This document shows, piece after piece, positions 1 through 64,000 of a DNA stretch of 64,000 bases (position 1 is its first letter; each line of letters opens with the position of its first letter). The translations under genes were made by a program, and so were the position numbers. The notes under the pieces were generated by a model. That model ran no database searches and was not told the DNA's origin. It saw only the letters and a program-made list of their open reading frames with translations. Where the stretch lies: positions 2,502,547 to 2,566,546 of the forward strand of contig CAVYBW010000001.1 in the NCBI GenBank assembly GCA_963767035.1, in the 5' to 3' direction. The stretch comes from an uncultured Chloroflexia bacterium. Its GTDB lineage: Bacteria > Chloroflexota > Chloroflexia > Chloroflexales > Herpetosiphonaceae.

Positions 1-658
1 GCGTTTGATGAGCATGTTGTTGTTGACGGGCAACTTCCCCAATATTTATGAATTAGCCAACGGCGTTACCCCAACCAACACACCAGTTCCAACCAGCGTG
101 CCACCAACCAACACGCCAATCCCAACAATTCGTCCAACTAATACAACCGTGCCACCAACCAACACACCAGTTCCAACCAATGTGTTGCCAACCAATACAC
201 CAGTCCCAACCAATGTGTTGCCGACCAACACACCAGTCCCAACCAATGTATTGCCAACCAATACTCCCGTTCCAACAATTCGACCAACCAACACACCAGT
301 CCCAACCAATGTATTGCCAACCAACACCCCGATTGCTGGCGCATGCCAAATCACCTACACCATCAGTAATCAATGGGGCAACGGCTTTACCGCCGATGTC
401 AGCATTCGTAATAATGGTGCGGCCATCAACAGCTGGAATGTCGCTTGGACGTTCGCTGGCAATCAACAAATTAGCAATCTCTGGAATGGGGTTGTGAGCC
501 AAACTGGCCAAGCGGTCAGCGTCAATCACGCTGGCTGGAACGGCTTTATCGCTAATGGTGGTACTGCCAGCTTTGGCTTCCAAGGCACCTACAGCGGCAG
601 TAATCCCAAACCAACCAGCATTAGTTTGAATGGCGTCGCATGTAGCGTAACGCCATAG
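1..658 (+). CDS. C-terminal fragment (5' end lies outside the window) of a secreted glycoside hydrolase: end of a GH8-like catalytic domain, Pro/Thr-rich linker, CBM2 carbohydrate-binding module
   Basis: The frame is open from base 1. 'LLLTGNFPNIYEL' parallels the catalytic-domain end of the next gene ('LLLTGNFPNLYEM'). There are about 8 'PTNTPVPTNVL' linker repeats. The CBM2-like segment reads 'CQITYTISNQWGNGFTADVSIRNNGAAINSWNVAWTF...GWNGFIANGGTASFGFQG...GVACS', with conserved Trp residues and flanking Cys. Confidence 0.7.
   Translation, partial: RLMSMLLLTGNFPNIYELANGVTPTNTPVPTSVPPTNTPIPTIRPTNTTVPPTNTPVPTNVLPTNTPVPTNVLPTNTPVPTNVLPTNTPVPTIRPTNTPVPTNVLPTNTPIAGACQITYTISNQWGNGFTADVSIRNNGAAINSWNVAWTFAGNQQISNLWNGVVSQTGQAVSVNHAGWNGFIANGGTASFGFQGTYSGSNPKPTSISLNGVACSVTP
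64..345 (+). repeat. in-frame 33-nt tandem coding repeat (about 8 units) encoding the PTNTPVPTNVL linker
   Basis: Near-identical 33-nt units are visible directly in the DNA; the antisense ORFs over this region are artefacts of the repeat. Confidence 0.8.
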
Positions 659-740
659 GATTCTTGGTATACTAACCGTCGGTTATTGCAAGGATGCAGC
701 CAAAACTGCATCCTTGTTTTTGTGTCTAGGAGCAAACGCG

Positions 741-2249
741 ATGAAGCAAGCATTCCACTCCCGTTGGATCATTTTGGCAATGTTGGTTGGCCTAGGGTTC
801 ACGCTGCCTCGTGATCAACCAGCAAGCGCCAGCCCGCAAGCATTTAGTTTCCCCTACAATCAAGCTTCAGGCATTAATTACAATGTGACCGATCTCACGC
901 AAGCCTGGAACGAATGGAAAAGTGCTCAAGTGACCAGCAACAACGCTGGGGGCGGCAATCGCTTACGCGTGCTGGGTGGGGTCAGCAATAGCAGTACCGT
1001 CTCCGAAGGTCAAGGCTATGGCATGTTGTTTGCCTCGTTATTCGATGATCAAACGACCTTTGATGGTTTATGGCTCTTCACTCGCGATTATCTCAATACT
1101 CGCGGCTTGATGCATTGGCACATCGGCAATCCCGGCCAAATTAATGGTAGCGGTGCGGCCACCGATGGCGATGAAGATATGGCCTTAGGCTTAGTCAATG
1201 CTTGTGTCAAAGTGCAACAAGGGGTTTGGCCCGCCAGCAGCAATGGCTTGAATTATTGCAGCCTTGCCACAACCATGATCAACAATATTTATACTTACGA
1301 GGTTGATCATGCTGGCAGCAACCCACCCGCCGGCTTGCCTAACAACGAAGGCAACGAGCTACTGCCAGGTGATTCTTGGTCATCAGCGACCGAATATACG
1401 CAAGGTATTGTTAATCTCTCATATTTCTCACCTGGCTATAGCACAGTCTTTGGCAAATTTACCAACAAAAATACTGAGTGGGCTGCCGTCAACACCCGCA
1501 ACTACGCCATCACCAATTTGGTGCAAGCCAAGGCTGGCAATTGCTCCAAACTTGTGCCGAATTGGAACCAATATGATGGCGATGTGCAATATGTTTCGTG
1601 GCAGCCCGAAGAATCGGCATGGTGGAGCTACGATGCCGCTCGCTTTGCATGGCGTGTTGCGATCGATAAGGCTTGGTACAACACCGCTAGCTCACGCGAA
1701 ACCATGAATGAAATTGGTGGTTTTTTCAGCAGCGTGGGCATCGACAACCTGCAAGCGCGCTATCGGCTTGATGGCACCTCGGTCGATAATTATCGCGGCG
1801 TGTTCTTCGTCGCCAATGCTGCTGCCGCAATTTGGGCCGCACCAGCTCCGCAAGCGGTCAATTGTGGAGCGGCGACCGCCAGCCTAAAAACCACGCCCCA
1901 ACAAGCTTACAACGCAGTGCTGACCACCAAAGATACGCCCAACAGCTATTATCCCAATGCGTGGCGCTTGCTGAATATGTTGCTGCTCACGGGCAATTTT
2001 CCCAATTTGTATGAAATGGGCTTAAATGGCAATGGCGGCACCGCCACTCCAACCGCTAGCGCAACAATCACCCAAACAGCAACCGCTACCCCAACCAGAA
2101 CGGCCACGGCAACCCCCAGCCGCACCCCAACTGGCACGCCTGCGACGATCACACCAGCGACAATCACGATCACGCCTAGTCGCACGCCAACGGTTATACC
2201 AAACCTGAATTATCGAATCTATCTGCCTTTTGCCAAATCGAATAGTTAA
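741..2249 (+). CDS. secreted glycoside hydrolase family 8 (endoglucanase/chitosanase-like) with a C-terminal Thr/Pro/Ala-rich tail and no CBM
   Basis: There is a signal peptide ('MKQAFHSRWIILAMLVGLGF') and the GH8 signature 'ATDGDEDMALGLVNA'. RBS 'aggag' precedes the ATG at 741; the 714 start given by the ORF track is probably too long. The tail is 'TATPTASATITQTATATPTRTATATPS'. Confidence 0.8.
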   Translation: MKQAFHSRWIILAMLVGLGFTLPRDQPASASPQAFSFPYNQASGINYNVTDLTQAWNEWKSAQVTSNNAGGGNRLRVLGGVSNSSTVSEGQGYGMLFASLFDDQTTFDGLWLFTRDYLNTRGLMHWHIGNPGQINGSGAATDGDEDMALGLVNACVKVQQGVWPASSNGLNYCSLATTMINNIYTYEVDHAGSNPPAGLPNNEGNELLPGDSWSSATEYTQGIVNLSYFSPGYSTVFGKFTNKNTEWAAVNTRNYAITNLVQAKAGNCSKLVPNWNQYDGDVQYVSWQPEESAWWSYDAARFAWRVAIDKAWYNTASSRETMNEIGGFFSSVGIDNLQARYRLDGTSVDNYRGVFFVANAAAAIWAAPAPQAVNCGAATASLKTTPQQAYNAVLTTKDTPNSYYPNAWRLLNMLLLTGNFPNLYEMGLNGNGGTATPTASATITQTATATPTRTATATPSRTPTGTPATITPATITITPSRTPTVIPNLNYRIYLPFAKSNS

Positions 2250-2299
2250 CGCCAAAACGGCGGCAGTTGGGTGGAACTGCCGCCGTTCTCCAAGTTCAA

Positions 2300-2791
2300 T
2301 TAGACAAGCTTGGGTTTACGCGCCACAAACACAATACTGGTTACAAATAACACTAAACTTGTAGCTAAGAGTAACCAAAACCCAAAACCTGCTACAATAT
2401 CACGTTTTTCTGCAAAACCAACGCTTAATAAACCATGAAATGCAGCAATTAAGAAACTTACAATAATACTGAAGATTCCAAAAACTTTCTTACCAGTTAG
2501 GCTCAATAATGCGAATAAGCCACCAATTGCTACTGCTACACCAATAATCATGTAGATTGTTTTACTTGATGCTGGAATAAGATCGCTAATTTCGCCACCA
2601 AGCACTTGAAAAACGCTAATCTTCAAATCTGGCGAGCTTACACTTTGAATATAGGGCAAGAATAATCCAATCAGCATAATCAAACCCAAAGCTGCCATTA
2701 ACATTGTCGAAATACGTCGGGTAGCCATAATTACGTTCCTCCATAAACAACTATCTGTTGATGTAGGCACTATAATTGGCTTGTGTGTCAA
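2300..2791 (-). CDS. hypothetical integral membrane protein (about 4-5 TM helices)
   Basis: Hydrophobic helical segments run throughout; no recognisable family motif. Confidence 0.45.
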   Translation of the reverse strand: MTHKPIIVPTSTDSCLWRNVIMATRRISTMLMAALGLIMLIGLFLPYIQSVSSPDLKISVFQVLGGEISDLIPASSKTIYMIIGVAVAIGGLFALLSLTGKKVFGIFSIIVSFLIAAFHGLLSVGFAEKRDIVAGFGFWLLLATSLVLFVTSIVFVARKPKLV

Positions 2792-2841
2792 AATCTGTCA
2801 CGAATTGAGCAATCGTGCTGTGAAGTAGTTCACAGCTCAAT

Positions 2842-4602
2842 TTAGCGCCGTTTCAAACGCCCAAGAATCCGTTGTTGCCAAACTGCGGCTTCGGGCGCAC
2901 CCAAGGCACTAGAACAGGCAAAATAGCTGCCGATTGCCAGCAGGCCTTGAAAAATCAACGAACCAAGCAAATTCCAGAGGCTTTGGGTTTGCGGCGCAAT
3001 CTGCATCCATGCCGCTCGATTAAATAATTGCAGCTGCCACGCCAAGCCCAAACCGCCAATTAAGCCGATTGCCAGCCCTAGCCAGCGTGGAAATGGCTCG
3101 GCACGCAAACGCCGCCACCCATAGTTCAAGCCGAGCAAGCCAACAATCAGGAGCGCAAATACTGGCGCTTGCAACACCAAAACCATCGCCAACGAGCTAA
3201 CCAGGGTTATCAGCAACGAGCGCCGCAGTTGGCCAGCCCGATCAAGATTGCCATTGCGTCGCCGCCACATGAACAGGAGCAGCAGTAATTCAAGGTTGTT
3301 GGTAACGCTAAATGCTCCCGCCAGCACAATATGGCTGGTGCTATAACGTGTTAGTATCCAACACAGACCAATATTCAGCACCACAGTCACTACCCCAATC
3401 ACCACTGGAATTGTCGTTTCTTGACGGGCATAAAAGCCGCGAATCAGAATTTCGGCGGCACCGAAGGCTGGGAGCGCTGTGGCATACATCATCAATGCCT
3501 GCACCACCCACAAGGTCGATTGGCTATCGAAGTTGCCACGTTGAAACAACACTTGAACAATCGGCGTGGCGAGGAGTATCAAGCCAGCAGCGGCAGGAAT
3601 AATCGCCCATAACACGGTGCCCAAAGTGCTGCGGGTGGTTTGATTAAAGCCCGCGTGATCGCCCGCCGCATCCAAGCGGCTCAGTTGGGGAAACATCACG
3701 GTAGCTAGGCTTAGGGCAAAAATGCCATGCGGTAGTAGCATCAAGGTCAGAGCATTGCTCAAGGCCGTGGCGCGGCCATCGCCAAGCAATTTGGCAAAGC
3801 TAAAAATCGCAATCGTGTTGATTTGCATCGCTGCTTGGCCAAACACCCTTGGCCCCATCAATAGGCCAATTCGACGCAGTGCCGCATCGCGCCAATTGAA
3901 GAGCACTTGATAACGAAAGCCAGATCGATAGAGCACTGGCAATTGACACAGCAAATACAGCAAGGCTCCCAAGACCACGCCCCAAGCAGCACCCTCGATC
4001 GAAACCAATTGGCCATTATGCTCAACCACGCTAATCGGGTGCTGCACCCAACCAAAACGCACCAACAACGGCCCGATCAGTACAATCCCAGCAATAATCG
4101 CCACGTTATAAATCACGGGAACCAAGGCTGGCAGCGTAAAATGATCAAGCGCATTCAGCGTTGCCATCGCCAAGCCACCCAAACCCAGCAGCAACGGCGA
4201 GAGCATAAACAACCGCACCAAATAAATTGCCAAGCCTAGTTGTTCGGGCGTATAGGTGGGGTTGAGCCAACGCAACAGCGGGTCGGCCAGCAGCAAAATT
4301 GCCAGCGACACCACGCTCAATACCGCCAATGCCGCGTTGATTACCAAATTAGCGACTTGCCAAGCCCGTTCATGGGTTTCTTTGGTATAGGCTTCGATAA
4401 AAATTGGAATAAAGGCTGTACCCAAGGCTCCGCCAATAATCACCAAATACAATAAATCGGGAATTTGAAAGGCTGTGGTATAGATATCGCTAATACTATT
4501 TGTGCCAAAATAGCTTGATAAGACCGTTTGGCGCACAATTCCAATCACCCGGCTTAATAAATAGCCCAACATCACAATTGCGCTATTCAGAACAGCACTC
4601 AT
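2842..4602 (-). CDS. murJ: lipid II flippase MurJ (MviN family)
   Basis: The N-terminus 'MSAVLNSAIVMLGYLLSRVIGIVRQTVLSSYFG' is the canonical MurJ start. There are about 14 TM helices and a long C-terminal extension. The ORF runs on to 4704, but the internal ATG at 4602 matches the family N-terminus. Confidence 0.75.
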   Translation of the reverse strand: MSAVLNSAIVMLGYLLSRVIGIVRQTVLSSYFGTNSISDIYTTAFQIPDLLYLVIIGGALGTAFIPIFIEAYTKETHERAWQVANLVINAALAVLSVVSLAILLLADPLLRWLNPTYTPEQLGLAIYLVRLFMLSPLLLGLGGLAMATLNALDHFTLPALVPVIYNVAIIAGIVLIGPLLVRFGWVQHPISVVEHNGQLVSIEGAAWGVVLGALLYLLCQLPVLYRSGFRYQVLFNWRDAALRRIGLLMGPRVFGQAAMQINTIAIFSFAKLLGDGRATALSNALTLMLLPHGIFALSLATVMFPQLSRLDAAGDHAGFNQTTRSTLGTVLWAIIPAAAGLILLATPIVQVLFQRGNFDSQSTLWVVQALMMYATALPAFGAAEILIRGFYARQETTIPVVIGVVTVVLNIGLCWILTRYSTSHIVLAGAFSVTNNLELLLLLFMWRRRNGNLDRAGQLRRSLLITLVSSLAMVLVLQAPVFALLIVGLLGLNYGWRRLRAEPFPRWLGLAIGLIGGLGLAWQLQLFNRAAWMQIAPQTQSLWNLLGSLIFQGLLAIGSYFACSSALGAPEAAVWQQRILGRLKRR

Positions 4603-4767
4603 TGATCGTTTGCGTAACGGGCTGGGATTCGGCGCGGGATTCGGCGATAAGGCCTCGTTGCTCATTTTGATTCTTTCTGGTATAATCCATCGTCGCGAAA
4701 CCAAATTAGCCGCAGGCTGCGTGGCCTCGGCGTTTTCTTATGATACCAAACCTTCGAGGAGGTCACG

Positions 4768-5055
4768 TTGGCTAATACAGCTTCCGCCCGCAAACGTATT
4801 CGGACTACTGCTCGCCGCTATGCTCGTAATGTCATGGTGCGATCACAACTCAAAACCTTGGTCAAAAAATCAGCGCAAAGCGTCAATGCCAAAAACGAAG
4901 CTAGCAAAGAATCGTTGACAGCAGCGTTGAAGGCCTTGGATCAAGCAGCCGCTAAAGGCATCATTCACAAAAACCAAGCAGCCCGCCGCAAATCACGGTT
5001 GGTTCGCCGCTTCAACATTGCTAACGGCATCGGCACTCGCACCACTGTGCAATAA
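4768..5055 (+). CDS. rpsT: 30S ribosomal protein S20
   Basis: 'ANTASARKRIRTTARRYARNVMVRSQLKTLVKK' is the S20 signature. TTG start with 'ggagg' RBS upstream. Confidence 0.9.
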   Translation: MANTASARKRIRTTARRYARNVMVRSQLKTLVKKSAQSVNAKNEASKESLTAALKALDQAAAKGIIHKNQAARRKSRLVRRFNIANGIGTRTTVQ

Positions 5056-5086
5056 GCTAGGCCATTTTTAGCACTGTTCTGCAATG

Positions 5087-5111
5087 AAAGCCCCATCTGT
5101 GGGCTTTTTTG
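5087..5111 (+). terminator. rho-independent terminator after rpsT
   Basis: Hairpin 'aagcccca tctg tgggctt' followed by a T6 run. Confidence 0.6.
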
Positions 5112-5252
5112 CGTTAATGCAGGCAAGAAGAACAAAGAGCATAGAACAAAGAGCATAGAAATTGAGGATCAGGGGGCTAGGATTTTTAACGCAGAGGATA
5201 CGAGGCTAATAGCTATTTGTAACGGTTCATTGGCTTGGCAAAGATAGGCATT

Positions 5253-5395
5253 CCCTCACCTCCCAACCCCCTCTCCCACTGAACGCAGGCGAGGGGGAGC
5301 CATCGTGGATTGACCGATTGACCATGCATCATGCGAAAACCACGAGGTTAAAGCCCCTCTCCCGCGCCATGGGAGAGGGGTTGGGGTGATGGGAC
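5253..5395. repeat. composite palindromic REP/MITE-like element: unit 1 'CCCTCACC..CCCCTCTCCCACTGAACGCAGGCGAGGGGGAGCC', spacer, unit 2 'CCCTCTCCCGCGCCATGGGAGAGGGGTTGGGGTGATGGGA'
   Basis: Outer arms 'tccctcacctcccaacccc' and 'ggggttggggtgatggga' are reverse complements. Inner hairpins are 'cctctccc gcgccatg ggagagg'. The family recurs at 15443, 27490, 31078, 31245 and 36895. Confidence 0.7.
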
Positions 5396-5482
5396 GCAAG
5401 TTCTTGTCAATCTAATGAACCAACTGCTTTTTACCTTCTAATTTCATCTCTCAGCCTTCATAATTTATCCTTCGCTCAACTC

Positions 5483-7594
5483 CTATTCATCATCGTCGTG
5501 TTGCTGCTTGGCATTGGCGATGATCGTTTGGGCCACGCTGTGCGGCACATCATCATAATGATCAAGCCGCATCACAAAATCGCCGCGCCCTTGAGTAATC
5601 GAACGCAGATCGGTGGAATAGCGTTGGCACTCAGCTAATGGCACATGGGCTGTGATCAAGGTGCGACTATGGCCGATTTGCTCCATCCCTTGCACCCGAC
5701 CACGTTTATTGCCATTCAAATCGCTCAAAATATCGCCAACATATTCATCGGGAACATTGATGTTGAGCGCATAAATTGGCTCGATAATCACCGGATTGGC
5801 TTTGCGTGCAGCCTCGCGGAAGGCAAATTTACCAGCAGTTTTGAAGGCAATTTCTTTGCTATCGACTGGATGTTCCTTGCCATCGTACAGCACTGCCTTC
5901 ACGTCAACGACCGGGTGGCCAGAAAGCACGCCCAAGACCATCGATTCACGCACGCCCTTTTCGATCGCTGGCCAGAACGAGCGCGAAACTACGCCACCCA
6001 CGATTTCGCTGGCAAATTCGAGCGGGTCGGCGCGATTAGGATCAGTTGGCAATGGCTCCAGCCGCAGCGAAATTTCAGCAAATTGGCCAGCCCCGCCAGT
6101 TTGTTTTTTGTGGCGATAGGTCGAGCTAGCGGTGCTACTGATGCGTTCGCGATAGGGCACGCTGGGAATTGCCAAATCAAAATGCACATCGAATTTACGC
6201 TTAACTCGCTCAGCGACAAAATTCAAGTGGGTTTCGCTCAGGCCCGCAAGCAAGGTTTCGCCGGTTTGGATGTCACGACCAAGCTGCAAAATCGGGTCTT
6301 CTTCAATGATTCGATGCAATGCATTGCCTAACTTGTCGAGGTCGTTTTTGGAGTGAGGTGTGACTTTGGCAGTAAAAGCAGCTTCGGGGTAGCTAATGCC
6401 GCGCAAGCGCAACGGATTGTCGGAACTATAGAGCGTGTCGCCGCTGAGGGTATCAGCGAGCTTGGCCACAGCTCCGAGGTCGCCAGCACTAACCACCGAG
6501 ACAGGCATTTGCTCCTTGCCACGTAGCTGAAAGAGCTGGCCGATCCGTTCTTCGCGTCCTGTACGCGCGTTACGCACGACTGAGTTGGCGTGGATTTCGC
6601 CGCTAAATACGCGGAAGCAACTCAAACGCCCAACATATTGATCGACATGGGTTTTGAACACTAAGGCACTCAGTGGCTCATCGGCTTTGCCTTCGAGGAA
6701 ATAATCATCATCATTGCGCAAATCGTGGGCGGTAGTCAAACGGTTGGCAGCCGATGGAATTGCATCAAGAATCCCATCGAGCAACTGAGGAATGCCCGAA
6801 AGTGTCGTCGCCGAGCCAATAAACAGCGGCATAATCGTATGCGCATTGATCGCAGCCTGAAACCCTTGGCGAATTTCTTCATCGCTGAGCGCTTCTGCGC
6901 CACCTTCCAAATATTCCTCAATCAAGTGATCGTTGGTCATGGCGATTTTTTCGATCAAGCCATCGGCCATTTGCAACGCTGCTGAGCGAATCTCGGCTGG
7001 AATTTCGGCAATTTCGTAAGCGCCATCTTTGCCGTTGTGATGCAACCATGCTTTGCGTTTGCGCAACGACACAATGCCCTTAAAATTGGCACCGCTACCG
7101 ATTGGCATATGCATTGGCGTAATCGCCTCGCTCAGCAAACCTTTGGCTTGTTCGACGGTACGCTGGAAATTGGCATTTTCGCGATCAAGTTTGTTAATAA
7201 AAACAACTCGTGGGATATTCGCCTCACGAGCCATTTGCCAAAGCAATTCTGCGCCAACTTCGACCCCGCCAGCGGCATCGAGCACCAGCACCATGCCATC
7301 GATAACCCGCAGCGCAGCAGCGGCTTCGCCTCGGAAATCGGCATAACCAGGCACATCGATAAAATTGAACTTGTTGCCATTCCATTCGATTGGAATCACC
7401 GAGAGGTTGATTGAGGCGTGGCGTTTGACTTCATCGGGGTCGTAATCGCTCACTGTCGAGCCATCTTCGACGCGCCCCATGCGTGGGAGAGCTTTGCTGG
7501 CGAAAAGTAGGGCTTCAGCGAGGGTTGTTTTGCCAGCACCGCCATGGCCAAAAAGGCCAATTGTGTGGATACGATCCGGACCGTACTCTTTCAT
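5483..7594 (-). CDS. elongation factor G family translational GTPase (EF-G paralogue, EF-G2-like)
   Basis: G1 motif 'GHGGAGKTT', 'DVPGYADF' and 'NKLDR', with full EF-G domains II-V. RBS 'aaaggagga' upstream. Confidence 0.85.
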   Translation of the reverse strand: MKEYGPDRIHTIGLFGHGGAGKTTLAEALLFASKALPRMGRVEDGSTVSDYDPDEVKRHASINLSVIPIEWNGNKFNFIDVPGYADFRGEAAAALRVIDGMVLVLDAAGGVEVGAELLWQMAREANIPRVVFINKLDRENANFQRTVEQAKGLLSEAITPMHMPIGSGANFKGIVSLRKRKAWLHHNGKDGAYEIAEIPAEIRSAALQMADGLIEKIAMTNDHLIEEYLEGGAEALSDEEIRQGFQAAINAHTIMPLFIGSATTLSGIPQLLDGILDAIPSAANRLTTAHDLRNDDDYFLEGKADEPLSALVFKTHVDQYVGRLSCFRVFSGEIHANSVVRNARTGREERIGQLFQLRGKEQMPVSVVSAGDLGAVAKLADTLSGDTLYSSDNPLRLRGISYPEAAFTAKVTPHSKNDLDKLGNALHRIIEEDPILQLGRDIQTGETLLAGLSETHLNFVAERVKRKFDVHFDLAIPSVPYRERISSTASSTYRHKKQTGGAGQFAEISLRLEPLPTDPNRADPLEFASEIVGGVVSRSFWPAIEKGVRESMVLGVLSGHPVVDVKAVLYDGKEHPVDSKEIAFKTAGKFAFREAARKANPVIIEPIYALNINVPDEYVGDILSDLNGNKRGRVQGMEQIGHSRTLITAHVPLAECQRYSTDLRSITQGRGDFVMRLDHYDDVPHSVAQTIIANAKQQHDDDE

Positions 7595-8006
7595 AGAGAC
7601 TCCTCCTTTGGAGTTACTTGAAACGACGACGGAATCAATCTGAGGTTGATTGTCTGTCGATTATAGCGCCGTCGTAGCCGAACGGCAAGCCTCGCCAGCA
7701 CAATTACTCAACCAAACCAAAGCTTGAGCTTCTGGTTTAGGCCTTGAGCATAGCATGAGCCAACTGGCAGAAAGTTATAGTTTCGCTACCGTTGGGTTTA
7801 AATCAAAAATTTTTAAGCGCAAAAGCAAAGAGTTTTGGATTGAGGCAAATAAAAAGTTTTTTAAACCACAAACGGCTCGCATAATGGAGCCGCTTGTGGG
7901 AGAGAAGAGAGAGGAGAAGGTTTGAATATATAGTACACCACCATCTACTCTCTGTCAAGAGGGTCTTTGGTGTTTTAGGCGAGCAATTTTCGCAACGTGG
8001 CACAAA

Positions 8007-10289
8007 CTAGTTGCTTTGGGTTTCCATACCAGCCCAAAAGGCTTGGAGTTTTTCACGCACCTTGGCATGTTCAGGCAATTCCAATTCAGGATCGATCTTC
8101 AAAATCCGTTCGGATTCAATCCGTGCCGCATGCAGCAAGCGCGTATCAGTCAATTGAGCCACCTTGAGATCGGGCGTACCGCTCTGGCGAATGCCAAAAA
8201 ATTCGCCCGGCCCGCGCAGTTCAAGATCAACTTCGGCTAAGCGAAAGCCATCTTCGCTCTCTTCCATCGACGAAAGCCGCGCGACTGTCACGTCATTATC
8301 TTCTTTGTCGCTGACCAAAATACAGAATGATTGATGGCTGCCACGGCCAACCCGCCCACGGAATTGATGCAACTGCGCCAAACCAAAGCGCTCAGCACCT
8401 TCGATCATAATTGTGGTCGCGTTGGGAATATCAATCCCGACTTCAACCACCGCTGTCGCGACCAAAATATCAAATTCACGGTCGCGAAACTGGGCCATAA
8501 TCGTGTCTTTTTCGCTCGAAGTCATACGGCCATGAATCAAGCCCACTTTCAAATCAGGGAAAATCTCGTGCTGCAAATGCTCTTGCTCAACAATCGCCGA
8601 TTTTACATCTTCGAGTTTTTCGCTTTCCTCGACTAGTGGGCAAATTACAAAGGCTTGGCGGCCAGCCGCAATCTCCTTGCGCATATGTTTGTAGGCCTTG
8701 CTGCGCTCGCCTGAGCTGATCCATTTGGTGCGAATCGGCATACGGCCTGGTGGGCGTTCATCGATCACCGAGACATCGAGATCACCATAAATCGTCAAGG
8801 CCAGCGAGCGGGGAATTGGCGTGGCAGTCATCACCAACAGATGCGGATTGAAGCCCTTGCGTTTGAGCGCCTCACGTTGTTCAACTCCAAAACGATGCTG
8901 CTCATCGACCACCGCCAAACCAAGCGCCTGATAATCGACATTGGCTTGAATCAGCGAATGGGTGCCAATGATGATGTCAACTTCGCCATCGGCGATTAAT
9001 TTCAGGGCTTCACGCCGTTGACGGGCTTTGAGGCTACCAGTCAAAAGTGCTACTCGAATGCCACCTGGCTCTGGCTCTGGCTCATCGGCAAGCATCAGCA
9101 ATTGCTTAATTTGGGCGAGCCGATTGCGTTTTTCTTGATCAAGCTCGCTGCGCCAATCGCCATTCGTAGGAATCTCGCGGCCAGGAATTTTGACATTCGC
9201 CAGCAATTTTTTCAACCCACGATAATGTTGTTCAGCCAGAATTTCGGTTGGAGCCATCATCGCACCTTGGAAGCCAGCCGCAACTGCTTGCACCAAGGCT
9301 GCCGCTGCAACTGCCGTCTTGCCCGAACCAACATCGCCCTGGACAAGACGGGTCATTGGTACAGGCCGCTCCAGATCGCGGCAAATTTCGGTAAAAGTGC
9401 GGGCTTGGGCATTGGTCAAGGCAAAGGGCAGCGAAGCCAAATAGGCATCATGAATTGCTTGATTAAAGGCAATTGGCTGGCCTTGGACTCCTTGATAGAG
9501 CCGTTTACGCTGCAATACGCCCAACTGAATATACAGAAATTCATCAAAACCCAAGCGTTGGCGCGCTCGTTGCACCATCGCCCAGCTATCGGGGAAATGA
9601 ATTTGGCTGATTGCAACGCCCAAAGGTAATAATCCAGCCCGTTCACGCAGCTCAATTGGCAATGGATCAGGCATTGTTGGGGTTAGCACATCAACGACCC
9701 GTTTAATTACTTGGCGAGCGTTGCGATCTTGCAGGCCTTTGGTCAGCGGGTGGACTGGCACAAGGCGGCCAGTATGCACCAAATCATCTTCGACAAATGG
9801 CTCCCATTGCGGGTTGCTCATCGATTTCATTTCGCGAAACATACTAACTTTGCCACTGAGCACAATCCGCATGCCTTCGCGAAATTGCTTGGCCATCCAA
9901 GTGCCGCGAAACCACGAAGCTTTGAGCACGCCTGTATCATCGCCAACCGTAATTTCAACCCCTTGACGACCTTTGGCATTAAAGCTTTTAATCGTATCGA
10001 CGGTCACAATCACGGTGTCGGTTTCACCCACCACCAAATCGCAAATTTGCTTGCGTTTACTAAAATCGTCGTAGCGATGAGGAACGTGATAGAGCAAATC
10101 TTCGAGCATATGCACGCCCAAGCGGGCGAACGAACGCGCGGTGCTTGGCCCAATGCCCTGCAAATTTTTCAGCAAGGTATCGAGTGGCGGCACTGCGCCC
10201 ACCGGTTCAGCAGTAGCCTTGGGCTGTTTACGAAACAAATTGCGCAGCCGATCAAGCGCGACGCTCAAGCGAGCTTCACGTTCGGGCAT
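8007..10289 (-). CDS. recG: ATP-dependent DNA helicase RecG
   Basis: N-terminal wedge/OB region. Helicase motifs 'GDVGSGKT', 'VVDEQHRFG', 'LVMTATPIPRSL', 'IIVGTH', 'QFRGRVGRG'. About 760 aa, which is RecG-sized rather than Mfd-sized. Confidence 0.85.
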   Translation of the reverse strand: MPEREARLSVALDRLRNLFRKQPKATAEPVGAVPPLDTLLKNLQGIGPSTARSFARLGVHMLEDLLYHVPHRYDDFSKRKQICDLVVGETDTVIVTVDTIKSFNAKGRQGVEITVGDDTGVLKASWFRGTWMAKQFREGMRIVLSGKVSMFREMKSMSNPQWEPFVEDDLVHTGRLVPVHPLTKGLQDRNARQVIKRVVDVLTPTMPDPLPIELRERAGLLPLGVAISQIHFPDSWAMVQRARQRLGFDEFLYIQLGVLQRKRLYQGVQGQPIAFNQAIHDAYLASLPFALTNAQARTFTEICRDLERPVPMTRLVQGDVGSGKTAVAAAALVQAVAAGFQGAMMAPTEILAEQHYRGLKKLLANVKIPGREIPTNGDWRSELDQEKRNRLAQIKQLLMLADEPEPEPGGIRVALLTGSLKARQRREALKLIADGEVDIIIGTHSLIQANVDYQALGLAVVDEQHRFGVEQREALKRKGFNPHLLVMTATPIPRSLALTIYGDLDVSVIDERPPGRMPIRTKWISSGERSKAYKHMRKEIAAGRQAFVICPLVEESEKLEDVKSAIVEQEHLQHEIFPDLKVGLIHGRMTSSEKDTIMAQFRDREFDILVATAVVEVGIDIPNATTIMIEGAERFGLAQLHQFRGRVGRGSHQSFCILVSDKEDNDVTVARLSSMEESEDGFRLAEVDLELRGPGEFFGIRQSGTPDLKVAQLTDTRLLHAARIESERILKIDPELELPEHAKVREKLQAFWAGMETQSN

Positions 10290-10494
10290 GGCTTAAATCG
10301 GAGTAGCCATCGAGCGCATCAAGCACGCCCTGCACAACAGGTTCGTGCAACGCTTGCGGATTCTGGGATTGCCATTCGCGCAAAAACGCACTGATACCTT
10401 GGGCACTCGCGGTATCGTCACAACCGGCCTTTTCCTCGGCGGCCAAGGTTTTGCCAAGTTCAATGATGTGGTGATTTGCTTGCATAGCCATCAA
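10276..10494 (-). CDS. small hypothetical protein (about 72 aa) immediately upstream of and overlapping the recG start
   Basis: ORF 'MAMQANHHIIELGKTLAAEEKAGCDD...'. The longer ORF-track version extends into the heptamer-repeat DNA and is unlikely to be real. Confidence 0.25.
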   Translation of the reverse strand: MMAMQANHHIIELGKTLAAEEKAGCDDTASAQGISAFLREWQSQNPQALHEPVVQGVLDALDGYSDLSHART

Positions 10495-10559
10495 AACAAA
10501 GAACATAGAAACTGGCTCTATGTTCAAATCGAGTCGCTCAACTGTGCGTATATTGTACC

Positions 10560-10599
10560 AGAACATAGAACATAGAACATAGAACATAGAACATAGAGC
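10560..10599. repeat. tandem heptamer repeat (gaacata) x5
   Basis: 'cagaacatagaacatagaacatagaacatagaacatagagc'. Related 'catagaac/agagcat' motifs occur at 5140-5160, 35060-35095, 59779-59805 and 59904-59933. Confidence 0.8.
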
Positions 10600-10611
10600 A
10601 AAGGATGAACG

Positions 10612-10903
10612 CAAAAGGCAGAAGGCAAAAATCCTTCTTGGCGAGACTAAATTCAACATGGCTCTAGGCTATGGGCTTTTGGCTAGTGGAACTCGCTTCG
10701 GGCAATTCGTGGAATTCGTGGCAAAAAACCCTCGCATCTGCGGAATCTGTGGCCAAAAACAAAACTTCGTAGTTGGACAACAGTTTCTATTAACGCAGCG
10801 GCGCAGAGCACCAAAGGCACTCGACTGATGGATAGCGGCTATCAACGATTGGTTGGAGATTTCAACATCCCATAGACTAGAGCCTCATCACTTCGTGGAG
10901 CAA
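10612..10903 (+). repeat. copy A of a ~300-bp direct repeat flanking the low-GC cassette
   Basis: Aligns with 11323-11636 with a few indels; begins 'caaaaggcag..aaaaatccttcttg.cgagactaaattcaa' and ends 'agagcctcatcacttcgtggagcaa'. Confidence 0.85.
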
Positions 10904-10906
10904 CTA

Positions 10907-11269
10907 TTAAATCTTTTTCAATTGTAAATACCACAGTGCCCGATCCCAAGTCAATAGATGTACATTTTCAACAATTTTGAGTGCCTCAGCCAGAATATAG
11001 AAATTTTGCGAAAAAACTTGCTCGCCAGTATGAATATGCTGAATCATCACCCAAAAATTTTTGCCCTCGCTGGTCTGCTTTTTTGCTTGATCATAGGTAT
11101 TGGTTGGATACAAACAGATAATTGGTTTGTCGGATAACAATTGCTTAGTAGCAGTTACTAGCTCATGACCTTTGGGGCAATAATAATCGTCCGGCAATTC
11201 CCAATCATCATCGTGAAATTCTTGCCATGGCAAACAATAATCACAATGAAAACTCCAGATTACTTTCAT
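10907..11269 (-). CDS. hypothetical 120-aa Cys-rich protein encoded by a low-GC (~37%) gene
   Basis: Strong RBS 'aaggag' 5 nt before the ATG. Motifs 'HCDYC...CPKGHE'. The gene is markedly AT-rich compared with its surroundings and sits exactly between two direct repeats. Confidence 0.6.
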   Translation of the reverse strand: MKVIWSFHCDYCLPWQEFHDDDWELPDDYYCPKGHELVTATKQLLSDKPIICLYPTNTYDQAKKQTSEGKNFWVMIQHIHTGEQVFSQNFYILAEALKIVENVHLLTWDRALWYLQLKKI

Positions 11270-11322
11270 TTTTACTCCTTAGCATTCATCAGCATACACA
11301 CCAAACCATTATAAGAAAATTT

Positions 11323-11636
11323 CAAAAGGCAGCAGCAAAAATCCTTCTTGTCGAGACTAAATTCAATTGCGCAGAGCAATAATTGCTCTAGGCTATGGGC
11401 TTTTGGCTAGCGGAACTCGCTTCGGGCAATTCGTGGAATTCGTGGCAAAAACCCTCGCATCTGCGGAATCTGTGTCAATCTGTGGTCAAAAACAAATTTT
11501 CGTGGTTGGACAACAGTTTCTATTAACGCAGAGGGTCAGAGGAACCATGGATAGCGGCTATCAACGATTGGTTGGAAATTTCAACATCCCTAGCCAAAAG
11601 CCCATACCCTAGAGCCTCATCACTTCGTGGAGCAAA
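11323..11636 (+). repeat. copy B of the ~300-bp direct repeat
   Basis: See copy A. Insertions relative to A: 'ttgcgcagagcaataattg', 'tgtcaatctg', 'tagccaaaagcccataccc'. Confidence 0.85.
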
Positions 11637-11710
11637 CTGCGGCTTGCATTTTAGCAATACTGAAAATATACTTCAAATCAATTTGAATCATTTCAATTTG
11701 GAGTATAGTT

Positions 11711-12484
11711 ATGCCGAGCCTTGTAGTTGAACCACCAGCAGTGCTCAAATTGCTGGCTCACGAGTTACGCTGGCGCTTGCTGCAACTTTTAGTTCATAGC
11801 GATTATCGGGTGCATGAATGTGTTGCGGCGCTGCAAGCCCCGATGAACGTGGTTTCCTATCATTTGCGATTATTGCGTGAGGCTGCTTTGGTGAGCGAAC
11901 GACGGAGCGAAGCCGATGGCCGCGATGTCTATTACCACCTCGATTTGCCAGCCTTGCAAACTGCCTACCAAGCTAGTGCCCAAGCACTGCACCCCGATCT
12001 CGATCCGTTTGCCAGCAAACCAACCAATCAAACCTATCAAATCAGCAAACCTGTGCGCATTTTATATTTGTGTACCCATAACAGCGCCCGTTCGCAATTG
12101 GCCGAGGCAATTACCCGCCATATTGGCGGCCCAATGCTCGATGTGGTCAGCGCCGGAACTCAGCCTAGCGAGGTGCATCGACTTGTGCTCGCTACCTTAG
12201 ATGAAAAAAAGATTTCCAGCGTTGGCCTGTATTCCAAAGCGCTCCAGCCCTACCTTGAGCAGCATTTTGATTATGTGATTACGGTCTGTGATCGGGCACG
12301 TGAGCAATGCCCGACGCTTGCTGGTCATCCTACGGGTCTGCATTGGAGCTTTGCCGATCCGTTGCTCGAAACCAGTGAGCTAGCCCAAGCTGCCGCGATC
12401 GATGCGACCGCCCGCCAATTGATGACGCGGATTCGCTTTTTGCTGACCACGATTGAGCGCCAACAGCATGTAGGCCACAAATAA
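11711..12484 (+). CDS. ArsR-family HTH regulator fused to an LMW-PTP/ArsC-type (thioredoxin-coupled) arsenate reductase domain
   Basis: N-terminal 'LAHELRWRLLQLL...ECVAALQAPMNVVSYHLRLLREAALV' is an ArsR wHTH. The C-terminal 'ILYLCTHNSARSQLAEA' is the CX5R P-loop of LMW-PTP/ArsC. Confidence 0.75.
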   Translation: MPSLVVEPPAVLKLLAHELRWRLLQLLVHSDYRVHECVAALQAPMNVVSYHLRLLREAALVSERRSEADGRDVYYHLDLPALQTAYQASAQALHPDLDPFASKPTNQTYQISKPVRILYLCTHNSARSQLAEAITRHIGGPMLDVVSAGTQPSEVHRLVLATLDEKKISSVGLYSKALQPYLEQHFDYVITVCDRAREQCPTLAGHPTGLHWSFADPLLETSELAQAAAIDATARQLMTRIRFLLTTIERQQHVGHK

Positions 12485-12513
12485 TGGCAATTCAGGGGTT
12501 ATAGGAGCCAGCG

Positions 12514-13731
12514 ATGCAGCAACAACACAAAGAGTATGCAATTGTCACGGCGGCATATTGGGCTTTTACCTTGACTGATGGCGCATTACGCATGCTGGTG
12601 CTGTTTCATTTTCATGAACTTGGCTATAGCGCATTGGCTGTGGCAACGCTCTTTATTTTCTATGAATTTTTTGGGGTGATTACCAATTTGGTTGGTGGCT
12701 GGTTTGGTGCACGCTTTGGGCTAAACCGCACCTTGCAGGCTGGGCTAGTCTTGCAGGTGTTCGCCTTGGCGATGATGATTGTGCCCAGTGGCTGGCTAAG
12801 CGTGCCATATGTGATGCTTGCCCAAGCTGGCTCAGGCATCGCCAAAGATTTGACCAAAATGAGCGCCAAAAGCAGCATCAAAATGCTTGTCGCCCAAGAT
12901 GCCCAATCGACGTTATTTAAATGGGTAGCACTATTGACTGGCTCGAAAAATGCACTCAAAGGCGTGGGCTTTTTCCTTGGCAGCCTATTATTAAGCACAA
13001 TTGGCTTTCGGAGTGCCTTCGCAGCGCTGGCGAGCCTCATCGCCCTAGCGGCACTTGGCACTTGGCGCTTTTTACACCACGATTTGGGGCGCAGCAAAGC
13101 AAAGCTCAAATGGCAACAGCTATTTGCCAAAAGCCGCGCAATCAATCTGCTTTCGGCAGCACGCTGTTTTCTTTTTGCGGCGCGGGATGTTTGGTTTGTG
13201 GTCGGATTGCCAGTGTTTCTCAGCGAGGTGTTGGGCTGGTCGTTTTGGCAGGCTGGAGGCTATTTGGCCTTGTGGGTGATTGGCTATGGCCTGATTCAAG
13301 CGCTTGCGCCCCAAATTACCCGTCGCTGGCAAGCAACACCCAATGGCTTGGCGGCAACGATTTTGGCTGGTGTGCTGACCCTGATTATGGCAAGCCTAGC
13401 CAGCGTTGTGCAAATCAATCAACAAGCAGCAGGCGTAGTGGTGTTGGGATTAATTGGCTTTGGGATTATTTTTGCGCTCAATTCTGCCGTGCATTCCTAC
13501 TTAATTCTGGCCTATACCGATCAGGCTGAGGTGGCGTTGAATGTGGGCTTTTACTATATGGCCAATGCATTGGGCCGTTTGCTTGGCACGATTTTATCGG
13601 GGCTGCTCTACCAAAGTTTTGGCTTAGCTGGTTGTTTATGGGCGGCGGCAAGTTTAAGCGCAATTACGGCGATTATCTCGTTGAGCTTACCCCGCTTGCC
13701 AAGCACGCAAAGCGTAGGAATTGGCCTATAA
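12514..13731 (+). CDS. MFS-type permease (about 12 TM); possibly arsenic-related given its neighbour
   Basis: 12 hydrophobic helices; the loop 'GGWFGARFGLNRT' between TM2 and TM3 is MFS motif-A-like. The functional link to arsenic is inferred from context only. Confidence 0.55.
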   Translation: MQQQHKEYAIVTAAYWAFTLTDGALRMLVLFHFHELGYSALAVATLFIFYEFFGVITNLVGGWFGARFGLNRTLQAGLVLQVFALAMMIVPSGWLSVPYVMLAQAGSGIAKDLTKMSAKSSIKMLVAQDAQSTLFKWVALLTGSKNALKGVGFFLGSLLLSTIGFRSAFAALASLIALAALGTWRFLHHDLGRSKAKLKWQQLFAKSRAINLLSAARCFLFAARDVWFVVGLPVFLSEVLGWSFWQAGGYLALWVIGYGLIQALAPQITRRWQATPNGLAATILAGVLTLIMASLASVVQINQQAAGVVVLGLIGFGIIFALNSAVHSYLILAYTDQAEVALNVGFYYMANALGRLLGTILSGLLYQSFGLAGCLWAAASLSAITAIISLSLPRLPSTQSVGIGL

Positions 13732-13856
13732 GCAGCAGGCCAAAGTTCCACGTGGAATGGAACCAAATTGCTACTTGTAAGTTAGCATGAATCTACTACA
13801 ATAGAGCCAAGCACCAGACGTGGTAAAGACCACGAGGCATTTTGGAGGAAACCCCA

Positions 13857-14093
13857 ATGACTGATAATGAACCAGGGTTTTTCGAAAATTTGGTTGATAA
13901 AGCCAAGGATGTTGCCGGGTCGGTCGGTGAGTTTTTAGGCGACGCAGCTGAAAAAGCTGGCGATCTTGCCGAACAAGCCGCAGAAAAAATTAGTGATGTT
14001 GCCGAAGTCGTTGGTGATAAAGCCAGCGATGTGTATGAAGCTGCCAAAGATAAATTAGGCATCGACGGCGACGAAACTCCTCCAGTCGCCTAA
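13857..14093 (+). CDS. small acidic repeat protein (CsbD-like general stress protein?)
   Basis: RBS 'ggagg' 8 nt before the ATG at 13857. Repeated 'A-x-K-A-x-D-x-A/AEKAGDLAEQAAEKISDVAEVVGDKASD' periodicity. A strong terminator follows. Confidence 0.5.
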   Translation: MTDNEPGFFENLVDKAKDVAGSVGEFLGDAAEKAGDLAEQAAEKISDVAEVVGDKASDVYEAAKDKLGIDGDETPPVA

Positions 14094-14120
14094 GCTTCGC
14101 ATACACTCAAAAAAAATCAA

Positions 14121-14160
14121 CACCCTCAGCATAAATCAGGTGCTGAGGGTGTTTTTTGTT
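14121..14160 (+). terminator. rho-independent terminator
   Basis: 'caccctcagc ataaatcaggt gctgagggtg' followed by tttttt. Confidence 0.75.
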
Positions 14161-14338
14161 TTAGCGATCAGTTTTTAGGGATTAGGGATCAGGTTTTTAG
14201 CTCCAGATGAGCATGATTATTTCTGCTTTTGCAAGCCGCTCACTAGACGATCTCTGCGACTCTGCGTTAAGACAACTACTAATTGCCTTTTTCTCTGCCA
14301 CCTATTCCCTTACCCCTAGTAACCCTAGCCCCTAGAAA

Positions 14339-15268
14339 CTACTCAGCATCAAACAGTGGGGTGCTGAGGTAGCGTTCGCCATTGCTTGGCACAATAAACA
14401 CAATCGTTTTGCCAGCATTTTCGGGGCGGGCAGCGACTTGCAAGGCAGCCCAAGCGGCAGCCCCTGAGCTAATGCCCACCATCAAGCCTTCTTCTTGGGC
14501 CAATTTGCGCGCCCATTCAAAAGCATGTTCATTGGTCACCTGAATCACTTCATCGATCAAGTTGGTATCAAGCACATCGGGGATAAAACCAGCGCCAATG
14601 CCTTGAATTTTATGTGGCCCCATCTTGCCACCAGAAAGCACTGGTGACGCGGTTGGCTCAACGGCAATTGCCTTAAAGCTTGGCTTGCGCTCTTTAAGCA
14701 CCGAAGCCACCCCAGTGATGGTACCGCCAGTGCCAACACCTGAAACCAAAATATCAACCGCACCATCGGTATCATTCCAAATTTCTTCAGCGGTTGTACG
14801 TTGGTGCACTGCCGGATTGGCTTTATTTTTGAATTGCTGTGGAATAAAGCTGCCAGGTCGTTCGGCGGCCAATTCTTCAGCTTTGCGAATAGCACCAGAC
14901 ATGCCTTCGGTGCCAGGGGTCAAAACTAATTCAGCCCCAAAGCCTTTGAGCAATTTGCGCCGTTCCAAGCTCATGGTTTCTGGCATGGTGAGCACAATCC
15001 GGTAGCCTTTGGCGGCTGCCACAAAGGCCAGGCCAATGCCCGTATTGCCACTGGTTGGCTCGATAATTGTGGTATCGGTTGGATTGATCAGACCGGCGGC
15101 CTCCGCTGCCTCGATCATGGCCAAGCCAATTCGATCCTTCACGCTGCTTGCTGGGTTGAAGAACTCAAGCTTAGCTAATACCGTCGCCCCCGTGGTATTA
15201 ACTTTGCCCAAGCGCACCAGCGGCGTGTTGCCGACAAGTTGGGTAATGTTTTCGTAAATCCGCGCCAT
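14339..15268 (-). CDS. cysK: cysteine synthase A (O-acetylserine sulfhydrylase)
   Basis: '[20 protein letters not shown]...[16 protein letters not shown]...GTGGTITG'. The ORF track starts further upstream, but the family N-terminus 'MARIY' fixes the start at 15268. Confidence 0.9.
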
Positions 15269-15284
15269 GGTTCGGGTCCTTTTG

Positions 15285-15297
15285 TTAACTAAGTTAA
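15285..15297. promoter_or_regulatory. 6-1-6 palindrome TTAACT-A-AGTTAA in the cysK 5' leader (operator-like)
   Basis: Perfect inverted repeat about 17 nt upstream of the cysK ATG, abutting the RBS-like 'aaaagga'. Confidence 0.3.
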
Positions 15298-15442
15298 ACG
15301 ACAAACCTAACAATAATAGTAGCATAGCTTAGGTTACTGTCAATATTTAAACTTTCACGCGTAGGGTTGTTCTTCACCCCTAGCATCCTCCTTTCAAGGG
15401 TAGGTTTTTAATAACGGTGTCGTGGAGGCGTAGTGGTACATT

Positions 15443-15578
15443 CCCTCACCCCCTAGCCCCCTCTCCCACTGCACGCGGGCGAGGGGGAGCCGATTGCACC
15501 CTACCACGAATTATGCCAAAACCACTACATGAATCCCTTCGTTCGCGCCGTGGGAGAGAGGTTGGGATGAGGGAACCA
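15443..15578. repeat. composite palindromic REP/MITE-like element (same family as 5253-5395)
   Basis: 'ccctcaccccctagccccctctcccactgcacgcgggcgagggggagcc ... cgcgccgtgggagagaggttgggatgagggaacc'. Confidence 0.7.
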
Positions 15579-15657
15579 TAGGCTATGCGATCCGATCGCT
15601 TGACATCCAGCCTGCAATCTACTACTGTCAGCAGCAACTAGCCTGAGAGAGTACCAC

Positions 15658-16737
15658 ATGAAACGAGCCAAAACTCCTGGTCGTAAAGCCCGTTGGAAAC
15701 GCCTCATCGCCGCCTCGTTGCGCGATGGCTGGATTGTATTTTGCGATTCGTGGGTGTGGTTGGGTTTGTGGCTCTTGCTCTGGCTGGGCTTTACCATGAC
15801 AATTTGGGCTGGCACGCGGCCAGTTTTGGCCTTTCACGAAGCATTGTATCAAGCATTTAGTCAAATGACATTAAACCCTGTGCCCTTGCCTGAGCCTTGG
15901 TGGCTGCAACTTTTATTTTATCTCGCACCAGCTTTGAACATTATTTTGCTAGCCCGCGGCGCACTCAACATGGGCATTTTGCTATTCGATAAACGCAATC
16001 GACGGGAGGCTTGGCAGATGGCGTTAGCATCAACCTATCGCGACCATATTATTGTCTGTGGTTTGGGCAAGATTGGCTATCGGGTGGTGGGCCAATTGCT
16101 CGCCAGCGGCTGCGATATTGTCGTGATCGATGCGCATAACGATGGGCCGTTTCACGAATTGGTGATGGGCCAGCATGTGCCAGTGATTATTGGCGATGCC
16201 CGCCAGCCAGAGCTGTTGCAACAAGCAGGCATCCGGTATGCAACCTCGCTAACTGTCGTAACTGGCGATGATTTGACCAACCTCGATATTGCCTTGACCG
16301 CCCGTGAACAACACCCGGATATTCATATTGTGATGCGGGTTTTCAACGATTCGTTAGCTGGCAAGCTTAGCTCAGCCTTTAATATTCAGACTGCGTTTAG
16401 CACCTCGGCGTTGGCAGCGCCAACACTCGCAGCCGCTGCCTTGGGTCGTGGCATCACCAACGCCATGTATGTTGCAGGCAAATTGCTCTCAACCGTGGAA
16501 ATTGTGGTCGAACGCGATGGCATTTTTGATGGGCGCTTGATTCAGACGGTCGAAAATCAACACGATATTTCGGTGCTCTATCGGCGTGGGCGCAATGGCG
16601 AAGATTTACGCCCACGCGGCGATGAACGATTAAGCAGCGGCGATCAGCTGGTAATTATTGGGCCGCTGGCAGCCATTAATCATATTCAAGCACTGAATAA
16701 ACCAAATGCAGCCCCGCATGCGCCCTATCGGCTTTAA
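15658..16737 (+). CDS. membrane protein with TrkA-N/RCK NAD-binding and TrkA-C domains (potassium channel/transporter regulatory-type protein)
   Basis: N-terminal TM helices; Rossmann 'IIVCGLGKIGYRVVGQLL...DIVVID'; C-terminal 'DISVLYRRGRNGEDLRP...GDQLVIIGP' TrkA-C. Confidence 0.7.
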   Translation: MKRAKTPGRKARWKRLIAASLRDGWIVFCDSWVWLGLWLLLWLGFTMTIWAGTRPVLAFHEALYQAFSQMTLNPVPLPEPWWLQLLFYLAPALNIILLARGALNMGILLFDKRNRREAWQMALASTYRDHIIVCGLGKIGYRVVGQLLASGCDIVVIDAHNDGPFHELVMGQHVPVIIGDARQPELLQQAGIRYATSLTVVTGDDLTNLDIALTAREQHPDIHIVMRVFNDSLAGKLSSAFNIQTAFSTSALAAPTLAAAALGRGITNAMYVAGKLLSTVEIVVERDGIFDGRLIQTVENQHDISVLYRRGRNGEDLRPRGDERLSSGDQLVIIGPLAAINHIQALNKPNAAPHAPYRL

Positions 16738-16739
16738 GC

Positions 16740-17807
16740 TTAATCGTTAGGATCTTGCCACATGCCCAACGAACGCGTTGGCGTGCGGCCACCATACTCA
16801 GGCGGCGCTGCTCCAAATGTGGTTGGTTGCTCATCGCTATTGCCTGATGCGTAGTCCGCTGGTTTGGGAGCATAGGCCGAAACGCTATCACTTGGTTGAT
16901 AGCCTTCAGGCTTCGGAGCATAGGCTGAAACGCTATCACTTGGTTGATACTGTTCAGGTTTGGGCTGATAGTTGGTTGGTGGCGTGAGCGGCGTGGTTTG
17001 GCTGCCAACTTGATAGCCAGTAGCTACAACATCATAGGGCTGATATTGATAGGCAGGTTTACGGCGGCTCAATACAAAGCCCAGCCCAACCAAGATTAAG
17101 CCAACCCCAACCAAGCCGCCAACCAACCACAGTGCCCATTGTGGCACGCCAGACTTTAATCTGCCAACAATGTCAAGCTGATAATCACGGGTTAGCGGGT
17201 AGGAAAAATCATAGGTTAAGCTTTTTTGATCGTCGCTCAGCGTGGCAATTTCGCGTTCGCTCCACGAATTAATGCTTTCAGGAAAGCGAATTGTCCAGCT
17301 AGTGGTGGGGTTAGCGACCAAACCTGAACCTAACAAATCGCCAGAATCTTGGCTATCAAACATATCGCTTTGGCCATTTTTGACGATTGCCCGAAGGCGA
17401 ACATCGTTGCCATCCTGCTCAATTTCCACAGCTTCAAAGCGCACCAAACTATACAATTCATTCAATTCGGTGCTGGTCAATTGCTCGCGCAGCATCGCCA
17501 AATCGCGAAATTGCATACGAATCAGGGTGCCACGATACTTGCCATCGTCGCTCGTCCAAGCCTCATTGCTCGCTTGCCATTCAGCGGGCAGGCCATCGGC
17601 GATTGAGCCTAATTCGGCCATTGCTTCATCAAGCACATCGCTACCACCACCAGAACTGCCCATCATGGCAAAATCGAGCATCTGTTGCGAAAAGCCCAGT
17701 CGAATTTCATACGAACCGCTGGCATCGGAATTAAATTCAGTTTGTTGTTGCTGACTCACACACCCACTCAACAACACCAGACCGAGAAGCAACAACCAAT
17801 AGCGCAT
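16740..17807 (-). CDS. lipoprotein with an extracytoplasmic domain, single TM anchor and a Tyr/Gln/Pro-rich cytoplasmic tail ending DPND
   Basis: Lipobox 'LLSGC'; RBS 'ggagg'; TM 'LWLVGGLVGVGLILVGLGFVL'. The tail has the repeat 'QPSDSVSAYAPKP' x2 and ends 'WQDPND'. Confidence 0.6.
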   Translation of the reverse strand: MRYWLLLLGLVLLSGCVSQQQQTEFNSDASGSYEIRLGFSQQMLDFAMMGSSGGGSDVLDEAMAELGSIADGLPAEWQASNEAWTSDDGKYRGTLIRMQFRDLAMLREQLTSTELNELYSLVRFEAVEIEQDGNDVRLRAIVKNGQSDMFDSQDSGDLLGSGLVANPTTSWTIRFPESINSWSEREIATLSDDQKSLTYDFSYPLTRDYQLDIVGRLKSGVPQWALWLVGGLVGVGLILVGLGFVLSRRKPAYQYQPYDVVATGYQVGSQTTPLTPPTNYQPKPEQYQPSDSVSAYAPKPEGYQPSDSVSAYAPKPADYASGNSDEQPTTFGAAPPEYGGRTPTRSLGMWQDPND

Positions 17808-17921
17808 AACAGCCTCCGTTGATCAAAAATCGCTCGCTATCATCGTACCGCAAATTTGCTTGCTAAAATGCCAACACTCCGCCATAAAGACGGAGCGTTG
17901 ACCAAAAGGTTTCAGGCTAGC

Positions 17922-18797
17922 TTATGGTTTGCGATTTGGGTCATTTGGGTCGGAATAGTTTTGTTGCGCGTTGGGATCGTAGGTTTGACCACCATATTGC
18001 TGATAGCCAGCGGCAACTGGAGCAGCTTTGCGACGGTTCAGCACAAAGAAGGCCACGCCTGCCAAAACTACCAACAAGCCAATGCCCCCAAGGATCAATG
18101 GCAAACTGCTGCTACCGCCACCACTCTTCGATGAGACAGCCTTCAAGCTATAGGTTGCAGCCTTGTCGGCAGGAATCTTCCAGGTTACAGTATTACCATT
18201 AACCGTGGTAATGTCGGCTGGGCCTGACTCGGTGACTTCGCCGGGCAAAGTTACTTGCCAAACAATTACGGCTTGGTTCAATTTTTCCATTCCAGGCATG
18301 CCAGCTGTTTCGCTACCACCCTCTGCCGCAGCTGCGGCCAAATCGGTGGCAACAGCGTCACCAGTAACGATAAATGTCTTACCATCATCAGTAACTTTCA
18401 AATTGGATAAAGCTTGGCCAGTAGGATTGGTCTCACCGCCTGAATCGCTCAAAAACTTGCTAAGTTGCTCATTTAACGTGGCAAGATTAGCAAACTTCAT
18501 ATCAATTTTAACGCCTTTGAAGGCTTGGCCATTGATGGTTTCTTGCCAATCGCTGGTCGTAGCGCCCCATTCTGCGGGATATTCAGCAGTGCTATCTTTC
18601 ACATCCTTAAATGGGTCTTGCATTTCCTCACCACCCATACTTTGTAGCATGGCTAGTGATTCTTCTTCAAAACCAACTTTAAAGGTGTTCGTGCCGCTGC
18701 CATCGCTGGTGATTTTGGTTTCGGCTTGTGAAGCAACACAACCACTCAAGGAAAGTGCTAAAACGCCTAGTAAAATACGGCTCATCCATTGTTTCAT
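17922..18797 (-). CDS. paralogue of the preceding lipoprotein (same architecture; tail ends DPNDPNRKP)
   Basis: 'MKQWMSRILLGVLALSLSGC' lipobox with RBS 'ggag'. Paralogous motifs 'GFEEESLAMLQSMGG' vs 'GFSQQMLDFAMMGSSGG'. TM helix plus 'AGYQQYGGQTYDPNAQQNYSDPNDPNRKP'. Confidence 0.6.
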   Translation of the reverse strand: MKQWMSRILLGVLALSLSGCVASQAETKITSDGSGTNTFKVGFEEESLAMLQSMGGEEMQDPFKDVKDSTAEYPAEWGATTSDWQETINGQAFKGVKIDMKFANLATLNEQLSKFLSDSGGETNPTGQALSNLKVTDDGKTFIVTGDAVATDLAAAAAEGGSETAGMPGMEKLNQAVIVWQVTLPGEVTESGPADITTVNGNTVTWKIPADKAATYSLKAVSSKSGGGSSSLPLILGGIGLLVVLAGVAFFVLNRRKAAPVAAGYQQYGGQTYDPNAQQNYSDPNDPNRKP

Positions 18798-18918
18798 GGG
18801 TTTCGCTCCTTCAATAAACTGTCTAACGGAGGATACTGCGATTATAGATGGCAAACTACGCCATGTCTACCAAAGTTCTGTGCTATCCTGATAGCAAAAT
18901 TGCGATAAGGATAATGGT

Positions 18919-20781
18919 ATGCGTCGCTGGCGAATCTGCCTTTTGCTTTTGATCGTGGTTGGTTGTAGCACAACCGCACCTCCAAATAGCACCCAGACCT
19001 CAACTCAACCAAGTCTGCCAACTCCAACTCAGGCACTCAAGCCAACCCAAGTGTTAGCCACAACGCTGCCAGCAATTGCTGATGAAGCTGCTGTGGAGCA
19101 GGCCAACCAACAAGCGCTTGAACGCGATTTGGCGCAATTAGCGGTTGATTGGCGCTTGATCGGCGAAAAACCGCAAGCCTTGCGTTCGGAAACGCCCCCA
19201 CCCTACGAGCGGCGCAGCTTTTGGGTTACCGACTTGACCAGCAATCAACAGCGCAATATCAGTGCCACCCTTCAATTGAGCACAACCCACTTGTTGATTT
19301 ATGTGGCCGATGATCTACCAGTTGACCAACAAGCCCTCAACAATGCAGCCCAGCAATTTGAGCAAGTTGGTTGGCCTGTACTGGCCAAGTGGTATCCACA
19401 AACGGCTTGGCCCCACGTGCCCGTAACCGTTTTGAATACCAGCATCAGCGGAGCTGGCGGTTATTACGCCAGCGATAACGAATTGCCCCAGGCAATCAAC
19501 CCATTCTCCAACGAACGCGAGATGTTGGTGATCAACGCTGCCGCAATGCCGCCAAGCGATCCTAGCTATATCGCCACCTTGATTCACGAGATGCAGCATT
19601 TGTTGCATCGCAATGTGCTAAGTCACCCCGCTACATGGATTAACGAGGGCGCTTCGATGTTGAGCGAACAGCGTTCAGGCTATGGCAACGATAGCTTAGC
19701 ACTCGATTTTCTGGCCTCACCCGATACCCAACTCAATGCTTGGGCCAGCAGCCCAGGCACTGCGCTCAAACACTACGGCGCGGCGCAGCTCTTTCTGAAC
19801 TACCTTGATCAACAATTGGCTGGATTGCCAATGGGCACCTTGGCCGCTGCCGATGCTGGTGATAATCTGACCAGCATTACCAGTCTGATGGCCACGCGCT
19901 ACCCCGATTTAACCAATTTTGATCAGCTATTTGCAGCATGGTCGGTTGCCAATTTAGTTAATGATCAAAGCTTGGCGGATGGCCGTTATGGCTATGATTT
20001 GCCGCGACCCGTCGTGCCAGAGCCAGCCCAAACCAGCGGGCAAAATCTAAGCATTCAGCAATTTGGCAGCGATTATTTGGCCTTTGATAATGCCAGCAGC
20101 GAACGGTCAATCGAATGGCAGGGCAACAACACTGTGCCTATTTTCGCCGCCGATGTGACAAGTAGCGCCACATGGTGGAGTGGTCGCGGCGACGCACGAG
20201 TGAGCACGCTGACCACAGCAATCCAAGTGCCGAGCAATGGCAGTAAATTGAGCTATCAACGCTGGTTTGATTTAGAGCAAGATTACGATTATGCCTATCT
20301 CAGTGTCTCGCAAGATAACGGCCAAACTTGGCAGGCAATCGCGACCCAAGCCAGCACTGGTGCAAATCCCGTCGGCTTGAATATTGGCGCTGGCTGGACA
20401 GGCCAACAACCCAATTGGCAGCCAGAAAGCGTTGATCTCAGGCCATGGGCTGGCCAAGCCATTCAATTGCGCTTTTGGGTGATTAATGATGAAGCCTACA
20501 ATGCAGCCGGTTTAGCGTTGAGCGATCTCAGGATCGAGGGTCTAAACCCAGAATGGACTGGCGCTGGGTTTGTGCCAGTTCGCAATCAATTGGCGCAGCG
20601 CTGGATACTAACCGCAGTGCTCTACGATCAAACTGGCGCTATCAAAATCATGGCAATTCCAACTGATAGTGGCAAGACACGATGGGTGATTCCGGCCAAC
20701 CAGCGAGCGGTTTTGGTAATTAATGCTACGACCCAAGGCACGACCGAAGCCGCCGATTACAGCTATAACGTCACACCGTAG
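18919..20781 (+). CDS. secreted lipoprotein, gluzincin-type zinc metallopeptidase (HEXXH...NEG)
   Basis: Lipobox 'VVGCS'. 'LIHEMQHLLH' followed 16 residues later by 'WINEGASM', a thermolysin/M1-like third Glu ligand. Large C-terminal beta-rich domain. Confidence 0.55.
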   Translation: MRRWRICLLLLIVVGCSTTAPPNSTQTSTQPSLPTPTQALKPTQVLATTLPAIADEAAVEQANQQALERDLAQLAVDWRLIGEKPQALRSETPPPYERRSFWVTDLTSNQQRNISATLQLSTTHLLIYVADDLPVDQQALNNAAQQFEQVGWPVLAKWYPQTAWPHVPVTVLNTSISGAGGYYASDNELPQAINPFSNEREMLVINAAAMPPSDPSYIATLIHEMQHLLHRNVLSHPATWINEGASMLSEQRSGYGNDSLALDFLASPDTQLNAWASSPGTALKHYGAAQLFLNYLDQQLAGLPMGTLAAADAGDNLTSITSLMATRYPDLTNFDQLFAAWSVANLVNDQSLADGRYGYDLPRPVVPEPAQTSGQNLSIQQFGSDYLAFDNASSERSIEWQGNNTVPIFAADVTSSATWWSGRGDARVSTLTTAIQVPSNGSKLSYQRWFDLEQDYDYAYLSVSQDNGQTWQAIATQASTGANPVGLNIGAGWTGQQPNWQPESVDLRPWAGQAIQLRFWVINDEAYNAAGLALSDLRIEGLNPEWTGAGFVPVRNQLAQRWILTAVLYDQTGAIKIMAIPTDSGKTRWVIPANQRAVLVINATTQGTTEAADYSYNVTP

Positions 20782-20824
20782 TATAATTGGTTAGCCCTAG
20801 CTTAGATGGATTGAGGATTGGCTC

Positions 20825-22498
20825 ATGACTGAAAGCGTCGCAATTGCAGAGCAGCCTAGTCAAACGGCTGCAATCACCATCCCACGTTCGCCTTTAAGTC
20901 GGTTGTTATTGCCAATTGCCTTGGTGGTGTTGGCGCTTGGCGCAGGGCTAGCAGCGTGGTGTGGGCTTAACTTTGGTTCTCAAACGATGCTGATTGGCGC
21001 AATTGCTGGTGGCGTTGGTGCCCTAGCAGCCTTGGTCGGCTTGATTGCTGGCCTCCGTCGGCGCTTGCCATTGAGCGGTTGGGCCTTGGTGATCGGCACC
21101 TTGAGCATCGCCCTCGGTGCAACTATGGTCTTCCCCGACCAACGCGAATTGGCGATCATCAGCGCAGCACTGCCGGTGTTGTGTGCCGCCTTGACTTTAC
21201 GCCCTTTGCACACTGTTATTGTTACGGTTGTTAGTTTAGCCAGTTTATGGGCAGCTGCCTATTTTGCTGCCGCCGAACCAAGCCAAAACCAATTAATTCA
21301 ATGGGGCTTGCTAAGTGCCTTTGTCTTGGTGATTAGCATTTTTGGCTTGGTTTGTAGCGCAGCGTTACAGACCTTTGATCGCCAACAAACTGTAGGCCAT
21401 GAATCAACCACCCAACTCAACAAGCAGCTGGGCGAAGAACAAGAGCGGGTTGAACGCGCTGCTCAATTGCTGGTGCAAGAGCGCGATCGGCTGGCGGCGG
21501 TGCTTGGTGCTGCTAGCGATGGCGTGGTGTTGGCCGATAGCAATGGTGTAATTGTGCAAGCCAATGCTGCTGCCCGCCAATTATTGAATGAGACGTTTGG
21601 CGGCACCCTCGAAGGCCAAGCGCTCAACCAATGGAGCCAAGAAAACACTGGTCGGCTGCGCGTGATCAGCAACGAACGCGAAGGCGAACGCCAACGAGTG
21701 GTGTTTGAGCAACAACAAGGCACCCGTAAACCAGTCATTGGCCTGAATCAAGTGCCAATTCGCAGCAGCGCTGGCAGCGTTTTGGGCTATGTTGGGGTGT
21801 TCCACGATAAAACCAGCGAATTGGAAGTTGAGGAAATGCGCTCGCAATTGCTCGATTTCTTGGTGCAAGATATGCATGATCCGCTCAACTCGGTGTTGGC
21901 GGCGCAAGATACTTTGCTGGCAGGCGAACTTGGCGATGGCAATGAGCGCGTCTTATCAACTGCTCGACGCACCACCTCACGCTTGGTTGAGCTAACCAAC
22001 ACCTTGATGGAAATGAGCCGCTTGCATGGCGACACCAATAGCCTGCACCGCTTGGCTAACCCATTGCGACCCTTGATCGAAGGCAGCATTGCCCAATCCA
22101 CGCCGCAAGCCCAGCAACGAGCAATTAACTTGGTGTTGGAGTATGGCGCTGATAGTGGTGCGCTTGCCTTCGATGCCGATCGGATGCGGCGGGTGATGAG
22201 CCACCTATTGGATAATGCCTTGCGCCGCAGCCCAGCCTATAGCACGGTGCGGGTACAAGTGAGCAACACTGGCGGCAATGCTCAAGTGCGGATTGCCGAC
22301 CAAGGTCCAAGTATTCCAGTGGAACTCGCAGGTCGAATTTTTGACCGTTTTAGCAAACAGGTTGGTGAGCAACGCATCGGCGGGGTTGGCTTGGCCTATT
22401 GCAAACAAGTGATCGAGGCCCATGGTGGCCGAATTTGGGTTGATAGCACCCCTGGCAAAGGCAGTACCTTTATCTTTAGCTTGCCCTCAGCAGCATAA
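20825..22498 (+). CDS. membrane sensor histidine kinase (multi-TM N-terminus, PAS, HisKA, HATPase_c)
   Basis: 4-5 TM helices; PAS '[21 protein letters not shown]'; HATPase G-boxes '[31 protein letters not shown]'. Confidence 0.8.
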
Positions 22499-22512
22499 CG
22501 AGGAGTAGTTCC

Positions 22513-23487
22513 ATGGCAAAAATAGGCCGCAACGATCCCTGCCCATGTGGCAGTGGCAAGAAATACAAACAATGTCATGAAGCAACTGATCGTGCGCAAG
22601 AAGACCAGTTGCGCTTATTACGCCGTGCTCAAGATCGGCTGTTTCCCAAATTAATCGAGGCGACCCAAAGCCCAGAATTAGCGCCCACCACGCCAGCATT
22701 ATTTGAGCAATATTGGGGTGGGCGCTACACCGCCGCCGATATGAACGACCTCGATGAGCAAGAAGATCGTGGCTCGGAACGCTTTTTGACCTGGATGGCT
22801 TTCGATGCCCAAAGTGGCGACGATGGCTCAACGCTCGTCGAACGTATCGCTGCCAATCCACCGGCTGAGCTTGAGCTTGACGCGCATGAACTTGATTTGC
22901 TGCCAACATGGGCTGGCATTCGGCTGCGGCCTTACCTGATTGTGGAAATTATCAAAGGTAAAGGGGCCTTGATTCAAGAGGTTTTGACCAAAGAAACCTT
23001 TACTTTGCGCGACCATGCCGCCGCCAAGCGTTTGGAAGAAAACGAATTGATTTTCGCCCATCTTGTGCCAGTTGGCGATGAATATTACATTGCTGGCGCT
23101 GCCGCTCAAACCACACCTGACACCGTGGAAAAATTGGCCGAATTTTTGGCTGTTAGCTTAGAAGATTGGCAATTGCGCAACCCCGATGCCGATTTGAACC
23201 AGTTTGTGCGCGAAAATAGTTATCTGTTCAATCATTTTATCTCGGTGTTGCCACGCGAAGAAAAAGAACCATCGAAGTTTGACGATTTGATGTTGCGTGG
23301 CCGGGCAGCCTTGTTGATGACCAAACAAACGTTAGGTTTGGGCAATGACGATGATGACGACGATGATGACGACGATGATGAATTTGACGATGATGTTGAC
23401 GACGACAGCGACGATGATGCTGAAGTTGACGATGACGATGATCAAACTGAAGCATTAGCCGATTCGAGCGCAGCGCCAACCAACTAA
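22513..23487 (+). CDS. SEC-C motif (zinc-binding) domain protein with an extreme poly-Asp C-terminal tail
   Basis: N-terminal '[18 protein letters not shown]' SEC-C metal-binding motif. The C-terminus '[35 protein letters not shown]' is the direct translation of gat/gac runs at 23341-23445. RBS 'aggag'. Confidence 0.65.
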
Positions 23488-23592
23488 GCAAGCGGCCACG
23501 TTTAATCAGGGGTAGGAATGAGCCTAGGCCACATTCCGCCCCTGATTGTTGATTAAACCTTTGACTTTGCTCCAGCGTTCAGCTACCATGCA

Positions 23593-25017
23593 ATGGATAG
23601 AGAGTTGGCTCAGGAATTGAGGAATATGTCTGAACAATCACCACTCAGCGAGCGTGAAATTGAGGTTTTGAAGCAACTAGCGCTTGGTGCCAGTAATAAC
23701 GAAATTGCCAATACGCTTGTCATCAGCCCCAACACGGTTAAAGTGCATATCCGCAATATCTACGCGAAGCTTGGGGTGTTATCGCGAGCCGAGGCAACCC
23801 TCGAAGCTGTACGCCGTGGCTTAATTGAAGTTGCTATCAATCCAATTGCAACGCCTGAAGCGGAAATCGTGCAGCCTGAGATCGAGCCAGTTGTTAGCCC
23901 AGTTAAACTTGAGTCAATTGAGCTAAACCCGCTCCCAGACCCAATTAATCTCCAACCTGCAATCACTCCAACCCCTGATCCGATTACCCCAGTCATAACC
24001 CAACCAACCAATCAGATTACGATTCCGCGTGCGTATGCCTTGGCAATTGTGGGCGTGCTGTTTGGGCTAATCGTGGCGGTGTTTGCGATTGGCTGGTTTG
24101 TGGTAAGCGGCAATAATTCCGCAACCAACGAACCTGTCACGACCATGATTGTGAGCAATGTTTGGCAGCCGTTGACTGCATTGCCCCAACCAACCTATCA
24201 ACATGCCGGAGTTTTCGTGGCCGATAGCTTGATTGTGATTGGTGGCAATACTGATACTGGCGTGGTGGCGCATACCCGCCAGTTAAATCTTGCAACTGGC
24301 GCATGGCGCGATCTAGCTGCCAAACCAACCGCTGTGGCCGCCAGCGGAGCAGTGCAGATTGCTGGCCAAATTTATGTTGCTGGGGGCCGCGATAAAAATG
24401 GCGCTGCTAGTGCGACCTTCGAGATTTTTGATTTGGCACAAAATCGTTGGCAAACTGGCCCAGCCATGCCAGCACCTCGGGCCAATGCCATGGTTGCGGC
24501 GATTGATGGCAAAGTCTATGTCTTTGGGGGCGAAGCCGAGAGCGTAATTGCCGATACCAGCTTCATGTATAGCCCCGATACCAAAAGTTGGAGCCAAGGC
24601 GCGAGCCTGCCCTTGCCCTTGCGCGATGCGGCAATAGCCCAAAGTGGCAGCGATATTGTGCTAACTGGCGGCCAAACAACGACTGGCACAAACCTCGGCA
24701 CATGGCGCTTACAAACGGGTACATGGCAAAAGCTGGCCGACCTGCCAGGCCCACGAATTGACGCTGGCGCAGTCTATATTACCAATCAAGTCTATTTGGT
24801 TGGCGGGGCGGAGGGCGATCAACCGATTTTGGTGTTGCAAAACGGCATCTGGAATGCCACTGATTTGCGCACTGGACATGCCATCAGCGAACACCTCGTG
24901 CTATCAAATGCTCGTGATATCTATAGCATTGGTGGGTGGAATGGCACGAATGCGCTCGCTGAAACCCGTAGTTGGACACCAATTACCAATATTTTCTTGC
25001 CGAGTGTTGGCAAGTAG
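23593..25017 (+). CDS. one-component transmembrane regulator: LuxR-type HTH, Pro-rich linker, TM helix, extracytoplasmic Kelch-repeat beta-propeller
   Basis: 'LSEREIEVLKQLALGASNNEIANTLVISPNTVKVHIRNIYAKLGV' is LuxR/FixJ. TM helix 'YALAIVGVLFGLIVAVFAIGWFVV'. Repeated '...GG.....G.......L..G.W' Kelch-like blades ('IYVAGGRDKNG', 'VYVFGGEAES', 'VYLVGGAEG'). The true start may be the ATG at 23626. Confidence 0.65.
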   Translation: MDRELAQELRNMSEQSPLSEREIEVLKQLALGASNNEIANTLVISPNTVKVHIRNIYAKLGVLSRAEATLEAVRRGLIEVAINPIATPEAEIVQPEIEPVVSPVKLESIELNPLPDPINLQPAITPTPDPITPVITQPTNQITIPRAYALAIVGVLFGLIVAVFAIGWFVVSGNNSATNEPVTTMIVSNVWQPLTALPQPTYQHAGVFVADSLIVIGGNTDTGVVAHTRQLNLATGAWRDLAAKPTAVAASGAVQIAGQIYVAGGRDKNGAASATFEIFDLAQNRWQTGPAMPAPRANAMVAAIDGKVYVFGGEAESVIADTSFMYSPDTKSWSQGASLPLPLRDAAIAQSGSDIVLTGGQTTTGTNLGTWRLQTGTWQKLADLPGPRIDAGAVYITNQVYLVGGAEGDQPILVLQNGIWNATDLRTGHAISEHLVLSNARDIYSIGGWNGTNALAETRSWTPITNIFLPSVGK

Positions 25018-25752
25018 CTACATTCCAAAGCTCAAACGGGCAGCCAAAATATTGGGCAAGCCATGTTCAAGCATCAAGGTTTGGGTGCGCCGAATATTGT
25101 AAGTTGTGCGATGGAAGGTGACCGTTTGTTGTTCATCGTCGTAAATTGCCCAACCGGAACGTGCATCGCCATCGCGTGGTTGGCCAACGCCACCAGCATT
25201 GATGATATAGCGCTTGTCGGGTTGCAACTTAAGCACTAATTGATCGCTTGGAATCGTGGCAGTGCAATGATCGCCAACGAAATCGGCAGTGAAGATCACT
25301 GGCTGATGGGTATGGCCAACAAAGCAAATAGGTGTGCTAAAATGATCAAACGAATAACTTGCACCCACCGTATCAAGTAAATATTCCCAAACTGGGTCGC
25401 GTGGGCTGCCATGAGCTAAAGTAACGGTATCGTTAACCTGCTGCATGGGGCTAAGACTCAGCAAAAATTCGCGATGCTCTTCGGTTAATTGCGAGCCATT
25501 CCACTCGTTGGCAATCCGAGCATCACGATTAAAATTGCTGAGGGAAATCGAGCCAAGGCAGCCAAGGTCGTGATTGCCGACCAACATCGCTTGCTGGCGT
25601 TCACGCATGAGCGCAACACATTCATTTGGTTGAGGCCCGTAGCCAACCGTATCACCCAAACACCAAACCGAATCGACCTCGCCTGCTGCTCCAAGAACAG
25701 CTTCTAGTGCGGCTAAGTTAGCATGTATATCAGCAAGAACCAGAACCCGCAT
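25018..25752 (-). CDS. calcineurin-like metallophosphoesterase
   Basis: 'MRVLVLADIHAN', 'WCLGDTVGYGP', 'GNHD', 'VGHTH' motifs. Confidence 0.8.
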   Translation of the reverse strand: MRVLVLADIHANLAALEAVLGAAGEVDSVWCLGDTVGYGPQPNECVALMRERQQAMLVGNHDLGCLGSISLSNFNRDARIANEWNGSQLTEEHREFLLSLSPMQQVNDTVTLAHGSPRDPVWEYLLDTVGASYSFDHFSTPICFVGHTHQPVIFTADFVGDHCTATIPSDQLVLKLQPDKRYIINAGGVGQPRDGDARSGWAIYDDEQQTVTFHRTTYNIRRTQTLMLEHGLPNILAARLSFGM

Positions 25753-25849
25753 GTGTTACCTTTCTGCAATCAAGTGCTGTTTCTGTGGCAAGGGTTGGTA
25801 GAGTATAATGGCAGTCAGAAGCCTTTGTTGAGCTTGAACGAGGAACGTC

Positions 25850-27145
25850 GTGGAACCAGTGCATCACTGCCCATATGTGGGCCTTAAACAAAATCGTGCG
25901 ATTCGTTTTGCGAGTCCTACGCCGGAGCACCGCTGCTACATCACTGGTGAGGCCCACGATATTCCAGTGCCCCAGGCCTCGTTTTGTCTGAGCAGCAACC
26001 ATGTGCGTTGCCCATTATATTCAGGTGAGGATCTACCGGTTGCTCAGGTCGTTAGTACGCCTACGCCAGTTGCGGTTGGTGGTTGGCGTGGGTGGCTGGC
26101 GGGGTTATCAACCCGTGATCGCCGGATTTATGCCACCTTGGTGGGCTTACTAGGCTTAATTATTGTGGCCTATGCAATTAGCGGCGTTGTGTTATTTAGC
26201 AACCCCGACTCTACGACCACACCTAGTGCTACCACACTCGTGCTCCAACCAACCAACAATAGCCCAACATTAACGGTTTCGCCATCGCCAAATGCCTTTG
26301 CCACAGCAGCGGTTCGTCAAACTCAAACAGCCGAAGCTATTGCGCTAACCACTACTGCCACTCCCTCGGTCTCTGCTACGCCATCGGCTTCTGCAACCAC
26401 ACAGGTGATTCTTGCATCGCCTACTTTTGTTATTGTACCGCCAACTGACGATGTGATTGTTGCTTCTGCTACTCCTAGCATTCCGTTTGCCACCGATCCA
26501 CCAACATTTGAGCCAATTGCAACAACCACAGTGCCAACGATTGAGCCAACTGTTGAATCAACGATCGCGCCAACGATTGAACCAACAATCGAACCGACCA
26601 TTGAACCAACTGCCGAACCAACCGCCGAGCCAACCAATGAGCCAATCCCAGAACCAACTGCCCAGCCAACTGAGGAAACCGGTAGCCGTGAGGTGAATCA
26701 ACTGACGCTCTTCTTTAGTGATAGCACTGGCCAAGTGTTAGTGCCAGTTTCACGCCAGATTGGAGCGACCCGTCAGCCACGTACCGCCGCAATCCAACAG
26801 TTGATTTATGGGGCACGCAGCGATTTGCGCAGTTTGCTGCCCAGCGATACCCAATTGCTTGGGTTGTGGCTCCAGAATGGCATTGCTACGGCTAATTTTA
26901 ACCGTATCCCGACGTTTGGCAATTCAAGCTTTGAAGATTTGGGCTTGCGTTCGATTGTCTTGGCGCTGACTGAACAATCAGACATCACCCAAGTCCAGAT
27001 CCAAGTTCAAGGCCAAAATTTGGGTGGTTTGCGCTATCGGCCAAACGTCAACCCCGATAATCCGCAGGGTTTAATGGTCAGTTTAACACAACTTCGTTCT
27101 TGCCGTTGTATTTCCAACAAAGCACTGGCCGCTGGGTGCGGGTGA
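25850..27145 (+). CDS. membrane protein, part 1: Cys/His-rich cytoplasmic N-domain, TM helix, Pro/Thr/Glu-rich linker, first GerMN domain (the frame breaks near 27060-27100)
   Basis: 'CPYVG...HRCYITG...FCLSSNHVRCPLY' has 4 Cys. TM 'IYATLVGLLGLIIVAYAISGVVLF'. 'PTIEPT' repeats. GerMN-like 'LTLFFSDSTGQVLVPVSRQIG'. The tail 'LTQLRSCRCISNKALAAGCG' looks out of frame. Confidence 0.6.
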   Translation: MEPVHHCPYVGLKQNRAIRFASPTPEHRCYITGEAHDIPVPQASFCLSSNHVRCPLYSGEDLPVAQVVSTPTPVAVGGWRGWLAGLSTRDRRIYATLVGLLGLIIVAYAISGVVLFSNPDSTTTPSATTLVLQPTNNSPTLTVSPSPNAFATAAVRQTQTAEAIALTTTATPSVSATPSASATTQVILASPTFVIVPPTDDVIVASATPSIPFATDPPTFEPIATTTVPTIEPTVESTIAPTIEPTIEPTIEPTAEPTAEPTNEPIPEPTAQPTEETGSREVNQLTLFFSDSTGQVLVPVSRQIGATRQPRTAAIQQLIYGARSDLRSLLPSDTQLLGLWLQNGIATANFNRIPTFGNSSFEDLGLRSIVLALTEQSDITQVQIQVQGQNLGGLRYRPNVNPDNPQGLMVSLTQLRSCRCISNKALAAGCG

Positions 27146-27483
27146 TGCGACTGGTGCCAAGCACCAAAACCGAGGCCCGCGCCACTGTCGATGAGCTGAT
27201 TCGCGGCGCTGGCCGCTATAGTAATCTGGTTAATAATGCCATTCCCAGCAGCAGCCAAGTACGACGCTTGGTCGTTGTTGATGGCGTAGCACAGCTAGAC
27301 CTCAGCGCCGAATTTAGCCAAACCAGCAATCCCCACGCAGCCGTCGATGCCTTGGTGCTGGCATTAACGTCATTCAGCAGCGTCCAACAGGTGTTGATCA
27401 CGGTCGAAGGTCAGCCACTCAGCACTCTTTGGGGCGCATCATTTAGCAATCCCTTCTTGCGCCCACAACTCAACCCCGAATAG
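27061..27483 (+). CDS. part 2 of the same protein in another frame: second GerMN domain
   Basis: The frame is open from 27061 ('SAGFNGQFNTTSFLPLYFQQSTGRWVRV...VVVDGVAQLDLSAEFSQ...VQQVLITVEGQPL'), a canonical GerMN. There is no independent RBS or ATG. Confidence 0.55.
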   Translation, partial: SAGFNGQFNTTSFLPLYFQQSTGRWVRVMRLVPSTKTEARATVDELIRGAGRYSNLVNNAIPSSSQVRRLVVVDGVAQLDLSAEFSQTSNPHAAVDALVLALTSFSSVQQVLITVEGQPLSTLWGASFSNPFLRPQLNPE

Positions 27484-27489
27484 CTGATT

Positions 27490-27545
27490 CCCCAACCCCC
27501 CAACCCCCCAACCCCCTCTCCCACTGAGCGCGGGCGAGGGGGAGC
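27490..27545. repeat. partial REP/MITE-like element (unit 1 only), followed at 27601-27690 by 'gggatgagggatgaag...cacgaag'-type repeats
   Basis: 'ccccaaccccccaaccccctctcccactgagcgcgggcgagggggagc'. Confidence 0.6.
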
Positions 27546-27876
27546 TGCCTGATCTCTTCCAACGCCCACAACTCAAACCCCGAATAGCCGTAATTGGGTA
27601 AAGAATGAGGGATGAGGGATGAAGTTTATAATTCGTGGCTAAAAGCTTAATCTTTGTGATCTTCGTAGTTAAAGCGTCATTTTTTAGCCCCAGATTTTAC
27701 AGATTTGTTTGCTTATCTGCGATGCTCAAAGCCCAACTTCGTGTCTTTCGTGGTTCCGATCCCCGACCGCTAACAACCGATCCCCAATTAGATTAAGCCC
27801 TTTGGCGCATGGCGCTGCATTGCCAAGCCTGCTATGCTAAAATCAGCGTATTGGTTTAGCTAGATTGAGAACTGCC

Positions 27877-29997
27877 ATGGATTATGCCCATTTAATTGCC
27901 AAAAGTTTGACGGTGCGCGCCGAACAGGTTACCGCCGCAATTCAACTGTTTGATGCCGGCAATACCTTGCCGTTTATCGCTCGTTACCGCAAGGAGCAAA
28001 CCAGCGGCTTGGATGAGGAGCAGTTGCGCACGATCCAAAGCCAAATTGCCCGTTTACGTGAGCTTGATGAACGTCGCGAGGCGATTTTCAATGCCCTGCG
28101 CGAACAAGGCAACTTGACCGATGCCCTCGCCCAAGCCTTGGCCGAAGCCAGCGATAAAACGAGCCTCGAAGATTTGTATGCACCGTTCAAGCCCAAACGC
28201 CGTACTCGCGCCAGCATCGCCCGCGAACGGGGCCTCGAAGGCTTGGCCGAAATCATGCAAATGCAGCCGAATGATTCAATCGAGGCAACTGCCCGTAATT
28301 TCCTCAACGATCAAGTTGCAAGCATTGACGATGCCTTGGCTGGAGCACGCGATATTGTGGCCGAGCAGATGAGCGAGCATCCTGAGGTGCGCCGCCAAAC
28401 GCGCGAACGTGCCTTACGTTGGGGCGTTGCTCGCAGTGAATTGATTGCCGATGCCGACGATAGCAAGGGTGTATATCAGACCTACTATCAATTCGAGAGC
28501 ATCGCCAATCGGCTCAAGCCCTACCAAGTGTTGGCGCTCAATCGGGGCGAAACTGAACATATTTTGCGCTTCAAAATTCAGGTTAGCGAACGCGATTGGG
28601 CTGATGTTGTTGCCAGATATTTTCCGCTCGATCAGCGTTCGCCTTGGGCTGAACAACTACGTTTGGCTGTCCACGATGGCGCTGAACGCTTGCTCTTGCC
28701 AGCAATCGAACGCGATGTGCGCCGCGCCTTGACCGAGCAGGCCGAAAGCCACGCAATTACGGTCTTTGCAAAAAATGTACATTCATTGTTGTTGCAAGCG
28801 CCAATTGCCAATAACGTCGTTTTAGGGCTTGACCCAGGCTTTCGCACTGGCTGTAAGGTGGCAATTATTGGCCAAACTGGCAATGTACTGACCACCGCCA
28901 CAATCTATCCCCACAGCGGCGCGGCGGCACGTGAACGCGCTTTTCAAGAATTGCAGGGCTTGATCAAACGCTATGCTGTCAGCTTAATTGCCATCGGCAA
29001 TGGCACAGCTTCGCGTGAAACCGAGCAATTGGTCGCCGATGTGATTCGCCAGAACGCTGGCTTGCACTATTTGATTGTTAGCGAAGCGGGAGCCAGCGTC
29101 TACAGCGCCAGCACGCTCGCTCGCAACGAATTGCCTGAGCTTGATGTAAGCCTGCGTGGCGCGGTTTCGATTGCGCGACGGGTGCAAGATCCGTTGGCGG
29201 AGTTGGTTAAAATCGAGCCAAAAGCCATCGGCGTGGGCATGTATCAACACGATGTTGATCAATCGGCGCTGAGCAATGCGCTTGATGGAGTTGTCGAAAG
29301 CGCGGTTAATAATGTTGGAGTCGATGTTAACACCGCTTCGCCTGCGCTCTTGCGCTACGTCGCGGGCATTGGCCCCAAACTTTCAGCCCAAATTGTCAGC
29401 CATCGCGAAGAGCATGGCCCGTTTCGTTCGCGCGTCGCGCTCAAAAAAGTCAAAGGGCTTGGGCCAAAAGCTTTTGAGCAAGCCGCTGGATTCTTGCGCA
29501 TCCGCGATGGCGATGAGGCCTTGGATGCCAGCGCAATTCACCCTGAAAGCTATGCAGTAGCACGAAATTTGCTAGCCAAACTCAATATTATCGCCAAAAC
29601 AGGTCGCAACGAGCGGATCAAACGCTTGGAAGATTTGAAAAACCAGCCTTTGCATGGCATTGCTGCCGAATTAGGCACCGGCGTGCCAACCCTGAGTGAT
29701 ATTATTGATCAGCTGTTGCAGCCAGGTCGCGACCCACGCGAAGATGTGCCAGCACCAATTTTGCGCAGCGATGTGCTGGCATTTGAAGATTTACAGCCAG
29801 GTATGCAGCTCAAAGGCACGGTACGCAACGTTGTCGATTGGGGCGCATTCATCGATTTGGGGGTCAAGCACGATGGGCTATTGCATCGCTCGCAAATTCC
29901 ACGCGGCTTGACACTCAGCGTTGGCGATATTTTGGATGTAAGCATTCAATCGATTGACCCTGAACGCAAACGAATTGCCCTTGTTCTAGCACAATAA
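27877..29997 (+). CDS. tex: transcription accessory protein Tex (YqgF/RNase H-like, HhH and S1 domains)
   Basis: 'LPFIARYRKEQTSGLDEEQL' Tex N-terminus; YqgF-like 'VLGLDPGFRTGCKVAII'; C-terminal S1 'GMQLKGTVRNVVDWGAFIDLGVKHDGLLH'. Confidence 0.85.
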   Translation: MDYAHLIAKSLTVRAEQVTAAIQLFDAGNTLPFIARYRKEQTSGLDEEQLRTIQSQIARLRELDERREAIFNALREQGNLTDALAQALAEASDKTSLEDLYAPFKPKRRTRASIARERGLEGLAEIMQMQPNDSIEATARNFLNDQVASIDDALAGARDIVAEQMSEHPEVRRQTRERALRWGVARSELIADADDSKGVYQTYYQFESIANRLKPYQVLALNRGETEHILRFKIQVSERDWADVVARYFPLDQRSPWAEQLRLAVHDGAERLLLPAIERDVRRALTEQAESHAITVFAKNVHSLLLQAPIANNVVLGLDPGFRTGCKVAIIGQTGNVLTTATIYPHSGAAARERAFQELQGLIKRYAVSLIAIGNGTASRETEQLVADVIRQNAGLHYLIVSEAGASVYSASTLARNELPELDVSLRGAVSIARRVQDPLAELVKIEPKAIGVGMYQHDVDQSALSNALDGVVESAVNNVGVDVNTASPALLRYVAGIGPKLSAQIVSHREEHGPFRSRVALKKVKGLGPKAFEQAAGFLRIRDGDEALDASAIHPESYAVARNLLAKLNIIAKTGRNERIKRLEDLKNQPLHGIAAELGTGVPTLSDIIDQLLQPGRDPREDVPAPILRSDVLAFEDLQPGMQLKGTVRNVVDWGAFIDLGVKHDGLLHRSQIPRGLTLSVGDILDVSIQSIDPERKRIALVLAQ

Positions 29998-30081
29998 TTG
30001 GTACAGCCTGCGGTACAATAGACGGCGGCGCTAGCTCAATCTAGCGCCTCAATTTTTGCATTATCAATAAAGAGGTAGCTC

Positions 30082-31059
30082 GTGAGCACAACTCCTATAA
30101 GCGATTTTTTGCGCCACAACTTTCGTCACTTCAATGCAGCAGCCTTGATCGATGCCAGCGATGGCTATGTGCAGCACCTTGCCAACAATGGCAAAATGAT
30201 GATTACCCTTGCTGGCGCGATGAGCACCGCCGAATTGGGCCTCTCGTTGGCCGAAATGATTCGCCAAGATAAAGTGCAGATTATTTCGTGTACCGGAGCC
30301 AACCTCGAAGAAGATTTATTCAATTTGGTGGCTCACGATTACTATGAACGCGTGCCGCATTATCGCGATTTAACCCCCGATGATGAAGCAGCATTGTTGG
30401 CGCGCCACATGAATCGCGTCACCGACACCTGTATTCCTGAAGAAGAAGCCATGCGCCGCTTGGAACGGGCCTTGGTCGATGAATGGACATCAGCCGATGC
30501 CGCTGGCGAGCGCTATTTTCCCCACGAATTTTTGTATCGCATTTTGCGCAAAGGCGTTTTAGAAGAATTCTTCCAAATCGATATCAAAGATTCGTGGATG
30601 TACGCCGCGATGGAGAAAAACCTGCCAATCATCGTGCCAGGCTGGGAAGATTCGACCACTGGCAATATGTATGCAGCCCACGTTATGCAAGGCGAAATTA
30701 AAAACGTCCACACCGTGCGCACTGGCATCGAATACATGACCTACTTGGCCGGATGGTATATCGAGAATAGCAAAACCCATTCAATTGGCTTCTACCAAAT
30801 TGGCGGCGGCATCGCTGGCGACTTCCCAATTTGTGTTGTGCCAATGTTGCACCAAGATATGCTTATGGGCAACGTGCCAGTGTGGGGCTATTTCTGCCAA
30901 ATCAGCGATTCAACCACCAGTTATGGCTCGTACTCAGGCGCTGTGCCAAACGAGAAAATTACTTGGGGCAAGTTGGAGCCAACCACGCCCAAGTTTATCG
31001 TCGAATCAGATGCTTCAATCGTGGCTCCCTTGATGTTTGCTTTGATTTTAGGGCAGTAA
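30082..31059 (+). CDS. deoxyhypusine synthase-like protein (DHS family)
   Basis: 'ISCTGANLEEDLFNL', 'YQIGGGIAGDFP' and the general DHS fold signature. GTG start. Confidence 0.75.
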   Translation: MSTTPISDFLRHNFRHFNAAALIDASDGYVQHLANNGKMMITLAGAMSTAELGLSLAEMIRQDKVQIISCTGANLEEDLFNLVAHDYYERVPHYRDLTPDDEAALLARHMNRVTDTCIPEEEAMRRLERALVDEWTSADAAGERYFPHEFLYRILRKGVLEEFFQIDIKDSWMYAAMEKNLPIIVPGWEDSTTGNMYAAHVMQGEIKNVHTVRTGIEYMTYLAGWYIENSKTHSIGFYQIGGGIAGDFPICVVPMLHQDMLMGNVPVWGYFCQISDSTTSYGSYSGAVPNEKITWGKLEPTTPKFIVESDASIVAPLMFALILGQ

Positions 31060-31077
31060 ACAGAATATAGTATTTGT

Positions 31078-31408
31078 TCCCTCACCCCCTCGCCCACTGA
31101 ACGCGGGCGAGGGGGAGTCGAACCAGCCAAAACGCTGGTTGATCCGTCTAATGTCGCTGAAACCACCGCGTGAAGCCTCAACCTCGCGCCACGGGAGAGG
31201 GATTGGGGTGAGGGGATCTTCATTACCTACCCTTGTAAGCTAGCCCCCGCTCCCACTGAACGCGGGCGAGGGGGAATCGATCCTTTATTCCAAATGTATC
31301 ACGTAAAAACCACGGGTTTAAACTTGCTCCCGCCGGCGATGGGCAACCACGAGGCCAGCGCTCTCCTTGCCCGCATGCAGTGGGAGCGGGGTTGGGGGTG
31401 AGGGAACA
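31078..31408. repeat. two adjacent composite REP/MITE-like elements (31078-31220 and 31245-31408)
   Basis: 'ccctcaccccctcgcccactgaacgcgggcgagggggagtcg...cgcgccacgggagagggattggggtgaggggatc' and 'cccccgctcccactgaacgcgggcgagggggaatcg...gcagtgggagcggggttgggggtgagggaac'. Confidence 0.7.
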
Positions 31409-31491
31409 CGGTTGCCAATCCAATGAACCATTACAAATAGCCTATAGCCCAAAACCCGAACTTCGTGCTCTTCGTGGTTAAATTAATTCCT

Positions 31492-32848
<1,357 letters not shown>

Positions 32849-33094
32849 CTAGGCCAACCAGTAACTACTGTTAGCGCAATGTTAAAGAGTAGTCGAAAAA
32901 GATATTTCCTAGGAACGTTCGACGTTACCAAACGTTCTACTTACAACGAAAGCAAATTGGGTAAATTAGTTGGTTAACTTGAAATCGTACTCTTACATCA
33001 TAGGCCATCTGGTGGAGAAAACGGTTCCAACCATCAGGGGAAATTAAAAAGGCCGAAGGGTGAATAGCACTAACGAAAGGGTAGTAGCAAACGA

Positions 33095-33319
33095 ATGAGC
33101 ATTATGATTGAGACCCAAACATATACAATCAAAATCTCGCCAAATATAAATGACCATAGCATTTCAATTATCCGTTCCGATGGCATCGAAGCCACATGTT
33201 ACCAACTTAACGAGGTCATTACCGTTGTAGAGGTGCTGGGTGGGCACGGTTGGTGGCAACACCATCAAGCCCAAATTCTCAGCCAACTGCAAGCATGCTT
33301 CGGGGAAACAGTCTGTTAA
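33095..33319 (+). CDS. hypothetical small protein (74 aa)
   Basis: ORF only, followed by a terminator hairpin; no recognisable motif. Confidence 0.25.
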   Translation: MSIMIETQTYTIKISPNINDHSISIIRSDGIEATCYQLNEVITVVEVLGGHGWWQHHQAQILSQLQACFGETVC

Positions 33320-33336
33320 ACCCCAAGCAATAGATC

Positions 33337-33370
33337 AAACAGGGCGGAGCCACCATCCGCCCTGTTTTTA
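33337..33370. terminator. bidirectional terminator hairpin
   Basis: 'aaacagggcgga gccaccat ccgccctgtttt', with A-run and T-run on opposite sides. It lies between convergent genes. Confidence 0.6.
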
Positions 33371-33376
33371 GTTAAA

Positions 33377-35006
33377 CTAGCCTAATTCGCCATTGGCATA
33401 GCGTGCACGCAGCACTTTTTTATCAAACTTGCCAACGCTGGTTTTGGGAATTTCGCTCAGGAAGATAACTCGCTCAGGTAGCCAGAATTTTGCCACCAAC
33501 GGCTCCAAATAGGCCAATAATTCATCTGGCTCAACCGCGCCTGCATCGTTGGTCAAAACCACACACGCCAACGGTCGCTCGCTCCAACGATCATCAGGAA
33601 TCGCAATTACTGCCGCTTCGGTCACTTTGGCATGGCCCATCAAGGCATTTTCTAGCTCGACCGAGGAAATCCATTCGCCGCCAACTTTAACCAAATCTTT
33701 GGTGCGATCGGTAATGCCCAAATAGCCCTCGTGGTTGATCGTGGCCACATCGCCAGTGCGAAACCACCCATCGGCGGTAAAATGCTCGGCGGTTGGCTCA
33801 ACTTTGTAATACCCAGCAGTCACCCACGGGCCACGCGCCTGCAACTCGCCGACCGTCGTGCCATCCCATGGCAATTCATCACCAGCATCGTTGACGATTC
33901 GCAGTTCAACGCCGCCAATTGGATAGCCCTGCCGAGCACGCAAATCCCAGCGCTCGTGGTCGCTCAAATGGCGATGTTGTGGTTGCAAGCCCGAAATTGT
34001 GCCTAATGGCGAAAGTTCGGTCATGCCCCACGCGTGCAGCACTGGCACGCCAAAATCACGTTCGTAGGCTTCGATTAAGCCGCGTGGCATGGCCGCGCCG
34101 CCAACCGCCAAACAGCGCACATGCGAAAAATCGCGTGGCCTAGCCCGCATTTCTTGATACATCGCCGTCCAAATCGTCGGCACGCCAGCGGGAAAGGTAA
34201 TTTTTTCATCGGCAATTAAATCAGCCAAGGCCACCGGATTCAAGTGTAATCCAGGCATGACTAAATCTGCGCCAGCAAACATGGCCCGAGTAGGGTAAGC
34301 CCCAAGCCATGGCATGAAATTGGGGCACAACTGGCATCACAATATCATCGGGGGTAAAGGCCAAGGCAGTGGCTTGATTTTCGCCCATGGTATGCAAATA
34401 GAGCGAGCGATGGCTATACAACACGCCTTTGGGATTGCCGGTCGTGCCACTGGTGTAGCACAAGCCCATTGCTTGGCGCTCGTCGGTGACTGGCCAGTCG
34501 AATTCGGCCTCGGCGGCGGCCATCAGATCTTCATAATGCAGCACGTTGGGGAAGGGGAGTTCAATCCCAGCTTGGCCATTAATCAAGACAATTGTTTCGA
34601 CAGCTGGAATAGTATCGGCAAGCTTGGAGAACAACGGCAGCAAGGTTGCATCAACAAAAATCACCTTATCTTCGGCGTGATTGATGATATAAGCCAATTG
34701 CTCGCTGGAAAGCCGAATATTCAAGGTGTGACACACAGCGCCAGCACAGGGAATTGCATAGTAGAGTTCAAGATGTTGGTAGTTGTTCCATGCAAAGGTG
34801 CCAACTCGATCGCCTTGGTTGATGCCAAGTTTGTGCAGAACATTGCCTAAGCGTTTCACCCGGTGGTATAAATCGGCGAATGAGTAGCGGTGGAGCGAGC
34901 CATCTGGTTGCTTGGTGGTCACGCGTTTGTGGGGGTAGAGTTTATAAGCGTGGTCGAGCAACCGATCAACGGTCAACGGATAGTCCATCATCAGGCCACG
35001 TAGCAT
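33377..35006 (-). pseudogene. AMP-dependent synthetase/ligase (long-chain acyl-CoA synthetase-like) interrupted by a frameshift near 34290-34320 (pseudogene or sequencing indel)
   Basis: N-terminal ORF 34221-35006 ends '...[12 protein letters not shown]...[14 protein letters not shown]' then garbage. C-terminal ORF 33377-34330 resumes '[12 protein letters not shown]...WGMTE...GWFRTGD...'. Removing one C from the 'ccc' run would restore '[15 protein letters not shown]'. RBS 'aaggagg' lies at the 5' end. Confidence 0.7.
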
Positions 35007-35329
35007 GCAATGCCTCCTTGCACTCCAAAACGGGTCTGGCTCTCAGCTATAAATTTGCGCCATGATACCATATTGATAGAACATAGAACATAGCAGTAAG
35101 GGATGAGAGCTTGGAGAAAAGATGAGGGATGAAATTATGAATATAGGGCTAAAGATTTAACGCAGAGGCGCAGAGAATGGGAGGCTATTGGCTGAGGGTG
35201 ATAGGCTATGGGTTTTGATTCCCCATGTATCGCCGCTAGCCAACAGCCTCAACTTTGTATCATTCGTGCCCTTTGATCCACGAAGGGCACGTCCAACCAT
35301 TGTTCCGCTAGCCAAGAGCCTAGAGCCAT

Positions 35330-36655
35330 TCAATTTCTTTGTTCTATGCTCTTCGTGCGTGGCTCAGGCAGGCGGCGCGAGAGCAACAAGCCAACAAAAG
35401 CACTGGCGGCGCTGATCCAAAACAATGGCAAATAGCCGAATTGGGCCAACAATAAGCCACCCAAAACTGGAAAGAAGGTTGCAATACCCATCAAGGTGTT
35501 ACAAACGCCTACATATACAGGCCGCTGCTCGGCTGGAGCAAGCTCCATCACATAGGTTAAACTGGCGGTGTTTGAGCCATCAACGCTCAAGCCAATCAAC
35601 AAAAAGATTACCCCAAACAGCCAACCCAAGGCTTCCGTGCCCAAAACGCTGGCAAATGGCATAATCAGCAAGGCCCAGGTTGGCACGGTAATAATCAACG
35701 CTCCAGTCAGCACAACCAACAAGCGATTGCCGCGTTGATCGCCGATGCGCGACCAAAACAGGTTCGATAGCGCTGCTGCCAAAACTCGCACCGCCAAATA
35801 AACCCCAATCATGCGTGGCGAAACATGCAGCACTTCCCGGGCATACAAAATATAAAATGGATCGGCCAAGCCACCCAAGCGCGTGACCATGCGCGAAAGC
35901 ACATATTGACGAAAGTTGCGATCATGCTTGAGCAACAGCGGAATCTTGGCAAACATCTGTTTGGCCGAAATTGCCGCAGGTGGGTTGGTCGTCGGTGGCT
36001 CGGCAAACAGGCTAAACGAAATAATGCCAAAGCCAATCAGCACAAACGAAATACACAGCAAGATGCCATAGTTATACGGAAAGACCAAGGGACTGCCGCG
36101 GCTGAGCAGCCAGCCAACCAATGGGCTAACCAAGACAAACGAAAGCAAACCGCCGATTAAATTGCGCGAGCCAAAAAACTTGCCACGCTGGCGAGCAGGA
36201 ATCGTCTTGGCCACAACCTCTTGAAAGGCGACCGAACCAGAGCCGCCAGTGAAGTTGTACATGGCGTAGCCGAGCAAAAACAAGGGCAATAGCACCAAAA
36301 CCGGCAAACTGGTCGCATTCCAAACCACCAAAATCATTGCCAGCCAAATGAAAAAGCGTACAATCCCCACTTGGCGATAGACTGGTAATTTGTAGGTCAT
36401 GCCTTGCAAACGCCCAGCGCTTAATAATTGCGGTAACAGCCACCCCCCCGATTTGAGCGATGGCAACAAGCCCACCACCCATGGCGCAGCACCCAACTCG
36501 CGCACAAACACGGTCAAAACCAAATTCGCATCGCTAAATGCGTCGGCTAAAATAAATAAAACTCCATTGGCCACTCCTAAGCGCATGTTGCGGCGCAAAG
36601 TTTCTTCATTGCTCGCTCGGGGAGCAATTGGCCGATGAAGTGCTAATTTCCATTG
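35330..36655 (-). CDS. MFS transporter (12-14 TM)
   Basis: Regular hydrophobic helices throughout. The probable start is 'MQWKLALHRP'; the upstream extension of the ORF runs into repeat DNA. Confidence 0.65.
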   Translation of the reverse strand, partial: QWKLALHRPIAPRASNEETLRRNMRLGVANGVLFILADAFSDANLVLTVFVRELGAAPWVVGLLPSLKSGGWLLPQLLSAGRLQGMTYKLPVYRQVGIVRFFIWLAMILVVWNATSLPVLVLLPLFLLGYAMYNFTGGSGSVAFQEVVAKTIPARQRGKFFGSRNLIGGLLSFVLVSPLVGWLLSRGSPLVFPYNYGILLCISFVLIGFGIISFSLFAEPPTTNPPAAISAKQMFAKIPLLLKHDRNFRQYVLSRMVTRLGGLADPFYILYAREVLHVSPRMIGVYLAVRVLAAALSNLFWSRIGDQRGNRLLVVLTGALIITVPTWALLIMPFASVLGTEALGWLFGVIFLLIGLSVDGSNTASLTYVMELAPAEQRPVYVGVCNTLMGIATFFPVLGGLLLAQFGYLPLFWISAASAFVGLLLSRRLPEPRTKSIEQRN

Positions 36656-36894
36656 CATAGCACGTCTGTCCTTGGCAACGAGCCATTTCCCGCTGCTTAC
36701 AAAAAAACGCCCAAGAACCCAGTTGTTCCCGAACATTTGCTTAATGTACGGCACTGCCGCACCAGATTCAATTAACCCCCATTCTACTGCGATCTGCTGT
36801 GCTATGCAAATATGCGAAAATTGTAATAGGGAGTAGAGGTCAGCTTTCAAGCATAGGCTTTTAATAAATCATTATCCGGCAACATGGATCGATG

Positions 36895-36960
36895 GTCACC
36901 ACCCTCCCGTCCCGCCTCAAGGCGGGAAACGCAGGGGGCTTAATCCCCCTGCACCCCCTA
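36895..36960. repeat. variant REP-like palindromic element
   Basis: 'caccctcccgtcccgcctcaaggcgggaaacgcagggggcttaatccccctgcaccccc', with hairpin 'cccgcct caa ggcggg'. Confidence 0.55.
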
Positions 36961-37074
36961 AAATACACGTGGTGGATGGCAAGCATCTTCTAATGAACCA
37001 CTCATGCCTCGGTTCGCATCAGAACGTAGTATTACGCGACAATTGGGCTATTTGGTACTAGGCTATGGGCTAGC

Positions 37075-37200
37075 GGAACATGCCTTCAACCTTCAACCTT
37101 CAACCTTCAATCTTCATCCTTCATCCTTCAACCTTCATCCTTCAACCTTCATCCTTCAACCTTCAACCTTCATCCTTCAACCTTCATCCTTCTCTGCGTT
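37075..37200. repeat. 7-bp tandem repeat array (ccttcaa/ccttcat, about 17 units)
   Basis: 'ttcaaccttcaaccttcaaccttcaatcttcatccttcatccttcaaccttcatcc...'. A partial copy of the 10612-type repeat ('ctaggctatgggctagcggaac') is immediately upstream at 37040-37072. Confidence 0.85.
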
Positions 37201-37378
37201 AAATGTCGCCTTTTGATTTTGCGGTGATCCTTCGTAAGCCCGATGCTGCGCTGATTGGGGCTATGGTAGGCTTGAAATATTGATTCTGTTAGGGAGTTAC
37301 ACCAATGAAAATCACCAGTTTGATGATCCTGAATCGCGCTTTTATGCCTATCCACCTACATGGGAGATCATCGAACAT

Positions 37379-39022
37379 ATGTTATTACAAATCAACAACC
37401 TCAATAAAGCCTATGGCCCACATCAAATCCTCAACGATATTGGGTTAATTATCAATCGTGGCGAACGCGTTGGTCTCGTTGGAGCCAATGGCGTTGGCAA
37501 ATCGACCTTACTGCGCTTAATTATTGGTCAAGAGCAAGCCGACGCTGGCACAATTCGCTGGGGCGAAGGTTGCGAATATGGCTATTTAACCCAGCAATTG
37601 ACCACACCCGCTGGGCTGAATGTTGAGCAATTGCTGGCTGCTAGCCAACAACAACTAAGCGATCTAGCCCAACAGCTTGAACAATTAAGCAGCCAAATGG
37701 CCAATGCCGAACCCGATCAACTCCCAACTATCTTAGAACGCTATGGCGATGTGGCGCAACGCTTTGAGTTGCGTGGTGGCTACGAGCTTGATTATCGGAT
37801 TGATCAAGTGCTGCAAGGCTTGGGATTAAGCCATCTGCCCCGTGAACGCTTGGTGCATGAGCTATCTGGTGGTGAGAAAACCCGCCTCGGTTTAGCTGCA
37901 TTGCTGATTAGCAACCCCGACTTATTGTTGTTGGACGAACCAACCAATCACCTTGATCATCAGGCCAGCGCATGGCTTGAAACGTGGCTCCAAGCCCATA
38001 CTGGCGCAATGTTGGTGGTTTCGCACGATCGGGCTTTTCTCGACCAAGTGGCAACCAGCATTATTGAGCTTGATGAACACACCCACCAACTCAAAACCTA
38101 CCCTGGCAACTACAGCGCTTATTTTGCCGCCAAGCAAGCCGAACGCCACCGCTGGGAAGCTGATTATCAACGGCAGCAGGCCGAAATTCGCCAATTGCAA
38201 ATGCGCGCCAAAGCCCAAAATCAGCAAGTTGCCCACAATCGAGCACCGCGCGATAACGATGGGTTTATCTACCACACCAAGGGCGAAAATGTGGCGACGG
38301 CGGTTTCGCGCAATGTGCGTTCAGCCCAACAAGCCCTCGATCGCATTTTGGCCGATCCAATTGCTGAGCCACCCAAGCCCTTCGCGATCAACCCAACCTT
38401 TAATCCCAGCCCCGATGGCAGTCAACAAATCTTGTCGATCGAACATTTAAACTCTCAGCGAGAGCAACAAAGCTTGCTTGAACAGATCGATTTGGAATTA
38501 CGCCCAGGCCAGCGTATCCTGATTACTGGTGCTAATGGCAGTGGCAAAACCACCTTGCTTGAGCTAATTGCAGGCAAGTTGCAACCAAGCAGCGGCCAAA
38601 TTCGCTATGGCCCGAATTTACAAATTGGCTATTTACGCCAAGAATATCAGCGGACCAAGCCTGAGCAAAGCCTATTTGAGGCCTATCGTGAGGGCTTGAT
38701 TGGCTTTAACAAAGACCTGATTAACGAGCTGGTTTGGTCGGGTCTCTTTCGCTATGCCGAGGTCAATCGCCCGGTTGGTGGCATTAGCACAGGTCAGTTG
38801 CATAAGTTACAATTAGCACGATTGATTGCGTTACGGGCCAATTTGCTGTTGCTCGATGAACCGACGAACCACCTTAGTTTTGATGTTTTAGAGCAATTCG
38901 AGGCTGCGCTCAATCAATTTGCTGGGCCAATCATCGCAGTTTCGCACGATCGGCGCTTTATCCAGCAATTTGCTGGCGAGATTTGGCACTTACACGAGGG
39001 ACGGTTAACGCGCCTATGCTGA
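37379..39022 (+). CDS. ABC-F family ATPase (two ABC nucleotide-binding domains, no transmembrane domain; EttA/Uup-like)
   Basis: Walker A 'GANGVGKST' and 'GANGSGKTT'. Signature 'LSGGEKTRLGLAAL'. Walker B 'LLLDEPTNHLD' x2. An inter-domain linker is present. Confidence 0.8.
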   Translation: MLLQINNLNKAYGPHQILNDIGLIINRGERVGLVGANGVGKSTLLRLIIGQEQADAGTIRWGEGCEYGYLTQQLTTPAGLNVEQLLAASQQQLSDLAQQLEQLSSQMANAEPDQLPTILERYGDVAQRFELRGGYELDYRIDQVLQGLGLSHLPRERLVHELSGGEKTRLGLAALLISNPDLLLLDEPTNHLDHQASAWLETWLQAHTGAMLVVSHDRAFLDQVATSIIELDEHTHQLKTYPGNYSAYFAAKQAERHRWEADYQRQQAEIRQLQMRAKAQNQQVAHNRAPRDNDGFIYHTKGENVATAVSRNVRSAQQALDRILADPIAEPPKPFAINPTFNPSPDGSQQILSIEHLNSQREQQSLLEQIDLELRPGQRILITGANGSGKTTLLELIAGKLQPSSGQIRYGPNLQIGYLRQEYQRTKPEQSLFEAYREGLIGFNKDLINELVWSGLFRYAEVNRPVGGISTGQLHKLQLARLIALRANLLLLDEPTNHLSFDVLEQFEAALNQFAGPIIAVSHDRRFIQQFAGEIWHLHEGRLTRLC

Positions 39023-39834
39023 CATCATTTGAACAAACAATTATCGAACCAGCCCGGTATCAACTAGAAACGCTGATTATTGGCCAAGAATTGCTTGGAC
39101 TTGAACAAACTGCTTCGACCAATAGCCTGATTCGCGAACGCGCGTTTGCTGGGGTCGCCGAGGGTTTAGTAATTGTGGCCAATGAGCAAACCGCAGGCCG
39201 TGGGCGCCGTGGCCGCAACTGGAGCGCGCCTGCTGGCAGCAGTTTGTTGCTTTCGCTGCTCTTGCGCCCAACCTGGTTAGTGCCAAGCGAAAGCTTTTTA
39301 TTAACCATGCTGGCCGCCGTCGCCATTAGCGAGGCGATCGAGCGCGAAACTAGCTGCAAGGTCGAGCTGAAATGGCCCAACGATCTGCTGATCAAGGGGC
39401 GTAAATTAGCTGGCATCTTGGTCGAGCTAGAAACCGCCGGCCCCGAACGGTTGCGCTGGGCAGTGATTGGGAGCGGTATCAACGTCAATTGGCAGCCAAC
39501 CAGCGATCCAACGATTAACCAAGCGGCAACCTCGTTGGCAATCGAATGTGGTCATGATGTTGATCGGGCAGGTTTACTACGCGCAATCCTGCAAAGCTAC
39601 GATCGCCAATACCTCAGTTTGCGCAGTGGTCGTCGCGAAGCGTTACGTCAAGCATGGCTGAATCGGCTAACCACCTTGGGCCAAAGCGTTGAAGTCGAAT
39701 TAAGCAGCCACAGCTTTACTGGCGTGGCCGAATCGGTTGATGCCTATGGTGGTTTGCAAGTACGCGATAGCGCTGGTCAACTGCAAACAGTCTATGCAGG
39801 CGATGTGAAAATTCGCCCATTAGCCCAAGCCTAA
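39016..39834 (+). CDS. birA: biotin--[acetyl-CoA-carboxylase] ligase (BirA catalytic and C-terminal domains, no N-terminal HTH)
   Basis: 'ANEQTAGRGRRGRNWSAPAGSSLLLSLLL' is the BPL signature. The ATG overlaps the ABC-F stop (ATGCTGA). Confidence 0.8.
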   Translation: MLTSFEQTIIEPARYQLETLIIGQELLGLEQTASTNSLIRERAFAGVAEGLVIVANEQTAGRGRRGRNWSAPAGSSLLLSLLLRPTWLVPSESFLLTMLAAVAISEAIERETSCKVELKWPNDLLIKGRKLAGILVELETAGPERLRWAVIGSGINVNWQPTSDPTINQAATSLAIECGHDVDRAGLLRAILQSYDRQYLSLRSGRREALRQAWLNRLTTLGQSVEVELSSHSFTGVAESVDAYGGLQVRDSAGQLQTVYAGDVKIRPLAQA

Positions 39835-39954
39835 CCCAGCCAGAAACCTGCAATAGCCTAGCGTTGCCCAAGCCTTAAGGTTTGACAGCGTTTTAGGCTA
39901 TTGTTATACTCGCCACGTTGTGACAGCTGTCACATGGATTAAAGGCCACGATGC

Positions 39955-42003
39955 ATGCAGATCAATTCCCATCCTTCAACCCGACCTAAGCAATCAGTTT
40001 GGCAAACCTATCAGCCAATCTTAACCATTGTGAGTGCAGCGCTGGCCATCCTCTTGGCCCTAATCAGCTTTGGCTTTATGCAGAGTATCGATTGGCTTGC
40101 GACCAACACCCAGCAGATCGTTGGTTTTGGCAGTTTTTTGCTGCTGGTGATATTGATCCCTGGCTGGGCGACCATTCGTTGGCTAACCCCCAAACAATTG
40201 CTAAGCCGCAGTGAACGCTGGGCTTTGAGCTGGTGCGTTGGGATTGCGCTGCCGCCAATTAGCTTGAACTTATTTCATCTTGTTGGGCTATCAATTAATC
40301 GCTGGGTGATCATCGCCTATGCTTTGCTTGGGCTTTTAGGCGCAATCTGGCCGGAACCGCGCTCGACTTGGAACCTGCGGTTCGTGCAACTCAAACAAAT
40401 CCGAATCAGCGGTCATGCTTGGCTCTTATTCAGCATTGCGCTGGTCAGCATCATTCAACGGCTGTTGGCAGTGCGCAATTTAAGCGTGGCCCAATGGAAC
40501 GATGCCTATCATCATACTATTATTACTCAGCTCTTTTTAAATAACGGTGGTATTTTCGAGACTTGGCAACCCTATGCCGATTTAAATACATTTAGCTACC
40601 ATTATGGCTTCCACGCCAATAGTGCCTTTTTGGCTTGGTGGAGCCAGCTCGCCGCCACAACCAGCGTTCTGTATACCGGCCAATTGCTGGGCGTTGCTGC
40701 TGGCGTAATGGCCTATTTGCTAGGCCGACGATTAAGCGGGCGGCCAAGCATAGGCTTGATTGCCTTTGCGCTGACCAGTTTCTACAACTTAATGCCAGCC
40801 TATTATGTTAACTGGAGCCGCTTTACCCAATTAATCGGCCAAGTTATTTTGGTTGGGTTGGTTGTGGTTTGGTTTATCGCCTTGGAATATCCACGCTTTT
40901 CGTGGAAGTTAGTTGGTTTAGCCACGATCCTAACGACCAGCCTGCTGCTCACGCATTATCTTGTGACTCTGTTCGCGGTCGTAATGGTTGGGTTGATCAT
41001 CTTGGCATTATTAGCGCTACGGCCAACATTTGAGAATTTAAAGCAATTGAGCCTACGGGCTGGCGCAATTACAATCGCCAGCGCAATCATCGCCGCGCCA
41101 TGGTTATATACGATTATTCAGAGTAAGCTCACGGCGATTGCCCGCAACTACGTCACTGGCTATAGTTCGGGCTACGCCGCAACGGTTGCCACCCTCGACC
41201 AAATTGTGCCAACCTATATTAAAGGGCCAATTATGCTTTTGGCAGTGATTGGCATTTGGCTAGCATGTGCTCAGCGCTCGTGGCGCATGCTGTTGCTGGT
41301 GGGTTGGAGCCTTGGAATTGAAATTTTGGCAGTGCCGTATGTTTTTAACTTACCAATTAGCGGCATCATTAGTGGCTTCGCTGTTTCGATCATGTTATAC
41401 CTTACAATTATCCCACTCGCTGCCTATCCTTTGGGCCTGCTGCTCGATCGATATAGCCGCCCATGGTATATCAAAGCATTGGCTTTAGCAGGCTTGTATG
41501 GCTTGATTGTTTGGTCTACGCCATGGCAAACCGCAATTGTCAACGAGCAAAATCGTTTATTGACAACTGCCGATGAGCAAGCAATGCAATGGATTCGTGA
41601 AACGACGGAGCCAGATGCCCGCTTTTTAATTAATGGGCTATCGAGCTATGGCGATGCATTAATTATTGCCGATGATGGTGGCATGTGGATTCCATTTCTG
41701 ACTGGTCGCCAAACCACGATTCCACCATTGACCTACGGCTCGGAAAAAGCCATCAATCCACAGCTTGATCGCGAAGTTTATGCGTTGTATGCAGCGTTGC
41801 GTTCAACCGCCTTAGAAAGCGCGGAAGGCATCGCATTGCTTCACAAAAATCAGGTTGATTACATTTATGCTGGCCCGCATATGGGCAAGAATGCCCAAAA
41901 CACTCAGCTTAACATTCAAGCACTCCGCTATCGGCCAGAGCAATTTCCGATTGTCTATGAGCGTGATGGAGTGGTGATCTTTGCAGTAAAGGCGCAACAA
42001 TGA
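39955..42003 (+). CDS. large polytopic membrane protein (about 14 TM plus a C-terminal extracytoplasmic domain); putative GT-C-type glycosyltransferase/polymerase or oligosaccharyltransferase-like component
   Basis: 682 aa with many TM helices and a soluble C-terminal roughly 160-aa domain. It is the first gene of the operon, start/stop-overlapped with the GT4 genes. No diagnostic motif was recognised; the function is inferred from architecture and context. Confidence 0.45.
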   Translation: MQINSHPSTRPKQSVWQTYQPILTIVSAALAILLALISFGFMQSIDWLATNTQQIVGFGSFLLLVILIPGWATIRWLTPKQLLSRSERWALSWCVGIALPPISLNLFHLVGLSINRWVIIAYALLGLLGAIWPEPRSTWNLRFVQLKQIRISGHAWLLFSIALVSIIQRLLAVRNLSVAQWNDAYHHTIITQLFLNNGGIFETWQPYADLNTFSYHYGFHANSAFLAWWSQLAATTSVLYTGQLLGVAAGVMAYLLGRRLSGRPSIGLIAFALTSFYNLMPAYYVNWSRFTQLIGQVILVGLVVVWFIALEYPRFSWKLVGLATILTTSLLLTHYLVTLFAVVMVGLIILALLALRPTFENLKQLSLRAGAITIASAIIAAPWLYTIIQSKLTAIARNYVTGYSSGYAATVATLDQIVPTYIKGPIMLLAVIGIWLACAQRSWRMLLLVGWSLGIEILAVPYVFNLPISGIISGFAVSIMLYLTIIPLAAYPLGLLLDRYSRPWYIKALALAGLYGLIVWSTPWQTAIVNEQNRLLTTADEQAMQWIRETTEPDARFLINGLSSYGDALIIADDGGMWIPFLTGRQTTIPPLTYGSEKAINPQLDREVYALYAALRSTALESAEGIALLHKNQVDYIYAGPHMGKNAQNTQLNIQALRYRPEQFPIVYERDGVVIFAVKAQQ

Positions 42004-43145
42004 AACTCTGTGTGGTTGGACCAACCTATCCCTATCGTGGGGGGATTGCTCATTACACCACGCTTTTGGTCAAACACTTGCGCGAAGTTGGCCATCAGGT
42101 GCGATTTTATTCGTATACCCGCCAATATCCGCGCTGGCTTTTTCCAGGCAAAACCGATAAAGACCCCAGTGCTACGCCATTGCGGGTTGAATGCGAATAT
42201 GTGCTCGACCCAACCAATCCAATTACTTGGTGGCGTTTGTGCCGCAAAATTCGCGCCGATAATCCCGATTTGGTGGTGTTGCAATGGTGGGTTCCCTACT
42301 GGACACCCTCGCTGAGCTATATTTCGCGCTGGCTCAAAAAACACACCAAAGCCAAGATAGTCTATATTTGCCACAATGTTATGCCGCATGATGGCGGTGG
42401 CTTTTTGGATCGGCGCATGGCTTCGACGGTGCTCAAGCAGGGCGATGCCTTGATTGTGCATAGCGACCAAGATTTGCATCGGGCGCAAGCGCTCTTGCCG
42501 CAAGCCGCCGTGCTTAAATCGCAGTTGCCCACCTTTGAAGAAGTGGCCAAACACACCGATGCGGCGGCGATTGAGCGTTTGCGTGCGCACCTTAATATCG
42601 CTACCGATCACGATATTTTGCTGTTTTTTGGCTTTGTACGGCCCTATAAAGGCTTAGAATATTTGATTCAAGCGTTGCCGTTGGTGGTGCAGGAGCGACC
42701 TGTACATTTGCTGGTAGTTGGCGAGTTTTGGGCTTCGCCCGAATTTTATCAGCGCTACACCCGCGAATATGGGGTTGAGGCCAATGTCACCTTTATCAAT
42801 CGCTATGTGCCGAATGAAGAGCTTGGCCCCTATTTCGATGTCGCCGATGTGGTAGTGCTGCCCTATATTTCGGCCACTCAAAGCGCAGTGGTGCAATTGG
42901 CGTTTGGGCTTGGCAAGCCAGTTATCACCACCCGGGTTGGTGGTTTGCACGAAGTTGTGCGCGATGGAGTCAATGGTTTGGTCGTGCCGCCCCAAGATGA
43001 AGTGGCCTTGGCCAAGGCAATTGTGCGCTACTTTAAGGATGAACTCCAAGCTCCGATGACCGCCGCCGTCCAAGCTGAACGCGGCCAACAACTGCATGGC
43101 TGGGAAAATTTGATCAACTGCCTTGAACAAATTGGGGCCAAATAA
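42000..43145 (+). CDS. glycosyltransferase family 4 (GT-B, retaining)
   Basis: 'LPYISATQSAVVQLAFGLGKPVITTRVGGLHEVVRDGVNGLVVPP' is the EX7E-type GT4 C-domain. ATGA overlap with the upstream gene. Confidence 0.8.
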   Translation: MKLCVVGPTYPYRGGIAHYTTLLVKHLREVGHQVRFYSYTRQYPRWLFPGKTDKDPSATPLRVECEYVLDPTNPITWWRLCRKIRADNPDLVVLQWWVPYWTPSLSYISRWLKKHTKAKIVYICHNVMPHDGGGFLDRRMASTVLKQGDALIVHSDQDLHRAQALLPQAAVLKSQLPTFEEVAKHTDAAAIERLRAHLNIATDHDILLFFGFVRPYKGLEYLIQALPLVVQERPVHLLVVGEFWASPEFYQRYTREYGVEANVTFINRYVPNEELGPYFDVADVVVLPYISATQSAVVQLAFGLGKPVITTRVGGLHEVVRDGVNGLVVPPQDEVALAKAIVRYFKDELQAPMTAAVQAERGQQLHGWENLINCLEQIGAK

Positions 43146-44377
43146 TGCGGCGGATTGTCTTTCTGATTACCATGGGCATTGAGCGGCCTTCGGGCCAGCG
43201 CTACTTTAATTTGGCCCGTGAACTGGTGCGCCATGGTGATCAGGTGCGAATTTTGGCGTTACACCCCGATTTAGCCCAATGCCAGCAACGCCGCTTGCGC
43301 CAAGCTGGAGTTGAAATTTGGTATGTTGGCCAAATGCATTCGCGCAAACGCCATGGCGAGGTCTTGCCATTTTCGCCGTTGCAATTGCTGTGGGTCTTAA
43401 TCACTGCCACGTTGGGAATGCTTTGGGCCATTGTTTGCTCGCCTGCTGAGATTTATCATCTTGGCAAGCCGCAACCTGTCAATGGTTTGGCAGCGCTATT
43501 AGGCGTGTTGTTGGGTCGTGGCCAGCGTTTTTGGGTCGATTGCGACGATGATGAAGTTGGCAGCAATCGCCTCACCAACCAAGCCCAGCGCATGGTCTTT
43601 GGCTTTTGGCAATGGCTCTTGCCGCGCTTGGCCAAGGGCGTAACGGTTAATACCCAAGCATTGGCCCAGCGCATGCTTCAAGCGCGAGTGCCCAAAATTG
43701 TCTACGTGCCCAATGGCGTTGATTTAGGGTTGTTCCAAGCACCGGAGCCTGTGATCTTGGCAGGTTTGCGCAGCAGTTTGGGCTTAGATGGTAAAAAAGT
43801 AATCGCCTATGTTGGCACGATTGCCTTGCACAATCACCCAATTAACTTATTGCTCGAAGCCTTCGACCTGCAATTAAAGCATGATCCGCTGATTCGTTTG
43901 CTATTAGTTGGCGGTGGCGAAGATTTGGGTTATGTTCAAAGCTGGATTCGCCAGCATGGCTACCATGATCGAATCAGCTGTTTGGGGCATCAAGATCGGC
44001 GCACGATTCCCATGTGGATGGCGCTTGCCGATGTTACGGTTGACCCCGTGTATGATGATGCGGTGGCCCAAGCCCGCTCGCCCTTGAAGCTGTTTGAAAG
44101 CTTGGCCTTGGGAATTCCCCCCGTCACTGGCGATGTGGGCGATCGTCGGCTTGTGTTGAATTTTGCAGCTGATCGCTTGATCGCTCCTGCTGGCGATGCG
44201 TTGGGTTTGGCTCAAACCTTACAAACGGTGCTGGCAACCTGGAGCGACGCAGATCGCCAAGCCTGCTTTGAACGAGCGGCTGACTATGCGTGGTCGGCGT
44301 TGGCGCTACGTTGGCGAGCAGGCTATGAGGAATATTATGCGCAACATCCGCTTGAACCAAGCCCTGCACATGAGTGA
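43145..44377 (+). CDS. glycosyltransferase family 4
   Basis: 'ARSPLKLFESLALGIPPVTGDVGDRR' C-domain. TAATG overlap with the upstream gene. Confidence 0.75.
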   Translation: MRRIVFLITMGIERPSGQRYFNLARELVRHGDQVRILALHPDLAQCQQRRLRQAGVEIWYVGQMHSRKRHGEVLPFSPLQLLWVLITATLGMLWAIVCSPAEIYHLGKPQPVNGLAALLGVLLGRGQRFWVDCDDDEVGSNRLTNQAQRMVFGFWQWLLPRLAKGVTVNTQALAQRMLQARVPKIVYVPNGVDLGLFQAPEPVILAGLRSSLGLDGKKVIAYVGTIALHNHPINLLLEAFDLQLKHDPLIRLLLVGGGEDLGYVQSWIRQHGYHDRISCLGHQDRRTIPMWMALADVTVDPVYDDAVAQARSPLKLFESLALGIPPVTGDVGDRRLVLNFAADRLIAPAGDALGLAQTLQTVLATWSDADRQACFERAADYAWSALALRWRAGYEEYYAQHPLEPSPAHE

Positions 44378-45657
44378 GCTTAGTAATGATTAAGGATTCC
44401 ACGCCAACCCAAACCAGCGTAGCCGAAACGCAATCATCAGCCAAATTGCCACGCGATCGGCTTTTTCAGATTAGCTTTGGGGTTGGCGGCGTGCTGCTAG
44501 CGCGGCTTTTGGGTATTTTTACCCAAATTATTTTGGCCCGTCGCATGGGCGCTGAGCAATATGGTTTGTTCAACTCACTGTATGCGCTCCTTAACCCGTT
44601 GATTATTCTGGCCAATTTGGGTTTGGATAATTGGTTGCTGCGCCAAAGCTCTGATCGGGTATTGCTGAATAAATCGGTTAGTCGGGTGTTTGCCTTGCGC
44701 GGCTTTGTGCTGGCAGGATTGTTATTAGTCGCTGCGCCGTTTGTGAGCATGCGCAACCCGGCCTTTACGCCGTACCTGATTGCCTTGGCCTGCGCGGGGA
44801 TTATTGGCGATTTGTTGGTTGGCACGGCGGATACCTCCTTGCGGGCCTCGATTCAGGTGCTCAAAGCCTCAAGCCTGCAAATTGTGGTGGCGCTGAGTTT
44901 ATTTGCTCCAATTTGGTTTACGCCAGAATTGCCATTTTCAACCGTGGTAATCTATCGCTGTATTGCGGTATCGCTTGGTTTCGGCCTCAGCGTCTACTAT
45001 TTGCATGGCATTTTGCGCTGGGTTTGGCAGCCGCGCCAATGGATTAATACAATTCGTGAGGCCCGTTTTTACTTCGTTTCCGAGGTAATGGCCTACTTAA
45101 CCTTACGGGTTGATCTGTTTTTGGTGGCCTTGTTGTTACCAACAATCAATTCGGCAATTTATGCACCGCCACTGGCAATCATCAACAACACCTTTTTAGT
45201 GCCCAGCATTACCGCCCAAATTTTGCTGCCCATGATTGTCAAACATCCGCCGCGTTCGCCACTGTATCGGCGGGTCATCAGCTTGGCGATTGGCTTGAGT
45301 TTGCTCTATGGTTTGGCATGGTTGGCAATCCTGAGCTGGCATTCGGATTGGATCATCAATCTGATGTATGGTGCTGAGTATGCCGAGGCCATTCCATTGT
45401 TGCAAATTATGGCGATTATTCCCTTGCTCAAAAGCCTTAATTTTTGCTGGGCCACCTTTATGGTTTCCAATGATCAGCAGCCATTGCGGGTTAAATTGCA
45501 AACCATTGGTGCAACGATTAGCATTCTTGGTAATTTTGTGGTCATTCCATTGTATGGATTGCAGGGCGTGGCGATTATTAATATGATCACCGAAATTGCC
45601 CTGTTTATCTCATATGGCTATGGTGCTTGGCTGACCTATCGGAAGGTAATGCGATGA
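44374..45657 (+). CDS. polysaccharide biosynthesis protein / oligosaccharide flippase (Wzx, MOP superfamily)
   Basis: About 12-14 TM. N-terminal 'LLARLLGIFTQIILARRMGAEQYGLF' is typical of Wzx. GTG start overlapping the upstream stop (GTGA). Confidence 0.7.
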   Translation: MSLVMIKDSTPTQTSVAETQSSAKLPRDRLFQISFGVGGVLLARLLGIFTQIILARRMGAEQYGLFNSLYALLNPLIILANLGLDNWLLRQSSDRVLLNKSVSRVFALRGFVLAGLLLVAAPFVSMRNPAFTPYLIALACAGIIGDLLVGTADTSLRASIQVLKASSLQIVVALSLFAPIWFTPELPFSTVVIYRCIAVSLGFGLSVYYLHGILRWVWQPRQWINTIREARFYFVSEVMAYLTLRVDLFLVALLLPTINSAIYAPPLAIINNTFLVPSITAQILLPMIVKHPPRSPLYRRVISLAIGLSLLYGLAWLAILSWHSDWIINLMYGAEYAEAIPLLQIMAIIPLLKSLNFCWATFMVSNDQQPLRVKLQTIGATISILGNFVVIPLYGLQGVAIINMITEIALFISYGYGAWLTYRKVMR

Positions 45658-46961
45658 AGGTTTTGTTATTAAATGCCCATTCGCCGCAAAATGCTGGCGA
45701 TTTGGCCTTGCTTGAGCAATCGTTGGCCCATTTACAGGCGGCGTTTCCCCACGCCGATCTGAGTTATGTGATTAATCAGCCCGAGCCGCCAGCATGGTTG
45801 CCTGCTGCTGTGCCATATCTTCGTTCGATCCATGAACATAAAACCAATTTGATCAAAGATGCACCCAAACCACGCCGTAAATGGCTGATGATGGGTTTAG
45901 CGATCTGGTTGGTTAGCATCAGCCTGCTCTATCGCTGGACTGGGATCAAACTCAAACCACGGGCAAGCAGTGCTTGGCGCGAATTGCTTGAGCATTATTT
46001 TGAGGCCGATGCTACCGCAGCGATTGGCGGCGGCTATTTGTATGCCACCAAAGCCTTTGATTTAAACTATATTTGGGTTTGGTTGGGAGTTGCATTGCCG
46101 GTGCTGATGGGCAAGCCGTTGGTGTTGTTGCCGCAATCGTTTGGGCCAGTTACGGGCAAAATCAACCAACTGCTCTTGGCGTGGTTGGTCAATCGCTCGG
46201 TGCTGGCCTATGCACGTGAGGAGCGCTCGCAGCAATATCTGTATAGCATCGGGGTCAATCAACCGGTGCATGTTGTACCCGATGTGGCCTTCAATTGCCC
46301 AACCGTCGAGCCAGCGCAGGCCGAGCAGTATCTGGCGCGTTGGTGGCAACCAGCCAAACGCCCAGCCTTGCTAGTTGGCATTACGGCGATGGATTTTGGC
46401 ATTCAGCACCCAGGCTCGGGGTTTAGCCATAGCCAACGCTATGAGCAAGCGCTGCTTGATCTGATTCAGCATATCAGCCAATGTGATGATGTACATATCT
46501 TGTTGTTTGCCCAATGCGTTGGCGCAAGCGAGGCCGAGGATGATCGGGTGGTGGCGCGGCGCTTGATGGCCCAATTGCCAGCTGAAACCCCGATAACCTT
46601 TATTGATGATCGCTTGCAGCCCGCGATGCTCAAGCAATTGTATAGCCAACTTGATCTGCTGATTGCAACCCGTTTACATTCGGCAATTTTTGCCTTGAGC
46701 ACCACCACGCCTAGTTTTGTGATTGGCTATTTGCACAAATCGGCGGGAGTGATGCAGATGCTCGGCTTGGCTGATTATCAAATTCCGATTGAATCGATTG
46801 ATAGTGATAACATTATTCGTGCCTTTGACCAAACTTTAGCCGCGCGCGGCTTGATTAAAACCATGATGCAGAGCGCGATTCCAGCGCTGCAACGCCAACT
46901 TGAGCGCTTGCCAAGCCAAATTCGGGCAGCGGTTGGCGATTGGTTACGAGGAGCAAACTAG
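45654..46961 (+). CDS. polysaccharide pyruvyl transferase family protein (CsaB/WcaK-like)
   Basis: N-terminal 'MKVLLLNAHSPQNAGDLALLEQSL' is the PS_pyruv_trans signature. ATGA overlap with the Wzx stop; RBS 'ggaagg'. Confidence 0.75.
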   Translation: MKVLLLNAHSPQNAGDLALLEQSLAHLQAAFPHADLSYVINQPEPPAWLPAAVPYLRSIHEHKTNLIKDAPKPRRKWLMMGLAIWLVSISLLYRWTGIKLKPRASSAWRELLEHYFEADATAAIGGGYLYATKAFDLNYIWVWLGVALPVLMGKPLVLLPQSFGPVTGKINQLLLAWLVNRSVLAYAREERSQQYLYSIGVNQPVHVVPDVAFNCPTVEPAQAEQYLARWWQPAKRPALLVGITAMDFGIQHPGSGFSHSQRYEQALLDLIQHISQCDDVHILLFAQCVGASEAEDDRVVARRLMAQLPAETPITFIDDRLQPAMLKQLYSQLDLLIATRLHSAIFALSTTTPSFVIGYLHKSAGVMQMLGLADYQIPIESIDSDNIIRAFDQTLAARGLIKTMMQSAIPALQRQLERLPSQIRAAVGDWLRGAN

Positions 46962-46969
46962 CAAACCAT

Positions 46970-48136
46970 ATGGATAAAATAACTGTAGCCCATGTAATTA
47001 CTGGCTTTGCCAGCGCAGAAGGAGCAGGCGGCTCGGCCTTGTTTGGCATCGAAGTTGCGCGTGCGCTCGATAAAAGCCGATTTCGACCCATTTTGTGTGG
47101 CATTCATCGCTTTGATACGCCCTCGGAACAGCGTTGGCTCAAAACCTTGGCCGCTGAAGCGATTGAAACGCGGATAATGGTGCCAGAGCGCAGCAAATTG
47201 CGCTACGATATGGTGCGATTTAGCGCCTTGCTCAATCAACTTGTGCGCGATCAAGCAGTCGATATTATTCATACCCATGTTGAGCGGGTTGAATTTTTTA
47301 TTAGCCTGCAAAAATTGTTAAACCCAAGCTACTACCCCAAATTGGTGCGAACGCTGCATGTTAATTCGATGTGGGTAACGCGGCCAATGGTGCGACGCTT
47401 GATGAATCTTGTCTATACGCAATTGTTTAGTGAAGAAATTGCGATTTCTCAAGCCACCAAAACCATGCTTGATCAGCGCAAGGCAGCCCGTATATTTGGC
47501 CGTTCGGCGACTGTGATTCAAAATAGCCTACCCTTGGCGCGGTTAAAAAATTTCGATTTGCCCAAACAGCACACGCCATTCAACCCACCACGCTTTTTAC
47601 TGATTGGCCGCTTAGAAATTCAAAAAGCCCAAGATATTTTTATTCAAGCGGCGGCGTTGGTGTTGCAACACTACCCACATGCTGAGTTTTGGTTGGCAGG
47701 CGAAGGCATGCAAGAGGCCAATTATCGCCAACTTGCGGCCAATTTAGCGATTGAGCATGCGATTAAATTCCTTGGGCCACGCGGAGATATCCCCGCTGTG
47801 CTCAGTCAGGTTGATGTGTTGGTCTCAACCTCGCGCTGGGAAGGCTTTGCAACCGTTATTTTAGAAGGTATGGCAGCTCGCACGCCGGTAATTGCGACCG
47901 ATATTGGCGGCAACAACGAGCAAGTTGTTGATCGTGAGACCGGGCTTTTGGTTGAGGTGGATAATCCAAGTGCAGTGGCAGAGGCGATGATTTGGATGCT
48001 GGAACACCCAACTGAAACTGCTGTGATGGCCCAGCGAGGCTACGAATGGGGGCAGCAGTTCACTATGGAACGTACTGCTGCCCAGTATGGTGCGATCTAT
48101 GAGCGGCTAATTACGGCGCAAAAATATCGACCTTGA
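46970..48136 (+). CDS. glycosyltransferase family 4
   Basis: 'VLVSTSRWEGFATVILEGMAARTPVIATDIGGNNEQVVDRETGLLV' is the GT4 motif. The ATG at 46970 is preferred over the upstream TTG. Confidence 0.8.
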   Translation: MDKITVAHVITGFASAEGAGGSALFGIEVARALDKSRFRPILCGIHRFDTPSEQRWLKTLAAEAIETRIMVPERSKLRYDMVRFSALLNQLVRDQAVDIIHTHVERVEFFISLQKLLNPSYYPKLVRTLHVNSMWVTRPMVRRLMNLVYTQLFSEEIAISQATKTMLDQRKAARIFGRSATVIQNSLPLARLKNFDLPKQHTPFNPPRFLLIGRLEIQKAQDIFIQAAALVLQHYPHAEFWLAGEGMQEANYRQLAANLAIEHAIKFLGPRGDIPAVLSQVDVLVSTSRWEGFATVILEGMAARTPVIATDIGGNNEQVVDRETGLLVEVDNPSAVAEAMIWMLEHPTETAVMAQRGYEWGQQFTMERTAAQYGAIYERLITAQKYRP

Positions 48137-48632
48137 TTTTACCTAAATCAAGCTTTTGATCAGTAACTGCATCAATGACCAAAGTTACCTGATCAGGGCC
48201 GAGCAAAATCTTATAATTCCCATAGACATCGCCCACAACTACAACATAACGATGGGGTGAAATATTCTCAAACACAAAATCGCCTTGATCATCGGCAACT
48301 GTCACCGGGCTTTGGGCCGTGTTGAGCACAAAATTAGTTTCGCCCTTCTCGTTATCATAGGCTTCAGCTAATTGGACTTGAACTTGGCTATAAGGTTGGT
48401 TGTTGGTAGGGTTACTGACATTGCCAAAGACCGTTGCGCGGCCACTTTCAGGATCTTTAATTTGGCCTAAATCATGATCTTGAACAGCGACAAAAGTCGG
48501 TGTTGCCAAGACTTCAGCCGTTGGTAAGTTACTATTAACCGTCGGTAATGGATTCGATGTAGCCGGCAGACTACTATCGCTACAACCAACCAATGCTCCG
48601 ATCATCAACCCGGTTAGGATTATTTTGCGCAT
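48111..48632 (-). CDS. small secreted lipoprotein with a carboxypeptidase-regulatory/transthyretin-like beta-sandwich
   Basis: 'MRKIILTGLMIGALVGCS' lipobox; 'YVVVVGDVYGNYKI'. Confidence 0.5.
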   Translation of the reverse strand: MRKIILTGLMIGALVGCSDSSLPATSNPLPTVNSNLPTAEVLATPTFVAVQDHDLGQIKDPESGRATVFGNVSNPTNNQPYSQVQVQLAEAYDNEKGETNFVLNTAQSPVTVADDQGDFVFENISPHRYVVVVGDVYGNYKILLGPDQVTLVIDAVTDQKLDLGKIKVDIFAP

Positions 48633-48658
48633 GGAAAGCTACCTCTTATAACACTAAT

Positions 48659-49399
48659 TTAGCGGCGCGTAATATGTAAGCGACTTTTATGCTCAAAGCG
48701 AAATTCGGCTTGGCGGTCGCGGAAGAAATCGTCAACAGCTTGGCGACAACCAGACCAACTAATATAGTCGTCGATCACCAAGATGCCACCTGGCACGAGC
48801 TGGGGCACAATCCGTTCAAGGCAGACCATTACCGAATCATACCAATCGCAATCAATATGGGCCAAGGCGACTGGCTGATCGATTTGCAAACTATCTTCAT
48901 ATAAACCTTTGACAAGGCTCACCTGATGCGCCTCAATCGGGTAACCAGCCTCGGCAAATGCAGCAATCACCTTTTGATCAAGCGACTCTTCGTAGCCATA
49001 GTAACGCCGATCGCCCAGCCCCGCTGATTGACCACTGCTGATCACCTCGTAGCGTTGATGCACATCGTGGCCATCACGTTCTGAGGGTGGCGGAATCATG
49101 CCAAACACATCATAAATTGCAAACGGGCGCTGTTTGGCTTTGACGCTGGTGATGACAATCGCAGAACCTCCAGCAGCACAGCCCAATTCGAGCATTTGGC
49201 CAGCAATTGCGTCTTGTTCAAGCTGACGAACCGCCGACCCAAGATCAATCAAGGCTTGTTGATCAAGGTAGGTTAAGTGCTGCTTTTGAACATACTCGAT
49301 GGCATTTACTAGCTTTGGCTGAACCCGATTGAGCGTCCTCAATTGCCATGTATTGATCACGGTTGGCTTAATGTTCTTCAATGCTGCTTTGATTCCCAA
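48659..49399 (-). CDS. TylF/MycF-family sugar O-methyltransferase (class I SAM-dependent)
   Basis: 'LELGCAAGGSAIV' SAM motif I. 'LAHIDCDWYDSVMVCLERIVPQLVPGGILVIDDY' matches the macrocin-O-methyltransferase family. Confidence 0.7.
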   Translation of the reverse strand: MGIKAALKNIKPTVINTWQLRTLNRVQPKLVNAIEYVQKQHLTYLDQQALIDLGSAVRQLEQDAIAGQMLELGCAAGGSAIVITSVKAKQRPFAIYDVFGMIPPPSERDGHDVHQRYEVISSGQSAGLGDRRYYGYEESLDQKVIAAFAEAGYPIEAHQVSLVKGLYEDSLQIDQPVALAHIDCDWYDSVMVCLERIVPQLVPGGILVIDDYISWSGCRQAVDDFFRDRQAEFRFEHKSRLHITRR

Positions 49400-49485
49400 G
49401 TGTGGCTACTCCTCTGTAATTGATGCTAATTAACCCCTCTAAACAAGGCTAAACCACCTGATTAACCCAAAAGGATTAGTGGATT

Positions 49486-50205
49486 TTAGGCTATTTTACG
49501 GGCGATTAGAGCATAATTTTTGCACATGCCAGCTTCGGTAAACTTATATTGCAAGTCGAGGCGACTAAACAGCAACGATGTAAGCACGAGGATTGGTCGC
49601 AGCAGCAGTGCTGTCAAACTTCCGCCGAAGCCAGCCCAGCCACCGCCATAAAAGCGCGGATTGAGCCGCAAACTGCGCACGGCTAAATCGGCCTGATACG
49701 CTAAGGTGCCGTAATAGCCTTCAAGCCACTGGGTTTGCACAACCTGAAAGCCTGCTAGGGTTAGTTGATGCTTAAACCCAAACTGCGTATAGCGATAGAA
49801 ATCGTAAGGCACTTCGTGTTCTTCATAGAACAAAGGAGCCGAGAGCCAAAGCGTGCCATTCGGCTTGAGCAGCCGCAGCATCTCCTTTAATACCTGCTGA
49901 GGATCGGGCAAATGTTCCAAAACTTGAGTCAGCAAAATCAAATCATAGCGCTCAGATTCAACCGGAACTGCGGCCAGATCACAGACATAGGTCATAGGCG
50001 CATAGGCTTTATCAACCTGACAAAAATCGGCTGATTCATAGTGCACATGGCGAAAAAAACGCTGATATGCCGCATCGCCAGCCCCGGCATCGAGCATCAT
50101 TTGGCCTGGTTGAAGGCTTTGGGCAGCCTGCTGAACAAACTGCTCAAGATAGACCCGCGATGAGTTTTTGGCATAACGACGCAAGATTTTTGGCAAAATT
50201 GCCAT
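49486..50205 (-). CDS. class I SAM-dependent methyltransferase
   Basis: 'MLDAGAGDAAY' motif I; 'LILLTQVLEHLPDP...LKPNGTLWLS' (Methyltransf_11/23-like). Confidence 0.7.
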   Translation of the reverse strand: MAILPKILRRYAKNSSRVYLEQFVQQAAQSLQPGQMMLDAGAGDAAYQRFFRHVHYESADFCQVDKAYAPMTYVCDLAAVPVESERYDLILLTQVLEHLPDPQQVLKEMLRLLKPNGTLWLSAPLFYEEHEVPYDFYRYTQFGFKHQLTLAGFQVVQTQWLEGYYGTLAYQADLAVRSLRLNPRFYGGGWAGFGGSLTALLLRPILVLTSLLFSRLDLQYKFTEAGMCKNYALIARKIA

Positions 50206-50329
50206 AGCAACTTCCTAAAACAATAGTTAACGAACTGCCGCCAAGCATACCATGCTGTTATGTCATCAGCAAACCATGGCAACTCCACAAAAACCAAGGA
50301 ATAATCCCCCGATTAGCCAAGATGGAGTA

Positions 50330-50358
50330 TTGCGCTGAGCCTATGATCTTGTGATACT
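50330..50358 (+). promoter_or_regulatory. candidate sigma70-type promoter for the secreted repeat protein gene
   Basis: 'ttgcgc' -35, 17-nt spacer, 'TGtgatact' extended -10; located about 70 nt upstream of the RBS 'aaaggag'. Confidence 0.3.
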
Positions 50359-50428
50359 ATAGGCAGCATAACAAGGGAATACCTAAAAGCGTTTAGGTAG
50401 ATTAACGGTCTTATAAAGGAGTTCATCA

Positions 50429-51847
50429 ATGACGTTTGCGAAGCTGCGTGTACGGGCAATGATGGTTGCATTGTTGCTTTCAATCTTTGCAGTAGGCGGT
50501 CGGGGCGTATCAGCTCAAACCAATGCCTATGCAACCGCTTTCACCACCTCGATCACCTACCAAAACATTGGTACTGGTCCTGCCAACATTAACTTGACTG
50601 TTTACAGCTCAACTGGTACCCCATCAGCCATTCCATCATCAACCTTGGCTCAAAATGGCGCTGGCTCATACTTCGTTGGCTCAGTAAGCGGCTTGGGAAC
50701 CACCTTCAATGGTTCAGCTGTTATCTCAGCTGATCAACCAATTGCTGCCACCTTGGTCCAAATCCCAGCAGCAGCTTCATCTGTCAAGAACCGCCCATTG
50801 TCAAATGGTTTCACTAGCGGTTCAGATGTTGTGTTGATTCCAACCGTTTTGAAGTCATTTGCTAACTACACCAGCAAATTTGTGATTCAAAACACCGACT
50901 CAGTTGCGAACGACTTTGTCGTGCAATTCATCACCTCAGCTGGTGTTGCTCACACTGTCAATCCAACCAACGTGTTGCCAAATACCTCAGTCTATTATGA
51001 CGCTGGTACGATTGCAGCTCTTACGGGAACCTTCAATGGTTCAGTCAAAGTAACGGCAACCAAAACTGGCACCAGCAACCCTGGTAACGCTGTTGGTACG
51101 GCCCTTGAATTGCAAACCAACGGTGTTGGCGCTTATGCTTCACAAGCATTCCCAGCAAGTGCTGCTGCAACCAAAGTGTTCATGGCAACATCACTTTGTA
51201 ACTTGGTAATTCCAAGTGGTGCAACCACCTCGTTCTATGCTGTGCAAAACGCAGGGACTGCTTCAGCAAGTGTTACCGTTAACTATGTTGGTACTGCTGC
51301 TGGCAGCCCAGTCAACGTAACCTCATCAGCCGTAACGATTGCTGCTGGCGCTAAGGGTAGCTTCAACCCATGTGGTTTGGCACCAAGTGGCTTCAGTGGT
51401 TCAGCAACCATCAACTCAACCCAACCAATCTTGGCGATTGGTAAAGTTAGCGGTGGTGGCTTGTTCACCGCATTCGAAGGTGCAACCGCTGGTAGCGCCA
51501 AGACTGCATTGCCATACGTTCGCTGGTTAGCCCCAGCTCAAGGTGGCCAACAAACCTTCATCGCTATTCAAAATGTTGGTACTGCTGCTGCAACCAACGT
51601 AACCGTCAAGTACTACAGCGGTGCAGGTGCATTGCTCGGTACCCACACCATCCCAAGCATTGCTGCTGGCGCTAAAGCTAGCTCAAACCCAACGTTGGCA
51701 AGCCCAAGTGCTTCAGGCATGGGTGTTGGCGGTGGTTCAGCCGTGGTTGAAGGCGCAGGCGCAACCTTGATCGTGGTTACTCGTGTAACTTCACCTGTTG
51801 GTACAAGCACCACCGGCGAAGACTACAACGGTATTCCTTTCAACTAG
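50429..51847 (+). CDS. abundant-type secreted Thr/Ser/Gly/Ala-rich protein with four ~85-aa internal repeats (candidate surface/sheath/S-layer-like glycoprotein)
   Basis: Signal peptide 'MTFAKLRVRAMMVALLLSIFAVGGRGVSAQ'. Repeats centred on 'ITYQNIGTG', 'FVIQNTDS', 'FYAVQNAGTA', 'FIAIQNVGTA'. Many N-x-S/T sequons. Codon usage (ggt/gct/tca/gtt/caa) resembles rpsT rather than neighbouring genes. Strong RBS and a strong terminator follow. Confidence 0.7.
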   Translation: MTFAKLRVRAMMVALLLSIFAVGGRGVSAQTNAYATAFTTSITYQNIGTGPANINLTVYSSTGTPSAIPSSTLAQNGAGSYFVGSVSGLGTTFNGSAVISADQPIAATLVQIPAAASSVKNRPLSNGFTSGSDVVLIPTVLKSFANYTSKFVIQNTDSVANDFVVQFITSAGVAHTVNPTNVLPNTSVYYDAGTIAALTGTFNGSVKVTATKTGTSNPGNAVGTALELQTNGVGAYASQAFPASAAATKVFMATSLCNLVIPSGATTSFYAVQNAGTASASVTVNYVGTAAGSPVNVTSSAVTIAAGAKGSFNPCGLAPSGFSGSATINSTQPILAIGKVSGGGLFTAFEGATAGSAKTALPYVRWLAPAQGGQQTFIAIQNVGTAAATNVTVKYYSGAGALLGTHTIPSIAAGAKASSNPTLASPSASGMGVGGGSAVVEGAGATLIVVTRVTSPVGTSTTGEDYNGIPFN

Positions 51848-51870
51848 GCTAAACCTTTGGTATTCCCTTG

Positions 51871-51902
51871 GGCCTGCTCCATAATTGGAGCAGGCCTTTT
51901 TT
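51871..51902 (+). terminator. rho-independent terminator
   Basis: 'ggcctgctcc ataatt ggagcaggcc' followed by tttttt. Confidence 0.8.
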
Positions 51903-51908
51903 GTACAT

Positions 51909-51940
51909 CCAAAAACGCCAGTTCGCTTGAACTGGCGTTT
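51909..51940 (-). terminator. rho-independent terminator for ilvE (minus strand)
   Basis: 'aacgccagttc gctt gaactggcgtt', with a T-run on the minus strand. Confidence 0.65.
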
Positions 51941-51960
51941 GGCTTTGGTGTAAGGTTTAT

Positions 51961-52896
51961 TTATGCTAGCACAGAGGTATAAACCGGGCTGCACCATTCG
52001 CGACGCTTGGGATCTTGGCCATGGGTTACCGCATAGTACAGGCTACGCAGTTGGGTAAAGATTGGCCCAATCTCGCCATTGCCAACGGCTCGATGATCCA
52101 CCTCAACTACTGGCGTAACCTCAACTCCCGTGCCACAAAAGAAGATTTCATCAGCAGCATAGAGTTCGGTGCGGTCAATCGAGCGCTCGACAACGTGCAG
52201 ACCAAGCTCTTCAATTGCCAGTTGCTTGATTACATGGCGGGTGATGCCTTCAAGAATATTATCGGTAATGCCTGGCGTATACAGCACGCCATTGCGCACC
52301 ACATAAATATTTTCGGCGCTGCCTTCGCAAACATGGCCATCTTGGGTCAATACAATGCCTTCATCAAAGCCATTTTGCATGGCTTCGCTCTTCACCAACG
52401 CTGAATTGACATACGAGCCTGTCGCTTTCAAGCGAGCTGGAATTGCATTATCGTCGATGCGGCGCCATGAACTAATGCCAACTTTCAAGCCAGCTTCTTT
52501 TTCAATGTATTTGCCAAACGGAATCGCCCAAATTGTGAAATCGTCGCTAATGTCGTGGAGCCGCACCCCAATGCCTTCAAATGATTTATAGGCCAGCGGG
52601 CGAATATAGACATCGCTGCGAAATTCTTCACGCCGCAATAGTTCGAGCGTGGTTTCGACGAGTTGCACAGCGCTATAGGGCAAGCGAATTTGCAGCACTT
52701 TGCATGAGCGCAATAAGCGTTCGTAGTGGGCTTGCAAATGAAACACATACAATTGCTCATCGGCCTCGTTCCAATAGGCGCGAATGCCTTCAAAACAGCC
52801 TGTACCATAATTCAAGGCATGATTCATGACACTGACTTTGGCATCAGCAATCGGCACAATTTCCCCTTTGAAAAAGGCAAAACGATTGGTTGACAT
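51961..52896 (-). CDS. ilvE: branched-chain amino acid aminotransferase (class IV PLP fold)
   Basis: 'FFKGEIVPIADAKVSVMNHALNYGTGCFEGIRAY', 'YIRP', 'VKSEAMQNGFDEGIVL'. Confidence 0.85.
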   Translation of the reverse strand: MSTNRFAFFKGEIVPIADAKVSVMNHALNYGTGCFEGIRAYWNEADEQLYVFHLQAHYERLLRSCKVLQIRLPYSAVQLVETTLELLRREEFRSDVYIRPLAYKSFEGIGVRLHDISDDFTIWAIPFGKYIEKEAGLKVGISSWRRIDDNAIPARLKATGSYVNSALVKSEAMQNGFDEGIVLTQDGHVCEGSAENIYVVRNGVLYTPGITDNILEGITRHVIKQLAIEELGLHVVERSIDRTELYAADEIFFCGTGVEVTPVVEVDHRAVGNGEIGPIFTQLRSLYYAVTHGQDPKRREWCSPVYTSVLA

Positions 52897-52929
52897 AGAT
52901 TCTCCTTAAACTAGGCAACAACAGATTCA

Positions 52930-53844
52930 TTAGCTGCTCGATGCAGCAACGGTTTGACGACGAAATGGCCATTTGCCATTCACAATGATCACGCCCAGCA
53001 AAATCAAACACAGGCCAATCAGCATATCGCTGCGAATGGCTTCATTCAAAAAGAGCCAGCCCCAAAAAATCGCGAAGATTGGCAAAATATAGGTCACTTG
53101 CGATGTGCGCGCAGCCCCAACTTGCTTGACCAACCAGAAATAGAGAATTTGGGCAACCCCAGTGCCTAAAATGGCCAAACCAAACAGCGACCCGATCGAA
53201 ACCAAACTTGGCATTTGCCAACTGTTGTGATCGACCACGATCGCGATTGGCAAGAGCATCACCGCACCACTGGCCATCTGACCAAAGGCTGGAATCAGCG
53301 CTGGCAAACTGCCAAAGTTGCGGCGCACATACAATGTGCCAATGCCATACATCGCCGCAGCAATAATACAGGCAATTTGGCCCCACGTATCCAAGCTATC
53401 AATGTTGCCAATCGAACGCGAGAATAGATAGACCACGCCCGCAAAGCCTAAGACAATGCCAAAGGTACGCACACCAGTCAAGCGTTCTGAACGCACAAAA
53501 GCAAAGGCCAGAATGATTGTCCATAACGGCGTTGTAGCATTATAGATCGATGCTAGACCGCTGGCGTTAGCGCCCATTTTGTGCTCGCCCCAAGCAAATA
53601 AACAATAGGGCAAGGCCGCATTGATGAAGCCAACAAAACCAAGCGAATACCAAAGCTTGCGCTCGCGCGGCAAACTAATTTTTTGCCAGCGCAAGACTGC
53701 ATAAATCAACACCGCAGCAATCGCCAAACGCAGAAATACAAAGCTAATTGGTGGAATAGTTTCAACGCCAAGTCGAATAAATAAAAATGATGCTCCCCAA
53801 ACTAACGCCAAAATCATCAATACCCCGGTTTGCCGCAGTGTCAT
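52930..53844 (-). CDS. EamA/DMT-family transporter (10 TM)
   Basis: Two EamA repeats. The start is 'MTLRQTG', with RBS 'aaggaagg' 9 nt upstream. Confidence 0.75.
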   Translation of the reverse strand: MTLRQTGVLMILALVWGASFLFIRLGVETIPPISFVFLRLAIAAVLIYAVLRWQKISLPRERKLWYSLGFVGFINAALPYCLFAWGEHKMGANASGLASIYNATTPLWTIILAFAFVRSERLTGVRTFGIVLGFAGVVYLFSRSIGNIDSLDTWGQIACIIAAAMYGIGTLYVRRNFGSLPALIPAFGQMASGAVMLLPIAIVVDHNSWQMPSLVSIGSLFGLAILGTGVAQILYFWLVKQVGAARTSQVTYILPIFAIFWGWLFLNEAIRSDMLIGLCLILLGVIIVNGKWPFRRQTVAASSS

Positions 53845-53933
53845 ACCAAAAATTCCTTCCTTGAAAGCCGAGCAATCTATCAATCAACCGAGGCTGAGCA
53901 GCGCTCTTTAAGCATCGTTTTGGATCACCAGCG

Positions 53934-55430
53934 TTACATCAGCGGGGTGGTTTCGCGCCAAGCACGGGCGGCAAGCTGGCCGCAACGCAAGACATGGCGG
54001 GTCAAAACATCACCGAGTAGGCGAATTCCGCGATCGATCATTTCTGGTGATTGGGTGGCAAAACAAAGCCGCAAGTGGGCGTTGCGTGGCGGTTGGGGAA
54101 AGAAGACGTTACCAAGGGTTACGCCAACGCCTGCTTCAATCGCCTCGGCGTAAATATCGGTCCCATTCAATCCAGCAGGCAAGGTCAGCCAGTAGCATAA
54201 CCCGCCACGTGGATGCGTCCATTGAATATCACGGGGACAATAACGGTTTAACGCGCGGGCCATCGCATCGCGGCGCTCGCGGTAGAGTTCGCGCACATAG
54301 CGCAAATGGGCCGCCAACTGGCCCCGACCAAGATAATCGGCCAAGGCACGTTGCAGCAATGGCGAGCAATGCAAATCGTTGCCACGCTTGGCGGCCAGCA
54401 ATGGGTGCAACAGTTCATCACGGGCAACCAAATAGCCCAAACGTAAGCCAGGAGTCAGAATTTTGGAAAAACTGCCAAGATAGACCACTCGCCCATTGGT
54501 ATCACGAGCCTTAATCGGATGAGGTGGCTGAGAATCGTAGCTCAATGGCCCATACACATCATCTTCTAAAATAATCAGATTATGTTCTTCGGCCAGTTGC
54601 AGCAGTGCTGCTTGACGCTCGGCTGAAAGGCAAACGCCAGTTGGGTTGTGAAAGGTCGGCACGGTATAGAGCAACCGTGGTTTATATTCGCACAGCACCC
54701 GTTGCAAAATATCCAGCCGCATACCTTGATCATCCAATGGAATGCCGATCAAGCGCACACCCAAGGCTGTAGCTTGCTCGATAAAGCCCAAATAGGTTGG
54801 CTCCTCGACCAAAACCACATCGCCTTGGCGCACAAAGGCCTTTAATGCCAACGATACACCTTGCTGCGCCCCAGTTGTCACCAGCACATGGTCGGGCGAG
54901 GTAACCACATTGCGATCAAGCAGCCATGTGGCAATAGCTTCGCGCAAGCATAATTCACCTTGGGTTGGGCCATACCCCAACGAGCTAGGGTCGCGTAGGG
55001 CTTGTTGAATCGCACGGCCAATTTCACGCACAGGAAAGGTTTCTTCGGCAGGTGAGGCTTGGGCAAAGGAGATCAGATTGGGCTGTTGGGCCAGGCGCAG
55101 CATATCAGCCAGCATGCCTTGGCTAATCCATGGCGTTTGCAGCTCATCAACAGCCCGCTGGCGTAGCTCATATTCGGGGATAATCGGCTTCGATCGTTCG
55201 GCGACGAAGGTGCCACGGCCAACGTAGGCCTCAACCCAACCACTCGCTTGCAATTCACTATAGGCATTATGCACCGTCAAACGGGTCAGGCCAAGCGATC
55301 CAGCTAAATCGCGTACCGGTGGAAGTTTGGTGCCAGCCGGCAAAGAGCCACTGCGAATCCGTTCTTGCAGTTGTTCAGATAATTGAATGTACAGTGGCTT
55401 AGCATGATGGCGATCGAGCTGGAATTCCAT
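53934..55430 (-). CDS. MocR/PdxR-type regulator: GntR wHTH fused to a class I aminotransferase-like PLP domain
   Basis: 'KPLYIQLSEQLQERIRSG...LPPVRDLAGSLGLTRLTVHNAYSELQASGWV' is the GntR domain. The aminotransferase domain has 'SFSKILTPGLRLGYLV' as its PLP-Lys region. Confidence 0.8.
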   Translation of the reverse strand: MEFQLDRHHAKPLYIQLSEQLQERIRSGSLPAGTKLPPVRDLAGSLGLTRLTVHNAYSELQASGWVEAYVGRGTFVAERSKPIIPEYELRQRAVDELQTPWISQGMLADMLRLAQQPNLISFAQASPAEETFPVREIGRAIQQALRDPSSLGYGPTQGELCLREAIATWLLDRNVVTSPDHVLVTTGAQQGVSLALKAFVRQGDVVLVEEPTYLGFIEQATALGVRLIGIPLDDQGMRLDILQRVLCEYKPRLLYTVPTFHNPTGVCLSAERQAALLQLAEEHNLIILEDDVYGPLSYDSQPPHPIKARDTNGRVVYLGSFSKILTPGLRLGYLVARDELLHPLLAAKRGNDLHCSPLLQRALADYLGRGQLAAHLRYVRELYRERRDAMARALNRYCPRDIQWTHPRGGLCYWLTLPAGLNGTDIYAEAIEAGVGVTLGNVFFPQPPRNAHLRLCFATQSPEMIDRGIRLLGDVLTRHVLRCGQLAARAWRETTPLM

Positions 55431-55815
55431 GATTGGCCTTTCACTGGATGGATTGTCATTTGAAGCTAACGGCGTAGGCCACTATTGTACCAGCCCTACG
55501 CCGTTATTGTCATCTAGGCCATGACAAGTGAAAATACAAGCAGGACAATTGGTAGGACAATAAAGACATTCAAAGGATTTTTGATTGTCCAATGGGCTTC
55601 AATATCAATCGGCATCCATGATTGTTGGCTAGCAGGGCTAAATATATTGGTAGAATTGGTTGATTCGTACTTATTCATGATTAGTTCCTTTATGGTGTAA
55701 TCGTTAGCTGGAACTAATGTATCATTTGGCTAAGACATTGTAGAGAGACAATTTCAGATTGTACACTAGGACATATTGTCAACATTTGTTAATAAATGTG
55801 CTTAAAATTGAGGAT

Positions 55816-56889
55816 TTAGGCTTGGAGTGGCAAGTAGATGCTAAACACACTGCCTTGGCCAATCTGGCTGGTCACTTCGATGCTACCACCGTGCAGATCG
55901 ACAATTTCTTTGACTACAAACAGGCCAATGCCCAGCCCTGACACATGGCTGCGGGCGGCGTTGCTAGCGCGATAAAAACGGGTAAAGAGGTTGGGCAACG
56001 ATTCAGGCGGAATCCCAATGCCCTGATCACGAATTTGGACAATCGCTTGCTGGGCATTGCGATCAACACTCACCAGCACTTCGGTTTGTTCGGGGCTATA
56101 TTTCAGCGCATTGTTGATCAAATTAACAAATACTTGTCTGAAACGCGTTAAATCGCCTGCCACATGGATGGGCTGGTTGCTGCTACAGTGATAACGAATC
56201 TGATGATGATCGATGGTGATCGCCAAATCATTGACCAAATTTTGCAAGAGTTGGGCCAAATCGATCTGATCGTGCTGAATATCAAGTTGGCCGGTTTCGA
56301 TGCGTGAAACATCGAGCAAGGCGGTAACCATCTTATTCATGCGATTGGCTTGGGCCTCAATCGCTTGGAGCGAACGCTGGAGCCGTTCATCCTCAAAGTT
56401 GAGCCGTTCTAAGCGCCGCAAGCTTAATTGCGATTGACCAAGCAAGGTGGTAAGTGGGTTTTTCAGCTCGTGCGAGGCAATCGATAAAAACACATCGCGC
56501 AAACGCACAGCATCTTGGGCCTGACGATAGAGATGCGCCTGTTCAAGCGCTAAGACCATCCGCTGGCCTAATTCTTCGGCCAATTCAAAATCAGTTTGAT
56601 CAAAGGTGTGCTGATCGTGTAAAAAGACAATCGCTCCACTCAGTTGATGTTGATCGCGAAATGGGATGATGATTGCCGATTGATAGGGCGCTGGCAGAGC
56701 GTGATCGATAATTTGGGCTTGGCCGCTCGCAATCGCCGGTGCAAACGCCGGATGCGCTTGCCAATTGATCAACGGTTCAGCAGCGCTACTATAGCTACAC
56801 AGTGGCTCATCGTCGGGATCAAGCACCAAATACAAGCCGCAGGCAGTGCTAAAACTTGGGGTTGGCACGCCAGCGCTGGTTTCTAACAC
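55816..56889 (-). CDS. C-terminal portion: GAF remainder, HisKA, HATPase_c
   Basis: GTG start overlapping the upstream stop by 7 nt, in another frame. 'ACGLYLVLDPDD...AIVFLHDQHTF' GAF; 'FLSIASHELKNPLTTL' H-box; 'VRIRDQGIGIP...GLGIGLFVVKEIVDLHGGSIEV'. Confidence 0.65.
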   Translation of the reverse strand: MLETSAGVPTPSFSTACGLYLVLDPDDEPLCSYSSAAEPLINWQAHPAFAPAIASGQAQIIDHALPAPYQSAIIIPFRDQHQLSGAIVFLHDQHTFDQTDFELAEELGQRMVLALEQAHLYRQAQDAVRLRDVFLSIASHELKNPLTTLLGQSQLSLRRLERLNFEDERLQRSLQAIEAQANRMNKMVTALLDVSRIETGQLDIQHDQIDLAQLLQNLVNDLAITIDHHQIRYHCSSNQPIHVAGDLTRFRQVFVNLINNALKYSPEQTEVLVSVDRNAQQAIVQIRDQGIGIPPESLPNLFTRFYRASNAARSHVSGLGIGLFVVKEIVDLHGGSIEVTSQIGQGSVFSIYLPLQA

Positions 56890-58004
56890 GTGGACAGATC
56901 AATTGTAGCCGCCAATTGATTATGTAATGTTCGTAACAAGCGTTGGCCAAACTCATCACGATAGCGCTCGGTCACATCGCGAAACACCATAACCGCGCCA
57001 ATTACTTGCTGCTCGCGGTCATAAATTGGGGCGGCGCTATCCTCAATTGCCACATAGCCATTGCCGTGGCGCATCACCACCGAATTGCTCAAGGTAACAA
57101 TTTGTTCCTGCTCCAAAGCCGTATTGACGGGATGGGCAAGCGGTTGCTTGGTTATTGGATCAAAAATTGCTGCGACCGTGTTGATTGATTGGCCGACTGC
57201 TTGATCTTCAGGCCAGCCGGTAATTGTACTGGCTATATAATTCATAAAACTAATGGTGCCATCATTATCAGTGGTAAGCACAGCATCACCGATGCTCGCC
57301 AGCGTCACCGCAAACCATTCGCGCTGGTTGCGTAACTCATTAGTCGCTTGTTCACGACGACGCACATCACGTTCATTTAAGGCCATTGTGACAATCACAA
57401 AACTTGTCGCAATCAAAGTTGCAAAGGCTAAGGCCAAGCCTGCTCGCTGCACATTGAGCCTTGTCTGGGCAGCCCGATCAAGCGCGCGGCCATTCTCGCG
57501 CACCAGCAACTGACCGACAATCTGACGAATTGTATCCATATGCTGTTTGCCTTGATTTTCCAGCACGATAACTTGGGCGGCCTCAAAGCCTTGGCTACGC
57601 CGCAAATCGATGGTGGTAATCAACTCTTGTTGTTGCTGGGCAATCAGGTTTTTTAGCTCTGGTAGGCGGGAGTGGAAAATTGGGCGATTTCTACTGTGGG
57701 CTTCAATCTCAGTCAATAATCCGGGAAGTTCATTTTTGGCAATATGATACGGCTCTAAATACTGCTCGCTGCCAGTAATAATAAAGCCCCGTTGGCCGGT
57801 TTCGGCATCGGTAAGCAGCAGCAACAGCCGATTCAAGCGGTTGGTCATCGTTTCCGACTCAATCACATTGGCATTATTGGCTTGAATGGTTTGGAGATAT
57901 TGCCACGAAAGGAGGCCATTGACGATAATGACAAGTGCTGCTAGCATGAACCAACGATTTAATTTGTGCGACACTAATGTTTTCATCGTAGACCATCGCA
58001 ACAC
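56883..58004 (-). CDS. sensor protein N-terminal portion: TM, CHASE3, TM, PAS, start of GAF (probably the 5' part of one frameshifted sensor kinase gene)
   Basis: 'QYLQTIQANNANVIESETMTNRLNRLLLLLTDAETGQRGFIITGSEQYLEPY' is CHASE3. PAS 'AVLTTDNDGTISFMNYIASTITGW'. Ends '...LAATIDLSTC*'. Confidence 0.65.
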   Translation of the reverse strand: MLRWSTMKTLVSHKLNRWFMLAALVIIVNGLLSWQYLQTIQANNANVIESETMTNRLNRLLLLLTDAETGQRGFIITGSEQYLEPYHIAKNELPGLLTEIEAHSRNRPIFHSRLPELKNLIAQQQQELITTIDLRRSQGFEAAQVIVLENQGKQHMDTIRQIVGQLLVRENGRALDRAAQTRLNVQRAGLALAFATLIATSFVIVTMALNERDVRRREQATNELRNQREWFAVTLASIGDAVLTTDNDGTISFMNYIASTITGWPEDQAVGQSINTVAAIFDPITKQPLAHPVNTALEQEQIVTLSNSVVMRHGNGYVAIEDSAAPIYDREQQVIGAVMVFRDVTERYRDEFGQRLLRTLHNQLAATIDLSTC

Positions 58005-58247
58005 ATAACAACTCCACCTTCAATATGATATGCAAGCAGTTCATACCGAATCATCGCTTAGCAAGCTTGACGCACGGTAGGACTGTCGCCAGAAAGCATT
58101 GTTGCAGCCGATTGCAACCTATTGAGTGCTCGGTGTGATTGAATTGTAGCATATTCATGCCACATCTTTGCTACATAGCCGTTTCAACATCCACTGATAA
58201 CTGATCTGCGTAGCCTTGGCTATGGCAATCACAGGAAGGAGCATTGT

Positions 58248-58517
58248 ATGTTCAATGCCCAAGAACGAACCACTCTAGAACAACAAGCAGTTGGGATTTT
58301 TCGCCAACATGTTGAAGACCTATGGCATGGTTTTATTCCCCCGCAACGCTATGGCATTCTTGATGGCGATTCGTTGCAGCCTCCCCAATTTCCAGCGATT
58401 CGGCGTAGTTCATTCGAAATCGAAGCCCACCCTTTGGATACCCAATCGTTCTTTGTGGTGTATCAACGTCGTGATGACAAAGATGGTGGATGGTATCGAT
58501 TACAACGGCTGTTTTAA
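58248..58517 (+). CDS. hypothetical small protein (89 aa)
   Basis: Good RBS 'aggaaggag'; no recognisable family. Confidence 0.4.
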   Translation: MFNAQERTTLEQQAVGIFRQHVEDLWHGFIPPQRYGILDGDSLQPPQFPAIRRSSFEIEAHPLDTQSFFVVYQRRDDKDGGWYRLQRLF

Positions 58518-58698
58518 CTATCAAATTTTAGCTAATTTGGTTGTACGTTAAGCAAAAACGCGCCAAAATAGGCTCTTCGATCAGCACAGCTTGAATAAGC
58601 TGTGCAATTTGCTATGTTTGCTTGCCAATGGATTTTAACTGGAGTACAATTTTTCCTTGGATACAGCTTCCGTTAAACCTTCAAGGAGTTGAGTCGTT

Positions 58699-59772
58699 TT
58701 GAGTAAGAAAATTCGAGTAGCCATTATTGGCGTGGGCAACTGCGCCTCGTCACTCGTCCAAGGGATTGAGTTCTACAAAAATGCCAACGAGGGCGACCAT
58801 GTACCAGGCTTGATGCACGTTAATCTTGGTGGGTATCACGTCAGTGATATCGAATTCACCGCTGGCATTGATATTAATATTACCAAGGTCGGCAAGGATT
58901 TATCTGAAGCGATTTTCGCTGAACCCAACAACACCTACAAATTCTCTGAAGTCCCACACTTAAACGTACCAGTCTATCGCGGCATGACCCACGATGGTTT
59001 GGGTAAATATCTTTCGCAAGTGATTGAAAAAGCACCTGGCTCAACCGACGATATTGTTAAAATTCTGCGCGATACCAAAACCGATGTCGTGATCAGCTAT
59101 CTGCCAGTTGGCTCAGAAATGGCCACCAAGTGGTATGTTGAGCAAATTCTCGAAGCTGGCTGCGCCTTCATCAACTGTGTGCCAGTCTTTATTGCCAGCC
59201 AAGACTATTGGCGCAAGCGCTTCGAAGAAAAGAACTTGCCAATTATCGGCGACGATATCAAATCGCAAGTTGGCGCAACCATCGTTCACCGTGTGCTAAC
59301 CAACTTGTTCGAGCAACGTGGCGTGCGTTTGGATCGCACCTATCAATTGAACTTTGGTGGCAACACTGACTTCTACAATATGCTCGAACGCGAACGCTTG
59401 GAATCGAAAAAAATCTCCAAGACCAACGCTGTTACCAGCCAATTGCCCTATGCCTTGCCCGCCGATAGTGTTCACGTTGGCCCAAGCGACTATGTGCCAT
59501 GGTTGACCGACCGCAAGTGGTGCTATATTCGCATGGAAGGCACAACCTTTGGCAACGTGCCATTGAATGCCGAAGTCAAGCTCGAAGTCTGGGATTCGCC
59601 CAACTCGGCTGGCGTGGTAATCGATGCCATTCGCTGTGCCAAATTGGCGCTTGATCGTGGTGTCGGTGGTGCGTTGTATGCACCGTCATCATACTTTATG
59701 AAAACCCCACCTGAACAATACACCGATGACGAAGCTCACCGCCGCACCGAAGCCTTTATCGCTGGCGAATAG
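58699..59772 (+). CDS. ino1: myo-inositol-1-phosphate synthase (bacterial/archaeal short form)
   Basis: '[24 protein letters not shown]' Rossmann N-terminus; '[14 protein letters not shown]'; about 357 aa, typical of the prokaryotic MIPS family. TTG start after 'aaggag'. Confidence 0.8.
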
Positions 59773-59778
59773 CTGAGG

Positions 59779-59933
59779 GAGAACAGAGAGCATAGAGCAT
59801 AGAACAAATTGAGAGTGCAGGGGTCAGGGGCTAGCTATCAGTACGGAGGGTTTGGCCTATTAAACTTCGCTACTGCGAAAGCTGGCTTCCTAGCTCCTAA
59901 TCCCTCTGTTCTATGCTCTCTGTTCTATGCTCT
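59779..59933. repeat. MITE-like element: inverted terminal blocks built from 'catagaac/agagag' units flanking a ~98-bp core
   Basis: Left 'gagaacagagagcatagagcatagaac'; right 'ctctgttctatgctctctgttctatgctct', a reverse-complement composition. It occupies the ino1/acyltransferase intergenic region. Confidence 0.5.
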
Positions 59934-59941
59934 AATTACGT

Positions 59942-60808
59942 ATGAACACACTAGCACTCTATCGTTTGGCCATCCGTTGGTTGCCGCGTTTCCCCAATTG
60001 GCTGGTGTATGCAGCCTGCGATCTCTTCGGCCTCTTGGCGTTGTTTAGTCCTAAATTACGCCGCAACACGCGCGCGAATTTGGCTCGGGTTAGCCCCAAA
60101 ACCCAAGGCTTGGCACGCTGGTATATGCAATGGCGGGTTGTGGCCAATGTTTTGCGCCATTATGCCGATCTCGTGCGCTTGCCAGCGTGGAGCCTTGAGC
60201 ACATGCGCGAACGCTTCGATTACTCTGGTTTAGCGCATTTGCAAACGCTCGCCGAAACTGGCGGGTTGTTGGTGGTTGCCCATACCGGCGCATTTAGCAC
60301 TGGGCTTTCGGTCTTAGCCGCCCATGGCTTGCCGGTAGTATTGGTGGTCGAAGCAATTGAGCCGCCTGAATTTCTAGAATTAATCAAAGAATTGCGCCAA
60401 GCCCATGGCGGCGAATTGATTGTGCTCGGGCCAAATGCAGGCCGCGAAGTGCTCAAAGCCCTGCGAGCCAAGAAAATCGTAGTTTTGGCTGGCGATCGTG
60501 ATTTAGCGTCGCAATCAGTCAACGTGCCATTCTTTGGTGAGTTGGCCGAGGTGCCGATTGGTCCAGCCCGCTTGGCGTTACGTGGTTGGCCCGTGGCACT
60601 TGGCAGCTGTGCGTGGTTTGGAGCCAATCAACCATTTTTTCGCGTCGATCCAATTCGCTATTTTCAGGCCTTGCCTGGCGAAAACGCCGATCAAGCAGCA
60701 GAGCGGGTTGCTAGCGAAATGCTCAGCTATCTGGAAGGCTGGATTCGCACATGGCCTGAAAGTTGGGGTGTGCTGCAACCAGTTTGGCCTGAGCGCACCA
60801 TTGATTAA
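59942..60808 (+). CDS. lysophospholipid/lipid acyltransferase of the LpxL/HtrB/PatA family (PF03279-like)
   Basis: 'LVVAHTGAFSTGLSVLA', 'VVLAGDRDLASQSVNVPFFGELAEVPIGPARLALRGWP' (conserved DQ/DR plus FFG region); about 290 aa. Confidence 0.65.
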   Translation: MNTLALYRLAIRWLPRFPNWLVYAACDLFGLLALFSPKLRRNTRANLARVSPKTQGLARWYMQWRVVANVLRHYADLVRLPAWSLEHMRERFDYSGLAHLQTLAETGGLLVVAHTGAFSTGLSVLAAHGLPVVLVVEAIEPPEFLELIKELRQAHGGELIVLGPNAGREVLKALRAKKIVVLAGDRDLASQSVNVPFFGELAEVPIGPARLALRGWPVALGSCAWFGANQPFFRVDPIRYFQALPGENADQAAERVASEMLSYLEGWIRTWPESWGVLQPVWPERTID

Positions 60809-60886
60809 ATTTCGTGCTACTATTGGGCCGAACCATGCAATTTGCTGATTCGCTGAACAACTAGCATACAAAGGAAGGCCAAGCAC

Positions 60887-61936
60887 ATGGCCACGATGCC
60901 AATGAGTGAAACCTATATTCAACCGAGCGAACCAACGCGCAGCCATCCATGGCGAGTGATTATTCAAATTCCCTGTTTGAATGAAGAGGAAACGCTGCCG
61001 GCAGTGTTGAATGATATTCCCTTGGATTTACCCAATGTGCATTTTGAAACCTTAGTGATTGACGATGGCTCGACTGATCGCACGGTTGAAGTTGCCCGCG
61101 AACTTGGGGTCAACTATATTGTGCGCCATCGTGGTCGCAAAGGCTTGCCAGCCGCCTTTCAATCGGGCATGGATGCGGCGCTGAAGCTCGGCGCTGATAT
61201 CATTGTCAACACCGATGGCGATCATCAATACCCTGGTTCGGCGATTCCAGATTTGATCAAGCCAATTTTAGAGGGCAAGGCCGATATTGTGATTGGCGAC
61301 CGCCAAACCCAAAATGTCGAGCATTTTTCGACCCAAAAGAAATTACTACAACGGGTTGGTAGTTGGGTTGTGCGCGTTGCCTCCGATACCGATGTGCCCG
61401 ATGCGCCCAGTGGTTTTCGCGCCTATTCCAAAGAAGCAGGCTTGCGTTTGTATGTTACCAGCGAATTTTCCTATACGATTGAAAATTTAATTCAGGCTGG
61501 CAAACGGCGGCTGCATGTTGATCATGTGGCGATTACCACCAAGCCAACCCGACCATCGCGCTTGCATCGCGGCAATTTTAATTTTGTTAAGCGCCAAGGT
61601 GCAACGATTATCCGCACCTATGCCCAATATGAACCGCTGAAAACCTTTACCTACTTTGCGCTGCCATTTTTGCTGATCGGCGGCGGCCTGCTGCTACGCT
61701 TTATGATCTACTATTTACTTGATCCCAATCAGACCTATACCCGCTATTTACAATCGGTTTTTATTGGCGGCGTGTTTATGATTGTCGGAATTTTAACCTT
61801 CTTCATTGGCATTTTGGCCGACTTGAGCGGCAACAATCGCCGAATCAACGAAGAAATTCTCTATCGTTTGCGCAACCTTGAAGTTGAGGTTGCCCGCCGC
61901 TCACCGCCCAATGATGGCGAAGAAATCCGCGATTAG
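60887..61936 (+). CDS. GT2 polyprenol-phosphate glycosyltransferase (DPM1/GtrB/ArnC-like) with two C-terminal TM helices
   Basis: 'IIQIPCLNEEETL', 'LVIDDGSTDRT', 'DGDHQY' (DXD), and C-terminal helices 'FALPFLLIGGGLLLRFMIYYLL' and 'FIGGVFMIVGILTFFIGILADL'. Confidence 0.8.
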   Translation: MATMPMSETYIQPSEPTRSHPWRVIIQIPCLNEEETLPAVLNDIPLDLPNVHFETLVIDDGSTDRTVEVARELGVNYIVRHRGRKGLPAAFQSGMDAALKLGADIIVNTDGDHQYPGSAIPDLIKPILEGKADIVIGDRQTQNVEHFSTQKKLLQRVGSWVVRVASDTDVPDAPSGFRAYSKEAGLRLYVTSEFSYTIENLIQAGKRRLHVDHVAITTKPTRPSRLHRGNFNFVKRQGATIIRTYAQYEPLKTFTYFALPFLLIGGGLLLRFMIYYLLDPNQTYTRYLQSVFIGGVFMIVGILTFFIGILADLSGNNRRINEEILYRLRNLEVEVARRSPPNDGEEIRD

Positions 61937-62150
61937 GGGTCAGGGATCAGGTGCTAGGGTTCAGTTTTTGATTCACGAAGGACACGAAGGCCGAAACCGC
62001 GAAGATCACGAAGATCGCGAAGGTTAAGTTTTTAGCCACAGATTCCACAGATTTCTGGATTAGCTACGAGCGATGTCCAACGTGTTGGCTGATCCCTGAC
62101 TGCTGACCTCTTTTCCTCCTTCATCCCTCATCCCTCATCCTTTATCCCTT
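61937..62150. repeat. intergenic short-repeat cluster ('gggatcagg', 'cacgaag' x4, 'catccctcatccctcatcc')
   Basis: Same motif family as 14160-14200, 27601-27690, 35100-35300 and 63940-64000. Confidence 0.6.
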
Positions 62151-62200
62151 TCAGCTTATAATAAGCCCATCGTCCCGCACTTTGTTTTGGGAGGCTTAGA

Positions 62201-62974
62201 ATGAATCAGTTTGATGATGTACGTGCCGTGTTATGCGATATGGATGGCGTATTGGTCCACGGCGCGCAAATTATTCCTGGCGCGCCAGAGTTTTTGGGTC
62301 GGCTCCGCGCTTCAGGCCGCAAATTTTTAGTCCTGACCAACAATTCAATTTATACTCCGCGCGATTTGCAGGCCCGTTTGGCGCGAATCGGCTTGCCCCT
62401 AGAAATTGAAGATATTTATACTTCGGCCTTGGCCACCGCCAAATTCCTCGATTCGCAACGGCCCAATGGCACAGCCTTTGTGATTGGTGAAGCCGGCCTG
62501 ACTAATGCGCTCTACGATGTTGGCTACACCATGACCGAGCATGATCCTGATTATGTGGTAATTGGCGAAACCACATCCTACAGCTTTGAACGCATCACCC
62601 AAGCTGTGCGCTTAGTGGCAGCTGGCTCACGCTTGATCGGCACCAATCCTGATGTTTCGGGGCCATCAGAGCGCGGCATTTTGCCAGCCTGTGGCGCAGT
62701 TGTGGCCTTAATTCAGGCTGCCACCAACGCCGAAGCTTATTTTGTGGGCAAGCCCAACCCCGTGATGATGCGAACTGCGCTGCGAACGATCGACTCGCAT
62801 GCCGCCGAAGCGATGATGATTGGCGACCGCATGGATACCGATATCATTGGCGGCACGGAGTCTGGGATGCGCACAGCGCTGGTGCTTTCGGGCATGATGA
62901 CCCGCTTGGATGCCGAACGCTATCCTTACCGTCCAACCGCAATTATTGAATCAGTCGCTGAATTGTTCAATTAA
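62201..62974 (+). CDS. HAD-superfamily subfamily IIA phosphatase (NagD-like sugar-phosphate phosphatase)
   Basis: 'VLCDMDGVLVHG' motif I; 'LVLTNNS' motif II; 'GKP...GDRMDTDI' motifs III/IV. Confidence 0.8.
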   Translation: MNQFDDVRAVLCDMDGVLVHGAQIIPGAPEFLGRLRASGRKFLVLTNNSIYTPRDLQARLARIGLPLEIEDIYTSALATAKFLDSQRPNGTAFVIGEAGLTNALYDVGYTMTEHDPDYVVIGETTSYSFERITQAVRLVAAGSRLIGTNPDVSGPSERGILPACGAVVALIQAATNAEAYFVGKPNPVMMRTALRTIDSHAAEAMMIGDRMDTDIIGGTESGMRTALVLSGMMTRLDAERYPYRPTAIIESVAELFN

Positions 62975-62979
62975 AAACC

Positions 62980-63011
62980 AAATGTCCGCTGATCAAAACC
63001 AGCGGACATTT
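62980..63011. terminator. bidirectional terminator hairpin between the HAD gene and panB
   Basis: 'aaatgtccgctg atcaaaac cagcggacattt', flanked by A and T runs. Confidence 0.65.
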
Positions 63012-63026
63012 GATTTAATGCGTGAT

Positions 63027-63893
63027 TTAGACTGCGAATTTGGCGTTTGCCCCGATACTGACCGATTGTTCTCCCAGCGCTTCGGCTAAGGTTTTGGCAT
63101 CGATCACGCTGCTGTTAGCGGCTGTTGGAAAGCTACGTTCGCGCACTTCTTGGGCATATTGATTGAGTGCTTGCTCAATCGTGCTGCCCAAATCGGCATA
63201 GCGCTTGGTGTGACGTGGTAGATGATCGCTATACAAGCCCAAAATATCGTGCCAAACTTGTACCTCGCCATCGCAACCAACCCCGGCCCCAATCCCAATC
63301 GTTGGAATATTCAAACGGGCAGTGATTGCTTTGGCCAACGCCGCTGGAATTAACTCCAAAACGATCGCAAACGCGCCAGCGGCCTCAAGCGCCAAGGCAT
63401 CTTCGAGCAATTGTCGTGCATGGACAACGGTTTTGCCCTGCACACGCATCCCAATTTGGTTAACTGATTGCGGCGTAAAGCCTAAATGGCCAATGACTGG
63501 AATGCCCAAATCGACGAGACGACGCACAGTCGAAGCCATATTGACTCCACCTTCGAGCTTGACCGCGCCACAACCACCAATTTGCATCAATTTGCCAGCA
63601 TTTTGAATCGCTTGCTCAGGGCTGGTATAGCTCAAAAATGGTAAATCGCCAACCACCAGCGCTTTGCTGCTGCCGCGCATCACGGCCTTGGTGTGATAGA
63701 CCATTTCATCGATAGTTACGGGCACGGTTGAGCTATTGCCCTGAATTACCATGCCCAACGAATCGCCGACCAAAATCAAGGGAATATCGGTGCGATCAAC
63801 CAGTTGGGCACTGGTGTAATCGTAAGCGGTAACCATCACCAAGCGTTCGCCACGCTCTTTCATCCGTTGAATATCGCTCAATTGGGTGCGCAT
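63027..63893 (-). CDS. panB: 3-methyl-2-oxobutanoate hydroxymethyltransferase (ketopantoate hydroxymethyltransferase)
   Basis: '[40 protein letters not shown]', 'GHLGFTPQS'. RBS 'aaggag' 6 nt before the ATG at 63893; the ORF-track start is too long. Confidence 0.85.
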
Positions 63894-64000
63894 GCTTAGC
63901 TCCTTTGCTTGGCTGATAAAGAATTGTTTAACGTTCTGATCCACGAAGGGCACGAAAGGGTTCAGATATCAGTTGTCAGGGATCAGCCACTGAAACCACG

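Follow-up and report, generated by a model that had tools for sequence, protein, structure and literature searches.

In Mycobacterium tuberculosis, the pgsA1-patA-pimA locus (Rv2612c-Rv2610c) brings together a PIP synthase, the acyltransferase PatA (5F2T/5OCE), and the GT4 enzyme PimA. Mutagenesis has identified H126 and E200 of PatA as catalytic and E149 and R164 as two of the three residues required for binding of PI-mannosides (PIMs). Actinobacterial ppm1 encodes the source of the PPM that supplies extracytoplasmic mannosylation of PIM, LM, and LAM (PMC3485146). The gene is unlinked to ino1 or patA. A bacterial inositol lipid pathway outside the Actinobacteria is known from Bacteroides thetaiotaomicron, where, in the operon BT_1522-BT_1526, a MIPS gene is accompanied by genes for enzymes that modify membrane lipids: a PIP synthase, an IPC synthase, and a PgpA-like PIP phosphatase. 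This cluster makes PI and inositol sphingolipids (Heaver et al. 2022; PMC9246714). Among the Chloroflexota, Limnocylindria carry a self-contained operon (L013, L014, and about 50 metagenome loci) in which genes for a PIP synthase (155 bits; cut-off, 170) and Ino1 precede a pair of acyltransferase paralogues, followed in turn by PHP phosphoesterase and PimA-like GT4 genes; we found no characterization of this operon. PI has been reported in Roseiflexus, a member of the class Chloroflexia (PMC3276260), and in Dictyobacter (PMC12453558). For Herpetosiphon and Kallotenue themselves, the searchable literature yielded no analysis of the lipids.

A conserved gene trio in Chloroflexia

The locus that we describe lies in a genome of Herpetosiphon, a gliding member of the Chloroflexi that lives in soil, within a 64-kb stretch of DNA that was analyzed as a whole and that we call the window. 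The first-pass annotation had proposed a four-gene inositol glycolipid module here, and all four genes are indeed present at exactly the positions that it gave, on one strand and with the domains that it assigned to them (Table 1). The linkage of the first three withstood comparison with other genomes, but that of the fourth is not conserved: the unit is a three-gene operon in which ino1 is followed by the genes for a PatA-like acyltransferase and a GT2 glycosyltransferase, and the HAD-IIA phosphatase gene downstream is a mere neighbor. The linkage of these three genes, including the previously noted pairing of ino1 with the acyltransferase, is well beyond chance: the identical gene order recurs at 15 loci that span two Chloroflexia orders (Herpetosiphonales and Kallotenue-type genomes). 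Across the trio loci, acyltransferase identity drops to 33-35% and GT2 identity to 60-62%, while MIPS, the ino1 product, holds at 85% (range, 85-98%). The ino1 and acyltransferase genes overlap or lie <82 nt apart in L007, L008, L010, L094, L097, and L098.

Table 1. Features of the Herpetosiphon locus, in window coordinates.
Feature	Position	Strand	Length	Evidence
Promoter-like site, TTGCCA-17-TACAAT	58622..58650	+		10/12 consensus match; 49 nt upstream of ino1
ino1, myo-inositol-3-phosphate (L-Ins-1-P) synthase	58699..59772	+	357 aa	PF01658 at 4e-37
Inverted-repeat element, ino1-acyltransferase gap	59780..59933	.		27-nt arms, 85% complementary, 100 nt apart
PatA-like membrane-associated acyltransferase	59942..60808	+	288 aa	PF03279 Lip_A_acyltrans at 2e-26
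GT2 polyprenyl-phosphate glycosyltransferase, GtrB/DPMS/ArnC architecture	60887..61936	+	349 aa	PF00535 at 1.5e-22
HAD-IIA NagD-like phosphatase, outside the module	62201..62974	+	257 aa	Hydrolase_6 plus Hydrolase_like

The window's ino1 product matches M. tuberculosis Ino1 (1GR0) over its full length (residues 2-356, 1.5e-144) and scores 535 bits over full length against TIGR03450, under the cut-off of 638. The promoter-like site ahead of the gene, which follows a terminator-like hairpin at 58584-58605, is a putative operon start; such sites are no more numerous in the region than in shuffled sequence, and this one is a consensus match only. The inverted repeat between ino1 and the acyltransferase gene is composed of heptamer-like units and has related copies at 5130-5159 and 10561-10597. 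It is a genus-specific insertion and probably has no function in the pathway.

Like the pgsA1-patA-pimA locus, the trio is genetically linked to inositol lipid metabolism, but it lacks a PIP synthase and a GT4 enzyme and carries ino1 and the GT2 gene in their place. As the first-pass annotation had noted, the window is devoid of a CDP-alcohol phosphatidyltransferase: the motif DGxxAR..G..D..D is absent from all six frames of the 64 kb, and no match to a PIP-synthase HMM was found there. Neither a PIP synthase nor a PHP phosphatase nor a PimA-like GT4 occurs within 8-10 kb of any trio. The B. thetaiotaomicron operon, which likewise includes a MIPS gene, differs from the trio in having its own PIP synthase and in lacking both a PatA-like acyltransferase and a polyprenyl-P GT2. 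The Limnocylindria operon, from the same phylum, includes ino1 as well, and its acyltransferases belong to the family of the trio enzyme, with about 30% identity; unlike the trio, it has no GT2.

The acyltransferase and the glycosyltransferase

Three comparisons, namely HMM scores, a sequence search of the PDB, and the predicted fold, place the acyltransferase closer to PatA of mycobacteria than to LpxL or LpxM, as had been proposed from the sequence. The window protein scores 115 bits against the NCBIfam PatA model, under its cut-off of 209, and at most 37 bits against the LpxL/LpxM models. PatA is always the top curated model (115-134 bits), with the best LpxL/LPLAT model at 37-76 bits. PatA is also the best PDB match by sequence (1.9e-16; LpxM, E = 0.69), and in a fold search with the AlphaFold2 (AF2) model (pLDDT 90.3) it is among the top 12 matches (TM 0.74-0.83, rmsd about 3 A), with LpxM behind at an rmsd of 5-6.6 A. 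In 79 metagenome loci, relatives of the acyltransferase are nearly always found within PI/PIM clusters: about 50 are PIPS-MIPS-AT-AT-PHP-GT4 operons, complete or cut by contig ends, and others are classical PIPS-AT-GT4 loci, whose acyltransferases clear the PatA cut-off at 236-300 bits. The nearest outgroup to the trio acyltransferases, from Limnocylindria, sits in the complete operon described above.

The trio acyltransferase shares with PatA a catalytic His and a block-3 carboxylate, and its predicted catalytic dyad is His114/Asp185. The positions of PatA H126, E200, E149, and R164 do not vary within the trio clade; the Glu and Arg that contact mannose are kept, as is PatA Gln287, and in the acceptor pocket of the window protein Glu137, Arg152, and Gln279 are retained. 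In contrast, His284, Tyr80, Tyr83, and Asp131 of PatA are replaced by Gly (Gly276 in the window), Val, His, and Ser. The first three of these residues are retained in bona fide PatA loci, and their change in the trio clade suggests that the acceptor may differ from PIM1/PIM2; their contacts to inositol and the second mannose come from a docking model of PatA, not from a complex structure. The trio differs further from the mycobacterial system in its host, which is a member of the Chloroflexia and not an actinobacterium.

The GT2 product combines a GT-A domain bearing an invariant D110-x-D112 with a C-terminal helical membrane hairpin, whose two long hydrophobic helices are evident in both the sequence and the AF2 model (H250-278 and H288-338; pLDDT 89.8). 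Each of the 22 best PDB matches, with 300-362 columns aligned, is an ArnC, DPMS, or GtrB structure, which bears out its earlier placement among polyprenyl-phosphate sugar synthases. It shares with DPMS (5MLZ), GtrB (5EKP), and ArnC (9BHC) a DxD-bearing GT-A domain that leads into juxtamembrane and transmembrane helices, matches them structurally over its full length (TM 0.57-0.73), and would be expected to convert NDP-sugar and polyprenyl-P to polyprenyl-P-sugar. It is only 17-26% identical to any solved member, however, and falls far under all NCBIfam equivalog cut-offs (best AglJ, 93 bits against 325). The nearest PDB sequence is Pyrococcus furiosus DPMS (5e-18), and actinobacterial Ppm1 would be its functional counterpart. 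The family is uncharacterized and generic, with relatives 57-65% identical across several phyla; since those in Anaerolineae and Gemmatimonadota stand without ino1 or the acyltransferase, the place of GT2 in the operon may be loose.

Proposed pathway and its alternatives

Our preferred reading, which we hold to be somewhat better than an even bet, is that the operon helps to make an acylated, glycosylated inositol phospholipid. MIPS, identified by homology, would convert glucose-6-phosphate to inositol-3-phosphate, which a PIP synthase presumably encoded elsewhere in the genome would build into phosphatidylinositol. The PI head group would then be glycosylated, at least partly outside the membrane, with a polyprenyl-phosphate-hexose made by GT2; mannose is weakly favored as the sugar, as DPMS is the closest solved sequence. 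Finally, the PatA-like enzyme, with His114 activated by Asp185, would move a fatty acyl group from acyl-CoA to a hydroxyl of what is putatively the head-group sugar. The product would be a PIM-like glycolipid or a lipoglycan anchor for an LPS-free envelope.

An unlikely alternative is that the acyltransferase and GT2 work as a pair on a substrate that is not a PI-mannoside. The acyltransferase might, for example, acylate the polyprenyl-phosphate-hexose made by the neighboring enzyme, for which the 6-O-mycolyl-mannosyl-phosphopolyprenol of mycobacteria offers a comparison, or a non-PI inositol glycoside. Their junction is the tightest of the operon, with stop and start codons overlapping by 4 nt in L010, L094, L097, and L098; PIPS and GT4 are missing in cis; the score is under the PatA equivalog cut-off; and the remodeling of the pocket (H284G, Y80V, Y83H) affects its inositol side while sparing the hexose-contacting E137 and R152. 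This last argument inherits the docking model, however, and such a pairing leaves the strict co-conservation of ino1 unexplained, sits poorly with the placement of every related acyltransferase clade in PI-type clusters, and joins the acyltransferase to a generic GT2 that occurs without it in other phyla. If this reading is true, Chloroflexia would make a class of glycolipid hitherto undescribed for them.

We think it improbable that ino1 feeds a soluble product (for instance, a compatible solute or the precursor of a thiol-type cofactor) and that its adjacency to envelope genes is historical rather than functional. MIPS is far more conserved than the acyltransferase and comes closest to the model for actinobacterial INO1 of the mycothiol type, and Herpetosiphon does not ferment inositol according to the literature, so ino1 is anabolic. 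Against this, gene order and tight spacing are kept in two orders, none of the trio loci showed an MshA-like or IPCT/DIPPS-like gene, and in about 50 Limnocylindria loci ino1 is flanked by the PIP synthase gene on one side and the acyltransferase genes on the other, which ties the acyltransferase family to inositol supply.

Slightly less probable still is the original four-gene scheme, in which the HAD-IIA protein takes part in the pathway by dephosphorylating inositol-1-phosphate (or PIP). The gene does lie directly downstream on the same strand in the window and in L001 and L003-L006, and a HAD hydrolase is encoded in what may be an alternative inositol cluster in Bacteroides/Prevotella (PMC9246714). 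Bacterial PIP synthase takes inositol phosphate directly, however, so the route needs neither free inositol nor an Ins-1-P phosphatase (PMC9246714). Since the gene adjoins the trio only in those five close Herpetosiphon loci (98-100% identity), we place it outside the module; it is absent beside the trio in L007, L008, L010, L011, L015 (where the acyltransferase is 74% identical), L094, L097, and L098. The gap separating it from GT2 in the window is 264 nt long and repeat-filled, and in the near-identical strain L001 it holds an entire EcsC gene. The protein itself (TIGR01460, 151 bits; cut-off, 100) best matches NagD- and pNPPase-type enzymes (NagD 2C4N, 8e-60) and is a NagD-type phosphatase unrelated to the pathway.

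A role as a lipid A late acyltransferase (LpxL/LpxM), suggested by the Pfam family and by the automatic JGI name "KDO2-lipid IV(A) lauroyltransferase" of some relatives, is effectively refuted by the scores and fold fits given above (LpxL/LpxM cut-offs, 273-491 bits), by the absence of lpx genes from the 64-kb window, by the location of relatives in PI clusters, and by the LPS-free envelope that Chloroflexia are regarded as having.

The trio is thus a new Chloroflexia form of the PIM-type gene set, whose product we infer, and the operon probably helps these bacteria to build acylated inositol glycolipids in the style of mycobacteria.

The ino1-acyltransferase-GT2 trio and its surroundings

The four plus-strand open reading frames (ORFs) that the first-pass annotation had joined in one inositol glycolipid module lie exactly where it had drawn them, with the domains that it had named. 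By gathering genomic contexts through exact-protein look-ups, a genome scan, and a metagenome scan, and by annotating all of them with hidden Markov models (HMMs) made from the proteins themselves, we were able to follow the order ino1-acyltransferase-GT2 through 15 loci. These comprise the window, the near-identical strain L001, four further Herpetosiphon species (L003 to L006), six more distant Herpetosiphonaceae-type contigs (L007, L008, L010, L011, L015, and L016), and three Kallotenue-type genomes (L094 [K. papyrolyticum], L097, and L098). Identity to the window proteins across the trio loci is 85-98% for the ino1 product (MIPS) and 60-98% for GT2, and it drops to 33-35% for the acyltransferase, which is 88-90% identical in the window to the proteins of H. 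llansteffanensis, H. giganteus, H. geysericola, and Herpetosiphon sp. NSE202. The window itself belongs to a Herpetosiphon genome. The ino1 product falls below the mycothiol-specific equivalog TIGR03450 (535 bits versus a cutoff of 638), and its homology marks it as a MIPS that would supply inositol phosphate.

The acyltransferase and GT2 genes overlap by 4 nt in L010, L094, L097, and L098, and ino1 and the acyltransferase gene are spaced by 4-5 nt in L008 and L098. Such tight packing in distant loci is the pattern expected of a co-translated operon, and from spacing and conservation together we infer that the trio is one. The gaps in the Herpetosiphon trio are wider (169 nt and 78 nt); because scattered, heptamer-based inverted repeats fill them and also turn up at other places in the window, we read them as secondary insertions, and these short repeats account for the enlarged within-operon gaps in this genus. 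The repeats are made of heptamer-like units (GAACATA/GAGCATA, CACGAAG, CTCATCC, and GTCAGGGATCAG), are often inverted, with arms of 12-27 nt separated by about 100-140 nt, and resemble the STRR repeats of cyanobacteria; one 16-mer has 9 matches versus 0.01 expected.

Features of the window and of comparison loci (window positions unless a locus handle is given)
Feature	Position	Strand	Description
ino1	58699-59772	+	PF01658 (127 bits; cutoff, 27); full-length match to M. tuberculosis Ino1 (1GR0; 1.5e-144, residues 2-356)
Acyltransferase gene	59942-60808	+	PF03279 (2e-26, residues 10-282 of 288)
GT2 gene	60887-61936	+	PF00535 (1.5e-22); two long hydrophobic C-terminal helices
HAD-IIA gene	62201-62974	+	TIGR01460 (151 bits; cutoff, 100); closest to E. 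coli NagD (2C4N; 8e-60)
panB	3' of HAD-IIA gene	opposite
Polysaccharide operon	39955-48136	+	Six overlapping genes: 682-aa protein without Pfam family, two GT4s, Wzx-like flippase, polysaccharide pyruvyl transferase, third GT4
MocR-EamA region	52930-55430	-	MocR-type regulator (GntR plus aminotransferase) and EamA transporter genes
Sensor kinase	55816-58004	-	CHASE3-PAS-GAF-HisKA-HATPase; two ORFs (373 and 357 aa), 7-nt overlap
89-aa ORF	58248-58517	+	No family match
Terminator-like hairpin	58584-58605
Dispersed intergenic repeats	59780-59933, 61939-62160, 5130-5159, 10561-10597, 14178-14192, 63972-63986
GT2-HAD interval	61937-62200
GT2-HAD interval, L001	L001:8711-10000		EcsC-family gene (225 aa)
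GT2 relatives, Gemmatimonadota and Anaerolineae	L095:8001-10606, L096:7070-8999		No ino1 or acyltransferase gene
Limnocylindria six-gene operon	L013:4973-10800, L014:5100-10818

The remainder of the window holds housekeeping genes (such as those for MurJ, EF-G, RecG, and Tex) and a separate operon that is a Wzx-type pyruvylated polysaccharide cluster, with a TylF-type O-methyltransferase gene just downstream on the opposite strand; when this remaining sequence was scanned for genes of lipid or GT-C type, it gave housekeeping genes only. A MocR-type regulator gene precedes ino1, in the opposite orientation, in the window, L001, L007, and L010, and is followed by an EamA transporter gene in the first three. 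We rejected this divergent pair as part of the module: MocR and EamA are a common pair of their own, and a histidine kinase gene intervenes before ino1 in the window. The MocR-type regulator probably represents an independent regulon, though its adjacency to ino1 is recurrent. The intervening sensor kinase is encoded by a single 729-aa gene in L001; its split in the window stems from a frameshift, from pseudogene formation, or from faulty sequencing of the source. Just 5' of an ino1 promoter-like site, the 89-aa ORF ends ahead of a terminator-like hairpin; gene calling in L001 includes it, and the distant trio loci do not keep it. An Rfam scan of positions 57500-63500 for regulatory RNA returned only a sub-threshold sRNA match, and promoter and terminator scans gave counts not above those of shuffled sequence.

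A PatA-like acyltransferase and a polyprenyl-phosphate type GT2

PatA acylates the phosphatidylinositol mannosides (PIMs) PIM1 and PIM2, moving palmitate from acyl-CoA onto the 6-OH of the mannose that is attached at inositol O2. It is also the best-scoring NCBIfam model for the trio acyltransferase (NF005919; 115 bits, 4e-33), with a lead of more than 75 bits; the best LpxL-type model scores 37 bits versus cutoffs of 273-491. A PDB sequence search returned PatA at 1.9e-16 and LpxM at 0.69. When an AF2 model of the protein (pLDDT 90.3) was submitted to Foldseek, ranks 1-12 were all PatA (TMt 0.74-0.83, rmsd 2.9-3.6 Å, 24-27% identity), and the next two matches were LpxM (TMt 0.63-0.65, rmsd 5.2-6.6 Å, 16-17% identity). 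Every one of these lines of evidence places the acyltransferase, as sequence and as predicted fold, nearer to PatA than to the lipid A acyltransferases. At 115 bits, well under the curated equivalog cutoff of 209, it is nonetheless not a clean PatA orthologue. For its relatives the same model gives 122 bits in L007 and 134 bits in Kallotenue, and the acyltransferases of metagenome loci with the classical order of PIP synthase (PIPS), acyltransferase, and GT4 pass the cutoff at 236-300 bits.

Mutagenesis of M. smegmatis PatA identified H126 and E200 as catalytic and E149, R164, and H284 as needed for transfer to PIM (PMC4792965). We mapped the PatA residues onto 121 acyltransferases, among which the trio clade is monophyletic in a neighbor-joining tree that lacks both an LpxL outgroup and bootstrap values. 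His114 and Asp185 show no substitution, either in a set of 48 sequences or in the full 121; the classical clade, with the two loci (L019 and L031) that pass the PatA cutoff, likewise has Asp at the E200 position. All 12 members of the trio clade keep Glu137 and Arg152. Gly276 and Val70 each occur in 10/12 of its members, at positions where the classical loci carry His (10/11) and Tyr (9/11).

PatA residues and their counterparts in the classical and trio clades
PatA residue	Role or predicted contact	Classical clade	Trio clade
H126	Catalytic	His	His114
E200	Catalytic	Asp	Asp185
E149	Mannose O4 (predicted)	Glu	Glu137
R164	Mannose O2 (predicted)	Arg	Arg152
Q287		Gln	Gln279
H284	Inositol O3 (predicted)	His	Gly276
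Y80		Tyr	Val70
Y83		Tyr	His73
D131		Glu or Asp	Ser119

This map indicates that the trio clade has kept the chemistry along with that part of the pocket which binds hexose. Judged against the published docking model of PatA, the side predicted to face inositol and the second mannose is remodelled in the trio clade.

The GT2 protein had been described as a synthase of lipid-linked sugar donors with C-terminal membrane helices, and its predicted fold bears this out. The AF2 model (pLDDT 89.8) has juxtamembrane helices and a C-terminal transmembrane hairpin (helices at residues 231-248, 250-278, and 288-338), and its 22 best PDB matches are all ArnC, DPMS, or GtrB, aligned over 300-362 columns that include the membrane helices. 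In the GT-A domain, the DxD metal and nucleotide-sugar site (D110 and D112) is unchanged across 43 homologues. Among solved proteins the dolichyl-phosphate mannose synthase of P. furiosus is closest in sequence (5e-18), and the protein lies far under every NCBIfam equivalog cutoff (the best being AglJ, 93 versus 325 bits; PpgS, 61 versus 370; ArnC, 36 versus 529). Structural matches without an equivalog make it a polyprenyl-phosphate glycosyltransferase by architecture, not by sugar. All 8000 of the 8000 candidates scored in a GT2 search fell below E = 1e-10, and the family, an uncharacterized one, is 57-65% identical in Anaerolineae, Kallotenue, and Gemmatimonadota, which is unusually high for a GT2. 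Relatives in Gemmatimonadota and Anaerolineae occur without ino1 or the acyltransferase gene. GT2 is a generic enzyme for the synthesis of lipid-linked sugar donors, and the Chloroflexia have joined it to ino1 and patA. The Gemmatimonadota gene is followed by one for a 508-aa protein with a weak PMT_2 (GT-C) match, and in an Anaerolineae metagenome-assembled genome GT2 stands back to back with a HAD-IA hydrolase and a MocR regulator.

A proposed inositol lipid pathway and its rivals

We favor, at slightly better than even confidence in the mechanism as a whole, a phosphatidylinositol (PI)-based, glycosylated inositol lipid that is O-acylated by the PatA-like enzyme. MIPS, by homology, would provide inositol phosphate; PI would be made by a PIPS encoded elsewhere in the genome; the PI head group would be glycosylated, partly from a polyprenyl-phosphate hexose made by GT2, by analogy with Ppm1; and the PatA-like enzyme would O-acylate a head-group sugar, its presumptive acceptor, via His114 and Asp185. 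The trio would thereby work much like the PIM machinery of Actinobacteria (PatA, Ppm1, and Ino1), in which elongation of PIM, LM, and LAM depends on Ppm1 (PMC3485146). The searchable literature on Herpetosiphon or Chloroflexi with phosphatidylinositol, inositol, PIM, or PIPS returned nothing on the trio cluster and no PI data for Herpetosiphon, only chemotaxonomic reports that document PI in Roseiflexus (PMC3276260) and Dictyobacter (PMC12453558).

As the first-pass annotation had noted, the window holds no CDP-alcohol phosphatidyltransferase: neither a motif scan in six frames nor an HMM built on the Limnocylindria enzymes gave a PIPS in the window or within 8-10 kb on each side of any of the 15 trio loci. 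A search for a PimA-type GT4 beside the trio gave generic GT4s only (24-58 bits, 3-17 kb off) on an HMM that assigns 115-916 bits to GT4s within PI clusters. We considered the polysaccharide operon of the window as the missing PimA/PimB and rejected it, as it is a generic Wzx-type cluster in Pfam with GT4s of 27-58 bits on this HMM. With PIPS and PimA absent in cis, the PatA cutoff unmet, and His284 not kept, the trio is not of the pgsA1-patA-pimA locus type.

The main rival, in which the acyltransferase and GT2 act on a different acceptor, gains some room from the altered pocket and from the lack of PIPS and PimA in cis; we consider it unlikely. Quite unlikely too is a Chloroflexia acyl-glycolipid, linked to inositol or polyprenyl phosphate, that bypasses the classical cytoplasmic PIPS and PimA, with the remodelled enzyme (His284 to Gly and Tyr80 to Val) acylating another acceptor, such as an inositol lipid with a beta-linked sugar or the polyprenyl-phosphate-hexose made by GT2, whose gene overlaps its own. 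If true, this would establish a new class of glycolipid, and the PatA family would gain a new acceptor specificity.

Less likely than the main rival, and improbable given an order that recurs in 15 loci, is the reading that ino1 serves soluble inositol and is linked to the other two genes by accident. More improbable still, and again behind the main rival, is the four-gene reading that includes the HAD-IIA gene, which follows GT2 in the window and in the five close Herpetosiphon loci (L001 and L003 to L006) and is not beside the trio in the nine others, including L015, where the acyltransferase is still 74% identical. L001 and the window have identical MIPS, acyltransferase, and HAD proteins and 99.7% identical GT2 proteins, and an EcsC-family gene stands between GT2 and HAD in L001; the difference is a recent insertion or deletion in an intergenic stretch rich in repeats. 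On this restricted distribution and the interposed EcsC gene, we regard HAD as a neighbor and not a component. A lipid A role for the acyltransferase, likewise behind the main rival, is barely credible for a protein of such PatA-like sequence and predicted fold in a 64-kb window without lpx genes.

Relatives in phosphatidylinositol clusters and their significance

The nearest outgroup of the trio acyltransferase is a large Limnocylindria clade (~30% identity) whose genes lie in a six-gene operon of PIPS, ino1, two tandem acyltransferase paralogues, a PHP phosphoesterase, and a GT4, found in L013, L014, and ~50 metagenome loci (e.g., L022, L030, L047, L049, L052, and L071). The PIPS scores 155 bits on NF045883 versus a cutoff of 170, and the GT4 is PimA-like. 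A third group of loci (L019, L031, L039, L043, L059, L062, and L087) has the classical PIPS-PatA-GT4 order. The acyltransferase family thus occurs in PI/PIM-type clusters almost without exception and has twice independently been combined with ino1; among the layouts compared, GT2 appears only in that of the Chloroflexia.

To our knowledge, no enzyme has been assigned to date to the PIP phosphatase step in Actinobacteria, and we know of none identified as the second (inositol) acyltransferase of PIM biosynthesis. As a by-product of the comparison, the Limnocylindria operon offers a candidate for each. Its PHP protein, of the CehA/McbA type and weakly like 3',5'-bisphosphate nucleotidase, is a PIP phosphatase candidate, for a step that a 2022 Bacteroides study called not previously identified in bacteria (PMC9246714). 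For the inositol acyltransferase of PIM synthesis, the candidate is the second acyltransferase paralogue, which carries E149D, H284Y, Q287R, and a GG following its catalytic Asp.

The PIMs, with the acylation that PatA performs on them, are considered characteristic of Actinobacteria and a target for drugs against tuberculosis. The trio is of moderate interest as a refinement of annotation, and would be of more should lipidomics reveal a novel acceptor, or should the PIP phosphatase or the second PIM acyltransferase emerge from the Limnocylindria operon. Comparison of the clades provides natural variants of the PatA acceptor pocket. A conserved ino1/patA-like operon in Chloroflexia, together with a complete PIPS/ino1/patA/GT4 operon in Limnocylindria, would carry PIM-type envelope chemistry to a second phylum, the Chloroflexota, whose cell-envelope architecture is debated, and this extension would help date the origin of bacterial inositol glycolipids.
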